From NCBI GenBank assembly GCA_041167565.1, contig JBEEHU010000004.1:10699-74698 (forward strand): a DNA stretch of 64,000 nt, read 5' to 3'. Each line of letters begins with the position of its first letter. The first letter of the stretch is position 1. Positions 1 through 64,000 of this stretch are shown piece by piece. This DNA comes from Verrucomicrobiota bacterium (GTDB lineage Bacteria; Verrucomicrobiota; Verrucomicrobiia; Chthoniobacterales; UBA10450). Position numbers and translations under genes: made by a program. A model generated the notes under the pieces. The model saw only the letters and a program-made list of their open reading frames with translations. It made no database searches and was not told the DNA's origin.

Positions 1-85
1 CGAAGATTTCTCGAAAGACGGTGTTGACTAACGCATGTTGACGAAGGAGACGTACCGCTCTCCTTAGACACTGTGCCGGATAGTT

Positions 86-832
86 ATGAACATAGAAACG
101 CGACAATTGTTCCTTGATCTGCTCATCAAAATATTGGCCAATACAATTTATGAAGATCCATCCATCCATCCGGAAAATACAGGACGCTTCCAGCCGGAAC
201 TTAGATCTAAGGGGCTCGACTGGCCTGCGGTTGCGCACACAATGGTCGGCGTGCGCAGGCTTGAGAACGTCCGTGAACTGGCCCAGCGCGTGTTAGATGA
301 GGGAGTTCCTGGAGATTTTATCGAAACGGGTGTTTGGCGAGGAGGCTGCTGCATTTTAATGCGTGGCGTCCTTGCGGCCAACGGTATCAAGGACCGCAAG
401 GTATATGCCGCCGACTCGTTCGCCGGACTTCCTGCGCCAAACCCGCAGGCCTATCCGGCAGATGATGGTTTGAATCTTCATCTAATCAAGGATCTAGCGG
501 TTTCGCTGGATGAGGTTAAGAACAATTTCGCCCGTTACGGCTTGCTTGACGATCAGGTTGTCTTCGTGAAAGGCTTGTTCTCGGATACCCTTCCGACTCT
601 GAACGCAGGTCCGTTCTCCCTGATGCGACTCGACGGAGATTTATATGAGTCGACCTATGGGGCGTTGCAGGCGCTATACCCGAAGCTCTCACCAGGCGGC
701 TTCGTGATCCTGGACGACGTCAACTTTATTCCACCGTGCCGACAGGCAGTACTGGACTACCGTTCCCAAGAAGGAATCACGGCGACTATGCACGAAGTCG
801 ACTGGAGTGCCAGTTGGTGGCAGAAAGAATGA
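86..832 (+). CDS. TylF/MycF-family SAM-dependent O-methyltransferase
   Basis: 248-aa ORF. GDFIETGVWRGG glycine-rich SAM loop and LDGDLYEST...GGFVILDD acidic motifs are typical of macrocin-O-methyltransferase-like sugar O-methyltransferases. Confidence 0.8.
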   Translation: MNIETRQLFLDLLIKILANTIYEDPSIHPENTGRFQPELRSKGLDWPAVAHTMVGVRRLENVRELAQRVLDEGVPGDFIETGVWRGGCCILMRGVLAANGIKDRKVYAADSFAGLPAPNPQAYPADDGLNLHLIKDLAVSLDEVKNNFARYGLLDDQVVFVKGLFSDTLPTLNAGPFSLMRLDGDLYESTYGALQALYPKLSPGGFVILDDVNFIPPCRQAVLDYRSQEGITATMHEVDWSASWWQKE

Positions 833-984
833 AGCCTTTCGGGAAGTATGCCATGTGATCAAGTCGCAATGGATCCCGAGCGTGGCATTGAGCTCACCTC
901 CACAGCCGATCCCACGGGGCGCATGGCTGAAAAGATTACCCGTAGTAACCCGACCCATCATAGCAGATGGCTGCAAACCTAAAT

Positions 985-1130
985 TCATGGGAAGGTGTAT
1001 TCGCCGGAGTAAAACAAGCGAAGATTTTCACGAAAGCGGTCACCACCTGAAAATGAAGACATCAGATCATACGCCTGCTGACAGCAGTGGTTATACGCTA
1101 CGGGCTCGTCGAGCGGTGCAGGTCCGTTGT
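985..1130 (-). pseudogene. 3'-terminal remnant of a paralog of the 2159-3238 gene
   Basis: About 145 bp, clearly alignable by eye to 2159-2304. It translates to ..LDEPVAYNHCCQQAYDLMSSFSGGDRFRENLRLFYSGEYTFP*, versus ..LDEPVAYNHCCQQAYDLMAAYSGGDRFRENLRLFYLGEYTFP* in the intact gene. A 1-nt indel breaks the frame upstream of LDEP, and similarity then ends. Confidence 0.6.
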
Positions 1131-1233
1131 GATCCTCTCCATCAGCACGCCCCACGAGCCTGAAGGTGCAGACGAGCCGCGCCTTCACGAAGGCCATGCA
1201 AAAGATGCCGACGTACAGGGACGAGGATAACAA

Positions 1234-2061
1234 TCACGTCATTTTGAAGAGTCGAAACTCCAAGGCAACTCTGGTTGCGTCATCTTGATCGTTGATTGCG
1301 ATGCCGTGTATCAAGTGCGTTGTGAAGATCAGCACTTGCCCGTATTGGATGGGCGGTCTGTACATCTCATTTTTACCGTCCCATTGAAGGATGCTGCGAA
1401 CCCGATAACGATTACCGCCGACCATGCCGCCATCAAACGTGCGCAGGAGTGTGTTCTCTGGGAGCAGATGGCTTCCTGGTACTACAGGTAGCATGGATTG
1501 ACTGGAAACACCACAGATGGGCAGCCAGAAGTTTATTATCTTAGGGATGGTTGCCCTGTCGTCAAAATGCCCGTAGATGTCTTTGTGTGGCGGGTTGTAA
1601 TCGGTCGAGTGGGGGCGGTTGATGCGGATGAGGATGTATTGCTTTTTGCCGGTGTTCGGGTCGATGTCGGATAGGCCGAAGCCAACTAGCTTTCCTAACT
1701 TTTCGATTATGTCTGAGATGTTGAAGTCGAAGTCTTCTGGGAGCAAGTCTCGTGTTATGCTGACGACGTTGTGGTGGAAAGCGGTGGTGCAGACGTGCTG
1801 GTGGTATTTCTCCAACTCGAAGTCGGCTGGGACACCAAGCTTGTGGACCACGCCCCTGACGCAGCGTGCAATGCCATCTTGTAAGGCTTTGAACTCGGCC
1901 TCGTTCAGCAGATTAAACACGCCGTACCCTTGTGGATACCAGGGCTGTGCGTGGGTTATGTCGGTCGCTGGGGTGGATAGGACTTCGTTTTCGCCTGGTC
2001 TGAAGACAGAGTCTCCAAGATCAACGCTGTATTCTTTGCCGCCGATGATGAACTTTGCCAT
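1234..2061 (-). CDS. Fe(II)/2-oxoglutarate-dependent oxygenase, PhyH-like
   Basis: ORF 1234-2217 trimmed to Met53 (MAKFIIGGKEY; cat at 2059-2061). PPHKDIYGHFDD (H-x-D) and a distal LIHGIAIN His are arranged as in phytanoyl-CoA dioxygenase-type enzymes. Confidence 0.55.
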   Translation of the reverse strand: MAKFIIGGKEYSVDLGDSVFRPGENEVLSTPATDITHAQPWYPQGYGVFNLLNEAEFKALQDGIARCVRGVVHKLGVPADFELEKYHQHVCTTAFHHNVVSITRDLLPEDFDFNISDIIEKLGKLVGFGLSDIDPNTGKKQYILIRINRPHSTDYNPPHKDIYGHFDDRATIPKIINFWLPICGVSSQSMLPVVPGSHLLPENTLLRTFDGGMVGGNRYRVRSILQWDGKNEMYRPPIQYGQVLIFTTHLIHGIAINDQDDATRVALEFRLFKMT

Positions 2062-2158
2062 GTTGGAATTATATGAGGCCCAGTCCGCAATGGTCTGACT
2101 GGGCCTCTGATGGTTTACGGCCCGCATTTCTGGAGGGCAGATTGCTGCAACCTGACAC

Positions 2159-3238
2159 TCACGGGAAGGTATATTCACCGAGATAAAACAAGCGAAGGTT
2201 TTCACGAAAGCGATCACCGCCCGAATATGCAGCCATCAGATCATACGCTTGCTGACAGCAGTGGTTATATGCTACAGGCTCGTCGAGACGGTGCAGGTCG
2301 GTTATAAGGTTATCCATTAGTGCTTCCCATGATGGGTAGACGTTTTCCAGTTTTGCATATTCCGGTGTGAAGTAGCGGTCATTGAACACCGCGAAGGCAA
2401 CTCCACCACTAAGAATCGGATCTCCGAAGTAACTGTCCAGTCCCTCCCCGAAAGTCAGTCCCCATTTCGCACGGCGGATCAGTTTCCTATAATCGTCGTA
2501 ATGGAGATCCTCAATGATTTGGATCGTTAACTCTGGAAACGCCCGGGCAATTTTGTGAAGCACTTCCCCTTTTAGAGGGTGCTCGTCGTGCGAGACAATC
2601 AAGAGAGGCTCCTTCTCCTGATAACTCGATCGCGCAAAGAACTCTGGTCCCCATAAACATCCCAGTCTATGCAGTGGTACACCCTGCGCTTCGCGGGTTG
2701 CGAGGTTAGTGTAAGCCTCATGTGCAGTCGCGCAGGTCGCCTTTCCAAAGGACAGCAACCCTTTGACATTCTGTCCCTGAATGTTGTCGATGTTAAAAAG
2801 CAAAACGTTAAGGTGAATCTCCCGAATGTTTCGCAGCAGCGTCCGCTCGAAGGCGCCCAGCCAATCCAGGAGCCGGTTAACCGCGTAGTCGGGAATGTGC
2901 AGTTGCAGGTAATCCAGGCGTTCGCAGCTTTTCAGGACGGTCTCCAAATCCAGCAGGTAATCGCTGTTTTCGAACCACGTATATTTGAAAAAGTCCGGAT
3001 CATCACCCGGGACGGCGCAGAGAGCTACCCTGGCGCGATGAAGCTGGTAGAGAGCCCGTGTCTCCCGTTTCATGGAAGAAATATCCAGGACGCCGCCGGC
3101 CCGCTTCTCGAAACCGGGCGTGAGAAAAATTATCAGGCGTTTGGCTCCGAGGGTAAGTTCCCCGGTCAGGGCCGCACGCTTGAGACGGTGCTCGAGCAAC
3201 GACCGCTCCATGAGAGGATCGACAGAAAGAGACATCAC
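2159..3238 (-). CDS. hypothetical protein of glycan locus (possibly GT-B-like)
   Basis: 359-aa ORF with a coding-like composition. I recognise no catalytic motif. Its last ~42 codons are duplicated at 985-1130. Confidence 0.5.
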   Translation of the reverse strand: MMSLSVDPLMERSLLEHRLKRAALTGELTLGAKRLIIFLTPGFEKRAGGVLDISSMKRETRALYQLHRARVALCAVPGDDPDFFKYTWFENSDYLLDLETVLKSCERLDYLQLHIPDYAVNRLLDWLGAFERTLLRNIREIHLNVLLFNIDNIQGQNVKGLLSFGKATCATAHEAYTNLATREAQGVPLHRLGCLWGPEFFARSSYQEKEPLLIVSHDEHPLKGEVLHKIARAFPELTIQIIEDLHYDDYRKLIRRAKWGLTFGEGLDSYFGDPILSGGVAFAVFNDRYFTPEYAKLENVYPSWEALMDNLITDLHRLDEPVAYNHCCQQAYDLMAAYSGGDRFRENLRLFYLGEYTFP

Positions 3239-3331
3239 CTACATTCCGGCTGTTGCATTCAAAGCGAAGTGAAAGAAAGTCCCGGAAGATTGCCAGTCGT
3301 CAACTAAAATTGCCCACGCTGCAAACTTTCA

Positions 3332-4039
3332 ATGCGCCTTGCCATCATGCAGCCCTACTTCCTGCCCTACCTGGGCTACTTTCAGCTGATGGCGGCGGTG
3401 GACAAGATCGCGTTGTTGGACGACGCGAACTTCATCAACGGCGGGTGGATTAACCGCAACCGCATCGCCGTCCAAGGGAAGCCTCATTGGCTCACCCTTC
3501 CCCTGGCCAAAGCAAGCCAGAACCGCCTCATCAACGAGATTGAGATAGTCGATGACCAATTGTGGAAGAGGAAGATTATCCGCAGCGTGGAATTGAGCTA
3601 TCAGAGTGCTCCTTTCGCGGGTCAGGTTCTGCCGCTCTTATCGGAAATCCTGCAAGAAGCTCGTGGATCGCTTTCTGCATTCCTGTTCTATCAATTGCGG
3701 TGCCTGGCGGATTACATCGGCATTCCCACGCAGATCGAGCGAACTTCCGTGAGATATCCGAAGGACGCACTTACCGGACAACGCCGAATCCTGGATATTT
3801 GTATCCGGGAAGGTGCTTCGACTTATGTAAATCCTCTGGGGGGACGAGCCCTTTACGACGCGGAATTGTTCGCTTCCGCCGGTATCAAGCTCCTTTTTCT
3901 CGACCCCGATTTCTCCGGGCTCACGCTCCGCCACGGCGGCCAGGAAGGGCCGTGTCTTTCCATCCTCGATCTGTTAATGTTCAATCCTGTCATTGCCGTT
4001 CGTGAAGCCACGGAAATGTTTCGGCTAAGCCCGAGTTGA
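3332..4039 (+). CDS. WbqC-family protein
   Basis: N-terminus MRLAIMQPYFLPYLGYFQLMAAVDKIALLDDANF...NRNRI...WLTLPL matches the WbqC-like family signature seen in O-antigen clusters. Confidence 0.8.
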   Translation: MRLAIMQPYFLPYLGYFQLMAAVDKIALLDDANFINGGWINRNRIAVQGKPHWLTLPLAKASQNRLINEIEIVDDQLWKRKIIRSVELSYQSAPFAGQVLPLLSEILQEARGSLSAFLFYQLRCLADYIGIPTQIERTSVRYPKDALTGQRRILDICIREGASTYVNPLGGRALYDAELFASAGIKLLFLDPDFSGLTLRHGGQEGPCLSILDLLMFNPVIAVREATEMFRLSPS

Positions 4040-4072
4040 TGCGCAGTCGAATTTCGATCTTGAACCCAGTCC

Positions 4073-4297
4073 ATGAGCCTCGGACGCATTTTTTCGGAAG
4101 TTTTTTCGATCCCGGAGAAGACGGTGAATGACTCTCTTGACCTCCGGGATATTTCCTCCTGGGATTCGATGTCGCATATGATGTTGATCGCGCGCGTGGA
4201 AGAGGCTTTTGCGGTTGAATTTACTGGGGATGAAATCGCCGATTTTCGAACCGTTCGTGATATTCGTGAAGCGGTCAGCCAGCGCGAAACAAGATGA
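4073..4297 (+). CDS. acyl/peptidyl carrier protein
   Basis: 74 aa. The WDSMSHMMLI motif carries the phosphopantetheine Ser in a DS context. Four-helix carrier size. The stop overlaps the next start (ATGA). Confidence 0.75.
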   Translation: MSLGRIFSEVFSIPEKTVNDSLDLRDISSWDSMSHMMLIARVEEAFAVEFTGDEIADFRTVRDIREAVSQRETR

Positions 4298-5043
4298 AGT
4301 TTTCCGAAGCACAACTTTTGGTTACGGGAGGTGGCCGCGGCATAGGACGCCATCTGGTGGACCGCGCTGTCGCGGAGGCTCGCCGCGTGGCGATTTTCGA
4401 AAAGGATAAAGCCATCATAGCCGATCTCTCGGTGGCGCATCCCGCCGCCAAGTGTTATCTGTGCGATGTGACCGATCCACGCGCGGTCGCCGGTGCGGTG
4501 GCCGCTTTGGAGAGCGATGGATTTGCCCTCGACGTGTTGGTGAACAATGCCGGATTCGTTCACAGCGCTCCGCTGATCAACCTGCTCGAGAAAAACGAGC
4601 GCGTCCATTCCGCCGAAGATTGGCAGCAGGTGCTGGCCGCGAATCTATCCTCGGTCTTTTATGTTACTGGTCCGGTGGTCAGCCATATGTTGAAGAGCCG
4701 GACGAAAGGGGTTGTCATCAGTATGAGTTCCATCTCCGCGCGGGGAAATGCCGGGCAATCCGCCTATTCCGCAGCCAAGGCCGGCGTCAACGCGCTCACT
4801 CGGACCTGGGCGAAGGAGTTGGGCGGTCTCGGCCTTCGCTTTGTTTCAATCGCGCCCGGCTTCATGGATACCCCCTCGACTCGGGAAGCGCTGAGTGACG
4901 CGCACCTGACCAAGCTTAAAGGGCAAATCCCGCTGCGCAGATTGGGCGAGGTCGAGCATGTTTATCAAACGGTCCGTTTCATCGCCGAGAACGACTACAT
5001 CAACGGCACCGTCATCGAGATCGACGGCGGCTTGGTGATATAG
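4294..5043 (+). CDS. SDR-family oxidoreductase (FabG-like)
   Basis: TGGGRGIGR cofactor loop, NNAG, and the S...YSAAKAG catalytic Tyr/Lys. Confidence 0.85.
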   Translation: MKFSEAQLLVTGGGRGIGRHLVDRAVAEARRVAIFEKDKAIIADLSVAHPAAKCYLCDVTDPRAVAGAVAALESDGFALDVLVNNAGFVHSAPLINLLEKNERVHSAEDWQQVLAANLSSVFYVTGPVVSHMLKSRTKGVVISMSSISARGNAGQSAYSAAKAGVNALTRTWAKELGGLGLRFVSIAPGFMDTPSTREALSDAHLTKLKGQIPLRRLGEVEHVYQTVRFIAENDYINGTVIEIDGGLVI

Positions 5044-5058
5044 TCTCCCTTTGCGATC

Positions 5059-6609
5059 ATGGCGCATATTTGGAATCTAGGGCTGAAGTTTCGCGAGATT
5101 GTCGGCAGTCATGCGGCGCGGCCGGCTCTTCGCCAGGCTGGGGGCGAGATCATCAGTTACGGGGAGCTGGACCAGCTTTCGAATCGGGTGGCGCGCCTTC
5201 TGATCGAGCGGGGCCTCCGCCGTGGCGACGTCGTCGGGATCTTTCACGACAAGTCGCCAGGGGCGTTCGCGACCATGCTGGCCTGTCTCAAGATAGGTCT
5301 CATCTACACCAATCTCGATCCGGACAGTCCTTGGGAAAGAATCCGGAAAATGATTCAGACCACGGCGCCAAAGGCGATCGTCAATGCATTCCTCGAACCG
5401 CCCCATGCCGTGGAATTGCAGGGACAGCGGGCGCTTGTCATCCACCTCCGCCAACCGGCTACGACCGCGGAACTTCTCAGTCGTGATGCGGCCGAACTCC
5501 CGGACCTTGTCCACGTGACTGGCGGCGACCCAGCCTATATCATGTTCACGTCGGGCTCCACGGGGATGCCCAAGGGCGCCGTAATCTCCCACGCCAACGT
5601 CCTCAGCTTCATAGCCTGGGCACAGGACCGCTTCCAACTGACTCCCGCCGACATCCTCTCGAATGCAAACCCGATGTACTTTGATAATTCGGTCTTCGAT
5701 TTCTATGCCGCGATCTTCAGCGGCGCATCGATGGCGCCCATCTCGACACAGCAAATCCGAGATCCCCGGCAGTTGATGGAAACGATAAACAAGACGGGTT
5801 GCACGATTTGGTTCTCTGTTCCCTCATTTCTAATCTATCTGCTCACGACGCGAGCCTTGAATGCCAGCGATTTTCCTGACGTGCGCAAGATCATTTTCGG
5901 TGGCGAGGGTTTTCCCAAGCCGAAGCTAAAGCAGCTTTACGATCTCTTCGGGGGACGCGCCGAGTTGGAAAATGTCTACGGCCCAACCGAGTGCACCTGC
6001 ATCTGCTCCGCGCACACGATTGGGCCGTCGGACTTTGCGGATATGAAAGCGCTGGCTACGCTCGGGTTTCTCGCGCCTGACGTTGATTATGAAATTCTCG
6101 CTCAGGCCCCGGGCGAGGACACGGGTGAATTATTTCTCCGCGGGCCGAATGTCGGCCTCGGCTATTTCAACGATCCTGCGCGGACCGCGCAGGCTTTCGA
6201 ACAAAACCCCACGCATCACCGCTTCGCCGATATCGGCTACCACACCGGCGATCTCGTCCGGCGCGACGCGGAGGGGCGCTTCCATTTCGTAGGGCGAGCC
6301 GATTTTCAGATCAAGCACATGGGTTACCGCATCGAGTTGGAGGAGATCGAAGCCGCGCTCGGTATCCTCGGCGAGGTGAAAGAATGCGCCGTAATCTATC
6401 GGAAGTTGGGCGAAGGCCTCGGAGAGATCATTGCTTTCGCGACTCTCGGCACTCCCAGGACTTCCGAGGAACTAGTCGAAGCCGTTGCGGGCATCGTTCC
6501 AAAGTATATGGTGCCCCGGCGCATCACCGTCCTCGAGGCCCTGCCGAAGAACGCGAATGGGAAGATCGACCGGGCCGCTCTCCAGATGATGGCTTCCGCC
6601 ACGGCATGA
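5059..6609 (+). CDS. AMP-dependent ligase / adenylation enzyme (DltA-like, loads the adjacent carrier protein)
   Basis: IMFTSGSTGMPKG (A3), YGPTE (A5), YHTGDL (A7) and PKNANGKIDR (A10) motifs. Confidence 0.85.
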   Translation: MAHIWNLGLKFREIVGSHAARPALRQAGGEIISYGELDQLSNRVARLLIERGLRRGDVVGIFHDKSPGAFATMLACLKIGLIYTNLDPDSPWERIRKMIQTTAPKAIVNAFLEPPHAVELQGQRALVIHLRQPATTAELLSRDAAELPDLVHVTGGDPAYIMFTSGSTGMPKGAVISHANVLSFIAWAQDRFQLTPADILSNANPMYFDNSVFDFYAAIFSGASMAPISTQQIRDPRQLMETINKTGCTIWFSVPSFLIYLLTTRALNASDFPDVRKIIFGGEGFPKPKLKQLYDLFGGRAELENVYGPTECTCICSAHTIGPSDFADMKALATLGFLAPDVDYEILAQAPGEDTGELFLRGPNVGLGYFNDPARTAQAFEQNPTHHRFADIGYHTGDLVRRDAEGRFHFVGRADFQIKHMGYRIELEEIEAALGILGEVKECAVIYRKLGEGLGEIIAFATLGTPRTSEELVEAVAGIVPKYMVPRRITVLEALPKNANGKIDRAALQMMASATA

Positions 6610-7286
6610 AACCGATTATCCTCTTTGGCACAGGCAAAATCGCCGAAGTGCTCCTTTACTTCTTCCGGCATCACAGCGACTACGAAGTCGCGGCCTGTAC
6701 CGTAAACCGTCCTTTCCTTTCCGGCGACACCTGGCAAGGCCTGCCCGCCATTGCTTTCGAGGAAGTCGAGCAGCTCCATCCGCCGGGTAAGTATGAGATG
6801 TTCGTAGCTCTCGGGTATCAGGAATTAAACGCGCTCCGCGCTCGGATCTGTGCCGAAGCCAGGGCCAAGGGCTACACCCTTATCTCCTATGTGCATCCTC
6901 AATCGGGTCTGCCCAAAGACTGCGAATATGGGGAGAATTGCTTTATCATGAACAACGTCTTGATCCATCCCCGTGTGCGGCTCGGAAACGATGTCTTTGT
7001 CTGGAGCGGAGCGATGATTGGACACCACAGCACGATTGGCGATCACTGCTGGCTCACCTCCTGCGCGAACATCTCAGGTGTAGTCACAGTGGGAAGAAGT
7101 TGTTTCTTTGCCGTGAACGCGACAGTGGCGCACAACGTTGTCATCGGAGACGAATGTTTCATTGGCGCCAATGCCTTGGTCACTAAGTGCACTGAAGACG
7201 GTCAAGTCTTCCTGGCTGAGAATACGAAACCATTCCGGCTGAATAGCCATCAGTTCCTGCGCATGTCCAACTTTGCTGAGCTATGA
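6606..7286 (+). CDS. NeuD/PglD-type hexapeptide-repeat sugar N-acyl/acetyltransferase
   Basis: ORF 6384-7286 trimmed to MKPIILFGTGKIAEV (ATG 6606, ATGA overlap with the upstream stop). N-terminal Rossmann-like domain plus a C-terminal left-handed beta-helix (VLIHPRVRLGNDVFVWSGAMIGHHSTIGDHCWL...). Confidence 0.75.
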   Translation: MKPIILFGTGKIAEVLLYFFRHHSDYEVAACTVNRPFLSGDTWQGLPAIAFEEVEQLHPPGKYEMFVALGYQELNALRARICAEARAKGYTLISYVHPQSGLPKDCEYGENCFIMNNVLIHPRVRLGNDVFVWSGAMIGHHSTIGDHCWLTSCANISGVVTVGRSCFFAVNATVAHNVVIGDECFIGANALVTKCTEDGQVFLAENTKPFRLNSHQFLRMSNFAEL

Positions 7287-7298
7287 CACTGGTAAGTG

Positions 7299-8078
7299 TC
7301 ACTCGACGATCAGATAGCTCTGATACGGGACCCGTGCGTCTCTGACGAGCCGGCAGTTACGATATCCGAGTACTTCCATTACGGCGAGCGACTCTCCCGG
7401 CATCTCAGCCATAGCCAGGTGGTCCAGACCGATAATGCTTCCTTTGGTCAGCCGATCCTTGATCATTTCAAGGCACTTCCGAGTCGGCTCATACAGGCCA
7501 ATATCGAAGTAGATTAGGGCAATCAGCGTTTCAGGATGTTGTTCCAGATACGCGGGCAGGGTTTGAGTAACATCGCCCTTAATTACTTCATGTTTTTTTA
7601 TGTGAGAGCGCGGCCCCAGCTTGTTGTGACAATCCAAAATGTGGTCGAGCAAGACCTCGTAGTCCTCGCTCACGGCACAGCTATTCGAGGAGACGCCGTC
7701 CGCCACCACCTGGCCATCCTTGGCGGAGGCCGTGGTAAAACCTTCGAAGGTGTCGAAACCGATTATCTTGCGGGCTACATTCTGTGGCTCGTAGATGGTG
7801 CGAAAGCTCGAAAAGAGAGCCAGGTTCTGGCCCCAGTGGCACCCCAATTCAATGAGACAACCCGGCACGTTCAGAATCTTCAAATAAAGATCGTGCATCA
7901 AAAGAATTCTGGCCAGCGACGGGCGCGTCAAGAAAAGGCCGAGATTGTTAAGAATCTCCCCGGGAAAAACGGGCGAGGTTTTCAGAACCCGCTCCAATTG
8001 GTCGTATGACTCAATTTCTTCGCGCGCGCTAAAGGACTTGATGCTATTCGATTCTTTTTCTGGCGTTTTCAAAATCAA
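7299..8078 (-). CDS. class I SAM-dependent methyltransferase (sugar O-methyltransferase-like)
   Basis: LIELGCHWGQNLALF SAM loop, IIGFDTFEGF and LIYFDIGLYE motifs. Architecture is paralogous to 10278-10991. Confidence 0.7.
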   Translation of the reverse strand: MILKTPEKESNSIKSFSAREEIESYDQLERVLKTSPVFPGEILNNLGLFLTRPSLARILLMHDLYLKILNVPGCLIELGCHWGQNLALFSSFRTIYEPQNVARKIIGFDTFEGFTTASAKDGQVVADGVSSNSCAVSEDYEVLLDHILDCHNKLGPRSHIKKHEVIKGDVTQTLPAYLEQHPETLIALIYFDIGLYEPTRKCLEMIKDRLTKGSIIGLDHLAMAEMPGESLAVMEVLGYRNCRLVRDARVPYQSYLIVE

Positions 8079-8183
8079 TTCTGGTTAGGACAATGGAGAT
8101 TTCGAGGTTTCAAACTAGATGGAGGGAAATCATCTCCGACAGTTTGCGTGACTGCGAGCAGAAATTTCTTGAAGACCGGCCAT

Positions 8184-9125
8184 TTACTTCGGATCAGGGA
8201 GTTCCTCCAATCGGGCGAAGCCTATTCCGGTCTGGCCGAATCCGTTTCCGTTATAAAACAAGAGGGTCTTCTCCCCAACATTCACTACGTACGGGTAAGC
8301 GATCATCGTAGAATCCCAACCGCTCGGTGAAGTTTCTATCCCGGCCTGCTCATCCGCCCGCGTCCAATCTTCCAAGTTTGTCGACCAGGCATATCCCATT
8401 CTATAACTTCCCTTGCCGTCGCGGAAGTCGGTGATGTCCCGATAACAAAAAAGCATGTGGTAGCGCTGACCGTGACGAAATATTGTTGGTCTATGCGTCG
8501 GCTCAAACGAACGGCTGGAAGACAGAACCTGCTTATTGTCACGCGTCCAAACCAGGCCATCCGTGGAGCGCGCGCTCTTGATCACGTAATGTTCTTCGTA
8601 CCGGTCGTTGACCTTAATCCAATCCTCCCCGGAGGCATACCACATGGTCCAGGCGTCCTGCTTTTTGTAAATGAAGCAGCCGGTGGCGGAGTAGACCTCC
8701 AACGGCGTGCGATCCAGGACAGGGCCCGCGAACGCTCGATGGAAGGTGGTGCCGCCATCGTCACTAACGGCTAGCCCGATCCAGTTACTATAGGGAACAA
8801 TCGTCCGGCGGCTCCATCCTCCGTAATACAGCCAGACCTGGCCTCGGTGCTCGCAAACAAACCCGGGCATGATACCCTGCTCGTCGAACATCCCCGGCCT
8901 CCCCAACTCCAGGATTGGCTTGTCGTGAAGATAAACGACTCGGCTGGGGTCGGCGGCATCCACGTCCACGAACGTCGTCAGGGAGAGGTTCGGTTCGGGA
9001 CGGGTCGCAAAATAAATCCGCAAGGTATTGCCTCGCACGAGCACCGACGGAATTTGGGCATGAGACTTCATCCACCCGTGTTCGCCGGAAACATTGAAAA
9101 TCCGGCCTCGCTTAGACCATCTCAT
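8184..9125 (-). CDS. beta-propeller glycosidase/phosphorylase-like protein (GH32/43/130 superfamily-like)
   Basis: 313 aa, no signal peptide. Recurring aromatic blade motifs (WLYYGGW, WTMWYASG, YHMLFCY, TLLFYNGN). Family assignment is tentative. Confidence 0.45.
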   Translation of the reverse strand: MRWSKRGRIFNVSGEHGWMKSHAQIPSVLVRGNTLRIYFATRPEPNLSLTTFVDVDAADPSRVVYLHDKPILELGRPGMFDEQGIMPGFVCEHRGQVWLYYGGWSRRTIVPYSNWIGLAVSDDGGTTFHRAFAGPVLDRTPLEVYSATGCFIYKKQDAWTMWYASGEDWIKVNDRYEEHYVIKSARSTDGLVWTRDNKQVLSSSRSFEPTHRPTIFRHGQRYHMLFCYRDITDFRDGKGSYRMGYAWSTNLEDWTRADEQAGIETSPSGWDSTMIAYPYVVNVGEKTLLFYNGNGFGQTGIGFARLEELPDPK

Positions 9126-9199
9126 TGCTTCGTCTCCACCTCACGGTTCGTGCCCAGCTTCGTCCGGGGGCAGCGCTAGAGTCCTTGTCGCGAGCACCG

Positions 9200-9997
9200 C
9201 TAAACGGGCTTGAAAGACTCGGCGTAGCCTCGCCTCATATCGATCCCTTGAAATTCATCCTCGTACGGAACGGAACAGAATCCGAGAACAGATTTTTGCT
9301 TGTCGGTAAGTTCGCGGTAGATCTCCGAGGGGAGGTTTTGCGTGATGTTAAACACCTGTTTTAACCACCAACGCCCAAAGGTCGCGATCAAGGCCCAGCG
9401 TGTGTCTCCACTTTCGTTCGCGGTGGCACCGTGCCAGAGCCGGCTATCCCAAACCACCACGTCGCCAGCCTTGGATTCGACCGGGATAGCATCCTTGATC
9501 ACTCTTTGGTCTTCTACGTAGCGGCCCGACTTGTGGGATCCGGGAACAACGAGGGTGCAGCCGTTCTCTCGCGACTGGTCTTGCAGGATAAAAGAGCATT
9601 GAATCGAGTAGACATAATCGCCCAGGTATGGAACGCACGAGTCGATATGCAAGGGCAGAGCACCCTTGCTCGTTCTTCCTACAAAAGACCTTAAGATATA
9701 GTTGGGCTGGTCCTGTGGGATCTGCTTGTACCAGGTATCGTTGAGGAAATAGGTAAGGAGTTTCTCAATCAACTCAGACTGGAAGAGTAGCTTGACGAAA
9801 AACAGGTCCTTGTTTTGGAGATTATAGACCATCGGCTGGCTGCGAGCCAGAAAGGGAATGCTTTCCGGCAACTTGCCCGCGGTTTCCTCATACCACCCTG
9901 CCACCAGCTCCAGGGCCTTGTTGGTTGTTGCTGAAGAAAAGACCTTTGGAAGGACACAGTATCCGCGGCTTTTGAGATCAGTAATAAAACTCTCCAT
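9200..9997 (-). CDS. PhyH-family Fe(II)/2-oxoglutarate oxygenase
   Basis: ORF 9200-10279 trimmed to MESFITDLKSRGYCVLP (cat at 9995-9997). LPLHIDS (HxD), PGSHKSG and WHGATANESG motifs. The start is uncertain (alternative Met at 10129). Confidence 0.7.
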   Translation of the reverse strand: MESFITDLKSRGYCVLPKVFSSATTNKALELVAGWYEETAGKLPESIPFLARSQPMVYNLQNKDLFFVKLLFQSELIEKLLTYFLNDTWYKQIPQDQPNYILRSFVGRTSKGALPLHIDSCVPYLGDYVYSIQCSFILQDQSRENGCTLVVPGSHKSGRYVEDQRVIKDAIPVESKAGDVVVWDSRLWHGATANESGDTRWALIATFGRWWLKQVFNITQNLPSEIYRELTDKQKSVLGFCSVPYEDEFQGIDMRRGYAESFKPV

Positions 9998-10277
9998 AAT
10001 CCAATTGCAGACGGGTCGAAGCGAAGGGAAACCTCTCCGCCCATGAAGCCAAAAGTCAACGGAAAATTGCTTCGCAATGACGTTCTGAAAGGCGCGCTTT
10101 CCGCCGCCGCTTTCGTATCGACACCTCATTGCCTTTGCAATAGGAATCAACGAGGCGAAGCTATCGTGGTGCGGGGAGAACGAGTTGAACTCGAAAGCGG
10201 ACGCAGCGAAGGTTGGTGTCCCAAGCCGCGGGAGCTTTGACCGGCCGCAGTGGCTTCGCACCTGGAGGTAAACGAGC

Positions 10278-10991
10278 ATGGACTATGAACCGGGAAAGTT
10301 TGAAACGCAGAAATTCGCGGACCGTAAAGTCCCATACGCTGAGGGGCTGAACGAGATCTTATCCCTGGGGTATGAGGAAGGAGACTTGATCCATCATTTC
10401 CCGAGTTTCGTCGGGCATATGACGTTGGCTCGCTTCGTGGCCCTTTACGAGTTATACAAGATGGTCCTTGGGGTGGCAGGCCATATTGCTGAGGCGGGAG
10501 TCTACAAAGGTGCCGGCACGCTTTTCTTTGCCAAGCTGGCGCAAATCTTTGAACCGGAGTCCCTGACTCTTGTCCATGGTTTTGATTGGTTTGAGGGAAC
10601 GAAACCAACCGCAGAGGATCGCGGGGTCCTGAAAGGTTCCTACAAGGAAGAGTATTCGAGGCTTATGAACTTGATACGCGCCCAGAAGCTCGAGCATTTG
10701 GTCCACATTCACAAGTTGGACCTCAGAACGGATCTCGATCAGTTCTTCCACGAAAACAGCTCCCTCCAGTTCAAGCTCGTCTTTCTGGATGCCGGCCAAT
10801 ATGAAATCGTCAAGAGTTGTCTCGAAAACTTCTGGCCGCGGCTAACGAGTGGAGGCGTTCTGATTCTCGATCAGTTTAACCATGAGCTCTCACCCGGGGA
10901 AGCGCGGGCCGTGAAGGAGTTCATGCCGGAGGCGCAGATCCGGACCTTTCCTTTTGCCTGGATGCCGACGGCCTACGTCTTGAAGCCTTAG
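10278..10991 (+). CDS. class I SAM-dependent methyltransferase (sugar O-methyltransferase-like)
   Basis: IAEAGVYKGAGTLFF SAM loop, VHGFDWFEG and LVFLDAGQYE. Paralog of 7299-8078. Confidence 0.7.
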   Translation: MDYEPGKFETQKFADRKVPYAEGLNEILSLGYEEGDLIHHFPSFVGHMTLARFVALYELYKMVLGVAGHIAEAGVYKGAGTLFFAKLAQIFEPESLTLVHGFDWFEGTKPTAEDRGVLKGSYKEEYSRLMNLIRAQKLEHLVHIHKLDLRTDLDQFFHENSSLQFKLVFLDAGQYEIVKSCLENFWPRLTSGGVLILDQFNHELSPGEARAVKEFMPEAQIRTFPFAWMPTAYVLKP

Positions 10992-11021
10992 ACATGAAAA
11001 TGAGAATTCGGGCATCAAACG

Positions 11022-12248
11022 GTGAAGGATAGGTGCGATCCAGTGGGAGGCGGGATAGGTGATCTGGCGCTTTTCGGAGCCAGGCCGGCTTTCGAAGAAG
11101 CGCTGCACGTAGGCCGTCCAAATATCGGCAACCGCGAAACACTCCTCCTCCGCATCAATAAGCTTCTCGATAGTCGGTGGTTAACCAACGACGGCACTTA
11201 CGTCAGGGAATTCGAGGAGAACGTCGCCGATTTCACTGGAGTGAAGCATTGCATTGCTATGTGCAATGCGACGGTGGCGCTCGAGATCGTGATTCGCGCC
11301 CTGGAGCTGAAGGGCGAAGTCATTGTGCCTTCGTTCACCTTCGTCGCAACGGCGCATGCTCTGCAATGGCAGCAAATCACACCGGTCTTTTGTGATATTG
11401 ATCCGCGCACCCACAATCTCAATCCGGCCAGGATTGAAGACCTTGTCACTCCGAGGACAACCGGGATCATCGGGGTCCACTTATGGGGCCGTCCGAGTGC
11501 GATCAATGAGCTGCAGGCTGTGGCGAACAGGCACGGTCTGGCTCTGCTTTTCGATGCGGCGCAGGCCTTCGGGTGTAAGTATCGAGGTCGGATGATCGGA
11601 GGATTTGGCCGGGCAGAGGTTCTAAGCTTTCACGCGACGAAATTTATTAACTCCGGAGAAGGAGGCGCAGCACTCACCAATGATGATGATCTGGCGGCGC
11701 GGATTCGATTGATGAAGAACTTTGGATTCTTGGGGTACGACGAAGTGGCTTCGATCGGGACCAACGGCAAAATGAGCGAACTCTCCGCCGCGTTGGGTCT
11801 CACGAATCTTGAGAGCATCGAAAACTTCATCCAGGTCAACCGAGAGAACTTTGAGGTTTATGACCAAGAGCTGGGGAACTTGCCGGGATTGTCTCTTCTT
11901 CGCTACGACGAAAAGGAAAACCCCAATTACCAGTACGTCGTTGTTGAAATCGAGGCTGCGAAAACGGGAATTACGCGTGATGAATTATTAGCGGCGCTGC
12001 ATGCTGAGAATGTGCTGGCCCGCAGATACTTTTATCCGGGCGTCCATCGGATGGAACCCTATTGTTCCCGTTTTCCCAAAGCGGGCAGGGTTCTGCCAGA
12101 GACGGAAGCACTCGCGAGCCGTGTCCTTGTACTACCGACGGGCACAGCAGTGAAAACCGCCGATATTGGGAGAATCTGCGCGATCATCCGCCTTGCCCTC
12201 GAACATGGCGCTGAGATTTCAAAGGTCCTTCTACCTGGCAGGCACTAG
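11022..12248 (+). CDS. DegT/DnrJ/EryC1/StrS-family sugar aminotransferase
   Basis: Family-typical N-terminus (..GRPNIGNRE..L.SRWLTNDG..V.EFE..) and SFHATKFINSGEGG (PLP Lys). Non-ATG start: GTG 11022 or GTG 11043. Confidence 0.85.
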   Translation: MKDRCDPVGGGIGDLALFGARPAFEEALHVGRPNIGNRETLLLRINKLLDSRWLTNDGTYVREFEENVADFTGVKHCIAMCNATVALEIVIRALELKGEVIVPSFTFVATAHALQWQQITPVFCDIDPRTHNLNPARIEDLVTPRTTGIIGVHLWGRPSAINELQAVANRHGLALLFDAAQAFGCKYRGRMIGGFGRAEVLSFHATKFINSGEGGAALTNDDDLAARIRLMKNFGFLGYDEVASIGTNGKMSELSAALGLTNLESIENFIQVNRENFEVYDQELGNLPGLSLLRYDEKENPNYQYVVVEIEAAKTGITRDELLAALHAENVLARRYFYPGVHRMEPYCSRFPKAGRVLPETEALASRVLVLPTGTAVKTADIGRICAIIRLALEHGAEISKVLLPGRH

Positions 12249-12312
12249 GCTGAGGAAGTGATCTGCGACCTTCTGTGCGCTACCGGCGCCAGGGCATAAC
12301 CGGCCAAACGCA

Positions 12313-13104
12313 ATGTTTACTAGAATTCAGCAGAATGAATACCCCGCGCTAAAAGAGCGGCATCACGGACGCATATCACAATACCCTTTGATAAACGCTG
12401 TGATAAGCGCCACTCAGGATGGGTTTGTCTATACAGATCCCTCAAGAAACACCTTTTTCATTTCAACCAAGGCGGGGTTCAGCCTGTTCGACTCTTTAGA
12501 TCCAGCCCCGAATCTCGAGAGCGAGCTTTTCGACTTCATGAAGGGTGCACTCGATCTTCCCGGCTATCTGCATATCTACAGCCCGAACCAGGCATTCCAG
12601 GATCATGTCGCCGGAACCTGGGATAAGTACAAGATTCGCCCGAGGGCCCAATTCCATTATTTGGGCGATGGTTGCGCGACGAACGAGCAGCTCCTGCCGC
12701 CTCATTATCGGATCGCGACCATACAGGAAGTGGGACTTGCTCAACTGGAGGAAGTGTTCAAGCTCGACTTCGGGAATCGATATTGGAATTCGACGGCAGA
12801 TTTCCTGACTCAGGCCATCGGGGCTTGCATTTTGAACGAGAAGGGCGAGCCGACTGCCGTCTGCTACTCGGCTTGCGTCGTCGATGGATATGCGGAGATG
12901 GATACGCTGGTCATGCCAGAATATCGAGGCAAGAGCTTTATGAAGATCGTCTCGGAGCCATTCTTCAATCTGGCCGTGAGGAACAAGCTAATTCCTCATT
13001 GGGACACCTTTGTTTCGAATGCTGCTTCCTATCGCGCGGCGCAAAGGTTCCAACTGCAACTAGTGCAGGAATACGATCTGTTGTCCCTGCTCGTTCGCAC
13101 GTGA
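12313..13104 (+). CDS. GNAT-like acetyltransferase (ZmaR/GNAT_acetyltran-like)
   Basis: 263 aa. N-terminal sensor-like half and a C-terminal GNAT-like half (CYSACVVDGYAEMDTLVMPEYRGKSF). Assigned from memory of the family only. Confidence 0.45.
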   Translation: MFTRIQQNEYPALKERHHGRISQYPLINAVISATQDGFVYTDPSRNTFFISTKAGFSLFDSLDPAPNLESELFDFMKGALDLPGYLHIYSPNQAFQDHVAGTWDKYKIRPRAQFHYLGDGCATNEQLLPPHYRIATIQEVGLAQLEEVFKLDFGNRYWNSTADFLTQAIGACILNEKGEPTAVCYSACVVDGYAEMDTLVMPEYRGKSFMKIVSEPFFNLAVRNKLIPHWDTFVSNAASYRAAQRFQLQLVQEYDLLSLLVRT

Positions 13105-13315
13105 TTCCGCTGAGTGCAGGCGCCGTTTGCGCAACAGGTCGACCGACGCTATTCCACCGTGCCGGGTTAACCACGGTTACATCGCAGCCGCTGATGTCCG
13201 CCCGGATATAAGGACCAGGAAAGAATGAGAACGCCAGGGATTACCGAGAACACCGCTTCCCGAGAATGTGAGCGCTAAATCCGGCGCGCCGATCTGGTTT
13301 GCCGTGACGACCGTC

Positions 13316-13350
13316 CGATAGTGGTACAGTTGAAGGCTGTACCACTATCG
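13316..13350. terminator. perfect 14-bp stem-loop between convergent genes
   Basis: cgatagtggtacag-ttgaagg-ctgtaccactatcg. No U-tract on either strand, so Rho-independent function is uncertain. Confidence 0.4.
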
Positions 13351-13375
13351 ACGATCCTAAAAACGCGTAATCTAA

Positions 13376-14314
13376 CTATTGGGTGGTAATCGGGGCACCA
13401 GTCGGTGCCACACTGGCACCATTACCAGCGAGCTTGTTGTTGACGCCGCTTTGGAAGGATGCCGCAACTCCGGCCAAACCATTGGTGTTGTCGAAGATCT
13501 CGTTTTCACTAACGCGAACGGTTGACCCAGCCAGCGCGTTTATCGCATTACTGTTACTCCTGAAGGAGCACTGGGTGACATTGACGACGCAAGCGTTACC
13601 TGCGGAGATCGCGTTGCCAGTGATGATCCTGGTGAAGAAGGATTTGGTTATCGTCCCGGAAGCATTCGAGATGAAATTAACGCCATCAGTCTGGCCGTGA
13701 ACGTTGATGTTGTTGGCATCGACGAAGAGAGGGCCCACCGTTGTCGTCGCCTTGATTCCCGCATTGGTGTTGTCGAAGTCGCAGTCGCGGACGAACAGCG
13801 CCCCCGCGCTCGCCATGTTGCCATTGATGCCTGATGTGCTTTGGTTCTCAAAGCGGCAGTACTCCACATACACTCTATTGCCCTTAATATAACTGATGCC
13901 ATTAGTGCCCGCAACGCTCGGAGACTGGGATGCGCCATTGATGGTGATGTTTCGCAGAATAATGACCGCGTCGTTGACATGAGTGCCGGTTGTTATGTTG
14001 ATGGTGAAGCCAGAGATGCCGCCAGTGTTCAGGACGGAAGCCCACCCTGAGCCCGTGCCTCCATCGACCGTCATCGCCTTGGTGATCGTCAGAGTGCCAT
14101 AACCGGCTGGATCGAGCGCGTCGATTTCACCGCCTTCGGCCGTTTTTGAAATCGCACCGGCGAATGTCTTGCAAGGCGCCGTGCGACTGCATGGATTCAC
14201 GTCGTCACCGACACCGGAAACCCAGGTGCGAGTGGCTTGAGCGAACGCTCCCGTCGAAAATCCGACGGCGAGAATAGCGCCAAAAATGAAGCGAAGAGGT
14301 TTTATATGATTCAT
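13376..14314 (-). CDS. secreted right-handed parallel beta-helix repeat protein
   Basis: ORF trimmed to MNHIKPLRFIFGAILAVGFSTGAFAQA (Sec signal). Periodic N/G/I-rich ~22-aa turns (NITINGA.., CDFDNTNAG.., NNINVHG.., CSFRSNSNA..). Confidence 0.7.
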   Translation of the reverse strand: MNHIKPLRFIFGAILAVGFSTGAFAQATRTWVSGVGDDVNPCSRTAPCKTFAGAISKTAEGGEIDALDPAGYGTLTITKAMTVDGGTGSGWASVLNTGGISGFTINITTGTHVNDAVIILRNITINGASQSPSVAGTNGISYIKGNRVYVEYCRFENQSTSGINGNMASAGALFVRDCDFDNTNAGIKATTTVGPLFVDANNINVHGQTDGVNFISNASGTITKSFFTRIITGNAISAGNACVVNVTQCSFRSNSNAINALAGSTVRVSENEIFDNTNGLAGVAASFQSGVNNKLAGNGASVAPTGAPITTQ

Positions 14315-14444
14315 ATGGTTGTATTTGGGGTTGAGATGAGTTCCTAACGTTGAAGCGCGAGGGTTAACAGGGTGGAAGAAGAACGTCAAGACAGAAATTT
14401 CCGATCGAATCCCCCGCCCGAAAACGAGCGGGAACTCCCAATCG

Positions 14445-15140
14445 TTGATCAAAGGAAAGGGATTGGCGATTGATCTCGCCGGCGCGGCGGCGCTTGTGGC
14501 GGAATCCGGGCGGAGTTACCGTTTGATTCTATGCTCCGTCATGTTTGATCTTCACAGCCAAGTGCACCGCAAGAACCCGGCGGGACTGATTCGCGCCTTT
14601 CGACAGGCCTTCAGAAAGCATGACGCCGCGACGCTTGTGATCAAGACCAGCGGCGGCGACGTTTTCGCGGCGGATCTGGCCCAAGTCCAAGCCGTTGCTC
14701 GAGGCCACAACATTGTTCTGCTGGACGAGCTTATGTCGCGCGCAGCCGCCTATGGTTTGATTGCGATGAGCGATTGCTTTGTATCGTTGCATCGCTCGGA
14801 AGGGTTCGGCCTCGGGTTAGCGGAGGCGATGCTGCTGGGTAAACCGGTAATAGCGATCGGCTACTCCGGTAATCTTGCTTTCATGACCCACGACAACAGC
14901 ATCCTGGTCGATTACAAGATCGTCGAGATCGCGGAAGACCGTTCACTTTACACGAAAGGAAATTTCTGGGCCGAGCCTTCGATTGAGCACGCAGCCGCCT
15001 CTATGAGACATATATTCGAGAACCGTGATGAAGCCAGGGCACGCGCGCTTCGCGTCCAACCGGCGATCCAGCGGACACTTTCTCTCGAGGCCGCCGGGCA
15101 GCGAATGGTTGACCGTTTGCAACAGATTGTCTCAAGGTAG
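14445..15140 (+). CDS. group-1 (GT4-like) glycosyltransferase, C-terminal Rossmann half only; possible gene remnant
   Basis: VSLHRSEGFGLGLAEAMLLGKPVIAIGYSGN is the E-x7-E region of GT-B retaining transferases. The ~180-aa N-terminal acceptor domain is absent, and the ORF abuts the beta-helix gene. Confidence 0.55.
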   Translation: MIKGKGLAIDLAGAAALVAESGRSYRLILCSVMFDLHSQVHRKNPAGLIRAFRQAFRKHDAATLVIKTSGGDVFAADLAQVQAVARGHNIVLLDELMSRAAAYGLIAMSDCFVSLHRSEGFGLGLAEAMLLGKPVIAIGYSGNLAFMTHDNSILVDYKIVEIAEDRSLYTKGNFWAEPSIEHAAASMRHIFENRDEARARALRVQPAIQRTLSLEAAGQRMVDRLQQIVSR

Positions 15141-15202
15141 CGACCCCGTCGGCTCTTCCTGATGCGTCCGAAGATCTGTGCGATGAAAGCAGCACGCCAG
15201 CA

Positions 15203-18200
15203 ATGATGTTTTCCGTTCCGAATGTGCAGGTCCGGCTGGTGCTCGCCCTGGCGGCTTTTTTCGCCGTCGCGGCCGCGCTCATCGCCTGCGTCCTGACGCA
15301 GCCGTTTTATCTCGAGATTTCGATGAGCTCGTCGCGGGGTGGGATTGCTCGGGTCTCCTACGATATCGGCGCGGGCAGCAATGAGCGGGATTCCGCTCGG
15401 CTCGCCTTGCAGAGCGCGCCTCGCAGCGTGTACCGATTTCCCCTCTCCAATGGTGAATATCGAGCCCTTCAATTCAGTCCGGTGGATCGTGATAATTGCG
15501 AGATTGCGGTCCAAAACGTCCGAATCGTCGATCTGTTCGGACGTTCGGTGAAAGATTTCGGCCCGAGCGAGGTAGTCGCCGGCCACGATATTTCGCATTT
15601 GGAAGTTGCTGATGGTGAAACGCGAATAACCTTGGGGCCGGGAGAAAAGGAACCGATCCTGTTCCTAGGTCCGGGAAAGCTTCTGTCGCTCCATGCCCCG
15701 CCTGGCAGCATCTGGCTCTATGGATTGCGACTTTTTCTTCTTTGTTTTCTGCCGTTGGCGTTGGCGGGCATCATCTGGCTGAGATTTGCGCCGCCGCTCT
15801 GGCAAAAAACCCAACCGCGCTGGTCTCGAATGGTCGCATGGACCGAACGCAATCCTCGCCGCGCCATCCTCATCGTCTCGATTATCAGCGTCCTCATCAG
15901 TTGCTATCCGGTGGTGTTTTTTGGCCGAAGTTTTGTTTCGGCCAACAACGTCCCGATGCTCTATTCGGGCGCGCCGACCCTCCCGGGACATGCCGACCGG
16001 CGGTCGGAAAACTTCAAAGGCTCCGACGCGGGAGCGATGATGTGGCATGATGTGCCTAACTCATTCATTCAAAGCCGGGCGTTGTTTCGCGATGGCGAAC
16101 TGCCGCTTTGGAACCGTTATAATTCCTGCGGGATCACGCTCCTGGGTCAGGGCCAATCCATGTTTGGAGATCCGCTCCATATGCTGGTGGTGGCCGCGGC
16201 CGGCGAAGCCTGGGCGTGGGACCTTAAGTTCCTCCTGGCCAAGATACTTTTTTGTTTCGGCCTTGGTCTCGCGGTCCGCGCCTCGTCCAGGCATTTGCCG
16301 ACAGCCCTCTTGTTCGCTTTCTCTTCAGCCTTCATCGGCTTTTTTTCCTATCGATTTAATCATCCGGCTTTTTTCAGTGTTTGTTACGCGCCGTGGCTGC
16401 TTGTTTGCTGGCTTGAGATAACACGGGCGCCGACGGCGCGGGGGAGCGCCCGTTGGACTGCGGGATTGCTGCTTGCGACCTGGGCGGAGTTAAACAGCGG
16501 CACAGTCAAGGAAGCCTACATGCTTCTGCTTTGCCTGCATGGGGGCGGTCTTCTGATATTCTTTCTTAGTCCGACGACTTACCGGACAAGGAAGTTCCTC
16601 GATGTCTGCGTCATGGGAGCGGCGTTCCTTCTCTTGGCCGCTCCGGTTTGGCTTACTTTTTTCGAAGCATTGCAGAAAGCATACATTCCCTATAAGGAAG
16701 CCGCGCTCGCGTATCAGATTCAACCTGGCCTTCTCGTGGGCTTCTTTGACGACATCTTTTATCGCGTGGTTAATCCCGCCTCTTCGGTCTACAACCCATC
16801 CGCGAATTTTTTGATTCTGCTCGGAACCATTCTCGCGCTGGTGTATCTCCGGCGCTTGATACGCAACCCGGTCTTCATCTCAACAGGACTGGTTGCATTA
16901 GCCTCGTCGGCCCTGGTCTTTGGCGTAATACCCTCGGCTTTGATCGAAAAGATCCCGATGATTAACCACATCTGGCATATCGATAATACCTTCTCGTGCG
17001 TTTTGCTGATTGAATTAGTCGTGCTTGCTGGATTCGGAGTCAGCTCGTTTCTCGAACGCGGGAGGCAAAGACGCTGGAAAATCGATTTCGTCTTTTTCGC
17101 TTTGGCCGTCGTGGTTCTTCTAGGTTCTTACCTTGGGTTGACCGGCGCATTGCAACGAATTCCAAACGCCTTCGATCCTCTTGGACAGGCAGGCGGCCAC
17201 AATCCGTTCTTTTATCTTTACAGTTTCTCTCTCGTCATCGCTTTGCTGGCCTTGCCCTGGCTGGGGCGAGCAATCATTCGGCGCTCTCCTCTTCTGGTAC
17301 TGGCAGTCCCCCTTGCCCTTCTCTGCCTGATTGGTTTGCACTGGCGCCACGGCCTTCAACTCAACACCGGGATAACGCAAATCGACGATTATGTTGTTAA
17401 TCCGGCGCCGCGTCTCGATCTCAGCGCCCCATCCTCGGCCTTGAATGCGATCGAGAATGAGGGAGGCGTTTTTCGAACCGTGGGCTTCGGCACTGTTTTG
17501 TTCCCCGGCTACAATGGAATTCCCGGTGTGGAATCGATCTATGGTCCCGACCCTCTCGTTAGTCCCTATTACCATGAGCTGCTTCTCGCGGGTGGAGTTA
17601 AACAGGACTGGAGCTGGCGCTGGATCGTGGAGCGGTCGAGCCTCAAAGCAAACCTGCCGCTCTACAATCTGCTCAACGTCCGATATTTTTTGGACATGCC
17701 GGATTACGTTCGGCCGACCGGCCCTGCAAGCGATCGGCCGCGCTGGGACCTGGACATTTCTAAAAACGACGGCGCCTGGCCCCGCGCTTTCTTCGCCGAC
17801 AAAGTCCGGACCTATGACCGGCTGGAACAATTTCTGGAGATGCTGCGTCAAGCCGACTCCCATCCGTTTGCGGCCGTCCAGAGCGGAGATGTTACCGGCG
17901 TGCCGGCCGAAGCTTCCGCATCACGCGAGTCAAACAACGCTAATCCCGCGACCATCTCCCCGGCTCGCGATTATCATCTGACAAGCAACACGACCACGTT
18001 CACAATCGACGCGCCCGCGCCGGGCGTTGCCATTCTTACCGAGACCTACGTCGCCGGGGATTTCAGCGTGCGGGTTAATGGGGCTCCCGCCAATTATTTT
18101 CGTGTTAACCACGCCTTCCGCGGCGTCAATCTTCCGGCCGCCGGAAAATATCTCATTTCCTATTCCTACTGGCCGAAACATTTTACCGCCTCTTTGCTTA

Positions 18201-18298
18201 TGGCTGTCCTTGGCGCGCTCCTGCTTGGCGGGTGGATGATAGCTACCTTTCGGCGCGCATTGCCCGCGCGCGAAAACGAACTGCACCCCTCTGGTTGA
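15203..18298 (+). CDS. large polytopic membrane protein, YfhO/ArnT-like putative polyprenyl-phosphate-sugar-dependent glycosyltransferase
   Basis: 1031 aa. Many hydrophobic helices over residues ~1-760, a soluble ~250-aa region and a final C-terminal helix. LLNVRYFL-type motif as in YfhO proteins. Confidence 0.55.
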   Translation: MMFSVPNVQVRLVLALAAFFAVAAALIACVLTQPFYLEISMSSSRGGIARVSYDIGAGSNERDSARLALQSAPRSVYRFPLSNGEYRALQFSPVDRDNCEIAVQNVRIVDLFGRSVKDFGPSEVVAGHDISHLEVADGETRITLGPGEKEPILFLGPGKLLSLHAPPGSIWLYGLRLFLLCFLPLALAGIIWLRFAPPLWQKTQPRWSRMVAWTERNPRRAILIVSIISVLISCYPVVFFGRSFVSANNVPMLYSGAPTLPGHADRRSENFKGSDAGAMMWHDVPNSFIQSRALFRDGELPLWNRYNSCGITLLGQGQSMFGDPLHMLVVAAAGEAWAWDLKFLLAKILFCFGLGLAVRASSRHLPTALLFAFSSAFIGFFSYRFNHPAFFSVCYAPWLLVCWLEITRAPTARGSARWTAGLLLATWAELNSGTVKEAYMLLLCLHGGGLLIFFLSPTTYRTRKFLDVCVMGAAFLLLAAPVWLTFFEALQKAYIPYKEAALAYQIQPGLLVGFFDDIFYRVVNPASSVYNPSANFLILLGTILALVYLRRLIRNPVFISTGLVALASSALVFGVIPSALIEKIPMINHIWHIDNTFSCVLLIELVVLAGFGVSSFLERGRQRRWKIDFVFFALAVVVLLGSYLGLTGALQRIPNAFDPLGQAGGHNPFFYLYSFSLVIALLALPWLGRAIIRRSPLLVLAVPLALLCLIGLHWRHGLQLNTGITQIDDYVVNPAPRLDLSAPSSALNAIENEGGVFRTVGFGTVLFPGYNGIPGVESIYGPDPLVSPYYHELLLAGGVKQDWSWRWIVERSSLKANLPLYNLLNVRYFLDMPDYVRPTGPASDRPRWDLDISKNDGAWPRAFFADKVRTYDRLEQFLEMLRQADSHPFAAVQSGDVTGVPAEASASRESNNANPATISPARDYHLTSNTTTFTIDAPAPGVAILTETYVAGDFSVRVNGAPANYFRVNHAFRGVNLPAAGKYLISYSYWPKHFTASLLMAVLGALLLGGWMIATFRRALPARENELHPSG

Positions 18299-18379
18299 CA
18301 CTGCCAGCCGTGCCGGGAGATACTCGCCAGTGCCCATCGCTCCCGTAAGTTTCTCTGCTGCCGCCCTGCCTTCATCGAT

Positions 18380-19369
18380 ATGGTAGCGGCGACTTACACT
18401 CCGGGCTGGAGCGACGTTTTTATTTCCGGAGGAGCGGGCTTCATTGGCAGCCATCTTTTGCGCTTTTTACTGGCGGATACCACGGTGAAGCGGATCGTCA
18501 TTTTTGACAACTTCACTTCCGGGCGGCTGTCGTATATCGAAGAAGTATCGAGTGATGCCCGCGTGCAAATCGTAAACGCGGACCTGAAGGATGGCGCCGC
18601 CGTTACCTCGGCGATGGCGGGATGCGATGCGGTCTTTCACCTCGCGGCCAACCCGGACATCGCCAAGGCAGTGACGCAGCCCGACATCGATTTTTGGGAA
18701 GGAACCTATCTCACCCAGAACGTTCTCGAAGCGATGCGGATCAACCACGTGCCCAAGATTCTGTACACCTCCGGCAGCGGTATCTACGGGGAGAATCCTG
18801 GAGTAGCTTTTGCGGAGGACTATGGGCCCTGCATTCCTATTTCCACCTACGGTGCAAGCAAGCTCGCGTGCGAAGGCCTGATCGCGGCTTACTGTCATAT
18901 GTTCGATCTTTGCGGCTTTGCATTTCGCTTTGCTAATGTCGTCGGCGCACGGCAAACCCACGGCGTGGGTTATGATTTTGTGCGGCGCTTGCGCTCCGAT
19001 CCCACCCGCCTCCGCATCCTCGGCGACGGCACCCAGAAGAAGAGTTACATCCATGTTGACGATGTCCTGGCTGCCATCCGTGTCGCGGACGCGCGTTCCA
19101 CCAAGAGATACGATATGTTTAATGTAGCTACCGGTGACTACATCACGGTCCGCGAAATCGCCGATCTAGCCCTGAAGGTAATGGGTCTTCCAGCCGGCAA
19201 GACGAGTTATGAATTTACAGGAGGCGACCGAGGCTGGAAAGGTGACGTGCCAATGGTGCGATTTGATTGCACGAAGATCGAAGCTCTCGAGTGGCGCTGT
19301 CAGCGGACTTCAGCTGAAGCTGTGACGGACGCGATGAAAGCTATGCGGGTAGAACTAGAACATGAGTGA
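18380..19369 (+). CDS. NAD-dependent sugar epimerase/dehydratase (extended SDR)
   Basis: GGAGFIGSHL and YGASKLACE (YxxxK). Confidence 0.85.
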   Translation: MVAATYTPGWSDVFISGGAGFIGSHLLRFLLADTTVKRIVIFDNFTSGRLSYIEEVSSDARVQIVNADLKDGAAVTSAMAGCDAVFHLAANPDIAKAVTQPDIDFWEGTYLTQNVLEAMRINHVPKILYTSGSGIYGENPGVAFAEDYGPCIPISTYGASKLACEGLIAAYCHMFDLCGFAFRFANVVGARQTHGVGYDFVRRLRSDPTRLRILGDGTQKKSYIHVDDVLAAIRVADARSTKRYDMFNVATGDYITVREIADLALKVMGLPAGKTSYEFTGGDRGWKGDVPMVRFDCTKIEALEWRCQRTSAEAVTDAMKAMRVELEHE

Positions 19370-20555
19370 TATTGAACATCGATTGCCGCCTGGCCTGGTT
19401 CCGACTCCGGTCGATGTCAGCATTGTCGTGCCGGCTTTGAACGAAGAGATCACCGTTGGCGAATTCGTCGACTGGTGCAAGGAAGGGCTGGAGCGGGCTG
19501 GAGTGACCGGGCAGATTCTGATCGTGGATAGTTCGACCGATAAGACGCCCGAGATTGTCCTGGCTCATGGCGGGGAGGTGCTGCGCACTCCCAAGCGTGG
19601 ACTTGGCCGCGCCTACATCGATGCGGCCACCTACATCCGGGGCCAATGGATTGTCATGGGTGATGCCGACCTGACCTACGATTTCCGCGAACTAGCTCTC
19701 TTTGTGGAAGCTTTCCACAAAGGCGCCGAGTTTGTCATGGGCAGCCGTTTTCGTGGCAGCATCGAGAAAGGTGCGATGCCCGGACTGCATCGTTATTTTG
19801 GCACGCCCCTGACGACCTGGATCTTGAATAGGATTTATCACAGCAGCTACTCCGATATCCATTGCGGCATGCGCGGCCTGACTCGGGCGGCCTTGGAGAA
19901 GATCAACTTGAAGTCCCAGTCTTGGGAGTACGCCAGTGAGATGGTGCTCAAGGCGGCACGATTGCGTCTGGCTACCGCCGAGGTGCCGGTGAAGTTTTAC
20001 AAAGACCGGGAGGGGCGGTTCAGTCATCACCGCCGGATGGGCTGGCTCTCTCCCTGGATTGCCGGGTGGTTGAACCTGAAAGTCATGTTGGTGTATACCC
20101 CCGACTCCTTTCTGCTGAGGCCAGGAATTCTCCTTACGGCCATCGGCGCGGTTATCGCCAGCGCGCTGGCCTTGGGACCGATCACGATCGGCGGAGTGGG
20201 CTTTAGCCTCTACTGGATGCTTTTCGGAGTAACCTGCGTAACTCTCGGTTACAGTTCCATTCAGATCGGAGTGCTGGCGAGAGTGATGCACGGGCTGCGC
20301 GCTCAGTCCCTGAGACGATTGCGCCAGGCACTTACCTATGATCGCGGGATGGTCATGTCAGGAGGCTGCGTGCTGGTCGGTATTGTTCTACTGAGCACGC
20401 TCGTCTACCATTATCTGAATGCCGAATTCCGTCTATACGAGATCTCGCATCCGGCAATCTTCGGGCTGCTCCTTATCATTGTCGGCTTCCAGACTTTCTG
20501 CTTCACCTTGTTACTGGAGATGGTGCAGAGGATAGCTCCCGAACAAAAAGCGTGA
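19362..20555 (+). CDS. family-2 glycosyltransferase with C-terminal transmembrane domain (polyprenyl-phosphate glycosyltransferase-like, GtrB/ArnC-type)
   Basis: VSIVVPALNEE, IVDSSTD and GDADLTYD (DxD), followed by ~4 hydrophobic helices. 8-nt overlap with the upstream gene. Confidence 0.8.
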   Translation: MSDIEHRLPPGLVPTPVDVSIVVPALNEEITVGEFVDWCKEGLERAGVTGQILIVDSSTDKTPEIVLAHGGEVLRTPKRGLGRAYIDAATYIRGQWIVMGDADLTYDFRELALFVEAFHKGAEFVMGSRFRGSIEKGAMPGLHRYFGTPLTTWILNRIYHSSYSDIHCGMRGLTRAALEKINLKSQSWEYASEMVLKAARLRLATAEVPVKFYKDREGRFSHHRRMGWLSPWIAGWLNLKVMLVYTPDSFLLRPGILLTAIGAVIASALALGPITIGGVGFSLYWMLFGVTCVTLGYSSIQIGVLARVMHGLRAQSLRRLRQALTYDRGMVMSGGCVLVGIVLLSTLVYHYLNAEFRLYEISHPAIFGLLLIIVGFQTFCFTLLLEMVQRIAPEQKA

Positions 20556-21169
20556 ACGCCCGCACTCACGAGGCCTATGGCGAACAGCGCCTCACCTTCG
20601 TCGATCGCGCCGGCGTCTGGCTCTCGCAGCGTGCCATCTCACGTTATCTTCCCCATCGTTCGGACTTGGAGGTCCTGGAACTGGGTTGCGGCTTTCGCGC
20701 GACGCAACTCAGGGCGCTCGGGCCGCGCTTGAAGCGTGGCATCGGGGTCGACTTCCGGATTGCTCAGGAACCCCGGGCATCGCAAAAGTTCACGTTTCAT
20801 GAAGGCTCAATCGAGGAAATCCTTCCGAAGCTCGAGGGCGAACGCCTTGATGCCGTCATGCTCATCTCGGTCCTGGAACACCTGCGCGATCCACTCTTCG
20901 TCATGGAAACGGCGCGAGGGATGCTCAAGCCTTCGGGTGTGCTTCTGATCAATGTTCCAACCTGGCGCGGTAAGAGCTTCCTGGAGTTCTCCGCCTTCCG
21001 CCTTGGCCTTAGTCCCAGGATCGAGATGGATGACCATAAGATGTATTACGACAAGCGTGACCTTTGGCCTTTGCTGGTGCGGGCGGGTTTCAAGCCGAGC
21101 TTGATCAAGCTTCGTTACCATAAGCTTGGCCTCAATCTTTTCGCGGCAGCTACTCGCGAGAATGTCTAA
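20552..21169 (+). CDS. class I SAM-dependent methyltransferase
   Basis: VLELGCGFRA motif I and ISVLEHLRDP. GTGA start/stop overlap with the GT2 gene. Confidence 0.75.
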   Translation: MNARTHEAYGEQRLTFVDRAGVWLSQRAISRYLPHRSDLEVLELGCGFRATQLRALGPRLKRGIGVDFRIAQEPRASQKFTFHEGSIEEILPKLEGERLDAVMLISVLEHLRDPLFVMETARGMLKPSGVLLINVPTWRGKSFLEFSAFRLGLSPRIEMDDHKMYYDKRDLWPLLVRAGFKPSLIKLRYHKLGLNLFAAATRENV

Positions 21170-21941
21170 CGATCCTCGTTCTTCGCCCGACGACTGGGAC
21201 GCGCATTGGGAACACTACGCCGAGTCGGCCGCCCAGAATCCGGCGCAACGGATGCGCCACGAAATCATCGCGCGTTTGCTTTGTCAGACTGCCGCGAATG
21301 GTCCTGCGCGCATTTTTGATCTCGGCAGCGGCCAGGGCGATCTGGCGCAGAAACTCGATACTCTGCTGCCTGAGGCGCAGTTATTCGGGGCGGAGCTCAG
21401 CGAACAAGGCGTGGCAATTTCCCGGCGCAAGGTTCCTCGAGCCACCTTTATCGTTGCCGACATCTTCCAACCGCCACCATCGCTCGACGAATACGCCGGC
21501 TGGGCGACCCACGCCGTCTGCGCCGAGGTGCTCGAACATGTGGATGATCCCGTAGCGTTTCTCCAGAGGGCGCGCCATTATCTCGCGCAGGACGCGACCC
21601 TGATCGTCACCGTGCCCGGCGGTCCCATATCGGCCTTCGATCGCCACATAGGGCATCGCCAACATTTCGATCGCCGAAAGATGCATCGGATCATCGAGCA
21701 GGCGGGGTACTCGGTCGAAGGCGTTTACCTGAGCGGGTTCCCTTTTTACAACTTATATCGCCTTCTGGTCATCGCCCGCGGCAAACGGCTGGTGCGCGAT
21801 GTGGAAGCCGAATCGAGCGGCGCTGCTTCGACCCTGGCCGGATTTATCATGAAGGTGTTCCATCCTCTTTTCCATGCTAACCTGCTTGACTCACCATTCG
21901 GCTGGCAGGTGGTAGCCGTGGCCCGCAAAACTTCGCCATGA
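21162..21941 (+). CDS. class I SAM-dependent methyltransferase
   Basis: ORF trimmed to ATG 21162 (MSNDPRSS). IFDLGSGQGDL motif I and CAEVLEHVDDP. Confidence 0.75.
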   Translation: MSNDPRSSPDDWDAHWEHYAESAAQNPAQRMRHEIIARLLCQTAANGPARIFDLGSGQGDLAQKLDTLLPEAQLFGAELSEQGVAISRRKVPRATFIVADIFQPPPSLDEYAGWATHAVCAEVLEHVDDPVAFLQRARHYLAQDATLIVTVPGGPISAFDRHIGHRQHFDRRKMHRIIEQAGYSVEGVYLSGFPFYNLYRLLVIARGKRLVRDVEAESSGAASTLAGFIMKVFHPLFHANLLDSPFGWQVVAVARKTSP

Positions 21942-22918
21942 TCATTACCCGCTCACCCCTTCGCATTTCGCTCGGCGGCGGCGGGACCGACCTGCCCTCT
22001 TACTATCGGGAGCATTCCGGGTTTCTGATTGCGGCCGCGATCGACAAATACGTTTACATCAATGTCCACCGGCGCTTCGTGGAAGGCTTTCTTCTAAAGT
22101 ATTCGCACCTGGAGGAAGCCGCCACGATCGATGAGATCAAACATCCGATCATCCGCGAGGCGCTTAAGCTGGTAGGCATTCAGGAGCGCAATCTCGAGAT
22201 AACCAGCATGGCGGATATCCCGGCCGGCACGGGCCTGGGATCTTCCGGCAGTTTCACTACTGCGTTGTTGAAAGCCTTTCATACCTTGAGGAAGAATCTC
22301 GTGCATCCGGCCGAGCTGGCGGAGCAAGCTTGCTGCATTGAGTTGGAAAAACTGGGCGAACCGGCCGGAAAACAGGACCAATACATCTCGGCCTATGGCG
22401 GCCTCACTTGCTTTCGTTTCATGCCCGATGGCCGGGTAGAAGCCGCGCCTTTGAAGGTCTCGGAGGAGACCTTGTTCAACCTGGAAGATAACCTGTTGCT
22501 CTTCTTTACCGGTTACTCTCGCGCCGCCTCCGCGATCCTTAGGGAACAGGATAGTAAGAGTAAGCAAGCCGACCCAGCCATGTCCGATAACCTTCATTTC
22601 ATCAAGGAGCTCGGTAAACAGAGCCAGAAGGCGTTGGAAAGTGGCGACCTTATCGAATTCGCGCGGCTCATGGATGTGCACTGGCAACGCAAGAAGGAGC
22701 GCTCCTCAGGGATGAGCAACCCACACATCGATGCCTGGTACGATTGCGCGATGGCAAATGGCGCCCTGGGCGGAAAGGTCATCGGCGCCGGCGGCGGCGG
22801 TTTTCTCATGTTCTACGCGGATGACAAAGTGAAGTTGCGACATGCGATGCGCGAAAAAGGCCTGACTGAGGTGCGCTTCCGTTTTGACTTCGAGGGCACC
22901 AGGATACTCAACCAATGA
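21938..22918 (+). CDS. hddA: GHMP kinase, D-glycero-alpha-D-manno-heptose 7-phosphate kinase-like
   Basis: PAGTGLGSSGSFTTAL GHMP ATP motif. ATGA overlaps on both sides. Lies next to gmhA, gmhB and hddC. Confidence 0.75.
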   Translation: MIITRSPLRISLGGGGTDLPSYYREHSGFLIAAAIDKYVYINVHRRFVEGFLLKYSHLEEAATIDEIKHPIIREALKLVGIQERNLEITSMADIPAGTGLGSSGSFTTALLKAFHTLRKNLVHPAELAEQACCIELEKLGEPAGKQDQYISAYGGLTCFRFMPDGRVEAAPLKVSEETLFNLEDNLLLFFTGYSRAASAILREQDSKSKQADPAMSDNLHFIKELGKQSQKALESGDLIEFARLMDVHWQRKKERSSGMSNPHIDAWYDCAMANGALGGKVIGAGGGGFLMFYADDKVKLRHAMREKGLTEVRFRFDFEGTRILNQ

Positions 22919-23661
22919 AGCCAGCGGCCGAGGCCTTCGATCTGGCGGAGTGGCCCGCGGCGATTCTTGCTGGCGGCTTGGCTAAGCGTCTGAGACCGAT
23001 CACGGAGACAATTCCCAAAGCGCTGGTGGACGTTGCGGGCCAGCCCTTTCTTTCGCACCAACTGCGGCTGCTGCACGGCGCGGGCGTGAGGAAGGTGGTG
23101 CTCGGTGTTGGTTATCGAGGAAAGATGATCGAGGAGGAATTCGGCGATGGCGCCGCCTTTGGGATCGAACTGAAATATTCCTTCGATGGTCCAGACCTGC
23201 TTGGCACTGGTGGCGCAATCAAAAAGGCGCTTCCTCTATTGGGTGAAAGGTTCCTGGTCTTATACGGCGATTCGTATTTGCCGATTGACTACACAGCGCC
23301 GGCCCGCGCTTTTGCACAAAGCGGCAAACCCGGCTTGATGACAGTGTTCAAGAATGAAAACCGCTGGGATCCGAGTAACGTTTGGTTTGAAGCGGATGAG
23401 ATCAAGCAATACGACAAGCGCAACCTGCGTCCGGAAATGAAACACATCGATTACGGCCTGGGCTTTCTCCGTCCCGCTGCCTTCGCTCATCGTCCTGAGG
23501 TGACGCCATTCGACCTCGCCGATCTCTATCAGGATTTGGTGCGCGAGAAACAACTGGCCGGCTACGAAGTGAAGCATCGCTTCTACGAGATCGGCTCGCC
23601 GCAAGGCCTAGCTGAACTTGACTCCATGCTGCGCGCCCAACAACTCCCGGTTACGCTATGA
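22915..23661 (+). CDS. hddC: sugar-1-phosphate nucleotidyltransferase, heptose 1-phosphate guanylyltransferase-like
   Basis: AILAGGLAKRLRPITETIPKALVDVAG (G-x-G-x-R-L signature). Confidence 0.7.
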   Translation: MKPAAEAFDLAEWPAAILAGGLAKRLRPITETIPKALVDVAGQPFLSHQLRLLHGAGVRKVVLGVGYRGKMIEEEFGDGAAFGIELKYSFDGPDLLGTGGAIKKALPLLGERFLVLYGDSYLPIDYTAPARAFAQSGKPGLMTVFKNENRWDPSNVWFEADEIKQYDKRNLRPEMKHIDYGLGFLRPAAFAHRPEVTPFDLADLYQDLVREKQLAGYEVKHRFYEIGSPQGLAELDSMLRAQQLPVTL

Positions 23662-24254
23662 GCTATTCCGAACAACATCTCCGTGAAACGGCCGAGGTCG
23701 TCGCAAAGCTGGACCCGATTCTTTGCGAGAACGCGGTCGAGCTTCTCTCCAAGGTCCGAGCGCGCGGCGGCCGTCTTTTTATTCTGGGCGTTGGGGGCAG
23801 CGCCGCGAACGCGTCTCATGCCGTGAATGATTTTCGCAAGATCGCCGGCATGGAGTGTTATGCCCCGACTGATAATGTTTCCGAACTGACAGCCCGGACG
23901 AACGATGAAGGTTGGACCACAGTCTTCGTGGAGTGGCTCAAAGGGAGCCGTCTTACGGACAAGGATGCCCTGCTCGTGTTATCGGTCGGCGGCGGCAGCG
24001 TGGAAAAAAATGTGAGTCCCAATCTGGTCGCCGCTTTGCAACTGGCGAAAGAGCGCGGGAGCTCGGTCCTCGGCATCGTCGGTCGCGATGGCGGCTACAC
24101 AGCCCAGGTCGCCGATGTCTGCATTATCATTCCCACGGTCAATCCGATGAATACGACGCCGCATGCGGAAGCGTTTCAAGCGGTGGTCTGGCATTTGTTC
24201 ATTTCTCATCCCGCGCTGAAAACCGCGCAGACGAAATGGGAGAGCACGAAATAA
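23658..24254 (+). CDS. gmhA: SIS-domain phosphoheptose (sedoheptulose-7-P) isomerase
   Basis: LGVGGSAANASHAVNDF and LSVGGGS motifs, 198 aa. Confidence 0.8.
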   Translation: MSYSEQHLRETAEVVAKLDPILCENAVELLSKVRARGGRLFILGVGGSAANASHAVNDFRKIAGMECYAPTDNVSELTARTNDEGWTTVFVEWLKGSRLTDKDALLVLSVGGGSVEKNVSPNLVAALQLAKERGSSVLGIVGRDGGYTAQVADVCIIIPTVNPMNTTPHAEAFQAVVWHLFISHPALKTAQTKWESTK

Positions 24255-24823
24255 AACACCGCGCGGTATTTCTCGATCGCGACGGCGTCCTCAATCGGCC
24301 CCTGGTTAAAGATGGGCTTCCCTCCCCGCCCGCCCAGCTCAGCGAGTTCGAGCTGTATCCGGACGTGGCGGCAGGCTGCGCCCGACTTAAGCAGGCCGGC
24401 TTCCTTCTTATTGTTGTCACTAACCAACCCGATGTTGGCCGCGGAACTCAAACGCGCGAAGCGATCGACGCCATGCACGGTAAGTTACGGGCCGAGATCC
24501 CAAGCCTAGACGCCATCGAAGTTTGTTTTCACGCCGGCAGCGCTCACGGCGATCCATGCGATTGCCGGAAGCCAAAACCGGGCATGCTGTTGCGCGCGGC
24601 GGCGACGCACCACATCGACCTGAAGCGAAGTTTCCTCATCGGCGATCGATGGCGCGACGTCGATTGCGCCCATGCCGCCGGCTGCCGCGCGGTTTTCATC
24701 GATCGCGGTTACCGGGAAAAACTGCGAGAGCGGCCAGAGTTCACGGTTTCGAATTTTAGCGAGGCTGCCGCTGCTATCCTGCACGCGATTGCGCAAAACG
24801 ACTTGTCGGAGCCACGGAGTTAG
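24236..24823 (+). CDS. gmhB: HAD-family D,D-heptose 1,7-bisphosphate phosphatase
   Basis: ORF 23912-24823 trimmed to MGEHEIKHRAVFLDRDGVLN (DxDG), VTNQPDVGRG, CDCRKPKPGM and GDRWRD. Confidence 0.85.
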   Translation: MGEHEIKHRAVFLDRDGVLNRPLVKDGLPSPPAQLSEFELYPDVAAGCARLKQAGFLLIVVTNQPDVGRGTQTREAIDAMHGKLRAEIPSLDAIEVCFHAGSAHGDPCDCRKPKPGMLLRAAATHHIDLKRSFLIGDRWRDVDCAHAAGCRAVFIDRGYREKLRERPEFTVSNFSEAAAAILHAIAQNDLSEPRS

Positions 24824-24840
24824 CACTAGCGTCCGGTATC

Positions 24841-25566
24841 ATGAAGACAAAGCTGCTCGAGGATTTGCCGATAAAGATTTTCGCTGACGGCGCGGATCGT
24901 GAAGGCATCGCAGCGCTTTATGCGAAACCCTACATCAAAGGCCTCACAACTAATCCGACGTTGATGCGCAAGGTCGGCATTCCCGATTACGAAAAGTTCG
25001 CGCTAGCCGTCCTCGAGGTCGTGAAGGAGAAGCCGATTTCGTTCGAAGTCTTTTCCGATGAATTTCCGGAGATGCGCCGCCAGGCGCTCAAGATCGGAAA
25101 GTGGCAGGAGAACGTTTATGTTAAGATTCCCATCACCAATACCCGCGGTGAATCGGCGCTGCCCCTGATCCGGGAGCTGAGCGCTGAAGGCGTGAAATTG
25201 AATCTCACCGCGATCCTCACCCGCGAGCAGGTCCGGGGCGTTGCTGAGGCGGTTAGCCGTGAAGTTCCGTGCGTCGTCTCGGTCTTTGCCGGGCGCGTAG
25301 CGGATACCGGCGTCGATCCCATTCCACTCATGAAAGAGTCGCTGGAAATTTTGCGCGAACGTCCCGCGGCGGAACTGCTCTGGGCCAGTGTCCGCGAGGT
25401 GTTGAATATCTTTCAAGCCGCCGCCTGCGGTTGCCACATCGTGACGGTGCCGCACGACATTCTCGAAAAGGTAGCCAAGCTTGGCGGGATGGATTTGGCC
25501 GAGCTATCGCTGGATACCGTCCAAATGTTTCACCGCGACGCCGTAGCCGCCGGCTTCAAGTTATGA
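24841..25566 (+). CDS. transaldolase-family protein (short Fsa/TalC type)
   Basis: GLTTNPTLM and VYVKIPIT (Schiff-base Lys), 241 aa. Confidence 0.8.
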   Translation: MKTKLLEDLPIKIFADGADREGIAALYAKPYIKGLTTNPTLMRKVGIPDYEKFALAVLEVVKEKPISFEVFSDEFPEMRRQALKIGKWQENVYVKIPITNTRGESALPLIRELSAEGVKLNLTAILTREQVRGVAEAVSREVPCVVSVFAGRVADTGVDPIPLMKESLEILRERPAAELLWASVREVLNIFQAAACGCHIVTVPHDILEKVAKLGGMDLAELSLDTVQMFHRDAVAAGFKL

Positions 25567-26544
25567 GTAATGAGACAGGTGCTCGCGAAAGTAACTCAAG
25601 GTAGACTCGATTGTTTCACGGAGCGTTCTCTTCGGCGTCCAACCTAAGTCGGCAGTTATCTTAGAGAAATCCGCATAGTAGTCGCCAATATCGATAGCGC
25701 GGCGATCGGCGGGAAACTCGCGAATGGCATACTCACCGGAGCCATTCACCTCGACCATCAGCTTCGCGAGGCTGATCAGATCAACGACTTCGCTACCACC
25801 CAGGTTGTAGACTTGTCCGTTAGTGGATGGGCTGGCGGCTGCCATGAGAAAGGCATCCACGGCATCTTCGACGTCCGTGAAATCGCGCAGTTGTTTTCCG
25901 CCCCACACCTCGATCGGATTGCCTTCGAGCAACTGACGGATCCACAGACCCACAAAGGTCTGGCGCGCGTCCTTGATTCGCATCCTGGGCCCGATCGTGT
26001 TCGTCAAGCGCAAGGCAGTCGCGTGCATTCCATAAAGGTCGCTATAGAGAAGATGATACTTTTCGCCCGCCATCTTGTTGATCCCATTAACGTCCACCGG
26101 GTTCAGCGGATGGGTCTCCCCCACCGGTAAGTGATCAGGCCGTCCGTAAATTTGCCGGGTGCTGGCAAAGACGATTTTGATCTGTGGGTTGTGGGCGCGA
26201 CAAGTCTCAAGGATCGAAAGCTGCGCCTGACAATTGATCTCCAGGTCCGGCATCGGATTCAGCATTGAATCGAGATGGCTGGTTTGTCCGGCCAGGTTAA
26301 AGAGATAGTCCTTCTCCTGGACCAGGTAGCGCAGGCTATGGCTATCGCGAACGTCAGACACGTTAACCTGAAGGCGCTCTTGTAATCCTTCGACGTTATG
26401 AAGGTTGCCGCCGTAGTCCGGAATCAAGCTATCGACCACCGTAATGGACGCGCCCAGGCTATCCAGGCGTCGCGCCAGATTGGAACCGATAAAGCCGAGG
26501 CCTCCGGTGATCAGGACGCGCGCTCCCTGGAATTGGTCTTTCAT
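25561..26544 (-). CDS. NAD-dependent sugar epimerase/dehydratase (extended SDR)
   Basis: Trimmed to MKDQFQGARVLITGGLGFIGSNL. YxxxK appears in GINKMAGEKY-type context. ATGA overlap with the upstream aminotransferase. Confidence 0.85.
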   Translation of the reverse strand: MKDQFQGARVLITGGLGFIGSNLARRLDSLGASITVVDSLIPDYGGNLHNVEGLQERLQVNVSDVRDSHSLRYLVQEKDYLFNLAGQTSHLDSMLNPMPDLEINCQAQLSILETCRAHNPQIKIVFASTRQIYGRPDHLPVGETHPLNPVDVNGINKMAGEKYHLLYSDLYGMHATALRLTNTIGPRMRIKDARQTFVGLWIRQLLEGNPIEVWGGKQLRDFTDVEDAVDAFLMAAASPSTNGQVYNLGGSEVVDLISLAKLMVEVNGSGEYAIREFPADRRAIDIGDYYADFSKITADLGWTPKRTLRETIESTLSYFREHLSHYS

Positions 26545-27662
26545 GATTGCCCAACTTTCCATTCGTTACAGGCAGCGATCACATGATCCACTTCTGCATC
26601 AGTTAAAAAAGGATGGACCGGCAGGGATAGCTCGCACCGCGAAAACCGGCGGGCGTTGTCAGGCTGCACCGCATTCTGCCACGACCCTTTCGTTAGCGCC
26701 GTCTGCTCGGAAATAATGTGCGGATAATGGACGCCGGTCATAATGCCGCGAGTCTCGAGATGACTCCGAAGGTCATCGCGCGATCCTTCCGCGGCAAGGA
26801 TGGGGAAGAGATGCCAGACCGGAGCCATGGCGGAATCGGGCGCAAAAAGTTGAATCGAGGGATGCTTGATTCGGCTTAGATACTTTTGCGCCGTGCGTCG
26901 CCTCGCCTCCGTCCAGTTTTCGAGATTGGGCAGCAGGGCCGAGCGCAGCACCGCCGCGTGAATCTCATCGAGTCGGCTATTGAGGCCGAGCATGGAATGA
27001 ACGTAATGCTCGGTTTGTCCGTAATTGCGCAGAGTCCTGGCCGCGCTCGCGAGAGCAGCGTCATTTGTTAAGAGCGCGCCGCCATCCCCCATCGCTCCGA
27101 GATTTTTTGTCGGATAGAAACTGGTCGCCGCTACCTGACCTACTGTTCCCACGCCGCTGCCTCCATGAGACGCGCCGATGCTTTGCGCACAGTCTTCCAC
27201 TACGCGCAGTCCGAAATCTGCCTTCAGCCGCGCCAGCTCCTGCATTGGCAGGGGGAATCCATAAAGATGAACAGGCAGGAGAAAACGGATCGACCGGTCT
27301 TTCTCGAGGACCTCGCGACATTGCGCCAGATCAATACCGCCAAAGTCATCGACGTCGACGAAGACCAGCATCCCGCCAGCGCGCAGGATGGCGAGCGTCG
27401 TCGCGAACGCCGAGAGAGGCGTCGTCAAAACCTTCTCGCCCGGCTGCAGATCGAGACAGCGCAGACCGATCTCGATGGCGTCGAGACCATTGCCAGTCCC
27501 GACCGCATGAGATACGCCCCACGATTTTGCGAGAGCAATTTCGAAAGCTTCTACTTCTTTGCCCAGAATGTACCACCCGCTCGCGCCCACGCGCCGGACT
27601 GCGTCCAAGGCCGGTTCCTGCACGAACTTCCACTGCTGCTTGAAATCGTTCTGAAGAATCAT
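26541..27662 (-). CDS. DegT/DnrJ/EryC1/StrS-family sugar aminotransferase
   Basis: Trimmed to MILQNDFKQQWKF. SFYPTKNLGAMGDGG carries the PLP Lys. Confidence 0.85.
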   Translation of the reverse strand: MILQNDFKQQWKFVQEPALDAVRRVGASGWYILGKEVEAFEIALAKSWGVSHAVGTGNGLDAIEIGLRCLDLQPGEKVLTTPLSAFATTLAILRAGGMLVFVDVDDFGGIDLAQCREVLEKDRSIRFLLPVHLYGFPLPMQELARLKADFGLRVVEDCAQSIGASHGGSGVGTVGQVAATSFYPTKNLGAMGDGGALLTNDAALASAARTLRNYGQTEHYVHSMLGLNSRLDEIHAAVLRSALLPNLENWTEARRRTAQKYLSRIKHPSIQLFAPDSAMAPVWHLFPILAAEGSRDDLRSHLETRGIMTGVHYPHIISEQTALTKGSWQNAVQPDNARRFSRCELSLPVHPFLTDAEVDHVIAACNEWKVGQS

Positions 27663-27770
27663 TCCCACACTCCTGCCTGCGTGAGGATGTATCCGGTCAA
27701 TCCATAACCCAAACAAGAACGTTTTTCCGATTGGCAATCAGGCCGGCTTCTGTTCAATGCACTCAGCGTT

Positions 27771-29744
27771 ATGAAGAACCTTTGGAACGCCGCCGAAGCG
27801 GGCAAATGCGCCTCCGATTTAGAGCGGCGCGTTTACAGCTCCCGGTTGCTGGGCCGCGACGACACGCTGGTGCTCCACGGCGGCGGGAACACTTCGGTGA
27901 AGGTGAAGGAGCGAAATCTTTTCGGCGAGGAAGAGGAAATACTTTACGTGAAAGGCAGCGGCTGGGATTTGGAATCGATCACACCGGATGGGTTCACGCC
28001 GGTGCGGATGGCGCCTTTGCTCAAGCTCGCGCAACTCGATTCGTTGTCCGATCCGCAGATGGTGAACGAGCTGGCGGCGCACGTCACGCGCGCGAATGCG
28101 CCGGCGCCTTCCGTCGAAACAATTCTGCACGCGGTGCTGCCGCACAAGTTTGTCGATCACACCCACGCGGATGCCGTCCTCGCGATTACCAACACGGCTG
28201 ACGGCGAAGCGCGCATCCGCGAACTCTACGGCGACGATGTCGTGATTGTTCCGTACGTCATGCCGGGATTCGAGCTGGCGAAGACTTGCGCGAGAAAATT
28301 TCCCGCGGAGGCGAAGGCATCGACGAGCGGAATGGTTTTGCTCCAACACGGCATCTTCTCATTCGGAGCGACCGCCGAAGAATCCTACGGGCGCATGATC
28401 GCGTTGGTGGAGCGCGCGGAGAATTATTTGAAGAAAAAGGGAGCGTGGGAGCTGCCGCCGATGAGTCCTATAGGTCCGATAGGTCCTATGCGACATATGC
28501 CAGCGCTGCGATACAACATAGCCGTGGCCGCCGGCTTTCCGCTCGTGATGTCGGCTGTCCCGGATCCGAGATCGCTCGCCTTCGCGCGACGCGGCGACGT
28601 GCGCGAAATATCCCAACGAGGACCCGCGACCCCCGATCATATTCTGCGCACGAAACGCCTCCCTCTGCTCGGCCGCGACGTGAACGGCTACGTCACAGCC
28701 TACCGCGAATATTTCGCGCGCAATGTTTCGCGGGCAAAAGATTCGAAGACGATGCTCGATCCGGCGCCGCGGATCATTCTCGATCCGGAATTTGGCCTCT
28801 GTTCGGTCGGGCGCTCCGCGAAAGAGGCCGGGATAGCCCGCGATCTTTACTCGCATACCATCGACGTGATTTTGCGCGCGGAAGCGCTCGGCGGTTATCG
28901 CGCTCTTTCAGAAGAGGAACTGTTCGAGTTCGAATATTGGGACTTGGAGCAGGCGAAATTACGGCGCGCCGGCAAGCCGCCGGTTTTCGCGGGTGAAATC
29001 GCATTGGTCACCGGCGCCGCTTCGGGAATTGGCAAAGCATGTGTCGAAACTTTCCAGCAACGCGGAGCGGCCGTGATAGGTCTCGATGTCGATCCGCGCG
29101 TCGCGACCGAGGCCGATTCGCGTCCGGATTTTCTCGGGTTGCAATGCGACATCACTTCCGAGGAAGCCGTAGCCGCCGCTTTGGAAATGGCGGTGCGGAC
29201 TTATGGTGGGTTGGACATGCTCGTGTTGAACGCCGGTGTCTTTCCCGCCAGCCAGCCGATCGAAACTCTGGCGACCGAAGAATGGCGGCGGGTTTTCGCC
29301 GTTAACGTCGATGCTAATCTGACGCTGATGCGCGAATGTTATCCGCTGCTGAAGTTGGCCCCCGGAGGTGGCCGGGTTGTTGTCATCGGATCGAAAAACG
29401 TGGCTGCTCCGGGGCCTGGCGCTGCCGCTTACTCGGCGTCGAAAGCGGCGCTTACCCAACTGGCGCGGGTGGCTGCCCTGGAGTGGGGCCGCGCGGGCAT
29501 TCGAGTAAACACGCTGCATCCCAATGCGGTCTTCGACACAGCGATCTGGAGCGATGATGTGCTCAAGGCGCGCGCTGAGAGCTACGGCCTATCGGTTGAA
29601 GAGTACAAACGGAATAACGTTCTTAAGACAGAAGTGAGAAGCAGCGACGTCGCGGAATTGGCGGCCGACTTATGCGGACCCGCCTATGCGAAAACCACGG
29701 GTGCCCAGATTCCAGTCGATGGCGGGAACGAGCGAGTAATCTAG
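27771..29744 (+). CDS. bifunctional class II aldolase/adducin-domain + short-chain dehydrogenase fusion
   Basis: N-terminus VLHGGGNTSVK... and HTHADAVL (aldolase metal His). C-terminus TGAASGIGKA, NAG and YSASKAA (SDR). Confidence 0.8.
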   Translation: MKNLWNAAEAGKCASDLERRVYSSRLLGRDDTLVLHGGGNTSVKVKERNLFGEEEEILYVKGSGWDLESITPDGFTPVRMAPLLKLAQLDSLSDPQMVNELAAHVTRANAPAPSVETILHAVLPHKFVDHTHADAVLAITNTADGEARIRELYGDDVVIVPYVMPGFELAKTCARKFPAEAKASTSGMVLLQHGIFSFGATAEESYGRMIALVERAENYLKKKGAWELPPMSPIGPIGPMRHMPALRYNIAVAAGFPLVMSAVPDPRSLAFARRGDVREISQRGPATPDHILRTKRLPLLGRDVNGYVTAYREYFARNVSRAKDSKTMLDPAPRIILDPEFGLCSVGRSAKEAGIARDLYSHTIDVILRAEALGGYRALSEEELFEFEYWDLEQAKLRRAGKPPVFAGEIALVTGAASGIGKACVETFQQRGAAVIGLDVDPRVATEADSRPDFLGLQCDITSEEAVAAALEMAVRTYGGLDMLVLNAGVFPASQPIETLATEEWRRVFAVNVDANLTLMRECYPLLKLAPGGGRVVVIGSKNVAAPGPGAAAYSASKAALTQLARVAALEWGRAGIRVNTLHPNAVFDTAIWSDDVLKARAESYGLSVEEYKRNNVLKTEVRSSDVAELAADLCGPAYAKTTGAQIPVDGGNERVI

Positions 29745-29748
29745 CGAT

Positions 29749-30384
29749 CTACTCGCTGAAGAACGTCTCTTCCAGCTCGGTCGATAGCCAGTGATAGACG
29801 GGCAAATGCAGCTCCTGAATTTCCGCCACATCATCGGACGGGACTTTGATAGCGACGTCAGCCAACGGCGCCAGATCTCCGCCGGACCGGCCGGTGAGCG
29901 CGATTGATTTCACGCCAAACGCCTTCGCGACGAGCACCGCATTGGAAACACTCTTCGACCTTCCCGAAGTGCTGATCGCAAGCAGGACATCGCCCGGTCG
30001 CCCCAGGCCATAAACCTGTTGCGCAAAAATCATGTCGAAATCGAGATCATTGGCGATCGCGGTGATCAACGAGACTTGGGACGGCAGCGAAACCGCGGCC
30101 AGCGTTCCTTGCAGCCGAGCGGCGATCGCTCTTCCCGCGGAACCGGCGGCTTGTTCGAGCTGGGACGCATGCTCGGCGGAAATTGGCCGGCGTTTCAGAA
30201 AACCTTTCATCAACTCCGCCACGATGTGCTCGCTATCCGCGGCGCTTCCGCCATTGCCGCAAATCAGGAGTTTGTTTCCGCTGCGATAGGCCGTCACGAG
30301 CACGTCGAACGCGGCCGTGAGCTCGCTCTCGCAGGATTGCAGGATCGGATACCGCTTCAGCAGGAGCGAGAGACGTTCTTTCAT
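29749..30384 (-). CDS. SIS-domain protein (second GmhA/DiaA-like isomerase)
   Basis: ICGNGGSAADSEHIVAELMKGF and ISTSGRSKSV. Confidence 0.8.
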   Translation of the reverse strand: MKERLSLLLKRYPILQSCESELTAAFDVLVTAYRSGNKLLICGNGGSAADSEHIVAELMKGFLKRRPISAEHASQLEQAAGSAGRAIAARLQGTLAAVSLPSQVSLITAIANDLDFDMIFAQQVYGLGRPGDVLLAISTSGRSKSVSNAVLVAKAFGVKSIALTGRSGGDLAPLADVAIKVPSDDVAEIQELHLPVYHWLSTELEETFFSE

Positions 30385-30439
30385 GACAAGTTCGCGCCTA
30401 ACGAGTCGACGCCCCCTGAAATTCGCGCACTTTTCTAAA

Positions 30440-31339
30440 TTACTTTGTGTCGCCGCCCGGTCCCTTGATAAGCCACCGGAGCACGACCGAGAGCAAAGAG
30501 AGCGCGATGATCACTTCGGCCCAGAAGAACGCGAGGAAATCGCTCAGCGTTCCGATAGGCGGCGATCCCGGCTGGCTGTTGCGCAGCGCGGGAAATGCGA
30601 AGAGCAGCGCGCCCAGGAAGGAGAACATCGAGATCTCGATCTTGCGATGGCCGGCGAAGACGCGAAACACCAGGCAGAGCACGCCGATCGCCAGCGCCCA
30701 CATCGCGATCATGATGAACACGGAAAAGAAAACGGCCGTCGTCGCGCGCTGAATGCTGATATCGATGATCGTGTGATCCGGCTTGTTCTCCTTCGCGTAG
30801 TCGGTATCCATGCGCAGGCCGGCGACCGATCCACGCAGCTCTACCGCCACCGGGATCGATTCGTTTCCTGCGCTCTCGCCACCCTTCGCCGCCGGTTCGA
30901 AGAAGAACGACAGCTCGGCGGTGTGCGCGTCGAATGGATAATCCATCGGCTCGCCCTCGTAAATTTCGACGACCGCCTCGACGGGATTCATCCGTTTCCC
31001 CTTCTTGAATTCGTGCACGTTTTTGCCGGTGGCAGTGGCGACATACAGCTCGAGATCGCGCGCGAGCGTGGCGCCGTCCGCAGATGCGAACGAACCTTTT
31101 GGGGTGAACTCGAGGCGCACCACGACGTCGCCCTTTATCACATCGGCGGTCACGATCCGGCCGGACACGTCGATGCGGTTCTCGCCGGCTTTTTGCGTGT
31201 CCGCCTCGAGAAAGGCGGCGCGGTTCTCTCCTTCGCTTTTGTATTTAGTGAGAACAAAAACGTAAGCGCCGGCGAAAATGAGCAAAAGGACGACGGCGAA
31301 GAGTAAAGGTTTCTTGGATTTCGTGGGTTCTGCCAACAT
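30440..31339 (-). CDS. membrane protein (DUF4436-like by recollection)
   Basis: N-terminal TM helix, ~170-aa beta-rich region, three C-terminal helices and LRNSQPGSPPIGTLSDF. Confidence 0.55.
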   Translation of the reverse strand: MLAEPTKSKKPLLFAVVLLLIFAGAYVFVLTKYKSEGENRAAFLEADTQKAGENRIDVSGRIVTADVIKGDVVVRLEFTPKGSFASADGATLARDLELYVATATGKNVHEFKKGKRMNPVEAVVEIYEGEPMDYPFDAHTAELSFFFEPAAKGGESAGNESIPVAVELRGSVAGLRMDTDYAKENKPDHTIIDISIQRATTAVFFSVFIMIAMWALAIGVLCLVFRVFAGHRKIEISMFSFLGALLFAFPALRNSQPGSPPIGTLSDFLAFFWAEVIIALSLLSVVLRWLIKGPGGDTK

Positions 31340-31461
31340 GATTTGTTCCTCCGGATTTTGGTTGCCGAATGCTGGCGAGCGGCAGGACGGGTGACAAGCG
31401 TTTCTTTCTGATCGTTGATTTCGGCTTGACGCCTTTCGCGGCCTGTTAACAAACTCGGCGC

Positions 31462-31983
31462 ATGCAAATCCATATAGCGCGCGATGGAAAACAGCTCGGG
31501 CCTTTTACGCTGGAGGAAGTCAACCGCCAGCTGGCCGCCGGCACGTTGAGCCTTTCCGATAACGCCTGGTATGAAGGCGCTTCGGGGTGGGCGCCCTTGT
31601 CCAGTGTGCCGGGAGTCATCGGTGCTGCTCCAGGCAGCAGCTCGACCACGCCGACGGCCCCCATGCCAGCCGGTGGTCCGATTGTGCCGACGCCTCTGGT
31701 TCCAGCAGCTCCGACCGAGCCGCTTGCGATCTGGTCGCTCGTGCTCAGCCTCGTCGGGCTTCTGGGATTTTGTTGCGGCGGCCCGATCCTCGGGATTGGC
31801 GCGGTGGTTTGCGGACATCTCGCGATGTCAAAAATTAACGAAAAGCCTGAGTTGCAGGGCCGCGGCCTCGCGCTGGCCGGCTTGATCATCGGGTATTTCG
31901 CAATCGTTTCCTGGGCGCTCTATCTGATCTTTTTCGGTGGCCTGGCCGCGTTGCAGGGAATCCTCGAATCTTCGCACAAGTAG
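31462..31983 (+). CDS. GYF_2 (DUF4339) domain + DUF4190-like membrane protein
   Basis: MQIHIARDGKQLGPFTLEEVNRQLAAGTLSLSDNAWYEGASGWAPL, a Pro/Thr linker and two C-terminal helices with a CCGG..GH motif. Confidence 0.7.
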   Translation: MQIHIARDGKQLGPFTLEEVNRQLAAGTLSLSDNAWYEGASGWAPLSSVPGVIGAAPGSSSTTPTAPMPAGGPIVPTPLVPAAPTEPLAIWSLVLSLVGLLGFCCGGPILGIGAVVCGHLAMSKINEKPELQGRGLALAGLIIGYFAIVSWALYLIFFGGLAALQGILESSHK

Positions 31984-32050
31984 ATTGCCGGAAAGAAATT
32001 TTGGTAATTGCGTTGACATACATGCGCAGAAATTCGTAATGAGGAAAAAT

Positions 32051-32356
32051 ATGAAGCGACTAATATTCGGACTGCCCTTTGCCTTAACCGTCTCCAATTT
32101 GCTTGCGCAAACGGATTCACCCACTCCAAGTGACCTGAGTGGCGCAGCAGCCGCCGGCATTCTGGGCGGAGTGTGCATTTTCTACATTATCCTGATCGCC
32201 ATCTGGCTTTTCGTCGCGATCTGGATCATGCGCGATGCCAAGAAGCGCAACTCGCCGAACCGGACCCTCGTGACGGTTCTTGGATGGCTGGTCTGGCCCG
32301 TCGGTCTGATCGTGCACCTCGTCACCCGTCCGAAGACGATCCCGCCGAACCCGTAA
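32051..32356 (+). CDS. small membrane protein with PLDc_N-like motif
   Basis: Trimmed to MKRLIFGLPFALTVSNLLAQ (GAGGA lies 5 nt upstream). WIMRDAKKR...LVTVLGW...HLVTRPK. Paralog of the next gene. Confidence 0.6.
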   Translation: MKRLIFGLPFALTVSNLLAQTDSPTPSDLSGAAAAGILGGVCIFYIILIAIWLFVAIWIMRDAKKRNSPNRTLVTVLGWLVWPVGLIVHLVTRPKTIPPNP

Positions 32357-32519
32357 CAATATCTCAAGCAGTCTCGCGGCGGTGAACTGAAAGCGCCGCG
32401 ATCATCATCGAATCAATCGAATCGCCGCGGTTGCGCGTCCAGCCGCGGCGATTTCGTTTGGTTGGGATATTCTGCTAATTGCTTTGACTGTGCGGGCGGA
32501 AAATTCTAAGCATCCATCC

Positions 32520-32942
32520 ATGAAGCGAATCGTTTCCGGCCTTCCATTCTTTTTCACCGCGGCGACTCTGCTGGCGCAACGCGCCACCCCGAGCGTCACT
32601 CCGGACCGATCGCCCAGTGCCGAAGATGCCGCAGCGGTGGCCGCCGCGACCACCGGATTCATGGGACTCGGGTTCGCCTGTTGCGCTCTCTATTTTCTTT
32701 TGATTGCCGCCGGCGTCGGCGCCTGGATTTTCACGGCCATCTGGATCATGAAGGACGCGAAGAGCCGGCAATCGGAAAATGCCCAACTGGTGACGGTGCT
32801 GGGATGGATTCCCTTTACCTGGGTCATCGCGCTGATCGTGCATCTGGTCACGCGTCCGAAAGGCAATCTCGTCCCATGCCCGAACTGCCAGAAGAAGCGG
32901 ATGGAAGGCAGCGCGGTCTGCCCGCATTGCGGCCGCCCGTAA
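32520..32942 (+). CDS. small membrane protein with PLDc_N-like motif and C-terminal zinc ribbon
   Basis: MKRIVSGLPFFFTAATLLAQ..., WIMKDAKSR...LVTVLGW...HLVTRPK, then CPNCQKKRMEGSAVCPHCGRP. Confidence 0.65.
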   Translation: MKRIVSGLPFFFTAATLLAQRATPSVTPDRSPSAEDAAAVAAATTGFMGLGFACCALYFLLIAAGVGAWIFTAIWIMKDAKSRQSENAQLVTVLGWIPFTWVIALIVHLVTRPKGNLVPCPNCQKKRMEGSAVCPHCGRP

Positions 32943-33262
32943 AGAAACACCGGGCTTGGATTTGGATTGCGGCGGTTGCGATCGCAACGGCGGCGATTTG
33001 CGATTGGACCCGGCCGCCCGAGAAACAGGTTTCGGTTGTTCTTTACCGCGTCATCGTCATCGATGGCTATCGCCTGATCCTGCAACGTCCCGGCCGCTAT
33101 TTTATCCGGTGCCGGTTCCATCCCACGTGCTCCGCTTATTCGGAAGAAGCGGTGCGGGTGCACGGCTTTCCGAAAGGTCTTTGGCTGACGACATCGAGAT
33201 TGTTTCGCTGCATGCCATGGGTGCCGCTTGGGACCGAGGATCCCGTTCCGCCGCGGACGTAA
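32927..33262 (+). CDS. YidD-like membrane protein insertion efficiency factor, N-terminally extended
   Basis: CRFHPTCSAYSEEAVRVHGFPKGLWLTTSRLFRCMPW...DPVP is the YidD signature. There is no in-frame ATG near the domain. I propose TTG 32927, which would overlap the upstream gene by 16 nt. The start is uncertain. Confidence 0.6.
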   Translation: MRPPVKKHRAWIWIAAVAIATAAICDWTRPPEKQVSVVLYRVIVIDGYRLILQRPGRYFIRCRFHPTCSAYSEEAVRVHGFPKGLWLTTSRLFRCMPWVPLGTEDPVPPRT

Positions 33263-33313
33263 AGCGAGGAGAGAGAAGCGTGACAAGGATTACCGGAGGA
33301 TGTAGAAGGCGGC

Positions 33314-33844
33314 ATGAAAACAAAACTCGCTCTCGCGGTGGCGATAACTGCTTTGCTATCGCTCACTACGGCCGGGTCGCTCCAGGCCAAGACCATTGAG
33401 TTCCCGGAAAAAGATCCGGCGTTTACTTTTACGATCCCGGATTCATGGACCACGGAGACGGGAAAAGACGGCCGCATCTATTGCACCGCTGAAGATGGCT
33501 TCAAGGTCGGCGTAGTTTCCTCGCCCGGGGTTAAGAGCGCGGAGGACGCGAAAGCGCTGCTGCCGAAAATAATCAAAGGCATGGCAGACGCGATGAAGTG
33601 CGAGAATTATAAGCCAGGGGAAGTCCATGCGCGGGACTTGCGCAACATGTGGATGAGCGTGATGCAGGCGCGCTGTCAGTCGGAGGGGACGGATATGTCG
33701 TTGAACGCCGTTGTCTTTTCCCTTAGCCCCGGCAAGTATTTTTCGCTGGTGGGAGCCTCGACGACAGCACTCGATAAAGCGCACGACAAAGCGCACGACA
33801 AAGACATGAACGAACTGATTCGCTCGATCAAAGCCGTTGAATAA
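33314..33844 (+). CDS. secreted protein, possible PsbP/DcrB-like fold
   Basis: Signal peptide MKTKLALAVAITALLSLTTAGSLQA, then KTIEFPEKDPAFTFTIPDSWTTE. Paralog of 33969-34484. Confidence 0.65.
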   Translation: MKTKLALAVAITALLSLTTAGSLQAKTIEFPEKDPAFTFTIPDSWTTETGKDGRIYCTAEDGFKVGVVSSPGVKSAEDAKALLPKIIKGMADAMKCENYKPGEVHARDLRNMWMSVMQARCQSEGTDMSLNAVVFSLSPGKYFSLVGASTTALDKAHDKAHDKDMNELIRSIKAVE

Positions 33845-33858
33845 ACGCCGGGGAAAAC

Positions 33859-33926
33859 GAGGATGGAGAATAGAGGATAGAGTCCTATTTCTTCGGCATC
33901 CTCGATTCTCTATCCATCCTCTTCTC
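33859..33926. repeat. GAGGAT-word imperfect hairpin
   Basis: gaggatggagaatagaggatagag ... catcctcgattctctatccatcctcttctc. Lies directly after the stop of 33314-33844. Confidence 0.6.
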
Positions 33927-33968
33927 TACCGTGACCGGTAAACAAAATAACCAAGCTAACAGGACAAC

Positions 33969-34484
33969 ATGAGACTTACTCACATTACGATTGCCGCCTC
34001 TCTCTTTATCAGCGCCATCCTTCCTCTTCAGGCGAAAACGATCAAGTTCCCGGCCGACGATCCGGACTTTAGTTTCAAGTTGCCGGCAGGCTGGACGATG
34101 GAAGCGGACAAGGACGGCGATCTCGTTTGCAAATCGGGCGATGCGCCGGCCCTCACCCTCAACGTGAACAAGATGAACCAGGATTTTGCAAAGGTGAAAG
34201 AGCAGTTGTCCGATTTGGGGAAGACTTTCACGAAAGCGGCAAAGATGACGAACGTGGAATCGAAAGATCTCGGGGACGACACGAACAAGAACGGCGTCAA
34301 AGGATCGATCTACGTTGTAAAAGGCAAGTCGTCGGGCCAGGGCATCACGGCGGAGTTGTTGGCGATCGAGCCGAAAGATGGAGGCGACGCCTACTTCCTT
34401 ATGTTCAGCGGGCTCGCCACGGCGATGACCGCGCATGGCGATGATATCGGGTCGATCGTCGATTCCATCAAACCGCTGAAGTGA
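33969..34484 (+). CDS. secreted protein, paralog of 33314-33844
   Basis: Signal peptide ...ISAILPLQA, then KTIKFPADDPDFSFKLPAGWTME. Confidence 0.65.
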   Translation: MRLTHITIAASLFISAILPLQAKTIKFPADDPDFSFKLPAGWTMEADKDGDLVCKSGDAPALTLNVNKMNQDFAKVKEQLSDLGKTFTKAAKMTNVESKDLGDDTNKNGVKGSIYVVKGKSSGQGITAELLAIEPKDGGDAYFLMFSGLATAMTAHGDDIGSIVDSIKPLK

Positions 34485-34487
34485 AGC

Positions 34488-34516
34488 GAGGATGGAGGAT
34501 TGAGGATAGAGGATGG
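34488..34516. repeat. GAGGAT-word element (single arm)
   Basis: gaggatggaggattgaggatagaggatgg, immediately after the stop of 33969-34484. Same word family as 33859-33882. Confidence 0.55.
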
Positions 34517-34525
34517 CACCCGCGC

Positions 34526-35104
34526 CTAGCGCGGCCCAGCCTGCTCGATCTCGATGAGGTGCGGCATGAGCATCTCATTCGCGTGGCGAAGCGATTTGAA
34601 TAGCACCAGGTAAAAGGACCCGACCACGACCAGGAGCGCCGCCCCGCTCAGGAAATGATGCGAGCGGACGCGTTCCCAACGCGGCGCGAACGCAATCAGG
34701 CCGAACGCGGTCAGGACCACGATCACTCCGTCGAAGCTGGCTCGCTGCCAGTAGCTGCCGCCGAGATTGAGCCACATCCCGAACTCGTCGAAGGTCAATC
34801 CCATGGCCAGGCCGTAGAGGAGCGCCCAAAGCCCGCGTTTTTCTCGCGGAAACGGCGCGAAAAGCAGAACGGCCGCGGTGAGCGAGAGAAGGAAAATCCC
34901 GTAGTTGAGATGATGGACGTGCGTTCCGCCAGCGTGGAAGAACAGGTTCGGCATCCGGCGCGTCATGATGAGGATCACGCAGACGCGCGAGATCACGAAG
35001 GTGAGCAGGAACGCGACAAAGGTGAGCCGGGCCAGATGACGGATCGGGCGCGGCGGAGCGTTATGCTTCCGGGTCAGCTTCGTCTTGAGCTCGCTCCAAT
35101 TCAT
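34526..35104 (-). CDS. integral membrane protein, unknown function
   Basis: Trimmed to MNWSELKTKL. About 5 hydrophobic helices. Confidence 0.6.
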   Translation of the reverse strand: MNWSELKTKLTRKHNAPPRPIRHLARLTFVAFLLTFVISRVCVILIMTRRMPNLFFHAGGTHVHHLNYGIFLLSLTAAVLLFAPFPREKRGLWALLYGLAMGLTFDEFGMWLNLGGSYWQRASFDGVIVVLTAFGLIAFAPRWERVRSHHFLSGAALLVVVGSFYLVLFKSLRHANEMLMPHLIEIEQAGPR

Positions 35105-35118
35105 GGGTCTGTGAAGAG

Positions 35119-35135
35119 CCTCACACAAAGGTCAC
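35119..35135 (-). promoter_or_regulatory. copy 1 of the 17-nt motif GTGACCTTYGTGTGAGR
   Basis: The reverse complement reads gtgacctttgtgtgagg and ends 14 nt upstream of the ATG at 35104. Confidence 0.35.
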
Positions 35136-35152
35136 AAAGGGACGCGAAGGAC

Positions 35153-35309
35153 AAGAATTTTCTGATTTCTAACCGCGGATGACTCGGATGACTCAGATCG
35201 GGGAACTGTAGCCGCGGTCTATGAGCGTCGTCTTTCGAACAAGCTTTGGCGGTCATGGAGCGCTGCTGCATGGATTCCTTCCATCCGTGTAATCCGCGGT
35301 TAAATTCTT
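35153..35309. repeat. inverted repeat pair enclosing ~110 bp (MITE-like or long stem-loop)
   Basis: taaccgcggat (35170-35180) pairs perfectly with atccgcggtta (35292-35302). aagaatt (35153-35159) pairs with aattctt (35303-35309). The interior has a ggatgactc tandem. Confidence 0.45.
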
Positions 35310-35327
35310 CGTGTCTTAAAAAAAAGC

Positions 35328-35343
35328 TGGACAGATTTTTGCG
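35328..35343 (+). promoter_or_regulatory. candidate sigma-54 (-24/-12) promoter for the collar operon
   Basis: TGGacaG-attt-TTGCg with correct GG-N10-GC spacing, ~130 nt upstream of ATG 35474. A weak call. Confidence 0.25.
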
Positions 35344-35405
35344 CTCCAGATAACAACGACATCAGCGCCCCCCACAGGACGCTGTTTCGACGCGCGAGAC
35401 AGGAT

Positions 35406-35425
35406 GTGTTTTCTGGCGAAAACAC
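35406..35425 (+). other. perfect 8-bp hairpin in the putative 5' leader of the collar operon
   Basis: gtgttttc-tggc-gaaaacac, ~50 nt upstream of ATG 35474. Followed by an A-run, so not terminator-like. Confidence 0.35.
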
Positions 35426-35473
35426 CGCGAAAAAAGAACGAATCTCCCGCTAACCTCAACCGGCAAATCCACC

Positions 35474-35974
35474 ATGGCTGAACCATTCCTTTCCGAAATT
35501 AGAATCATGAGTTTCGATTTCGCGCCGAAAGGCTGGGCGCAATGCAACGGGCAACTGTTGCCGATCAACCAGAACCAGCCGCTTTTCTCACTCCTCGGCA
35601 CGACCTTCGGCGGCGATGGGCGAGTCAACTTCGCGCTGCCCGATCTTCGGGGAAACGTGCCGATCCATGTGGGCAGTGGTCACACGCTGGGAGAGAAAGG
35701 CGGCCAGCAGGCGCACACGATCACGAGCGCGGAAATGCCGACTCATACGCATCCTTGGAACGCCAACACCGCCGTCGGGACCGGTACTGCGCCCACGGGA
35801 GCGGTTTTGACTAAAGCTCCGGCAAATACGTACGCGGCGGCCGCTTCACTTGTCGCTTTGGCGCCAGCTACGATCTCGAATACGGGCGGCAGCCAGGCGC
35901 ATCTGAATATGCAACCGTTCCTGGTCCTGACTTTCTGCATCGCGCTCCAGGGAATCTTCCCGTCCCCAAACTAA
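35474..35974 (+). CDS. phage tail-collar domain protein (MdpB-like), paralog A
   Basis: MAEPFLSEIRIMSFDFAPKGWAQCNGQLLPINQNQPLFSLLGTTFGGDGRVNFALPDLRG ... GGSQAHLNMQPFL. Confidence 0.85.
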   Translation: MAEPFLSEIRIMSFDFAPKGWAQCNGQLLPINQNQPLFSLLGTTFGGDGRVNFALPDLRGNVPIHVGSGHTLGEKGGQQAHTITSAEMPTHTHPWNANTAVGTGTAPTGAVLTKAPANTYAAAASLVALAPATISNTGGSQAHLNMQPFLVLTFCIALQGIFPSPN

Positions 35975-35985
35975 GGAGAAAACTT

Positions 35986-36489
35986 ATGGCACAACCTTAC
36001 GTCGGTGAAATCAGAATGTTCGCGGGGAACTTTGCCCCGGCTGGGTGGATGTTTTGCGAAGGGCAATTACTTCCCATCTCGGAGAATGAAACGCTCTTTC
36101 AATTGATCGGCACGACCTATGGCGGTGATGGCCAATCGACCTTCGCCCTGCCGGATTTGCGCGGTCGGCTTCCGATGCATCAGGGTAACGGATTTATCCT
36201 GGCCGAAACTGGCGGCGCGGAGGAGGTCACTCTTACGGTGCAGCAAATTACGAGTCATGGCCATGCGGCAACAGGTTCCAGCGCTACAGCGACTAGCCAG
36301 ACTCCCACCAACCTGGTGCTGGCAGCGACACAGGCGACCACTTACTTCAATCTCGCTGATAACCCGGGAACGATGTCGCCTTTATCTATTGGTCCGATTG
36401 GCGGAAGTCAGCCTCATACGAACTTCCAGCCTTACCTGTGCGTCGATTTCATCATTTCACTCTTTGGCATTTTCCCGTCGCCAACCTAA
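35986..36489 (+). CDS. phage tail-collar domain protein (MdpB-like), paralog B
   Basis: MAQPYVGEIRMFAGNFAPAGWMFCEGQLLPISENETLFQLIGTTYGGDGQSTFALPDLRG ... GGSQPHTNFQPYL. The 11-nt spacer carries AAGGAG. Confidence 0.85.
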   Translation: MAQPYVGEIRMFAGNFAPAGWMFCEGQLLPISENETLFQLIGTTYGGDGQSTFALPDLRGRLPMHQGNGFILAETGGAEEVTLTVQQITSHGHAATGSSATATSQTPTNLVLAATQATTYFNLADNPGTMSPLSIGPIGGSQPHTNFQPYLCVDFIISLFGIFPSPT

Positions 36490-36500
36490 GGAGAATTATT

Positions 36501-37016
36501 ATGGCCGATCCATTTGTTGCTGAAATCAGAATCTTTCCCTTCAACTTTGCACCGAAAGGTTGGGCCTGGTGCGACGGACAGTTGATGCCGTTATCGCAGA
36601 ACACGGCCCTGTTCTCGCTGTTAGGCACCACTTACGGTGGCGACGGTAAGTCAAACTTCGCGCTTCCCGATTTGCAGGGCCGCGCCCCAATGCATCCCGG
36701 ACAAGGACCTGGACTATCACTGCATGATCTTGGCGAAACGGGCGGGTCCGAGACTGTCACGCTTCTGCAATCTGAGATCCCCGCCCATTCCCACGCGCTC
36801 CAAGGGGTCGAAGATGACGGGACATTCAAGACCCCGCAAAATATGTTTCTGGCAGGTGGCAACCAGATGTACCTCACGCCTCCGGTCATCAATACAAGTC
36901 TCGCGCCCCAAGCTGTGGGCCCCGCGGGCGGTGACCAGCCGCATAACAACATGCAGCCGTACCTGACTTTCTACTTCTGCATCGCGTTGCAGGGAGTGTA
37001 TCCGCCGAGGACGTAA
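36501..37016 (+). CDS. phage tail-collar domain protein (MdpB-like), paralog C
   Basis: Trimmed to MADPFVAEIRIFPFNFAPKGWAWCDGQLMPLSQNTALFSLLGTTYGGDGKSNFALPDLQG ... GGDQPHNNMQPYL. The 11-nt spacer carries AAGGAG. Confidence 0.85.
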   Translation: MADPFVAEIRIFPFNFAPKGWAWCDGQLMPLSQNTALFSLLGTTYGGDGKSNFALPDLQGRAPMHPGQGPGLSLHDLGETGGSETVTLLQSEIPAHSHALQGVEDDGTFKTPQNMFLAGGNQMYLTPPVINTSLAPQAVGPAGGDQPHNNMQPYLTFYFCIALQGVYPPRT

Positions 37017-37026
37017 AGACAGTGAC

Positions 37027-37050
37027 AAGTGACGAGTGACGTGTGACGAG
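37027..37050 (+). repeat. GTGAC-word 24-mer, direct-repeat copy 1
   Basis: aagtgacgagtgacgtgtgacgag. 23/24 identical to 37533-37556. Confidence 0.7.
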
Positions 37051-37062
37051 TTTGGCCGGACT

Positions 37063-37545
37063 ATGCCGGCTAGCTTATCATTGCGTCTTCGGCCGGTAAC
37101 GCCGGAGGACGATTCGTTTTTGGCCGGCCTGTATGCCAGCACGCGGGCGGAGGAATTGGCCGTCACCGGCTGGAGCGACGAAGACAAGGCGATCTTCTGC
37201 GGGAGACAATTCGATGCGCAGAGCGCGCATTACCGGGAACATTATCCCGGCGCTCTCTTGCAGGTCGTCGAGAGAGACGGTGTCGCGATCGGGAGATTGT
37301 ATGTGGCGCCTTGGGAACGCGAGATCCGCATCATGGACATCGCGCTCCTGCCCGAATTTCGCGGCGCCGGCATCGGCACGCAGCTCGTGCGCGCATTGCA
37401 AGATGAAGCGAGCTCAGCCGGCAAGACGCTCACGATCCACGTCGAGCGTTTCAATCCGGCCTTGCGGCTTTACGAGCGGCTCGGTTTCAAGATCGTTGAA
37501 GACAAGGGAGTGTATTTGCTGATGGAGGGGGGAAGTGACGCGTGA
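37063..37545 (+). CDS. GNAT-family N-acetyltransferase
   Basis: Trimmed to MPASLSLRLRPVTPED. Acetyl-CoA motif A EFRGAGIGTQLV, and NPALRLYERLGF. Confidence 0.8.
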   Translation: MPASLSLRLRPVTPEDDSFLAGLYASTRAEELAVTGWSDEDKAIFCGRQFDAQSAHYREHYPGALLQVVERDGVAIGRLYVAPWEREIRIMDIALLPEFRGAGIGTQLVRALQDEASSAGKTLTIHVERFNPALRLYERLGFKIVEDKGVYLLMEGGSDA

Positions 37546-37619
37546 CGTGTGACGAGCCGGGAAAGCCCGCGCCGGCCTTCTTCTTCAACACGTCACTCGT
37601 CACTGGTCACATGTCACTT
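37533..37619. terminator. long imperfect GTGAC-word hairpin between convergent genes (probable bidirectional terminator)
   Basis: Left arm aagtgacgcgtgacgtgtgacgag. The right arm acgtcactcgtcactggtcacatgtcactt has reverse complement aagtgacatgtgaccagtgacgagtgacgt. The result is a 24-bp stem with two 2-nt mismatches. The left arm contains the GNAT stop codon. Confidence 0.55.
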
Positions 37620-37624
37620 GCCCA

Positions 37625-37921
37625 TCAGTTAAACACTGCTTCGAAGGTGCTGCTGGTTTGGTCGGCGGCGATCTGGACGAGGAAGATTTCCATCTCGCCC
37701 AACTCCGCGTTACGCATTTTGTAAATGCCCTGCGGCAAACGGATCGGCCGCGATGCAATAAATGTGAGCGCGAACGGCCCACGGATCGATTCGAGCCGCG
37801 CGCCCAGAGGACGCGCTTCGGAAAGTTTCAGAGCCAGCGTGCCGTCAGGGAAAACGATTTCAAAATCCTGGTTCAGGCAGGCGGCGAATTGTTCGCATTC
37901 AACTTTGTCGAGCTCCAGCAT
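37625..37921 (-). CDS. small conserved-looking hypothetical protein (98 aa)
   Basis: MLELDKVECEQFAACLNQDFEIVFPDGTLALKLSEARPL...EIFLVQIAADQTSSTFEAVFN. No signal peptide. I vaguely recall a DUF family of this shape next to collar genes, but this is unverified. Confidence 0.55.
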   Translation of the reverse strand: MLELDKVECEQFAACLNQDFEIVFPDGTLALKLSEARPLGARLESIRGPFALTFIASRPIRLPQGIYKMRNAELGEMEIFLVQIAADQTSSTFEAVFN

Positions 37922-38065
37922 CAGAGAAGAATCTCACACAGAGTCCACAACGGTGCACAACGGAAAAATACGGGATGAATTTGGAAACCAGGAATCCATG
38001 AGGTGAATTCGGTTCTGCGTTTGTTCTTTTCCTGGTCTCCTGGCTTCCAGATTTATCCTTTGTGT
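37887..38065. repeat. copy 1 of the ~225-bp-period tandem duplication (5' region plus first codons of 37625-37921)
   Basis: aattgttcgcattcaactttgtcgagctccagcatcagagaagaatctcacac...ccagatttatcctttgtgt. Confidence 0.8.
37931..37948 (-). promoter_or_regulatory. degenerate copy of the 17-nt motif
   Basis: The reverse complement reads gtggactctgtgtgagat (14/17 to consensus), 9 nt upstream of ATG 37921. Confidence 0.3.
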
Positions 38066-38111
38066 CTCTTCGTGCCCGTCGTGTCAGGTCCCTCTTCCCG
38101 GCCAGGCCGCA

Positions 38112-38289
38112 AATTGTTCGCATTCAACTTTATCGAGCTCCAGCATCAGAGAAGAATCTCACACGAAGGTCACAACGGTGCACAACGATTCTGCGCGGAT
38201 GAATTTGGAAACCAAGAATCCATGAGGTGAATTCGGTTCTGCGTTTGTTCTTTTCCTGGTCTCCTGGCTTCCAGATTTATCCTTTGTGT
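38112..38289. repeat. copy 2 of the tandem duplication, with a truncated 20-codon duplicate ORF (38084-38146, minus)
   Basis: Near-identical to copy 1 except for a ~25-nt central patch. It carries ATG plus MLELDKVECEQF, then diverges to a stop after 20 codons. Confidence 0.8.
38156..38173 (-). promoter_or_regulatory. copy of the 17-nt motif
   Basis: The reverse complement reads gtgaccttcgtgtgagat, 9 nt upstream of the duplicated ATG at 38146. Confidence 0.3.
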
Positions 38290-38331
38290 TCCGTGGAAAG
38301 CCCGGCCTCGCGCTGAAGCGCTGCGTTACGG

Positions 38332-38348
38332 GTGACCTTTGTGTGAGG
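38332..38348 (+). promoter_or_regulatory. copy of the 17-nt motif, plus orientation
   Basis: gtgacctttgtgtgagg is identical to the 35119-35135 copy and faces the Tat-signal gene (ATG 38434). Confidence 0.35.
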
Positions 38349-38433
38349 TTCCCCCGCTCCGCGGTCGTCTTTTCCGAAATGGATCTTGACTTGGGATGCG
38401 AAATTTGGTCGAGTTGCGCCTCCGATTTACTTA

Positions 38434-39444
38434 ATGATCTCCGATCGCCGTTCTTTTCTCCGCGTCGGATCATTGCTGGTCTGTGGAAGCCTTCTGCGTC
38501 CCCGGTCGCTTTTTGCCCTCGGGGAGAAAACTCCCGGAGTCCTTTCGTTCGATGCGACGGAGATACGTCTCCTCGATTTCATCTCGAGCTACAGTTCGCT
38601 CGTTAGGCTCACCGGCGCTTCGGTCCTGGGCCATTTCAAACCGGAGAGCGGCTGCGGAATGCGCGTGCTCGTGCAGGTGACCGATTTCGCGAAGCTCGCC
38701 GAAGCGACGCTCCGCGCGCCCTTCAAGAGTTTTTATGCGAAGGCGAACTCGCTTTCCTTCGCTTCGCAGGGTAGCGGCCATGTGATCGAAAACCTGTCGC
38801 CGGTCGATTTCGGGGCGCGGGTTGCGCAGTTGACCAGCAACGAGAAAATCGTCTTCGCCCACGATGCGCTCAGCTACGATCCGATCGCGAAACAACTGGA
38901 CGATCCGCTGGAAAGCCTGAACGCGGGCGAGCTGAAACTCGTCAATCGTCCGACGAAAACTCCGGAGGCGTTGGCGGTCGCCATGCGCGGGACCGGAGAT
39001 GCGCGGGCGGCAGCGGTGCCGGAAGGAGAACCTTTTGCGACGTGGAAAGCGCAGTTGGTCAAATCGACCGCGCACCCGAAGGCCGCCTATCCGATCGCGG
39101 CAGCGTTTGTCCGCGGCCTGCCGGCATTCGTTGCGCTGGCCGGGACAGAGGACATGAAAAGCGCGATCGCCACGCCGTTGATTTCCAGTTCGGTCAAATC
39201 CGCGCTCGGGATGAGCGCGCGAAGCGCGATCGGGGAATTCGACCGGGTGCGCGAGATTTTTGGTCAATCGTACTCCGACGGCGCGGTCTGGCTTTACGTA
39301 GTGCTCGGCAAGCAGGTGAAAAAGGACACGCGCGGCTGGGTCGACGCCGCTCTTCTGGAGGATGTCTATTGGCGGGAAGCGTTCGACAACGCGAGCCGGA
39401 TCGAGCAGGCGTTCCAGTCGCCGGAACTCAGATCAAAGGCGTGA
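38434..39444 (+). CDS. Tat-signal hypothetical protein
   Basis: Trimmed to MISDRRSFLRVGSLLVCGSLL (twin-arginine-like S/D-R-R-x-F-L). I recognise no domain. Confidence 0.6.
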   Translation: MISDRRSFLRVGSLLVCGSLLRPRSLFALGEKTPGVLSFDATEIRLLDFISSYSSLVRLTGASVLGHFKPESGCGMRVLVQVTDFAKLAEATLRAPFKSFYAKANSLSFASQGSGHVIENLSPVDFGARVAQLTSNEKIVFAHDALSYDPIAKQLDDPLESLNAGELKLVNRPTKTPEALAVAMRGTGDARAAAVPEGEPFATWKAQLVKSTAHPKAAYPIAAAFVRGLPAFVALAGTEDMKSAIATPLISSSVKSALGMSARSAIGEFDRVREIFGQSYSDGAVWLYVVLGKQVKKDTRGWVDAALLEDVYWREAFDNASRIEQAFQSPELRSKA

Positions 39445-39546
39445 TCCCAGAGATTTCGACAATTCCGAAATAAATCTGGACACGTTTCCGCCTTTCCATT
39501 AAAAACTACGCCGACCGGTCTCTAAATTGCTGATCCTACGCCCCCT

Positions 39547-42500
39547 TTGAAATCTCAAATTAAGTTGTCCGACCTGGTCACCCAGCTTCGCGCCCGCGCC
39601 GGTGGCGCGCTGTTCGCGCTGGCTTTGCTCGGCGTAATGGCGATGCCGTCTTTCGCGGTCGCGACGCCCACGGTGACGGCGACGAAGGAAGCTACAACCG
39701 CGGGCGGTCCGGGCGGGTCAACCACGGCCGGTGGAACGATTGACTATAAGGTCACGATCAAGAACACGAGTGGGAGTGAAACCGCCGTCGGCGTTTCCCT
39801 GACGGATCCTCCGCCGGGACACACGGTCGATGTGGCTGGGTCGTTAAAGGTCTCGCCCCTCGCGTTTCCAGACGCCTATGACGCGAGCAAAAATAACCCG
39901 CTGCACGTCAACGCGACCCCTTCCGGCCTCCTCGCCAATGACAAAGGGCTTCCCACGCCCAGCGCGGTTGCGAACAGTGGGACAACGTCTCAAAATGGCG
40001 GGTTCACGGTATTCACAGACGGCAGCTTCGATTACAATCCGCCCAACAACTTTACCGGAACGGACACGTTCACTTACACGGTAACCAATACCCAACTGCC
40101 TAACGACACGGCGACCGTCACCCTGACCGTTCAGCAAGCGCCGGTCATCACGAGCGCGAATAATACTGCTTTCAAACTTAATACGGCGGGAACCTTCACT
40201 GTAACCACGACTGGCTTCCCGACCGGAGCCAGCATGGTTATCAGTGAAACCGGAGCGCTGCCCGGTGGAGTAAGTTTCGTGAATAACAACGACGGGACGG
40301 CGACCCTGGCAGGAACTCCGACCGCCAGTGGCAGTTTCCCAATCACCATTACGGCCAACAACGGCGTGACGCCGAACGCGACGCAGAACTTCACCCTGAC
40401 CGTTCAGCAAACACCCGCCATCACGAGCGCGAATAACACTACCTTCAAGGTCGGCACGGCCGGCACCTTCTCGGTCACTACGACTGGCTTCCCGACCAAT
40501 GCCAGCATGGCCATCAGCGAGACCGGCGCGCTGCCGAGTGGAGTGACTTTCGTCAATAACAATAATGGCACGGCTACGCTGGCGGGAACGCCTGCCGTGG
40601 GCACTGGTGGCACCTATCCCTTGACCATCACCGCCAGCAATGGAGTCTCGCCCGATGCGACCCAGAGCTTCACCCTGACCGTCCAGCAAGCGCCCGCCAT
40701 CACGAGCGCGAATAATACTACTTTCAAACTTAATACGGCAGGAACCTTCACTGTAACCACGACGGGCTTCCCAACCAATGCCAGCATGGCCATCAGCGAA
40801 ACCGGAGCACTGCCCGGTGGAGTAAGTTTCGTGAATAACAATGACGGCACGGCGACCCTGGCGGGCACTCCGACCGCCAGTGGCAGTTTCCCGATCACCA
40901 TTACGGCCAACAACGGCGTGACGCCCAACGCGACGCAGAACTTTACCCTGACCGTTCAGCAAGCGCCCGCCATCACGAGCGCGAATAACACGACCTTCAA
41001 GGTCGGCACGGCTGGGACCTTCTCGGTCACTACGACTGGCTTCCCGACTAATGCCAGCATGGCCATCAGCGAGGCCGGCGCGCTGCCGAGTGGAGTGACT
41101 TTCGTTAATAACAATAATGGCACGGCTACGCTGGCGGGAACGCCTGCGGCGGGCACTGGTGGCACCTATCCCTTGACCATCACCGCGAGTAACGGAGTTA
41201 CGCCCGATGCGACCCAGAGCTTCACCCTGACCGTTCAGCAAGCGCCCGCGATCACAAGCGCGAATAACGTCACGTTCACGACTGGCATCGCCGGGACCTT
41301 TAGCGTGACGACGACGGGCTTCCCGACCAATGCCAGCATGGTAATCAGCGAGAGCGGGGCGTTGCCTGGCGGCGTGACGTTTGTGAACAACAACGACGGC
41401 ACGGCAACGCTTGCCGGGACACCTGGCGCCAACACGGGCGGCACCTACCCGCTTGTCATCACGGCCAACAATGGAGTAACGCCGAACGCGACCCAGAACT
41501 TTACGCTTACTGTGAACCAGCCGCCGGTCGCCTCGGCTGACAATCCTGGCATAATCGATGCGAATACAACGCTCACCGGATTATCCTCCGGTCCGACGAA
41601 TTTGCTCACGAACGATTCGCGCGGATTCCCGATCGCCAACATCAGCTCCTATGGCGGCGGATCGATGGGTGGCTCCGTCACCGACCATGCCGCGGGCACG
41701 ACAACTACTCCGCTGCCAACCTTCGCGTCCGGTTCGATCGTGGTGAACGCCAACGGGAGCTATACCTTTACTCCGCCGACTGGCTTTACGGGCACCTACA
41801 CGTTCCAGTACCGGTTGAGCAATGTCGCGGGCAACTCGGACGCGACGGTCACGGTGCAAGTGCGGCCCAAGGCAGTCAACGATACCTTTGGTCCTCCCAA
41901 TGTCATCGGTAACGTCAGTATCGACATCGCCACCTCGGTCTTCCTCGCCAACGACATCTACAACAGTCCGGTGACCTTTAATCTGGTCAGTAACGCGACG
42001 GCCCAGGGCGGAAGTATTACCATCGCCGGCAGCACCCTTACCTATAATCCGCCGAGAGGTTATGAAGGCGCCGATACCTTCACTTATACCATCACGGACA
42101 ACAGTACGTTTACTTCTACCTCGGCCACCGTGACTATGAACGTGAGCGGGATGATCTGGTTTATTAACAACAACGCCGGCGCCTGCTCGTCGAACTGCGA
42201 TGGGCGTCTTTCGAATCCTTATACCACCCTCGCCGCCTTCAACACCGCCAATGCCCTGGCCGGCGGACTTAATCCAGACATCAACGACAACATCTTTGTC
42301 TACGAGAGCGCTGCCGGTTACTCCGGCGCGGTGACGTTGCGGACGGGCCAGAAATTGATCGGCCAGGACGCGACGGCAACCCTCGCCACCATTACTGGTC
42401 TTACCGTCCCGAGCGGCAGTACATTGCCCGCGATGAACAGCGGCAATGCCACGGTTACGAACATTACCACCAGCACGGTGACGCTAAACACCAACACGAC

Positions 42501-45500
42501 TGTAAGAGGACTTCAGATCAATTCCACGACGAGCACAGGCATGAACGACCCGGGTGCCGCCATTACGGGAGTAAGTGTGAGCGAGGTGAGTATCGCCACC
42601 ACGAGCGGCACTGGAGTTGTTTTCTCCGGCACCGCTGGAACACTAACCTTCACCGGGCTGACAACGTCCGGTGGCACCGGCGCGAATCTGGTGGGCAACG
42701 GCAGCGGCACGTTCAATTTCTCAAACGTGGTGATCAGTTCGGGTGTCAATGCAGGTTTCATCGCCACCGGAGGGGGCACGGTCAACGTTACCGGTGCGAC
42801 CAATACGATCACCACCACGACTGGGACTGGCGTCAACATTGCGACTCCAACTGACATTGGCGGGAGCGGCGTGACCTTCAAGAGCGTTACCGTCAGCAAC
42901 GGCGCATCGAACAGCGCGGTGAATGGCATTATCCTCAATGGCACCACGGGCGCATTCACTGTGACCGGCGATGGCGCGACCAGCGGCGGATTCCTCGTCG
43001 AAAATGGAACGGGCGGGACCATCCAAAAAACGACCGGCGATGCGGTGTCGTTGACGAATGCGTCCAACGTGACGCTACGGCAGATGAGGATCACGAGCCC
43101 GGCGCTTGATGGCGTCAAAGCGACGGGCGGCGGCACTATTAAACTCTCCGCCGTTTTCATCAACACACCGGGCGCGTCGAACCCGGCTGCGGGTGGTGAC
43201 GGATTCGGCACAGGTAATGGCGTCCGACTCGAGAACGTTACTGGGGTCAACGCGATGGATAATAACTCGCGCATCACGAACTGGCAGGCATCGCAATCGA
43301 ACGCCTTCCTACTCCATAACACGGGCACGAACTTTACCTCGTTGACCTTCGACCATTCTAAGATCGACACGTCTGCGACCGGCGCGCCAGGCTTTCACTC
43401 GAACCTGAATGGCGCGACGACTGGTGCGGTGACGATAACGAATACGGAATTCACGCTCATCGACCAGAACGCGGCGCAGGTCATCAACAACGGTTCGGGG
43501 ACTATTCGTACAATCGTGCAGGGCAATAATTTCCACGATGCCGACGGGACCGCCGGCGACGGCAACAACACATTGTTCTTGTCGAATAGCCACGAGGGGC
43601 ACCACAACTTCACCATTGGCGGGGCGGGCGCGCTAGGTAACACCTTCCACAACCTGGCGCGGTTGACCACGCTTGCCGGCGTCGTACAGGTGGATTGCGC
43701 GGGTGGCGACGGCAGCACGCCGGCTGGTGGCACGATCAACGGCACGATCACCAACAACAACATCTGGAACGATGCCGGTTTCGTAAACGGCCGCCGCGCG
43801 ATAGACGTTCAAGTCGAGGCGGACTCGCACAATCTGGGACAGCTGGCCGTCGCCATCACCAACAACACGGTTAACAACGTCCAGGGCAATGCGATTCACG
43901 TCTCGGTCGTCTCGGTCGGTGGCGGCAGCGTTACCGACGCGAACTGGACTATCACCGGGAACAGCCTCGGCGCCGCTGGAACCAACAACGGTATTCGAGT
44001 TGGCCTTGATAATACGGACAGCTCTTCGGCAATCGAGTTCGAGACCAATGTCGATGTTATTGCGAGCAGCAATGCGGTGCTGGGCAACAAGCTTCTGGTT
44101 TCCGGCAACACCGGTGTCAATTCGGCGAATAACGCGACCGGCGGCACCTTGGATATCACAAATATCGGGTCAAGCGGAGCGAGCGGCAGTGCCACACTCC
44201 ACGCGACGATCACGAACAATACTCTGACCAACGTCGACACGGCGGGCACGGGCCACGTGCTCGATGTTCTAAACAGCAGCGCCAGCAGTCACGAAACTCT
44301 CAACCTGAACATCACCGGCAACAATACGACGTTGGGCGCTTCGGCGGCGGGCGAAATCCGACTGCGCCAGCTGGCTGGCACCTACAACATTCAAGGCGGA
44401 ATCGCGGCGGTGAGCGCGAACAACAGTGGAGATACGGTGAACACTACGGGAACCTTCGGAACCGTCGGCTCCGTGCTAACACCGACCAACCCGTCGTTCC
44501 TCATCCTAGCACCCGGTGGTATTGATGCGCGCACTCCGGCCGCTTCATTCTCCTCACACCCGGCGATCGCGGATGAAGCTAAGCTCCGGGGTATTGTTCC
44601 CGCATTCCCCTCCGCGATCCAAGGCGTCGCCGATCCGCGGCAGCAATCCAGAGTCCACTCGTCGGGTATACTCACACAGGAGCGACTCGATTCGCTTGTC
44701 GCTGCCGCGATTGCGCGCTGGCAGGCAACAGGTTTGACCGCGAGACAACTCGGGGTCCTGCTTAGCCTAAAGTTCGAAGTTGGCGCTCTGGCCGCCTTAC
44801 ATCTTGGCGAAGCGAATGGCAATTTGATTCGCGTGGACAAGAACGGGGGCGGGAATGGGTGGTTCGTCGGCAACGATGACGCTCAATTCGCAACTAACGT
44901 GTCGGGTGAGCGTGGTTACACCGACCCGACAAGCGCACCGGCCGGACGAATTGATCTGCTGACGACGATCATGCACGAGATGGGTCATGCCCTGGGTCTC
45001 CCCGATAGCTACGATGAGAAGGACCGCGACAAGGTGATGTATGGCTTCCTGACCACTGGCGAGCGCCGCGTTCCTGCTGCTGGCGACGCCGTTGGCGCGA
45101 AACCCAATGCTCAAACCACGCCGCAGTTCCTCGCGTCTCCGGCTGCGAGCGACAAGTACACGATCGGCGATATCCCGCCCGGGAAGACGGTTGTCGTTAC
45201 CTTCCAGGTCCAGGTCGAGAATCCGCTGAGCCCGACAAGCACAACCCAGATCTCCAATCAGGGGACCGTCAGCGGAACTAACTTCGCCACGGTTAATGGC
45301 GTCCCCGTCGCCAATCCGAACACCGACTCCGATAATCCGCCCGCCGGAGCGGCCGACCCGACCATCACTCTACTCTGCGCCAATCCAGCGACGGTCACTA
45401 CGAATGCGGATGCCGGGGCTGGTTCGTTGCGTCAGGCATTAATCGATGTCTGCGACGGTGGCACGATTACATTCTCGAACACCACGGCGGGGGGTGCGGT

Positions 45501-48500
45501 GAACTTCTACGATGGCAGTCCGCATACCATCACGTTGGCGAGTGAGTTAGTCGTCGGCAAAAATGTTACCATCAATGGCCCAGGCGCGAACGTTCTCACC
45601 GTCGGAGGCAACAACATCTTTAGATTGGTGAACATAACACTGCCGGCCAGCGGCACGGCAACCATCCAGGGTCTGTCGTTCACGGGAGGCAGGGCTGATC
45701 CGGCCGGCGCCGGCACGAACGGCGGCGCGATCGAGTTCAATAGCGTGGGGACGCTCAACCTGAATAACTGCGAATTTTTTGCCAACACCAAGACGGCGGC
45801 CGGAGACGTCATCTTTTCCAGTGCGGCAGCCAGGTTGAATATTAACGGCTGCGCGTTCCGAAATAATACGACGGAAGTCGTTATCCACATCGGCAGCACG
45901 CCTGCGACGATCGTTAATTCCACCATTTCAAATAACACGGCCCTGGCGGTGCGCGTCGATGGTGGCCCAGCGGTGGGCGTGACTAATTGCACCATCGCGA
46001 ATAATAGCGTGGGCGGCATTGGCCTTGCCCCTGGCGGCGGCGGCACCGTGACGCTCACGAACACCATCCTGAGTCAGAACAATGGAAATGACCTCACCCG
46101 GACTGACGCGGATTGCTCCGGGAACCAGAAGTTTAACTCGGGCGGTCACAACCTGATTGACGACGCCACCAGCTCGAAACTCTGCAACAGTCCGCAGCCG
46201 GGGGACCTACTCGGCGCGGCCTTTGACCCGCTCCTCGGCAGCCTGGCCGGCAATGGCGGACCAACTCAGACGCGTCTTCCTGCACTGGGCAGCCAGGTAA
46301 CCAATGCGGCGGCTGACTGGACGACCCTCAGCAGCAACATCGATAACGTCCAAACCACAATTACCGTCGCAGACCCCAGCGGTATCACGGTTGGTTCCAC
46401 CATCCGCATTGACCTTGAACAGATGAGCGTGACTGCTGTGGTCAGTAATACCCTTACGGTGACGCGCGGCGCCAACGCCACCACCGCTGCCGCGCATACC
46501 AGCGGAGCAGGTGTGAGTTCGGCCTTCGATCAGCGCGGCTTCCCGCGCAAGGTCGGAGCCGCGGTCGACATCGGCGCGGTGGAAACCAACTTCACCATAA
46601 CTACTACTGCGGGCACGCCGCAGAGCACGAAGGTAAACACAGCGTTCCCGGTGGCATTACAGGCGACGGTCAAGGAATCGGGCACGGCGCTGAGTGGTGT
46701 TTCAGTTACCTTCACGCCGCCCGCCAGCAACGTAGCTAGTGGGACCGCGACAACCAATCCTGCGACGACAAACGGCAGCGGGGTGGCGTCGACTGCCTTC
46801 ACGGCCAACGCGATCGCGGGCGGACCTTACATCGTGGCGGCCAGTGTAACAGGGCTTGCCTCGACTGCTGACTTCTCGCTTACCAATACGCCGCCTACCG
46901 TTACCATCGATCAGGCTTCGGGCCAGGCCGATCCGACTGCGGTTTCGCCGATCAACTTCACGGTAGTGTTTTCCGATCCGGTGACTGGCTTTGGTTCGGG
47001 CGGGGTGACCTTAAGCGGCACGGCCAATCCAACGGCTGCGGTCGTGACCGGTTCCGGCACCACCTACAACGTCGCCGTGAGCGGCATGACTGCGCAGCCC
47101 GGGACAGTGATAGCTACGGTAAACGCCGGCGCCGCTACTGACGGCGGAAGTAATGCGAACCTGGCTTCTACTTCGACCGATAACACTGTTACTTACGACA
47201 CTCCGCCTTCTGTGACGATCAACCAGGCCTCCGGCCAGGCTGATCCGACCAATGTCTCGCCGATCAACTTTACGGTCGTGTTTTCTGAGGCGGTGACAGG
47301 ATTCGGGTCGGGGGGCGTGGACCTTAGCGGCACGGCTAACCCAACGACCGCCGTAGTGACGGGTTCCGGTACGACCTACAACGTCGCAGTGAGCGGAATG
47401 AGTGCCCAAGGAACTGTGATAGCCAGCGTAAAGGCTGGCGCGGCGACCGACCCGGGCCTGAATCCAAACACAGCTTCGACCTCCACGGACAACACCGTAA
47501 TTTACGATAGCGTGCAGCCCACGGTCGCGATCAACCAGGCTTCCGGTCAGGCTGACCCGACCAATATTTCACCGATCAACTTCACGGTTGTCTTCTCCGA
47601 GGCGGTAACAGGCTTTGGCTCGGGCAGTGTGACCTTGTCCGGCACCGCGGGAGCGACAACGAAGGTGGTGACGGGTTCCGGGAATACCTACAACGTGGCA
47701 GTGAGCGGGATGACCGGCGACGGCACGGTGATTGCGACCGTCCCGGCTGGAGGAGCAACGGACGCGGCGGGGAACACGAATGCGGCTTCCACCTCTGCCG
47801 ATAACACCGTGACCTACGATACGACGAAACCTGACGTCACCATCAACCAGGCCTCCGGCCAGGCTGACCCGACCAATGCGTCGCCAATCAACTTCACCGT
47901 TGTCTTCACCGAAGCGGTCACGGGGTTTGGTTCTGGGAGCGTGACCTTGTCCGGCACGGCGGGCGCGACGACGAAAGTGGTAACAGGTTCGGGAACTACC
48001 TACAACGTGGCGGTAAGCGGGATGACCAGCGACGGCACGGTGATCGCGACCGTTCCGGCCGGAGGAGCCGCAGACGCAACTGGCAATACTAATAATGCGT
48101 CCAGTTCGACCGATAACACAGTCACCTACGACGTGACGAACCCGAGCGTAACGATCAATCAGGCATCCGGCCAGGCTGATCCGACCAACGCTTCGCCGAT
48201 CAATTTCACGGTCGTGTTTTCTGAGGCGGTGACAGGATTCGGATCGGGCGGAGTAACTCTCAGCGGCGCAGCCAACCCAACGACCGCCGTAGTGACGGGT
48301 TCCGGTACGACCTACAACGTCGCAGTGAGCGGAATGAGTGCCCAAGGAACTGTGATAGCCAGCGTAAAGGCTGGCGCGGCCATCGACTCGGGTTCTAATC
48401 CAAACACAGCCTCGACCTCCACGGACAACACCGTCACTTATGACAGCGTGAAACCCGCGGTGATGATTAATCAGGCCTCCAGTCAGGCTGACCCGACCAA

Positions 48501-51500
48501 TGCGTCGCCGATTAACTTCACGGTTGTTTTCTCCGAGGCGGTAACAGGCTTTGGCTCGGGCAGTGTGACATTGTCCGGCACAGCGGGCGCCACAACGAAA
48601 GTGGTGACGGGCTCCGGGAATACCTACAACGTGGCGGTAAGCGGGATGACCAGCGACGGCACAGTGATCGCCACTGTGCCGGCGGGAGGAGCAGCGGACG
48701 CGGCCGGGAACACTAACGCGGCTTCCACCTCCGCGGATAACACCGTGACCTACGACACCACGAAACCTGACGTCACGATCAATCAGGCCTCCGGCCAGGC
48801 TGATCCGGCTGGTGCTTCACCGATCAATTTCACGGTCGTCTTCACTGAATCGGTCACAGGGTTTGGTTCGGGCAGTGTGACCTTGTCCGGCACAGCGGGG
48901 GCGACGACGAAAGTGGTGACAGGTTCCGGGACCACCTACAACGTGGCGGTAAGCGGGATGACCAGCGACGGCACGGTGATCGCGACCATTCCGGCAGGAG
49001 GAGCAGCCGACGCGGCAGGGAACACTAATAGTGCGTCCAGTTCGACCGATAACACGGTCACCTACGATGGGACGAAACCGAGCGTAACGATCAATCAGGC
49101 ATCCGGCCAGCCAGATCCGAGTAATGCTTCGCCGATCAACTTCACGGTCGTCTTCACTGAATCGGTCACAGGGTTTGGCTCGGGCAGTGTGATCTTGTCC
49201 GGGACAGCGGGCGCGACGACGAAAGTGGTGACAGGGTCCGGGACCACTTACAACGTGGCCGTGAGCGGGATGACGAGCGACGGCACGGTGATCGCGACCG
49301 TGCCGGCGGGAGGCGCAACGGATGCGTCGGGGAACACGAACACGGTTTCGACCTCGACGGATAACACGGTCACCTATGATACGCTGAAACCCGCGGTGAT
49401 GATTAATCAGGCCTCCACTCAGGCTGACCCGACGAATGCGTCACCGATTAACTTCACGGTTGTTTTCTCCGAGGCCGTAACAGGCTTTGGTTCTGGTAGT
49501 GTGACTTTATCCGGCACCGCGGGTGCGACGACGAAAGTGGTGACAGGCTCCGGGACGACTTACAACGTAGCGGTGGGCGGGATGACCAGCGACGGCACGG
49601 TGATCGCCGCCGTGCCGGCGGGAGGAGCAGCGGACGCGGCGGGGAACACTAATGCGGCTTCCACCTCTGCCGATAACACCGTGACCTACGATACGACGAA
49701 ACCTGACGTCACCATCAACCAGGCCTCCGGCCAGCCAGATCCGACCAATGCTTCGCCGATCAACTTCACCGTTGTCTTCGCCGAAGCGGTCACAGGGTTT
49801 GGTTCTGGGAGCGTGACCTTGTCCGGGACAGCGGGCGCGACGACGAAAGTGGTAACAGGTTCGGGAACTACCTACAACGTGGCGGTAAGCGGGATGACCA
49901 GTAACGGCACGGTGATCGCGACCGTTCCGGCCGGAGGAGCAGCGGACGCGGCGGGGAACACTAATAATGCGTCCAGCTCAACCGATAACACGGTTACCTA
50001 TGATGGGACGAAACCTGGTGTGACGATTAACCAGGCATCCGGCCAGGCTGATCCTGCGAATGCTTCCCCGATCAATTTCACGGTCGTGTTCTCCGAGCCG
50101 GTCACCGGCTTTACGGGCAGCGGCGTGACCTTGTCCGGGACAGCGGGTGCGACCAGCAAGGTCGTGACCGGTTCCGGAGCCACCTATAATGTGGCTGTCA
50201 GCGGCATGACTTCACAGGGAACGGTCATTGCCACTGTCGCAGCGGGAAGCGCAGCGGATACGGCCGGGAACACGAACACGGTTTCCAGCTCGACCGATAA
50301 CACCGTGACCTACGACAATGTGCAGCCTTCGGTTAGTATTAACCAGGCATCCGGCCAGACTGATCCGACCAATGCTTCACCGATCAACTTCACGGTCGTC
50401 TTCTCCGAGTCGGTGACAGGGTTTGGTTCTGGGAGCGTGACCTTGTCCGGAACGGCGGGTGCCACGACGAAGGTGGTGACGGGCTCCGGGACAACCTACA
50501 ACGTGGCGGTAAGCGGAATGACCAGCAACGGGACAGTGATCGCCACGGTGCCGGCGGGAGGCGCCGCGGACGCAGCCGGCAATACTAATACCGTGTCCAC
50601 CTCAACCGATAACAGTGTTAACTACGATTCGACCCAGCCGAGTGTGACCATTAACCAGGCCGCTGCTCAATCGGATCCGGCCAATGCTTCACCGATCAAC
50701 TTTACGGTCGTCTTCTCCAAGCCGGTCGCAGGGTTTGGTTCCAGCGGCGTGGCCCTGTCCGGCACGGCGGGCGCGACGACGAAGGTCGTAACAGGCTCTG
50801 GCGCCACCTACAATGTCGCGGTAAGCGGGATGACCAGCGACGGCACGGTGATTGCAACGGTTCCGGCGGGCAGCGCGGCCGACTCTGCTAACAATACTAA
50901 CACGGCGTCCACGTCGACCGATAACACGGTGACCTACGACACGGGGAACCCGAGCGTAACGATCAATCAGGCCTCCGGCCAGGTTGATCCGACCAACGCT
51001 TCGCCCATCAATTTTACGGTGGTGTTCTCCGAGGTGGTCACTGGCTTTAGCGGCAGCGGCGTGACCTTGTCCGGGACAGCGGGAGCGACCAGCAAGGTCG
51101 TAACCGGTTCCGGCACGACCTACAACGTAGCTGTCAGTGGCATGACTTCACAGGGAACGGTCATCGCCAGTGTGGCGGCCGGTGCGGCCGCGGATGGAGC
51201 CGGTAACACGAATAACACCTCCACTTCGACTGATAACACCGTCACCTATGACAATGTGCAGCCTTCGGTCACCATTAACCAGGCCTCCACGCAATCTGAT
51301 CCGACCAATGCTTCACCGATCAACTTCACGGTCGTCTTCTCCGAGTCGGTCACCGGCTTTAGTGCGAGTGGGGTGACTTTATCCGGGACAGCCGGTGCGA
51401 CCTCAAAAGTGGTGACAGGATCCGGGACGACTTACAACGTTGCTGTCAGCGGCATGACATCGCAAGGAACAGTGATAGCCACGGTGCCGGCGGGAGGAGC

Positions 51501-53646
51501 AGCGGACGGAGCAGGTAACACAAACGGCGTCTCGACCTCCACTGATAACACGGTGACTTATGACAACGTGCAGCCTTCGGTAACAATCAATCAGGCTGCC
51601 GGACAAGCCGACCCGACAACGTCATCGCCCATCAACTTTACCGTGGTGTTCTCCGAGCCGGTCAGCGGGTTTGGCTCCAGCGGCGTAACCTTATCCGGCA
51701 CGGCCGGCGCTACGGCGAAAGTCGTAACCGGTTCCGGGACCACCTACAACGTGGCCGTCAGCGGCATGACCTCGCAGGGGACTGTGACCGCCACGGTCCC
51801 GGCAGGCGGCTCCACGGACGCGGCCGGCAACACCAGCACGGTCTCCACCTCGACGGACAATACAGTTACGTTTAACACCCTGGCGACCCACTTCACCGTG
51901 ACCGCTCCAGCCAGTGCGATCCCGGGCACTTCCTTTACCTTCACGGTCGCGGCGCTCGATCAATTCAACAACCCGCCCACGAACTACCCCGGCACGGTTC
52001 ATTTCAGCAGCACCGATGCAGCCGGCATCCTCCCGGTTGATAGCACTCTCAGCGGTGGCACAGGGACGTTCAACGCCACCCTTACGACGCCGGGCAGCCA
52101 GACCATCACTGCCACCGACACAGGTAACTCTACCATTACCGGCACGAGCAATGCGATTGCCGTGGGCAAGACCAATCCTACGATCATTACCCAGGCATCA
52201 ACCGGAATTAACCTTGGCGCCGGGACCATCTCCGACGCGGCCACTCTCGCCGGTGGGTCCGCTCCGACGGGATCTATCACCTTCCGGCTTTACGGACCGA
52301 ACGATGCCACTTGCGGTGGCGCCGCAGTGTTTACTTCCGCCGCAATCCCGGTGAACGGCAACGCGACCTATTCCTCGGGCAATTTCACACCTACTGCGCC
52401 CGGCACCTACCGCTGGATCGCCAGCTACAGTGGCGATACCGCCAACAATGCCGTGGCGGGGGCGTGCAATGACGCGAACGAATCCGTGGTTGTGACCAAG
52501 GCGAATCCGGCGATCACCGGCACGGTGGCACCGGCTACTGGCAATATCGGAACGTCCTTCACCGATACGGCGACGCTTTCGGCTGGAACCAATCCTACCG
52601 GCACCATCACCTTCACCGTTCACGGACCTAACATCGAGAACTGCGCCACCCCAATCTTTACCTCGACTCGGACTGTGGCCGGCAACGCCAACTACACCTC
52701 GGATGCCTTTACCCCGACCTTGCCGGGCTCGTATAAGTTCGTGGCGGTTTATAACGGCGACGCCAACAACAACTCTGTCGCGACCATCTGCGGCGTGGCC
52801 AGCCAGACCTTTGTCGTCAATGGCCCGCCGCCTTCGCCGACACCTACACCGACCGCAACGCCGGCCCAGGCTTTGAACATCTCCACCCGGATGCGGACAG
52901 AACTGGGCGACAAGGCCATGATCGGCGGCTTCATCATCACTGGGAACGCTTCCAAGTCAGTGGTCTTGCGCGGCCTCGGGCCTTCGCTCTCCAGCTTCGG
53001 CTTGAGCGATCTGCTGCTCGATCCAGAGTTGGAATTGCGCGGACCTAACAATAATCTGATCTTCAAGAACAAGAACTGGAAAGACGATCAGCTGAGTCAG
53101 ATTGAAGGGACCAACTTCGAGCCGAAAGACGAACGGGAGTCGGTCATAGTGATCACGCTAAATGCCGGGGCCTACACCGTGCTCCTGACCGGCAAGGACG
53201 GCACCGAAGGCATAGGTCTGGTGGAAATCTACGATACTAATCCGGCCGCCGCCTCCGAGCTGGGTAACATCAGCACGCGCGGCATGGTCAGGACCGACGA
53301 CAAGGTCATGATCGGCGGCTTCACCCTGGGCGGCCCCAACAATGCCACCCGCATCGCGGTACGCGGCCGGGGGCCATCGCTGAGCCAGTTTAATCTAAGC
53401 CCTCTGCTGGCCAATCCGGTGCTCGAGTTGCGCAACGAGAACGGAACCATCATGGTCGTCAATGACGATTGGCAGAGCGATCCGGTCTCGGCCGCGAATC
53501 TCACGGCCAACGGCCTCGGCCTGTCGGATCCGAAAGAGTCGGGCATCTTCATCTCGCTGACGCCGCCGGGACAATTCACCGCCATCCTTTCGGGCAAGGA
53601 CGGTGGCATCGGCATCGGCCTGGTCGAGATCTATAACCTGAAATAG
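39547..53646 (+). CDS. giant secreted multidomain surface protein (4,699 aa): Ig/cadherin-like repeats, two beta-helix regions, metzincin-like module, 16 tandem Ig-like repeats, C-terminal twin domain
   Basis: Single uninterrupted ORF. TTG start (39547, or TTG 39565) precedes a signal-like RARAGGALFALALLGVMAMPSFA. See the sub-features for domain evidence. Confidence 0.85.
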   Translation: MKSQIKLSDLVTQLRARAGGALFALALLGVMAMPSFAVATPTVTATKEATTAGGPGGSTTAGGTIDYKVTIKNTSGSETAVGVSLTDPPPGHTVDVAGSLKVSPLAFPDAYDASKNNPLHVNATPSGLLANDKGLPTPSAVANSGTTSQNGGFTVFTDGSFDYNPPNNFTGTDTFTYTVTNTQLPNDTATVTLTVQQAPVITSANNTAFKLNTAGTFTVTTTGFPTGASMVISETGALPGGVSFVNNNDGTATLAGTPTASGSFPITITANNGVTPNATQNFTLTVQQTPAITSANNTTFKVGTAGTFSVTTTGFPTNASMAISETGALPSGVTFVNNNNGTATLAGTPAVGTGGTYPLTITASNGVSPDATQSFTLTVQQAPAITSANNTTFKLNTAGTFTVTTTGFPTNASMAISETGALPGGVSFVNNNDGTATLAGTPTASGSFPITITANNGVTPNATQNFTLTVQQAPAITSANNTTFKVGTAGTFSVTTTGFPTNASMAISEAGALPSGVTFVNNNNGTATLAGTPAAGTGGTYPLTITASNGVTPDATQSFTLTVQQAPAITSANNVTFTTGIAGTFSVTTTGFPTNASMVISESGALPGGVTFVNNNDGTATLAGTPGANTGGTYPLVITANNGVTPNATQNFTLTVNQPPVASADNPGIIDANTTLTGLSSGPTNLLTNDSRGFPIANISSYGGGSMGGSVTDHAAGTTTTPLPTFASGSIVVNANGSYTFTPPTGFTGTYTFQYRLSNVAGNSDATVTVQVRPKAVNDTFGPPNVIGNVSIDIATSVFLANDIYNSPVTFNLVSNATAQGGSITIAGSTLTYNPPRGYEGADTFTYTITDNSTFTSTSATVTMNVSGMIWFINNNAGACSSNCDGRLSNPYTTLAAFNTANALAGGLNPDINDNIFVYESAAGYSGAVTLRTGQKLIGQDATATLATITGLTVPSGSTLPAMNSGNATVTNITTSTVTLNTNTTVRGLQINSTTSTGMNDPGAAITGVSVSEVSIATTSGTGVVFSGTAGTLTFTGLTTSGGTGANLVGNGSGTFNFSNVVISSGVNAGFIATGGGTVNVTGATNTITTTTGTGVNIATPTDIGGSGVTFKSVTVSNGASNSAVNGIILNGTTGAFTVTGDGATSGGFLVENGTGGTIQKTTGDAVSLTNASNVTLRQMRITSPALDGVKATGGGTIKLSAVFINTPGASNPAAGGDGFGTGNGVRLENVTGVNAMDNNSRITNWQASQSNAFLLHNTGTNFTSLTFDHSKIDTSATGAPGFHSNLNGATTGAVTITNTEFTLIDQNAAQVINNGSGTIRTIVQGNNFHDADGTAGDGNNTLFLSNSHEGHHNFTIGGAGALGNTFHNLARLTTLAGVVQVDCAGGDGSTPAGGTINGTITNNNIWNDAGFVNGRRAIDVQVEADSHNLGQLAVAITNNTVNNVQGNAIHVSVVSVGGGSVTDANWTITGNSLGAAGTNNGIRVGLDNTDSSSAIEFETNVDVIASSNAVLGNKLLVSGNTGVNSANNATGGTLDITNIGSSGASGSATLHATITNNTLTNVDTAGTGHVLDVLNSSASSHETLNLNITGNNTTLGASAAGEIRLRQLAGTYNIQGGIAAVSANNSGDTVNTTGTFGTVGSVLTPTNPSFLILAPGGIDARTPAASFSSHPAIADEAKLRGIVPAFPSAIQGVADPRQQSRVHSSGILTQERLDSLVAAAIARWQATGLTARQLGVLLSLKFEVGALAALHLGEANGNLIRVDKNGGGNGWFVGNDDAQFATNVSGERGYTDPTSAPAGRIDLLTTIMHEMGHALGLPDSYDEKDRDKVMYGFLTTGERRVPAAGDAVGAKPNAQTTPQFLASPAASDKYTIGDIPPGKTVVVTFQVQVENPLSPTSTTQISNQGTVSGTNFATVNGVPVANPNTDSDNPPAGAADPTITLLCANPATVTTNADAGAGSLRQALIDVCDGGTITFSNTTAGGAVNFYDGSPHTITLASELVVGKNVTINGPGANVLTVGGNNIFRLVNITLPASGTATIQGLSFTGGRADPAGAGTNGGAIEFNSVGTLNLNNCEFFANTKTAAGDVIFSSAAARLNINGCAFRNNTTEVVIHIGSTPATIVNSTISNNTALAVRVDGGPAVGVTNCTIANNSVGGIGLAPGGGGTVTLTNTILSQNNGNDLTRTDADCSGNQKFNSGGHNLIDDATSSKLCNSPQPGDLLGAAFDPLLGSLAGNGGPTQTRLPALGSQVTNAAADWTTLSSNIDNVQTTITVADPSGITVGSTIRIDLEQMSVTAVVSNTLTVTRGANATTAAAHTSGAGVSSAFDQRGFPRKVGAAVDIGAVETNFTITTTAGTPQSTKVNTAFPVALQATVKESGTALSGVSVTFTPPASNVASGTATTNPATTNGSGVASTAFTANAIAGGPYIVAASVTGLASTADFSLTNTPPTVTIDQASGQADPTAVSPINFTVVFSDPVTGFGSGGVTLSGTANPTAAVVTGSGTTYNVAVSGMTAQPGTVIATVNAGAATDGGSNANLASTSTDNTVTYDTPPSVTINQASGQADPTNVSPINFTVVFSEAVTGFGSGGVDLSGTANPTTAVVTGSGTTYNVAVSGMSAQGTVIASVKAGAATDPGLNPNTASTSTDNTVIYDSVQPTVAINQASGQADPTNISPINFTVVFSEAVTGFGSGSVTLSGTAGATTKVVTGSGNTYNVAVSGMTGDGTVIATVPAGGATDAAGNTNAASTSADNTVTYDTTKPDVTINQASGQADPTNASPINFTVVFTEAVTGFGSGSVTLSGTAGATTKVVTGSGTTYNVAVSGMTSDGTVIATVPAGGAADATGNTNNASSSTDNTVTYDVTNPSVTINQASGQADPTNASPINFTVVFSEAVTGFGSGGVTLSGAANPTTAVVTGSGTTYNVAVSGMSAQGTVIASVKAGAAIDSGSNPNTASTSTDNTVTYDSVKPAVMINQASSQADPTNASPINFTVVFSEAVTGFGSGSVTLSGTAGATTKVVTGSGNTYNVAVSGMTSDGTVIATVPAGGAADAAGNTNAASTSADNTVTYDTTKPDVTINQASGQADPAGASPINFTVVFTESVTGFGSGSVTLSGTAGATTKVVTGSGTTYNVAVSGMTSDGTVIATIPAGGAADAAGNTNSASSSTDNTVTYDGTKPSVTINQASGQPDPSNASPINFTVVFTESVTGFGSGSVILSGTAGATTKVVTGSGTTYNVAVSGMTSDGTVIATVPAGGATDASGNTNTVSTSTDNTVTYDTLKPAVMINQASTQADPTNASPINFTVVFSEAVTGFGSGSVTLSGTAGATTKVVTGSGTTYNVAVGGMTSDGTVIAAVPAGGAADAAGNTNAASTSADNTVTYDTTKPDVTINQASGQPDPTNASPINFTVVFAEAVTGFGSGSVTLSGTAGATTKVVTGSGTTYNVAVSGMTSNGTVIATVPAGGAADAAGNTNNASSSTDNTVTYDGTKPGVTINQASGQADPANASPINFTVVFSEPVTGFTGSGVTLSGTAGATSKVVTGSGATYNVAVSGMTSQGTVIATVAAGSAADTAGNTNTVSSSTDNTVTYDNVQPSVSINQASGQTDPTNASPINFTVVFSESVTGFGSGSVTLSGTAGATTKVVTGSGTTYNVAVSGMTSNGTVIATVPAGGAADAAGNTNTVSTSTDNSVNYDSTQPSVTINQAAAQSDPANASPINFTVVFSKPVAGFGSSGVALSGTAGATTKVVTGSGATYNVAVSGMTSDGTVIATVPAGSAADSANNTNTASTSTDNTVTYDTGNPSVTINQASGQVDPTNASPINFTVVFSEVVTGFSGSGVTLSGTAGATSKVVTGSGTTYNVAVSGMTSQGTVIASVAAGAAADGAGNTNNTSTSTDNTVTYDNVQPSVTINQASTQSDPTNASPINFTVVFSESVTGFSASGVTLSGTAGATSKVVTGSGTTYNVAVSGMTSQGTVIATVPAGGAADGAGNTNGVSTSTDNTVTYDNVQPSVTINQAAGQADPTTSSPINFTVVFSEPVSGFGSSGVTLSGTAGATAKVVTGSGTTYNVAVSGMTSQGTVTATVPAGGSTDAAGNTSTVSTSTDNTVTFNTLATHFTVTAPASAIPGTSFTFTVAALDQFNNPPTNYPGTVHFSSTDAAGILPVDSTLSGGTGTFNATLTTPGSQTITATDTGNSTITGTSNAIAVGKTNPTIITQASTGINLGAGTISDAATLAGGSAPTGSITFRLYGPNDATCGGAAVFTSAAIPVNGNATYSSGNFTPTAPGTYRWIASYSGDTANNAVAGACNDANESVVVTKANPAITGTVAPATGNIGTSFTDTATLSAGTNPTGTITFTVHGPNIENCATPIFTSTRTVAGNANYTSDAFTPTLPGSYKFVAVYNGDANNNSVATICGVASQTFVVNGPPPSPTPTPTATPAQALNISTRMRTELGDKAMIGGFIITGNASKSVVLRGLGPSLSSFGLSDLLLDPELELRGPNNNLIFKNKNWKDDQLSQIEGTNFEPKDERESVIVITLNAGAYTVLLTGKDGTEGIGLVEIYDTNPAAASELGNISTRGMVRTDDKVMIGGFTLGGPNNATRIAVRGRGPSLSQFNLSPLLANPVLELRNENGTIMVVNDDWQSDPVSAANLTANGLGLSDPKESGIFISLTPPGQFTAILSGKDGGIGIGLVEIYNLK
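40132..41514 (+). repeat. 5 tandem ~90-94-aa Ig-like (putative He_PIG/cadherin-type) repeats in A-B-A-B-B' order
   Basis: QQAPAITSANNTTFK[LV].TAGTF[TS]VTTTGFPTNASMAISETGALP.GV.FVNNN.GTATLAGTP... Antisense ORFs 40404-40613 and 40956-41165 are near-identical and lie 552 bp apart. Confidence 0.8.
44974..45042 (+). other. zinc-metalloprotease signature HEMGHALGLPD ... VMY (Met-turn-like)
   Basis: TTIMHEMGHALGLPDSYDEKDRDKVMYG. HExxHxxGxxD plus a downstream Met is the metzincin arrangement. Confidence 0.6.
46903..51894 (+). repeat. 16 in-frame tandem repeats of ~312 bp (104 aa) with a 936-bp higher-order period
   Basis: Unit TINQASGQADPTNASPINFTVVFSEAVTGFGSGSVTLSGTAGATTKVVTGSGTTYNVAVSGMTSDGTVIATVPAGGAADAAGNTN.AS.S.DNTVTYD...P.V. 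I counted 16 INFTVVF cores. Antisense ORFs start identically at 47409 and 48345. Confidence 0.9.
52870..53643 (+). repeat. two copies of a ~125-aa C-terminal domain of unknown family
   Basis: LNISTRMRTELGDKAMIGGFIITGN..VVLRGLGPSLS..LLDPELELRG...GIGLVEIYD and GNISTRGMVRTDDKVMIGGFTLGGP..IAVRGRGPSLS..LANPVLELRN...GIGLVEIYN. Confidence 0.75.
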
Positions 53647-53667
53647 GGTGTAGAAGCGCGTTGTGGC

Positions 53668-53686
53668 CACGCCCCTGTGGGGCGTG
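53668..53686 (+). terminator. GC-rich 8-bp hairpin after the giant gene
   Basis: cacgcccc-tgt-ggggcgtg, 22 nt after the stop. No U-tract. Confidence 0.4.
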
Positions 53687-53726
53687 CAGTGGAACCACGA
53701 AAGCTTTCGGGGTTGAATAGGACAAT

Positions 53727-54641
53727 ATGCTCGATTCACTACTTGTCGTTTTAGGGTTTGTGCTCATCGCTGCCGGTTTGATGGCGGTGATCAAGCCGGT
53801 GCGATGGCTGGGCCTTGGCACGCGCCAAAACGGAGCAATAGCTGTCATGGTGGGAGTGTTCCTCGAGTTCGCCGCGGGGAACATGCTGGATTCCTTCCTC
53901 TTTTACCTGGGCTTGTTTATCACGGTGGCGGCGTTGCTGTCGCTTATCCGGCCGATTCGGTTCCTTTACATCCAGAGCCGGCGAGTGGCGGCAATGGTTC
54001 TTGCCGGGGGACTGTTAATTGTTATCGTCGCGCTCTTCCTGCCAGCCGGAAACGAGAAAGTCTCCGCCAAAGGGAGCAAGCTGGATGAATGGATGCCCCG
54101 CTGGCAGATCGGCGAGCAGCATACCATCCGGGTGGCGGCGCGGCCCGAAGCTGTCTTTGCTGCCGTTCACGCTGTGCGCGCGGATGAGATCCTTCTCTTT
54201 CGAACCCTGATCGCTATCCGTCGTTGTGGCCAGACTGGGCCGGAAAGCATCATGAACCCGGCGGAGGAGAAATCGTTGCTGGATGTTGCGACGGAGACAA
54301 CATTCGCGCTCCTTGCCGAAGAGCCACCGCGCGAAATAGTGATCGGCACAGTCGTCGCCGCTCCTCATGGGACCAGAGCACGGTCCAGTGGGCTGACGCC
54401 TGACCTGTTCCGGCGGAAACTTCCGCCGGGCGTTGCGCTCGCGACCATGAATTTCCTCGTCCTGCCGGACGAGCGCGGCGGCTCGATCGTTTCCACCCAG
54501 ACTCGCATTTACGCCAACGACACATCCGCGCTGCGCCGGTTCGCCGTTTACTGGCGGATCATTCATCCGGGAAGCGACATCATTCGCCGGATGTGGTTAC
54601 GAGCGATCAAGAAACGCGCTGAAGGAAAAGCCGCCTCTTGA
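53727..54641 (+). CDS. membrane protein with duplicated 2-TM N-terminal module and soluble C-terminal (SRPBCC-like?) domain
   Basis: MLDSLLVVLGFVLIAAGLMAVIKPVRWL... is repeated as MLDSFLFYLGLFITVAALLSLIRPIRFL... The C-terminal ~190 aa are soluble. Confidence 0.55.
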   Translation: MLDSLLVVLGFVLIAAGLMAVIKPVRWLGLGTRQNGAIAVMVGVFLEFAAGNMLDSFLFYLGLFITVAALLSLIRPIRFLYIQSRRVAAMVLAGGLLIVIVALFLPAGNEKVSAKGSKLDEWMPRWQIGEQHTIRVAARPEAVFAAVHAVRADEILLFRTLIAIRRCGQTGPESIMNPAEEKSLLDVATETTFALLAEEPPREIVIGTVVAAPHGTRARSSGLTPDLFRRKLPPGVALATMNFLVLPDERGGSIVSTQTRIYANDTSALRRFAVYWRIIHPGSDIIRRMWLRAIKKRAEGKAAS

Positions 54642-55967
54642 TTACAGTTGGGAGCGGAATGGAATCATGAGCCACTCCGTCGTCCGCTCCCAGAGTGAAC
54701 GCTGCTTGAATTGCTGCAAGGTGTACTCACGCGATTGCGCCAAGTCCTTCTCAAAGGTCTCCTCCATCAGGCGGCCAAAGCCTTCGTCGTAAACAACGAC
54801 GTCGATCTCTTCATTGATCTCCGAAGATCTGGGATCGAGGTTTGAGGATCCGAACATTGAGAAGAGCCCGTCGACCACCAGGGTCTTGGCGTGGATCATC
54901 GTCGGCTGATACTCAAAGATTTTTACGCCGCCTTCCAACAGCCGGCCGTAAGCCGTGCGTCCGGCCGATTCGGTCATGGGCTGGTCATTGTAGGGGCCGG
55001 GCAGGAGAAAGCGGACGTCAACTTTTCGTTGCACTGCCTTCACGAGAAGATCGACCTGATCGTCGGAAGGAGTGCAGTACGGGTTCGTGATCCAAATTCG
55101 CTTCTCCGCAGCGGCGAAGGCAACCGCCTGCACCATCGGCACCGGCGCGGCGGCCGAGAAGGAATGGGACTCCACGATCTGGGCCTTGAGGTCGCCGGTC
55201 GGAGACAGACTGGGAAATTGTCCCGTGCCGGTCAACGCTTCACCGAATGTCTTGATCCAGTGGCCCTGGAAAGCGGCCTGGAGTTCGGCGACAATGGGAC
55301 CTTCGAGCCGCGCATGGAGGTCGCGCCAATGGTCTTTGTCCTGCGCATGGCCGCTCCATTTGTCCGAGAATGCCGCACTGCCGGTGAACCCAACTTTGCC
55401 GTCAATGATGAGCATCCGCCGGTGCGAGCGGCGATTCGCGCGATCCATCCGCCACGATTGCACCGGATGATAATAGGCGAACTTGCAGCCGGCATCGGTC
55501 ATCAGCCGGACATCCGAGTTATCGAGGTCCCAGCCTGAGCCGATCCCATCCAGCAGCAAACGCACTTCCACTCCCGCGCGCGCGCGTTCGCAGAGCGCGT
55601 CCCGAAACTGGCGGCCCGTCCCGTCGGATTTAAAAATATAGGCGGCAAAGTTGACGGTTTTTTTCGCGGAACGAATTGCCTCGAGCATGGCGGGAAAGAA
55701 CTGATCGCCGTTTTGAAGCAGTTCGATTTTGTTTCCCGGCTGCGGCACCGGATTGGTCAGGGCGAGCGCCGATCCGAAAAACTCCGGGGAACTGACCGAA
55801 AAGGTGTGCTCGAGTTTATATTCGAGCGATTTGCGGCGGATGAAGAAGAGGCAAAAGATGACGACCAGCGTGATGAAGAAGAGACAGAGGCCGATCCACT
55901 CCGCGACCGCGAGCTTCCACCAGCGTTGATTCAGCCAATGTGAGGAGCGCGCGCGTTTTTTGACCAT
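54642..55967 (-). CDS. phospholipase D-family protein, cardiolipin synthase-like
   Basis: N-terminal TM helix and two PLD motifs: SHRRMLIIDGKVGFTGS and MIHAKTLVVDGLFSMFGSSNLD. Confidence 0.8.
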   Translation of the reverse strand: MVKKRARSSHWLNQRWWKLAVAEWIGLCLFFITLVVIFCLFFIRRKSLEYKLEHTFSVSSPEFFGSALALTNPVPQPGNKIELLQNGDQFFPAMLEAIRSAKKTVNFAAYIFKSDGTGRQFRDALCERARAGVEVRLLLDGIGSGWDLDNSDVRLMTDAGCKFAYYHPVQSWRMDRANRRSHRRMLIIDGKVGFTGSAAFSDKWSGHAQDKDHWRDLHARLEGPIVAELQAAFQGHWIKTFGEALTGTGQFPSLSPTGDLKAQIVESHSFSAAAPVPMVQAVAFAAAEKRIWITNPYCTPSDDQVDLLVKAVQRKVDVRFLLPGPYNDQPMTESAGRTAYGRLLEGGVKIFEYQPTMIHAKTLVVDGLFSMFGSSNLDPRSSEINEEIDVVVYDEGFGRLMEETFEKDLAQSREYTLQQFKQRSLWERTTEWLMIPFRSQL

Positions 55968-56021
55968 GATGCGGGGGATGACACTGAATCGTGGCGGCCC
56001 CGGCGCGCGGTCGCTGCTTTT

Positions 56022-56330
56022 CTAGCGCGCCTGTCCAGATGACTCCAGCGTCATTACCACATCGCGATCTTCGAAAGGGACGTGAGTGGATGCGGCAAAC
56101 TTGAAAGCGGTCCGACTAGATCGCAATTCTTTGATCGTGAAGAAAACCGAACGGTCTTTGATGGTGAAAGCGAGCGTCAGGCCCACCTTGCGAAATCGCG
56201 CATCGATATCTTTGATCCAATCCTTGAAGCGCTCCGGATTGAAGGTGCCCATGTCGCGGGTCAGGACGGAATGCATCAATTGGCGCACGGCTTCGCGCTG
56301 CTCCTTTGGTCGGGAATGCATCAGGATCAT
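56022..56330 (-). CDS. hypothetical protein (102 aa)
   Basis: ORF 56022-56513 trimmed to MILMHSRPKEQ. No recognisable motif, so coding status is uncertain. Confidence 0.4.
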   Translation of the reverse strand: MILMHSRPKEQREAVRQLMHSVLTRDMGTFNPERFKDWIKDIDARFRKVGLTLAFTIKDRSVFFTIKELRSSRTAFKFAASTHVPFEDRDVVMTLESSGQAR

Positions 56331-56421
56331 GGTGTCGGGTTGAGCAGAATGGGTGCCGGGTCTGATCGGGACGAATTGTCGGAATCCGAGGGGGCGGTCA
56401 GGTGCCGCGGGTATTGAGCAT

Positions 56422-56437
56422 AGGCATGCGTCCTGCT
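56422..56437 (+). promoter_or_regulatory. candidate sigma-54 (-24/-12) promoter for the pilin-like cassette
   Basis: aGGCAtG-cgtc-cTGCt versus consensus TGGCACG-N4-TTGCW. 65 nt upstream of ATG 56502. Confidence 0.3.
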
Positions 56438-56501
56438 TATAGAAACCATAATGTTGTCGCTCAAGCGCCAGTTCGGGCCGGATCGCTCTGCCTCGTTGCG
56501 A

Positions 56502-57137
56502 ATGCCGTTGCAAAGGGCCTTCACCCTCATCGAGATCGTGATTGCTCTGGCCGTGCTCGGAGTAATGGCCGCCGGGGTTTACCTCGGATTCAACTCCATT
56601 AACACTTATGCCGTTAGTTCACGGCTCTACAGCGAGGCTCAGACTGCCGCGCAGAATCAAATCGACCTGGTCCTTTCGAAGGAGCCGTTCGACATCGCCG
56701 CGGCAAAAATCTCAGGAACTTTCGATCCTTGCTTGAGTAAAGTACCGGCCGAACTCATGACGACGAGTGAGCTCGACGCCTTGGCGGCGAGTGCTACTTG
56801 TGGTGTGACATTTCCCACTCAAGCGCCGACGGCCACTCCGGCCAAAACCGACGCTTATTATCCATATTACCCCTACTACCGAACAGCCGGAGGCCAGCCT
56901 CTCCAAAGGCAGGCGTTCATCTATCGCGATGCCGTGACCGGCACAATCCTGGTGACCGGCACCCTTACCTCCACGGTGATCGACACGGGAGCGACAATGG
57001 CGCCTTTTGCCGACCCGTCCCCAGGGGCAACGGCGAGTCCGCTCAACACCCGCAAGGCGAACGTTTCCGTGACCTATAACTTTCGGGGGAGATCCTATAA
57101 CGTGGCCATGGATACGCTCCGGACAGCAGACCAATGA
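56502..57137 (+). CDS. prepilin-type N-terminal cleavage/methylation domain protein (minor pilin/pseudopilin-like)
   Basis: Trimmed to MPLQRA|FTLIEIVIALAVLGVMAAGV, with Glu at +5 after the putative cleavage site. Confidence 0.8.
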   Translation: MPLQRAFTLIEIVIALAVLGVMAAGVYLGFNSINTYAVSSRLYSEAQTAAQNQIDLVLSKEPFDIAAAKISGTFDPCLSKVPAELMTTSELDALAASATCGVTFPTQAPTATPAKTDAYYPYYPYYRTAGGQPLQRQAFIYRDAVTGTILVTGTLTSTVIDTGATMAPFADPSPGATASPLNTRKANVSVTYNFRGRSYNVAMDTLRTADQ

Positions 57138-58117
57138 AATTTAACCGCTCCTCTACCGATTCCAAGGCTGGCTTTACCTTTGCCGAAATGGGTGTTGCCG
57201 TGGGCGTGCTTGGACTTCTCGGCCTTGTATTTTTCCAGGTTCTTCAGTCGGGACTTACCCTATCGGCTAAGAATACCGCGGTAAACGCTGCGCACGAAGA
57301 GGCTCGCCAGGGGGTTTTGAGATTAACGCGTGATATTCACGCCTCGGTCTCTGTCCCCCAGCTGCGGGATACAAGCTTCAACGTGGTCGATTCCACGCTC
57401 AGTCCAAGCGCCTCCCCGAGCGCAACACCGCCTACCGCTGCCGGTATCTCATTCCAGAATGTCGTCCCGGGTTGCCCGGACTATGTGTGGCAGGATCCTG
57501 GTAATGCGACTCTGATTATGATTAAGGACGGCGCCGGGGCCCCGAGCCCGGGCATGCGACTGGTCATCCCGGCCTGGGGTATCGAGGACGACATTCAGAG
57601 AGTATCAGCCGCTGGCAGCACCAGTCACTCAAACGTCTTCACGGTCCACGCTCTGGAGACAAACATGAAAAACCCGAAGACTTTCGGCGGCACAAGCTAC
57701 GCCATCACCTACTACACGAATCGCGTCATGTATATGGTTCAGAATGGGCAATACGTAGCCGACTCGAAAGGAGACTTGACCCTTGCCGGCGGTGTTTACA
57801 GCCAGGTGACTCCAGGCACAGGACAATACCGTTATGAAGGTGGCGAACTCCACTATTACCAGCAACGCTCTACTTCCGGTAACCCATCCGTCGCCGGCAC
57901 GCTTTACTGGAAGGACACTGCCACGGTAGCACGCTATCTGAGTAGCCCGAAGCCGTTTTCGGTTCCATTGAATCGCTATGGAGGACCCGATAATAAGTAT
58001 ATCCAGGTCCAGCTCAGCGCACGCGAACCGAAGTCGACCAACCGTGGCTACATCGCGACCGCATCACTCCTCGACACCAAGATCGATTACCGCTCGCGCC
58101 TGACCATTTTCCAATGA
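57134..58117 (+). CDS. prepilin-type N-terminal domain protein (PilW-like size)
   Basis: ...SKAG|FTFAEMGVAVGVLGLLGLVFF (Glu +5). ATGA overlap with the upstream gene. Confidence 0.7.
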   Translation: MKFNRSSTDSKAGFTFAEMGVAVGVLGLLGLVFFQVLQSGLTLSAKNTAVNAAHEEARQGVLRLTRDIHASVSVPQLRDTSFNVVDSTLSPSASPSATPPTAAGISFQNVVPGCPDYVWQDPGNATLIMIKDGAGAPSPGMRLVIPAWGIEDDIQRVSAAGSTSHSNVFTVHALETNMKNPKTFGGTSYAITYYTNRVMYMVQNGQYVADSKGDLTLAGGVYSQVTPGTGQYRYEGGELHYYQQRSTSGNPSVAGTLYWKDTATVARYLSSPKPFSVPLNRYGGPDNKYIQVQLSAREPKSTNRGYIATASLLDTKIDYRSRLTIFQ

Positions 58118-60330
58118 AACGACAAACCTCAAACGAAAAAGGCAGCACTCTCGTCGTCACCATCATCGTGGTTGCTACGCTGCTGGTGTTACTCGGCGTG
58201 GCTGTAGATTACAGCACTCAGGTATCGCGCAATACCCAGCGCAACCGGAAGACCGCTCTGGCGATGGAGATTGCAGATGGGCACCTGGAATCGCTCTACA
58301 CGAACTGGCGAAATATTTATCGCAGCACCTGGGTGACCTACGGCCTGAATACAGGCGGCAGTGACTACTCGGTCTGCGGAACAAACTTTTTCGCCACTAC
58401 GGCTGCCACGCCAAGTGTCCTCGCCACCCCCCTCCCGGGGATGAACCCGGCGACGACCCCTCCGGTCATCCCAACACCCTCTCCTTCGAACTTCGGCCCG
58501 AACGCGGACTACCAGGTTACCCAATACCGTATCCAGGCGGTAGATCCGATGATTAACCTCGATGCCAGCGGGAACGCGATGGTGGAAAGCGGCTCGAAGG
58601 GTGGCGGCAATCTCGTCGCCCTGGCTCCTAATGTACAACCGCCCGGGGCCTACGGGCCAAACTTGGGGCCTTACGGCTACTACTACCCATACAGCTACTA
58701 TTACCTGGCGGCAGCCGACGTGACCGTGCCCACGACAACCGGCACTGTTACCGCCAAGGTACGACGGGTGTTCGAGAAAAAATTCGATCTTCCCTGGACC
58801 TACGCGCTGTTTTTTGTGGATGACCTCGAATTCCAGCCTAGCTCTACCTTTACTGTAACAGGCCCGATCCACACCAACGGCAGTCTCTATATTGGGAGCA
58901 ATAACTTCACGATCGCCTCTCCCACTTACGCCGCCCCCACTCCGAACCCGACCTCCGGGAGAATCGAGTATGGAGGAGATTATGTGAACGGCTATCATCC
59001 AAAGGATCCTCGATACCCGGGATCAGGTTTCACCACACCATCATTTGCAAAAAGTGATTCCACCCTCACGCTATCGGATTGTCCCCCGTCGCAGGTCTCA
59101 CCCTACCTGCCCTTCGGATGGAATCTCACGCTCAACTCGGGCGATGTGAGCGCCAATAATGATGGGTACCGCGAGATAATCGAGCCGCCGAAGAACTACC
59201 CGATCCCGCCCTCCACCGATGTCGACCCCCTGGCGAATATTCGTTACTACAATCAGGCCGGAATCAAGGTGATAATCAATTCGACCGCGGCTACGACGGG
59301 CGCTGCCACCAACACGATCAGAGTGTTCCGCCCGGATGCCACCTACCCTCTCGACGCCTCGAAAATCGTGGAGTGCACCTCGGGGTCTTCTGGCAATGAT
59401 AAAAACATCTATGACCTCATCATCAGCGCGGTGAAGACGAACATGGCCCTGTATGATGCCAGAGAGGTTGTTAACGTTCGAATCACTGAGCTCGATGTCA
59501 GTAAGATCGCAGCGGCCTGCACTCACGGTGGCTCGGGTAAAATCAGCGGCTTTAACGGAGTGCTTTACATTTCGGATATGACGCCGGCCTACGATAATAG
59601 CTCCCCTCCGATCCGCCAGGTGATTAGCAGCCCGCAGGCGCGCCTCGGCAGCACGGATGGCACCAGCGGCGGTACCCTCGTGAGCACGAGCGAGCGCGCC
59701 ATCCGGCTGGTCAATGGATGGTCGCTGCCCCTTGCTAATGCGCAAGACTCAAATGTTGGCGGATTGACCGTGGTGTCGATCAATCCTGTCTATATTAAAG
59801 GCAACTATAATACGGCCGCGGCAGCTTCCCCGGCGCCCACGCCGCCTTCTAACGTAACCGTCACGAGTGCTCCCGTTGCCGGCAGCTACGTGCGGTTGCC
59901 CTCCGCGGTGGTGGCCGATGCGATCAACGTTCTCTCCGGCAACTGGACCGATGCCAATTCTACTTCGTCGATTACCAGCGGTGGTTATAATGTCGCCAAT
60001 CCCCGCTCCGCGATCAACACAACGATCAACACGGCGTTGGTAAGCGGGATCGTTCCGAGCGGAAATGGGAACTACAGTGGTGGCGGTGAAGGCTTCATCC
60101 GAATGCAGGAGGACTGGCGCACGCAGAACTTTGTCTATTACGGGTCGATGAGCCAGCTCTTCAAGAGCGCCCAGGGGAACACGGGCGGCTCAGCCAGTGG
60201 CAATTGGTTTAAAAACCCGAACGCGAACCGTTGGTTTTACGATTACGCAACCTTTAGCGATGGCGCGCCTCCTGGCAATCTCCTCATCGCGGCCTACCTC
60301 CAGCAACAGCGCTGGTACCAGGTGTATTAA
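58114..60330 (+). CDS. large PilX_N-type pilus-associated protein (738 aa)
   Basis: MKRQTSNEKGSTLVVTIIVVATLLVLLGVAVDYSTQVSRNTQRNRKTA resembles the PilX N-terminal domain. The long C-terminal domain is Thr/Ser/Pro/Tyr-rich. ATGA overlap with the upstream gene. Confidence 0.65.
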   Translation: MKRQTSNEKGSTLVVTIIVVATLLVLLGVAVDYSTQVSRNTQRNRKTALAMEIADGHLESLYTNWRNIYRSTWVTYGLNTGGSDYSVCGTNFFATTAATPSVLATPLPGMNPATTPPVIPTPSPSNFGPNADYQVTQYRIQAVDPMINLDASGNAMVESGSKGGGNLVALAPNVQPPGAYGPNLGPYGYYYPYSYYYLAAADVTVPTTTGTVTAKVRRVFEKKFDLPWTYALFFVDDLEFQPSSTFTVTGPIHTNGSLYIGSNNFTIASPTYAAPTPNPTSGRIEYGGDYVNGYHPKDPRYPGSGFTTPSFAKSDSTLTLSDCPPSQVSPYLPFGWNLTLNSGDVSANNDGYREIIEPPKNYPIPPSTDVDPLANIRYYNQAGIKVIINSTAATTGAATNTIRVFRPDATYPLDASKIVECTSGSSGNDKNIYDLIISAVKTNMALYDAREVVNVRITELDVSKIAAACTHGGSGKISGFNGVLYISDMTPAYDNSSPPIRQVISSPQARLGSTDGTSGGTLVSTSERAIRLVNGWSLPLANAQDSNVGGLTVVSINPVYIKGNYNTAAAASPAPTPPSNVTVTSAPVAGSYVRLPSAVVADAINVLSGNWTDANSTSSITSGGYNVANPRSAINTTINTALVSGIVPSGNGNYSGGGEGFIRMQEDWRTQNFVYYGSMSQLFKSAQGNTGGSASGNWFKNPNANRWFYDYATFSDGAPPGNLLIAAYLQQQRWYQVY

Positions 60331-60347
60331 GTCTGCTTCTCGCGACC

Positions 60348-60956
60348 ATGTCTCCTAAAGCGATTCTTCCATTACTGTTCTGCATCCTTCTTAGCCAGGC
60401 TTATGCCGGGCTGGATTTGACGCCGCGCTCAAAAGAGTATGTCGAAGAGGGGGTGACCTATCGGCAGGTCAATTTTAAGAATGGCGATGGCAGCGTCACG
60501 TTTTTTCCGCCGGCAGGCTGGACTATGCGGAGCCAGGGGAATCGGCTTCAACTAAATCCGGAGAAGAATCTGGTGGAAGCGGTCGTGGAGGCAACGCCGC
60601 TGCCCGCCCCAAAACCTCTCGATGAAGCGGCCATGGCTGCATTCAAAGAAAAGATCCTGGCAACGCTGCCCGGCGGAAGCACTGCAGTCACAACTGTTTT
60701 CGAGGCGCAAAACACGATCATGCCCGGCGGACATTCCACTTTCGAGGTAATGGTTTCCTACCAGCTGTGGGGCAAGACATTCCAGCGGACCGCCCTTCTG
60801 GTAAATTGCCCGCAGGACCGCCTGATTTTTCGATTCACTTCACCCAACGAGGACTTCGCTCAATTCAACACCGTCTTCCGTCGGAGCATTGCTTCCTGGG
60901 AGTGGATCGAGCCGCGCCCCGCCCCGGGCGCCGGACCCGTTACGGCCTCGAATTAG
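60348..60956 (+). CDS. secreted protein, last gene of the pilin-like cassette
   Basis: Signal peptide MSPKAILPLLFCILLSQAYA. The FFPPAGWTM motif recalls the 33314 and 33969 proteins. Confidence 0.6.
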   Translation: MSPKAILPLLFCILLSQAYAGLDLTPRSKEYVEEGVTYRQVNFKNGDGSVTFFPPAGWTMRSQGNRLQLNPEKNLVEAVVEATPLPAPKPLDEAAMAAFKEKILATLPGGSTAVTTVFEAQNTIMPGGHSTFEVMVSYQLWGKTFQRTALLVNCPQDRLIFRFTSPNEDFAQFNTVFRRSIASWEWIEPRPAPGAGPVTASN

Positions 60957-61003
60957 TCAGCAGCTTCGAAGAAGATGCACCTGGTCGTATCCCGTGGCGT
61001 TAC

Positions 61004-61390
61004 TCAGTCTGTAGCATTGCGTTCTGCCAGCAATCTCGCGATGGAATCCTGAATGTCCGCGATGCAAACCGGCTTTTTCAGGTAGGCGTCACCGCAGGCG
61101 TTGAGCGCGCTTTGGTGGTCGGCTTCATCGCCGTACGCGGAATAATAGAGGATCGGCGTGGTTGGATGCAGCGCTCGTAGTTTCTGGCACAGCTCAACGC
61201 CGGTGCCATCGGGGAGGCGCACATCCAGGATGTAAAGATCGAAGCGAATTTCTTTGGCCAGTTCGAGTCCTTCCGCCACGCTGCCGGCGGTGAGGACGCC
61301 GTAACCGCAATCTTGCAGCAATGCGGCCATCATCAGCCTGGTGTCCTGATGATCGTCCACGTGAAGAATGCGAGCTTTTGTGCGTTCCAT
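61004..61390 (-). CDS. single-domain response regulator (receiver only)
   Basis: ILHVDDHQD..., phospho-acceptor-like LYILDVRLPDGTG, and YLKKP. Confidence 0.8.
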   Translation of the reverse strand: MERTKARILHVDDHQDTRLMMAALLQDCGYGVLTAGSVAEGLELAKEIRFDLYILDVRLPDGTGVELCQKLRALHPTTPILYYSAYGDEADHQSALNACGDAYLKKPVCIADIQDSIARLLAERNATD

Positions 61391-61594
61391 GCCGGGCCCT
61401 GCTCAAATCCGAATAATGAATGTAACAGAGGCAGCCCGCATATGCGACCGTTTCTCTCTTCTCTTGCGCCCCCAGTTTCTCACGGGGCCCCGCCCGCTTT
61501 GTTATCCCGGATTTATTATTGACACATTCCTGCCTTGGAAGAAGTAACGCCCGTAGTGTAACGTTCCCATTCGCCGAATGAAGCGTACCGACCC

Positions 61595-61984
61595 ATGATC
61601 GTGCCCCCGCAGCCGCTCCGTGTGCTTTGTGCGGACGATAACGTTCTTGTCCTGGATATGCTTTCGAAGACTTTGCAATCGGCGGGTCATCACGTGGAAG
61701 TGGCGACCGATGGACGCGCCGCGGCGTCGAGAGTCGCCGAAGATCCGAGCTTCTTTCAGCTGATCGTGACCGACACGCGAATGCCTCGATTAGACGGGTT
61801 TGGTCTTGTCCGGGAAGCCCGGTCGGCCGGCTTTCAGGGCAAAATCATCGTCTTCGCCAATTCTCTCAGCCCGGAGGACCGCCAGCGTTACACCGAATTG
61901 CGGGTAGATCGGGTGATCGACAAGCCGGGCAAGAGCGGGGAGCTGATTGGCGCCATCAGCGAACTCAAAGCCAGCCTGGTTTAA
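61595..61984 (+). CDS. single-domain response regulator (receiver only)
   Basis: VLCADDNVLVLD..., LIVTDTRMPRLDG, and VIDKP. Confidence 0.8.
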   Translation: MIVPPQPLRVLCADDNVLVLDMLSKTLQSAGHHVEVATDGRAAASRVAEDPSFFQLIVTDTRMPRLDGFGLVREARSAGFQGKIIVFANSLSPEDRQRYTELRVDRVIDKPGKSGELIGAISELKASLV

Positions 61985-62123
61985 TCCCGCCCTTCGCGGC
62001 GGATGGCCGTTTTCAGTGAGTGTTGGAGTGTCGGCGACAGGATTTGGGCAGCGCGCCCTCAATTTTTCTGAACAACGTATAAAGGCGGCAGAGCAAGGGC
62101 GGTGACCGCCTATTTCTCTCAGC

Positions 62124-62139
62124 TGGCCCGGAAGTAGCT
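62124..62139 (+). promoter_or_regulatory. candidate sigma-54 (-24/-12) promoter for the PEP-CTERM gene
   Basis: TGGCcCG-gaag-TaGCt versus TGGCACG-N4-TTGCW (2 mismatches). It ends only 16 nt before ATG 62155, which would give a very short leader. Confidence 0.3.
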
Positions 62140-62154
62140 TTATGGAAATTATAG

Positions 62155-62934
62155 ATGCGCATTTCCCGGTTCATGATCTGTCTGGTTTTCTTCGCCCTGT
62201 TGCTGGCGGGGTGGTCCGCCACCGCGAAGGCTGTCGTTTTGGATTGGGATACGGTTACTTGGAACCCGGGTTCGCTCAGCAATTCCTACGATCTCAATGG
62301 CGACAGCATCAATGACATTACCGTTACGCTTACGGCCCAGAATGCCAACGTCTGGACCAACGACCCGGTGTCGGGCGACATGACCCCGGCGGTCAACCAA
62401 TCGATCACCGGCGGCGTTTCGGGGAACTCATTGATCCTGGCGGCGAACCTGCACACGAACAGCAGGGTCACGCTTCAACTCAGTTTTACCGGTGTGAACT
62501 ACGGCGCGACCAATGTTTCCTTCACGATTTTCGATATCGACGTCACCACAAACAGCGACATCATCAACAACATTTATGGCGTAGCTCTCGATGGAACTCA
62601 TGTCGCCGCGACCATCACCAATATCGGCTCCAATATCACGCCGTCGGGCACTATGTTGAATCAGGTGCTGAGCGGCAATGCAGCTTCGCCCAACAATTCC
62701 TCCAACGGCAACGCTACGATCGGCTTTGGTGCTACCATTATTACCGACGTGTTTTTCACATTTGGCAACAACGCCGGGGCTCCCTTTTACCAGGACATCG
62801 CCATCGGCGATGTCTCCTTCACGCCGGTTCCGGAGATCAACCCGGCCATCTCCGCTTCAGTGAGCTGCCTTATCGCGATCGGGCTCACCGTTTTCGTGCA
62901 ACGCCGCGCCAGGATGCGGCGGAACGCGCGCTAG
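62155..62934 (+). CDS. PEP-CTERM sorting-domain secreted protein
   Basis: Signal peptide MRISRFMICLVFFALLLAGWSATAKA. C-terminus SFTPVPEINPAISASVSCLIAIGLTVFVQRRARMRRNAR (VPE motif + TM helix + Arg cluster). Confidence 0.75.
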   Translation: MRISRFMICLVFFALLLAGWSATAKAVVLDWDTVTWNPGSLSNSYDLNGDSINDITVTLTAQNANVWTNDPVSGDMTPAVNQSITGGVSGNSLILAANLHTNSRVTLQLSFTGVNYGATNVSFTIFDIDVTTNSDIINNIYGVALDGTHVAATITNIGSNITPSGTMLNQVLSGNAASPNNSSNGNATIGFGATIITDVFFTFGNNAGAPFYQDIAIGDVSFTPVPEINPAISASVSCLIAIGLTVFVQRRARMRRNAR

Positions 62935-64000
62935 GCGACGGCAGTTTCGCGCACCGCCTTAGCCGGCGAAAGTTCGCGCAACCGCGCGATCACCGCAGGG
63001 ACGATTTCCAAAGCGCGGTCCACGTCCGCCTCGGTATTGAAGCGGCCGAAGGAAAAACGCATGCTCCCGCGCGCGAGGTCATCGTTCACTTTCATCGCGC
63101 GCAGGACGTGTGATGACTCGATCGCCCCCGTGCGACAAGCCGAGCCAGCGGAGCAACAAAGGTGATGGCGATCCAGCATCATCAGCGCCGCGCCGGAGTC
63201 AACGCCGGCAAAGGAAAGGTTCGAAGTATTCGGCAGGCGCGCCTTTGAATCCCCGTTTACAAACGTGTTCGGCACTTTCTCGAGCATGGCCGTTTCAAAT
63301 CGATCGCGCATGACCCGGACGCGTGTCCCTTCTTCCGCGAGAGCCGCCCCGGCGCATTCCGCCGCTTTCCCCAATGCCACGATGGAAGCGGCGTTTTCCG
63401 TCCCGGCGCGCCGATTGTTTTCCTGGCTGCCGCCAATGAGAGATGGCTTGAACACCGATCGCTTGTTCACGTAAAGCGCGCCGACGCCTTTCGGTCCGTG
63501 CAGCTTGTGGGCGGAGAGCGAAAGGGAATTGATCGTCGAATTCGCAAGTTGGATCGGAATTTTTCCCACCGTCTGGATCGCATCGGTATGAAACAGGACC
63601 CGTTTTCTTCGCGCGATTTCCGCTATTTTCTCCACCGGAAAGAGGACGCCGGTTTCGTTGTTCGCCCACATCACTGAGACGATCGCGGTCTGCGGCGTGA
63701 TCGCGTTTTCCAGTTCTTCCAGATCGAGATTTCCCTCGCCATCGACGCCGATCACCGTGAGCGAGCAAACTTTTTTCGAGAGCGCTTCGCAATGCCGCCA
63801 CGTCGCGCTGTGCTCCACGGCGGTGGTAACGACGTGCTGTCGGGCCGGATCGAGTTGCAGCGCGGAATTGACCGCGGCGTTGTTCGATTCCGTGCCGCAA
63901 CTGGTGAACACAATTTCCGCCGGCTCGCACCCGAGCAGCGCGGCCACGCGTTCCCGGGCCAGATTGATCGCACGCCGCACCTGTGCGCCGAACCCATAGC
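62931..64000 (-). CDS. cysteine desulfurase (NifS/IscS family), 5' end outside the window
   Basis: SLSAHKLHGPKGVGALYV (PLP Lys) and HLCCSAGSACRTG (catalytic Cys loop). The frame stays open to position 64000 (..YGFGAQVRRAINLARE). Confidence 0.85.
   Translation of the reverse strand, partial: YGFGAQVRRAINLARERVAALLGCEPAEIVFTSCGTESNNAAVNSALQLDPARQHVVTTAVEHSATWRHCEALSKKVCSLTVIGVDGEGNLDLEELENAITPQTAIVSVMWANNETGVLFPVEKIAEIARRKRVLFHTDAIQTVGKIPIQLANSTINSLSLSAHKLHGPKGVGALYVNKRSVFKPSLIGGSQENNRRAGTENAASIVALGKAAECAGAALAEEGTRVRVMRDRFETAMLEKVPNTFVNGDSKARLPNTSNLSFAGVDSGAALMMLDRHHLCCSAGSACRTGAIESSHVLRAMKVNDDLARGSMRFSFGRFNTEADVDRALEIVPAVIARLRELSPAKAVRETAVA

Follow-up and report, generated by a model that had tools for sequence, protein, structure and literature searches.

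Three consecutive genes of the type found at the tips of phage tail fibres, lying in a bacterial chromosome among non-viral neighbours, raise the question of what such proteins do for a bacterium. Genes of this collar "tail fiber" kind are usually put down as phage remnants in genome annotation, and one clade of them turns out to be a strongly selected and widely transferred bacterial cassette. The genes considered here lie in the window, i.e., the whole 64,000-nucleotide stretch of DNA analysed, which belongs to a 303-kb Verrucomicrobiota contig and provides a chromosomal context. The best explanation of the locus is that the window contains a single copy of a cassette that has spread horizontally and whose core is a domesticated phage receptor-binding tip, and the best reading of this fibre-tip module is that it is lectin-like in nature.

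The three genes, ColA (35474-35974, forward strand; 166 aa), ColB (35986-36489, forward strand; 167 aa), and ColC (36501-37016, forward strand; 171 aa from the ATG at 36501), are located exactly where the original prediction placed them. Each product matches the Pfam Collar family (PF07484), with E-values of 1.5e-26, 9.5e-30, and 2.5e-27, respectively, and scores far above the cut-off of 24 bits; the IMG name for these proteins, "microcystin-dependent protein" (COG4675, MdpB), agrees with the MdpB-like collar identity proposed earlier. The predicted N- and C-terminal signature motifs are both present. Briefly, ColA consists of the collar domain, an HxH motif, a variable head, and a GGSQAHLNMQPFL strand at the C-terminus. 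The collar domain begins 6 residues into each of the three proteins, and the N-terminal fibre shaft is absent. The two histidines of the HxH motif, H91 and H93, are invariant across ColA, ColB, and ColC and approximately 90% conserved among orthologues. A divergent centre does exist between this motif and the GGSQxHxNxQP motif, although it comprises approximately 40 residues (about 96-137) and not the 60 initially suggested; furthermore, alignment of the paralogues reveals a 5-residue insertion, PGLSL, in ColC, C-terminal to the collar domain. With pairwise identities of 48-50%, the three proteins are paralogues of ancient divergence, each composed of a collar, HxH, a hypervariable head of approximately 40 residues, and a return strand. 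The trustworthy sequence relatives in the PDB are exclusively phage tail fibres, including a long tail fibre (8kec; E 5e-9), in whose alignment the two HxH motifs coincide, and the T4 gp12 entries 1ocy, 1pdi, and 5iv5. The collar proteins also match PHROG tail-protein families and, weakly, Gp10_C. A monomer model of ColB has a pLDDT of 42.

Downstream of the triplet, a GNAT N-acetyltransferase is encoded on the forward strand (37063-37545; 160 aa from the ATG; Pfam Acetyltransf_1, E 2.4e-14), with an in-frame GTG at 37036 upstream of that ATG. The protein scores too low for RimI, the ribosomal protein S18-alanine N-acetyltransferase, in the NCBIfam equivalog model TIGR01575 (38.8 bits against a cut-off of 86.4), and it is considered a generic GNAT; its best PDB relatives, which are weak matches, include N-terminal acetyltransferases. 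A 98-aa protein encoded on the reverse strand (37625-37921) is convergent to the GNAT gene. It had been regarded as an ORF of unknown function, and its presence and orientation were correctly described, but it belongs to a named family, DUF6916 (PF21880, E 2.3e-22; 79.3 bits against a gathering score of 27 bits). The profile search proposed for the five proteins matched all of them. The DUF6916 family comprises 1,277 clusters at 50% identity, and the AlphaFold2 model of the protein is a six-stranded β-barrel with an N-terminal helix (pLDDT 94), for which structural comparison gave no significant match. DUF6916 genes of a distant kind are present without collar genes (locus L099).

Two further genes of the forward strand follow. 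The Tat-signal protein (38434-39444; 336 aa) has at its N-terminus a twin-arginine signal, MISDRRSFLRVGSLLVCGSLL..., that agrees with the S/T-R-R-x-F-L-K pattern, and a hydrophobic segment after it; Pfam and PDB searches gave no match for it. It represents the Tat member of the cassette in the Verrucomicrobiota lineage and is kept in the same position at six Verrucomicrobiota loci. At the equivalent place, other cassettes often have a longer DUF6916 paralogue that begins with a canonical SRRxFLK signal, and others have unrelated Tat-signal proteins; the Mesorhizobium-type cassette has a PLL-like β-propeller instead. In total, a Tat-signal protein was detected in about two thirds of cassettes and not in roughly a third. 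In locus L101, TatA/B genes are situated two genes away from the cassette. The second gene (39547..53646) encodes a giant secreted protein of 4,699 aa, in which Pfam and sequence analyses identify an N-terminal signal-like segment, Big_9/Cadherin_5 domains, twelve Big_12 repeats, a long β-helix region (approximately aa 870-1640), a matrixin-like HEMGH motif at aa 1810, and a duplicated C-terminal domain. A 537-aa alignment of the β-helix region with the giant protein encoded in a Mesorhizobium cassette gives 65.5% identity. The giant proteins are built of modules, and the conserved β-helix is found in only some of them.

The A-B-C triplet recurs in 80 loci of seven phyla with an orthologue identity of approximately 72-75% (median 71.6% for ColA), and ColB homologues of 77-88% identity are present in Acidobacteriota and Alphaproteobacteria. 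Partners were counted in the 51 loci with full flanks. In 50 of these, a GNAT gene is found no more than 4 kb from the triplet, and DUF6916 is near it in 46, as expected from the proposal that both are co-conserved with the triplet; in Spirosoma, a formyltransferase stands in place of GNAT. A giant ORF lies within 3 kb in 49/51 loci, and the 4,699-aa protein therefore belongs to the conserved neighbourhood. GNAT, DUF6916, and the giant ORF occur together in 44/51. The earlier view of the Tat-signal and giant proteins as mere neighbours has to be abandoned, since the former also recurs inside the cassette. The collar triplet is hence linked to GNAT, DUF6916, usually a Tat-signal protein, and a giant Ig/cadherin/β-helix surface protein. 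The cassette is common to bacteria of at least seven phyla, its pattern is also seen in isolates (Aminobacter pAA01, Ruegeria TM1040, Paenibacillus sp. 37, and Deinococcus ficus), and the bacterial collar clade is represented in the genome collection by at least 572 loci and, at the protein level, by more than 8,000 clusters. The cassette is frequent on megaplasmids, and most plasmid matches among those listed have three places per record. As judged from gene sequences, synonymous divergence below 1 between phyla, together with the megaplasmid location, indicates that the cassette is transferred horizontally.

The genes of the triplet are closely coupled. Coupling spacer 1 (ColA/ColB; 35972..35988, forward strand; TAAGGAGAAAACTTATG) and coupling spacer 2 (ColB/ColC; 36487..36503, forward strand; TAAGGAGAATTATTATG) both have an 11-nt gap in which the stop codon overlaps the Shine-Dalgarno sequence. 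The predicted 11-nt spacing is thus correct for the window, but a comparison of 63 triplets indicates that the exact length is not conserved: modal spacers are 9-13 nt across phyla, usually with TAAGGAG, TAGGAG, or TGAGGAG, and Bacteroidota have long spacers. The convergent orientation of the DUF6916 gene is likewise a detail of the lineage. Approximately 130-150 nt 5′ of ColA, an element on the forward strand (35321..35360; AAAAAAAGCTGGACAG-N4-TTGCG...GATAACAACG) is alignable in five Verrucomicrobiota relatives and was not found 5′ of ColA in other phyla (2/63 against a background of 0.029). It is inferred from its σ54-like spacing (GG-N10-GC) to be a candidate, lineage-specific promoter.

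Public annotation as "tail fiber protein" or "phage tail protein", and earlier genome papers that list such triplets as phage regions, favour a decaying prophage or tailocin remnant, i.e., leftover tail-fibre genes without present function. This reading is already contradicted and has only a very slight probability, because the collar core is under strong purifying selection (dN/dS about 0.12 from the sequence comparison) and because 72-75% identity is maintained over seven phyla with identical non-phage partners, whereas no homologue in the cultured-phage collection exceeds 39%. The variability is concentrated in the head, with column conservation of 0.42-0.45 vs 0.92-0.96 in the collar and dN/dS of 0.7-0.9 vs approximately 0.12 in the core, the head values being taken near saturation and below 1 in most pairs. 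Phage structural genes are missing from the window and from the conserved neighbours: apart from ORFs with no Pfam match, the 20 largest remaining ORFs of the window encode functions in sugar, polysaccharide, or general metabolism, in line with the original statement that the window is not a prophage; the Pfam-annotated neighbours in ten loci include no sheath, tube, baseplate, capsid, integrase, or lysis gene; and the flanks of the 80 loci contain neither conserved phage genes nor any extra family conserved across more than eight loci. If the triplet is functional, it may form three separate homotrimeric fibre-tip lectins with their own specificities, as in T4 gp12 and gp37, arranged in tandem only for co-expression. 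T4 gp12, a homotrimer, is indeed among the matching PDB entries, and covariation in head length among the paralogues is weak for A and B (rho 0.39) and absent for the other pairs. Furthermore, one virophage homotrimer appeared fairly stable in simulation (PMC12724248). We nevertheless consider this arrangement unlikely: in 72 of the 80 loci each type is present once and the A-B-C order is fixed, duplications involve whole triplets only (L040, L041, L092, and L093), equimolar production is favoured by the stop/Shine-Dalgarno coupling, each paralogue has collar interface regions of its own that are nevertheless 92-96% conserved from phylum to phylum, and the virophage triplet is a heterotrimer (PMC12724248). 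A 1:1:1 heterotrimer is well motivated by the identity among orthologues (72-75%) compared with that among paralogues (48-50%), and by the gene order, whole-triplet duplication, and virophage precedent; the order, duplication, and translational coupling are features of the genes and support it indirectly. ColA, ColB, and ColC would probably form one pseudo-threefold trimer in which the six HxH histidines hold an axial metal ion, by analogy with virophage collar triplets for the trimer and with T4-type fibre tips for the metal site.

The location of the proposed heterotrimeric tip is a separate matter. As originally noted, ColA, ColB, and ColC have no signal peptide, and neither do GNAT and the 98-aa DUF6916 protein; a twin-arginine signal is likewise absent from all five. 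Together with the detection of the relatives MrpA/MrpB of Microcystis as abundant cellular proteins, and of COG4675 proteins beside housekeeping enzymes in soil metaproteomes, this would fit a cytoplasmic module that is never exported and acts in the assembly or quality control of the giant protein, or serves as a sensor or decoy resembling phage fibre tips, while the Tat-signal and giant proteins act separately in the envelope. Such a role seems improbable, however, since an intracellular assembly factor poorly explains a hypervariable tip, and PADLOC anti-phage defence models gave zero matches for the five core proteins. Moreover, a Tat-targeted DUF6916 paralogue recurs, Tat-like ORFs are enriched inside cassettes (64/2,321 vs 9/1,780 outside), and all giant partners inspected appear extracellular. 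The preferred reading is a putative heterotrimeric tip that would operate at the cell surface. As none of the chains carries a signal peptide, the trimer would fold in the cytoplasm, and it might then, in a rather doubtful step drawn by analogy, leave already folded through the Tat system by hitch-hiking on the Tat-signal protein of the cassette. The proposed carrier is the 336-aa protein in this window, whereas many lineages would use Tat-DUF6916. Outside the cell, the head could bind a surface glycan or another ligand, and the near-invariant base of the collar could attach to a partner, for which the giant protein is the most plausible choice; such a recognition or adhesion device is a reasonable prospect with a somewhat less than even chance. 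It is conceivable, although unlikely, that an amino group of the module is blocked by the GNAT, and the obvious candidates would be the N-termini with their invariant Met-Ala. We regard as evenly balanced the probability that the triplet is a functional, phage-free, heterotrimer-type fibre-tip module working with the co-conserved giant surface protein and the accessory genes. The complete scheme, a mobile cassette whose cytoplasmic heterotrimeric phage-derived tip is modified by a dedicated N-acyltransferase, exported folded by Tat on Tat-DUF6916 or an analogous carrier, and mounted on the giant adhesin as an exchangeable, hypervariable head for recognition, is unlikely.

The cassette, with its fixed partners, is common in soil bacteria, including Verrucomicrobiota, Acidobacteriota, and rhizobia. 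If the proposal is correct, it would provide a function for COG4675 and DUF6916, explain the role of at least some giant Ig/cadherin proteins, add a structural, non-redox type of cargo to the Tat pathway, and imply that phage receptor-binding tips, and not whole tails alone, have been domesticated. A Tat-exported tip on a giant adhesin, if true, would constitute a kind of bacterial surface recognition organelle not recognised before, and its cargo would be of a class new to Tat. Cultured carriers include Aminobacter aminovorans, Mesorhizobium spp., Ruegeria sp. TM1040, Deinococcus ficus, and Paenibacillus sp. 37.

The bacterial triplet cassette appears to be undescribed so far and its function never studied. 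The earlier statement that collar triplets have no assigned function stands for bacteria within the literature searched, but heterotrimeric triplets were described in virophages in 2025 (J Virol; PMC12724248). Among bacterial proteins, RhiB and MrpB (COG4675) belong to the same family as the window proteins and are likewise stand-alone and phage-free, and they are abundantly expressed. The literature connects Microcystis MrpA/B with MrpC, an extracellular glycoprotein, and with contact between cells. In the Rhizobium leguminosarum rhiABC operon, RhiB has a collar domain, whereas RhiA and RhiC are without a Pfam domain (PMC13133039). As described, rhiABC is set apart from the window triplet by its one collar gene between RhiA and RhiC; it is under quorum-sensing control, and linkage to GNAT, DUF6916, or a giant protein is not reported.

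Folded oligomers are exported by Tat hitch-hiking in the case of hydrogenase-2 HybO/HybC and DmsAB in E. coli. As proposed for the cassette, folded, cofactor-bearing subunits that are signal-less are encoded beside a twin-arginine partner. The likeness is purely an analogy, and a third of collar cassettes have no obvious Tat protein. T4-type tips (the gp12 short fibre, the gp37 long-fibre tip, and the gp10 C-terminal domain) share the collar, HxH, and variable head with the window proteins, and the head is inserted between the collar and return strand in both. However, T4-type fibre proteins are long and homotrimeric and are fixed to the baseplate by an N-terminal shaft, whereas the window proteins are bare tips of 166-171 aa, consisting of three paralogues with at most 39% identity to cultured-phage proteins. 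The tripartite tail proteins of Dishui Lake virophage 2 (DSLV2, Aquatic Virophage 1 lineage) resemble the window proteins in gene number, protein size, domain make-up, arrangement, and variable head. DSLV2 has three consecutive co-oriented PF07484 genes with products of ~19 kDa, which co-purify as a ~55 kDa complex (58.3 kDa expected for a heterotrimer); the 1:1:1 heterotrimer is a ~16-nm fibre that binds cell-surface material (PMC12724248). The window likewise has three consecutive co-oriented PF07484 genes, with products of 166-171 aa against about 170-180 aa for the virophage type, a likeness of gene layout and domains. The DSLV2 genes adjoin capsid genes and their products are parts of the virion, whereas the window triplet lies in a non-viral chromosomal context and has as its partners the GNAT and DUF6916 proteins, the one with the Tat signal, and the giant protein of the bacterial surface.

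The three collar genes, ColA at 35474–35974 (166 aa), ColB at 35986–36489 (167 aa), and ColC at 36501–37016 (171 aa), the GNAT gene at 37063–37545, and the convergent open reading frame (ORF) for a 98-aa protein at 37625–37921 all lie at the positions reported in the original prediction (accessions MEY2518465-69). Profile searches assigned all three collar proteins to Pfam Collar (PF07484; E 1.5e-26 to 9.5e-30), matched the fourth gene of the operon to the GNAT family in Pfam, as proposed, and identified the 98-aa protein as a member of DUF6916 (PF21880, E 2.3e-22). ColA, ColB, and ColC are 48–50% identical pairwise, carry the signature motifs described for them, and are separated by two spacers of 11 nt each, in which the stop codon lies within the Shine-Dalgarno sequence (TAAGGAG...ATG). 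Their variable center, previously put at approximately 60 aa, comprises approximately 40 residues, with the invariant HxH motif on one side and the GGSQxHxNxQP strand on the other. A signal peptide is absent from the three collar proteins, as originally stated, and likewise from GNAT and the 98-aa DUF6916 protein.

The view that the stretch is not a prophage is upheld: no phage structural gene is present among the 20 largest other ORFs of the window, which encode aminosugar/polysaccharide enzymes, an aldolase/SDR fusion, an AMP-binding enzyme, a PLD-like protein, and unknowns. The best identity against 50,697 phage records was 39%, and PHROG matches corresponded to internal stretches of far longer tail proteins. 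Trustworthy sequence relatives in the PDB are phage tail fibers (8kec, T4 gp12, 9qgo, and 9nxk), and the HxH motif of the collar proteins aligns with that of 8kec. On account of these phage-tail relationships, ColA, ColB, and ColC are bare fiber tips without a shaft. Weak matches to MS2 coat protein in the PDB sequence search look spurious; PADLOC returned no match, nor did Rfam for 33–40 kb of the window. The three proteins are named ‘microcystin-dependent protein’ in IMG, i.e., COG4675, which has among its members RhiB, from the rhizobial rhiABC operon, and the Microcystis protein MrpB, two proteins with no assigned function that are associated with quorum or infochemical signaling and cell contact; COG4675 proteins are present in soil metaproteomes.

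Homologs of ColB with 77–88% identity were found in Pyrinomonadaceae, Sphingomonadales, Bradyrhizobium, Mesorhizobium, and Enterovirga. Scanning a single genome from each species yielded at least 572 loci, of which the best 80 (68–77% identity to ColA) were annotated with purpose-built profiles; 51 of these have flanks of 4 kb or more on either side. The hosts of the best 80 belong to Verrucomicrobiota, Acidobacteriota, Bacteroidota, Chloroflexota, Actinomycetota, Gemmatimonadota, and Alpha-, Beta-, and Gammaproteobacteria, and the order ColA-ColB-ColC is kept in 72 of these 80 loci. GNAT and the small ORF are co-conserved with the triplet: among the 51 full-flank loci, GNAT lies within 4 kb in 50, DUF6916 is found in 46, an ORF encoding 1,000 aa or more lies within 3 kb in 49, and the three occur together in 44. 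A search of the cassette flanks for further gene families shared by more than eight loci returned none. The same context recurs in isolates, including Aminobacter aminovorans plasmid pAA01 (a 4,158-aa protein, three ‘tail fiber’ genes, a 494-aa protein, GNAT, and a 91-aa DUF6916-like protein), Ruegeria sp. TM1040 (a ‘choice-of-anchor D’ giant protein, the triplet, a 405-aa protein, GNAT, and a 97-aa protein), Paenibacillus sp. 37 (an Ig-like giant protein, GNAT, and the triplet), Deinococcus ficus, Azospirillum oryzae (locus L106, 12237–14909, with cupin and 2OG-Fe(II) oxygenases), and Spirosoma oryzicola (locus L107, 11128–12081, with a formyltransferase instead of GNAT). Most plasmid matches, among the matches listed, contain three collar genes. 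Because this context recurs across loci and isolates, the Tat-signal (twin-arginine export) protein and the 4,699-aa protein, originally taken as plain neighbors, lie in one conserved neighborhood with the triplet. The observation is confirmed and its interpretation supported in part, and the unit is bigger and better defined than first described: a pan-phylum, phage-free cassette that encodes a giant surface protein and a collar triplet together with an N-acyltransferase, DUF6916, and, in approximately two-thirds of loci, a Tat-targeted partner.

Across the best 80 of at least 572 loci, median identity to the window protein is 71.6% for ColA, 73.2% for ColB, 74.8% for ColC, 52.7% for GNAT, and 33.8% for DUF6916. 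Within the collar proteins, column conservation is 0.92–0.96 in the collar and return strand and 0.42–0.45 in the intervening head, and Nei-Gojobori dN/dS, taken near saturation, is approximately 0.12 in the core and 0.7–0.9 in the head, with values above 1 in a quarter to a third of pairs. These near-saturation ratios are suggestive of relaxed or diversifying selection on the head. Core synonymous divergence is below 1 even between members of different phyla and many carriers house the cassette on megaplasmids, which together point to horizontal spread. The triplication is older than this spread, because every paralog forms a separate orthologous group.

The window giant protein contains Big_9, Cadherin_5, twelve Big_12 repeats, a long β-helix with 65.5% identity over 537 aa to a Mesorhizobium cassette giant protein, and a matrixin-like HEMGH; Pfam labels on cassette giant proteins comprise Cadherin_4/5, Big_9, Calx-beta, CLIPPER, and He_PIG. 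The matrixin-like motif (HEMGHALGLPDSYD) follows the β-helix at approximately 44974 (aa 1810), where the Peptidase_M10 match is weak (E 0.004), and the surrounding aa 1650–1950 are also conserved among several giant proteins from other cassettes.

Twin-arginine signals recur in the cassettes on dissimilar proteins. Many cassettes encode a second, longer DUF6916 paralog (approximately 145–220 aa) with a canonical N-terminal twin-arginine signal (e.g., MSVSRRKFLRTGAV..., MNLTRRNFLRAGTV..., and MNISRRKFLGAATT...). Proteobacteria and Thermoanaerobaculia cassettes carry a 200–270-aa Tat-signal family between ColC and GNAT, with two mutually related subgroups, gA and gB (hhalign probability 95%); Chloroflexota cassettes encode a Tat-signal protein of approximately 400 aa, the Deinococcus cassette one of 386 aa annotated as an ABC substrate-binding protein, and the window lineage one of 336 aa at 38434–39444 (MISDRRSFLRVGSLL...). 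Neither hmmsearch nor hhalign detected hidden homology of these other Tat-signal proteins to DUF6916. Of 2,321 ORFs inside cassettes, 64 are Tat-like, versus 9 of 1,780 outside, and Tat-like ORFs are found in 45–52 of approximately 87 loci, depending on which of two regular expressions is used; in one distant cassette, tatA/B genes lie two genes away. Proteins leave through the Tat pathway in folded form and also as oligomers, signal-less partners among them, and phage fiber tips fold in the cytoplasm, which makes it attractive to suppose that the collar trimer would leave the cell folded, hitch-hiking on the Tat-signal protein of the cassette. Such export is proposed tentatively, with the odds against it, and a third of cassettes have no obvious Tat protein, notably those of the Mesorhizobium type, in which a PLL-like β-propeller is found instead. 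A 405–494-aa protein is encoded between ColC and GNAT in these alphaproteobacterial cassettes of Mesorhizobium, Aminobacter, and Ruegeria without an obvious Tat-signal protein (L008, 9063–10385; L097, 15071–16555; L105, 11126–12343); the Mesorhizobium copy matches Pfam Beta-prop_PLL, the Aminobacter and Ruegeria copies have the same sequence motifs, and a SapC-family gene is next in the Mesorhizobium and Aminobacter cassettes.

The DUF6916 model (pLDDT 94) is a barrel of six strands plus an N-terminal helix, for which fold searches of the PDB and BFVD reached no E value below 0.01; a PilZ-like small barrel was the sole recurring theme, too weak to accept (TM 0.40–0.45). The family comprises 1,277 clusters at 50% identity, and no mention of it was found in the searchable literature. 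A profile search reached no further than close Verrucomicrobiota relatives, and, on three informative contigs obtained for five distant members, collar and GNAT genes are present on two and absent from one. One of the former, L103, encodes an Asp/Asn β-hydroxylase and a sulfotransferase at 2283–4527. A putative DUF6916 fusion (database protein P0294, 2,565 aa) was rejected as a repeat artifact. GNAT scored below the RimI cut-off and is a generic GNAT, with several N-terminal acetyltransferases among its weak PDB relatives. All three collar proteins begin with Met-Ala-x-Pro (approximately 99% conserved); other variants linked to GNAT start with Met-Ser or Met-Gly, and the formyltransferase-linked variant of Spirosoma starts with Met-Asp or Met-Glu. 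These relatives and N-termini make N-terminal acylation of the base of the putative trimer by GNAT a lead, not a finding, and an improbable one. Other modifying enzymes beside or instead of GNAT (L103, L106, and L107) hint that post-translational modification is perhaps integral to the cassette.

Tandem GTGACNN heptads, three to four copies each, occur at 37021–37052, 37533–37556, and 37587–37620, only around the GNAT gene; across the 64 kb, GTGACGWGTGACG is matched seven times, each time there (0.16 expected). An inverted repeat of 32 nt, 88% complementary, flanks the GNAT gene, and the interval separating the convergent stops of GNAT and DUF6916 contains a local hairpin; together these are probably a REP-like or bidirectional-terminator element. 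The heptads were rejected as a cassette feature, since relatives have them at other intergenic positions. A tandem duplication of approximately 225 nt (37878–38065 and 38103–38289, 92–99% identical) copies the first 15 DUF6916 codons and the upstream region into the divergent spacer before the Tat-signal gene, thereby creating a second, truncated DUF6916 start (MLELDKVECEQFAA). At 35331–35345, TGGACAG-N4-TTGC shows the spacing typical of sigma-54 promoters, GG-N10-GC, within a block upstream of ColA that is conserved in five Verrucomicrobiota relatives and not in other phyla; with 2 of 63 upstream regions positive, it was rejected as a cassette-wide feature. Two adjacent small paralogs at 33314–33844 (176 aa) and 33969–34484 (171 aa) are 26% identical (E 1e-15), with N-terminal signal-like segments, a common motif, AKTIxFPxxDPxFxFxxPxxWTxExxKDG, and no Pfam family match. 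Upstream of the cassette, at approximately 9200–27700, lies an aminosugar/polysaccharide biosynthesis cluster with two DegT-type aminotransferases, two epimerase/dehydratases, a GT2, a GHMP kinase, and PhyH-like dioxygenases; it is a conceivable source of a glycan for the giant protein or of a ligand for the collar module.

The three paralogs could assemble with one another or each with itself. AlphaFold2 gave no usable model of the ColB monomer (33-sequence alignment, pLDDT 42.5); indirect lines of evidence agree with a heterotrimer. In addition to the fixed order of one gene per type, the stop/Shine-Dalgarno overlap of the spacers is retained across phyla with modal gaps of 9–13 nt, and head lengths are near equal in ColA, ColB, and ColC (45–53 residues). 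Two or three complete tandem triplets are present in genome loci L040 and L041 and IMG/VR contigs L092 and L093, with a maximum of nine collar genes in L093, and in these loci only whole triplets are duplicated, amplification of lone collar genes never being seen. Furthermore, in virophage DSLV2, three consecutive PF07484 proteins co-purify via a tag on one, and the collar complex of approximately 55 kDa forms 16-nm fibers and binds cyanobacterial cells (PMC12724248). By analogy with this precedent, and from the order, spacers, head lengths, and whole-triplet duplication, a ColA:ColB:ColC heterotrimer is the somewhat favored assembly, and three separate homotrimers, one per paralog, are considered unlikely. 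A truncated 282-aa database protein of unlabeled source, P0140, consists of a ColB-like and a ColA-like chain connected, in this order, by SGGGS; it could be a natural fusion, or an engineered or artifactual sequence, and, if natural, it would support hetero-assembly. As for the proposal of an undescribed system, no description of the bacterial cassette was found in the literature searched, and to that extent the proposal stands; it does not extend to heterotrimeric collar triplets themselves, which have recently been described in the virophage. The cassette is a bacterial version of that module, with a proposed heterotrimer of ColA, ColB, and ColC.
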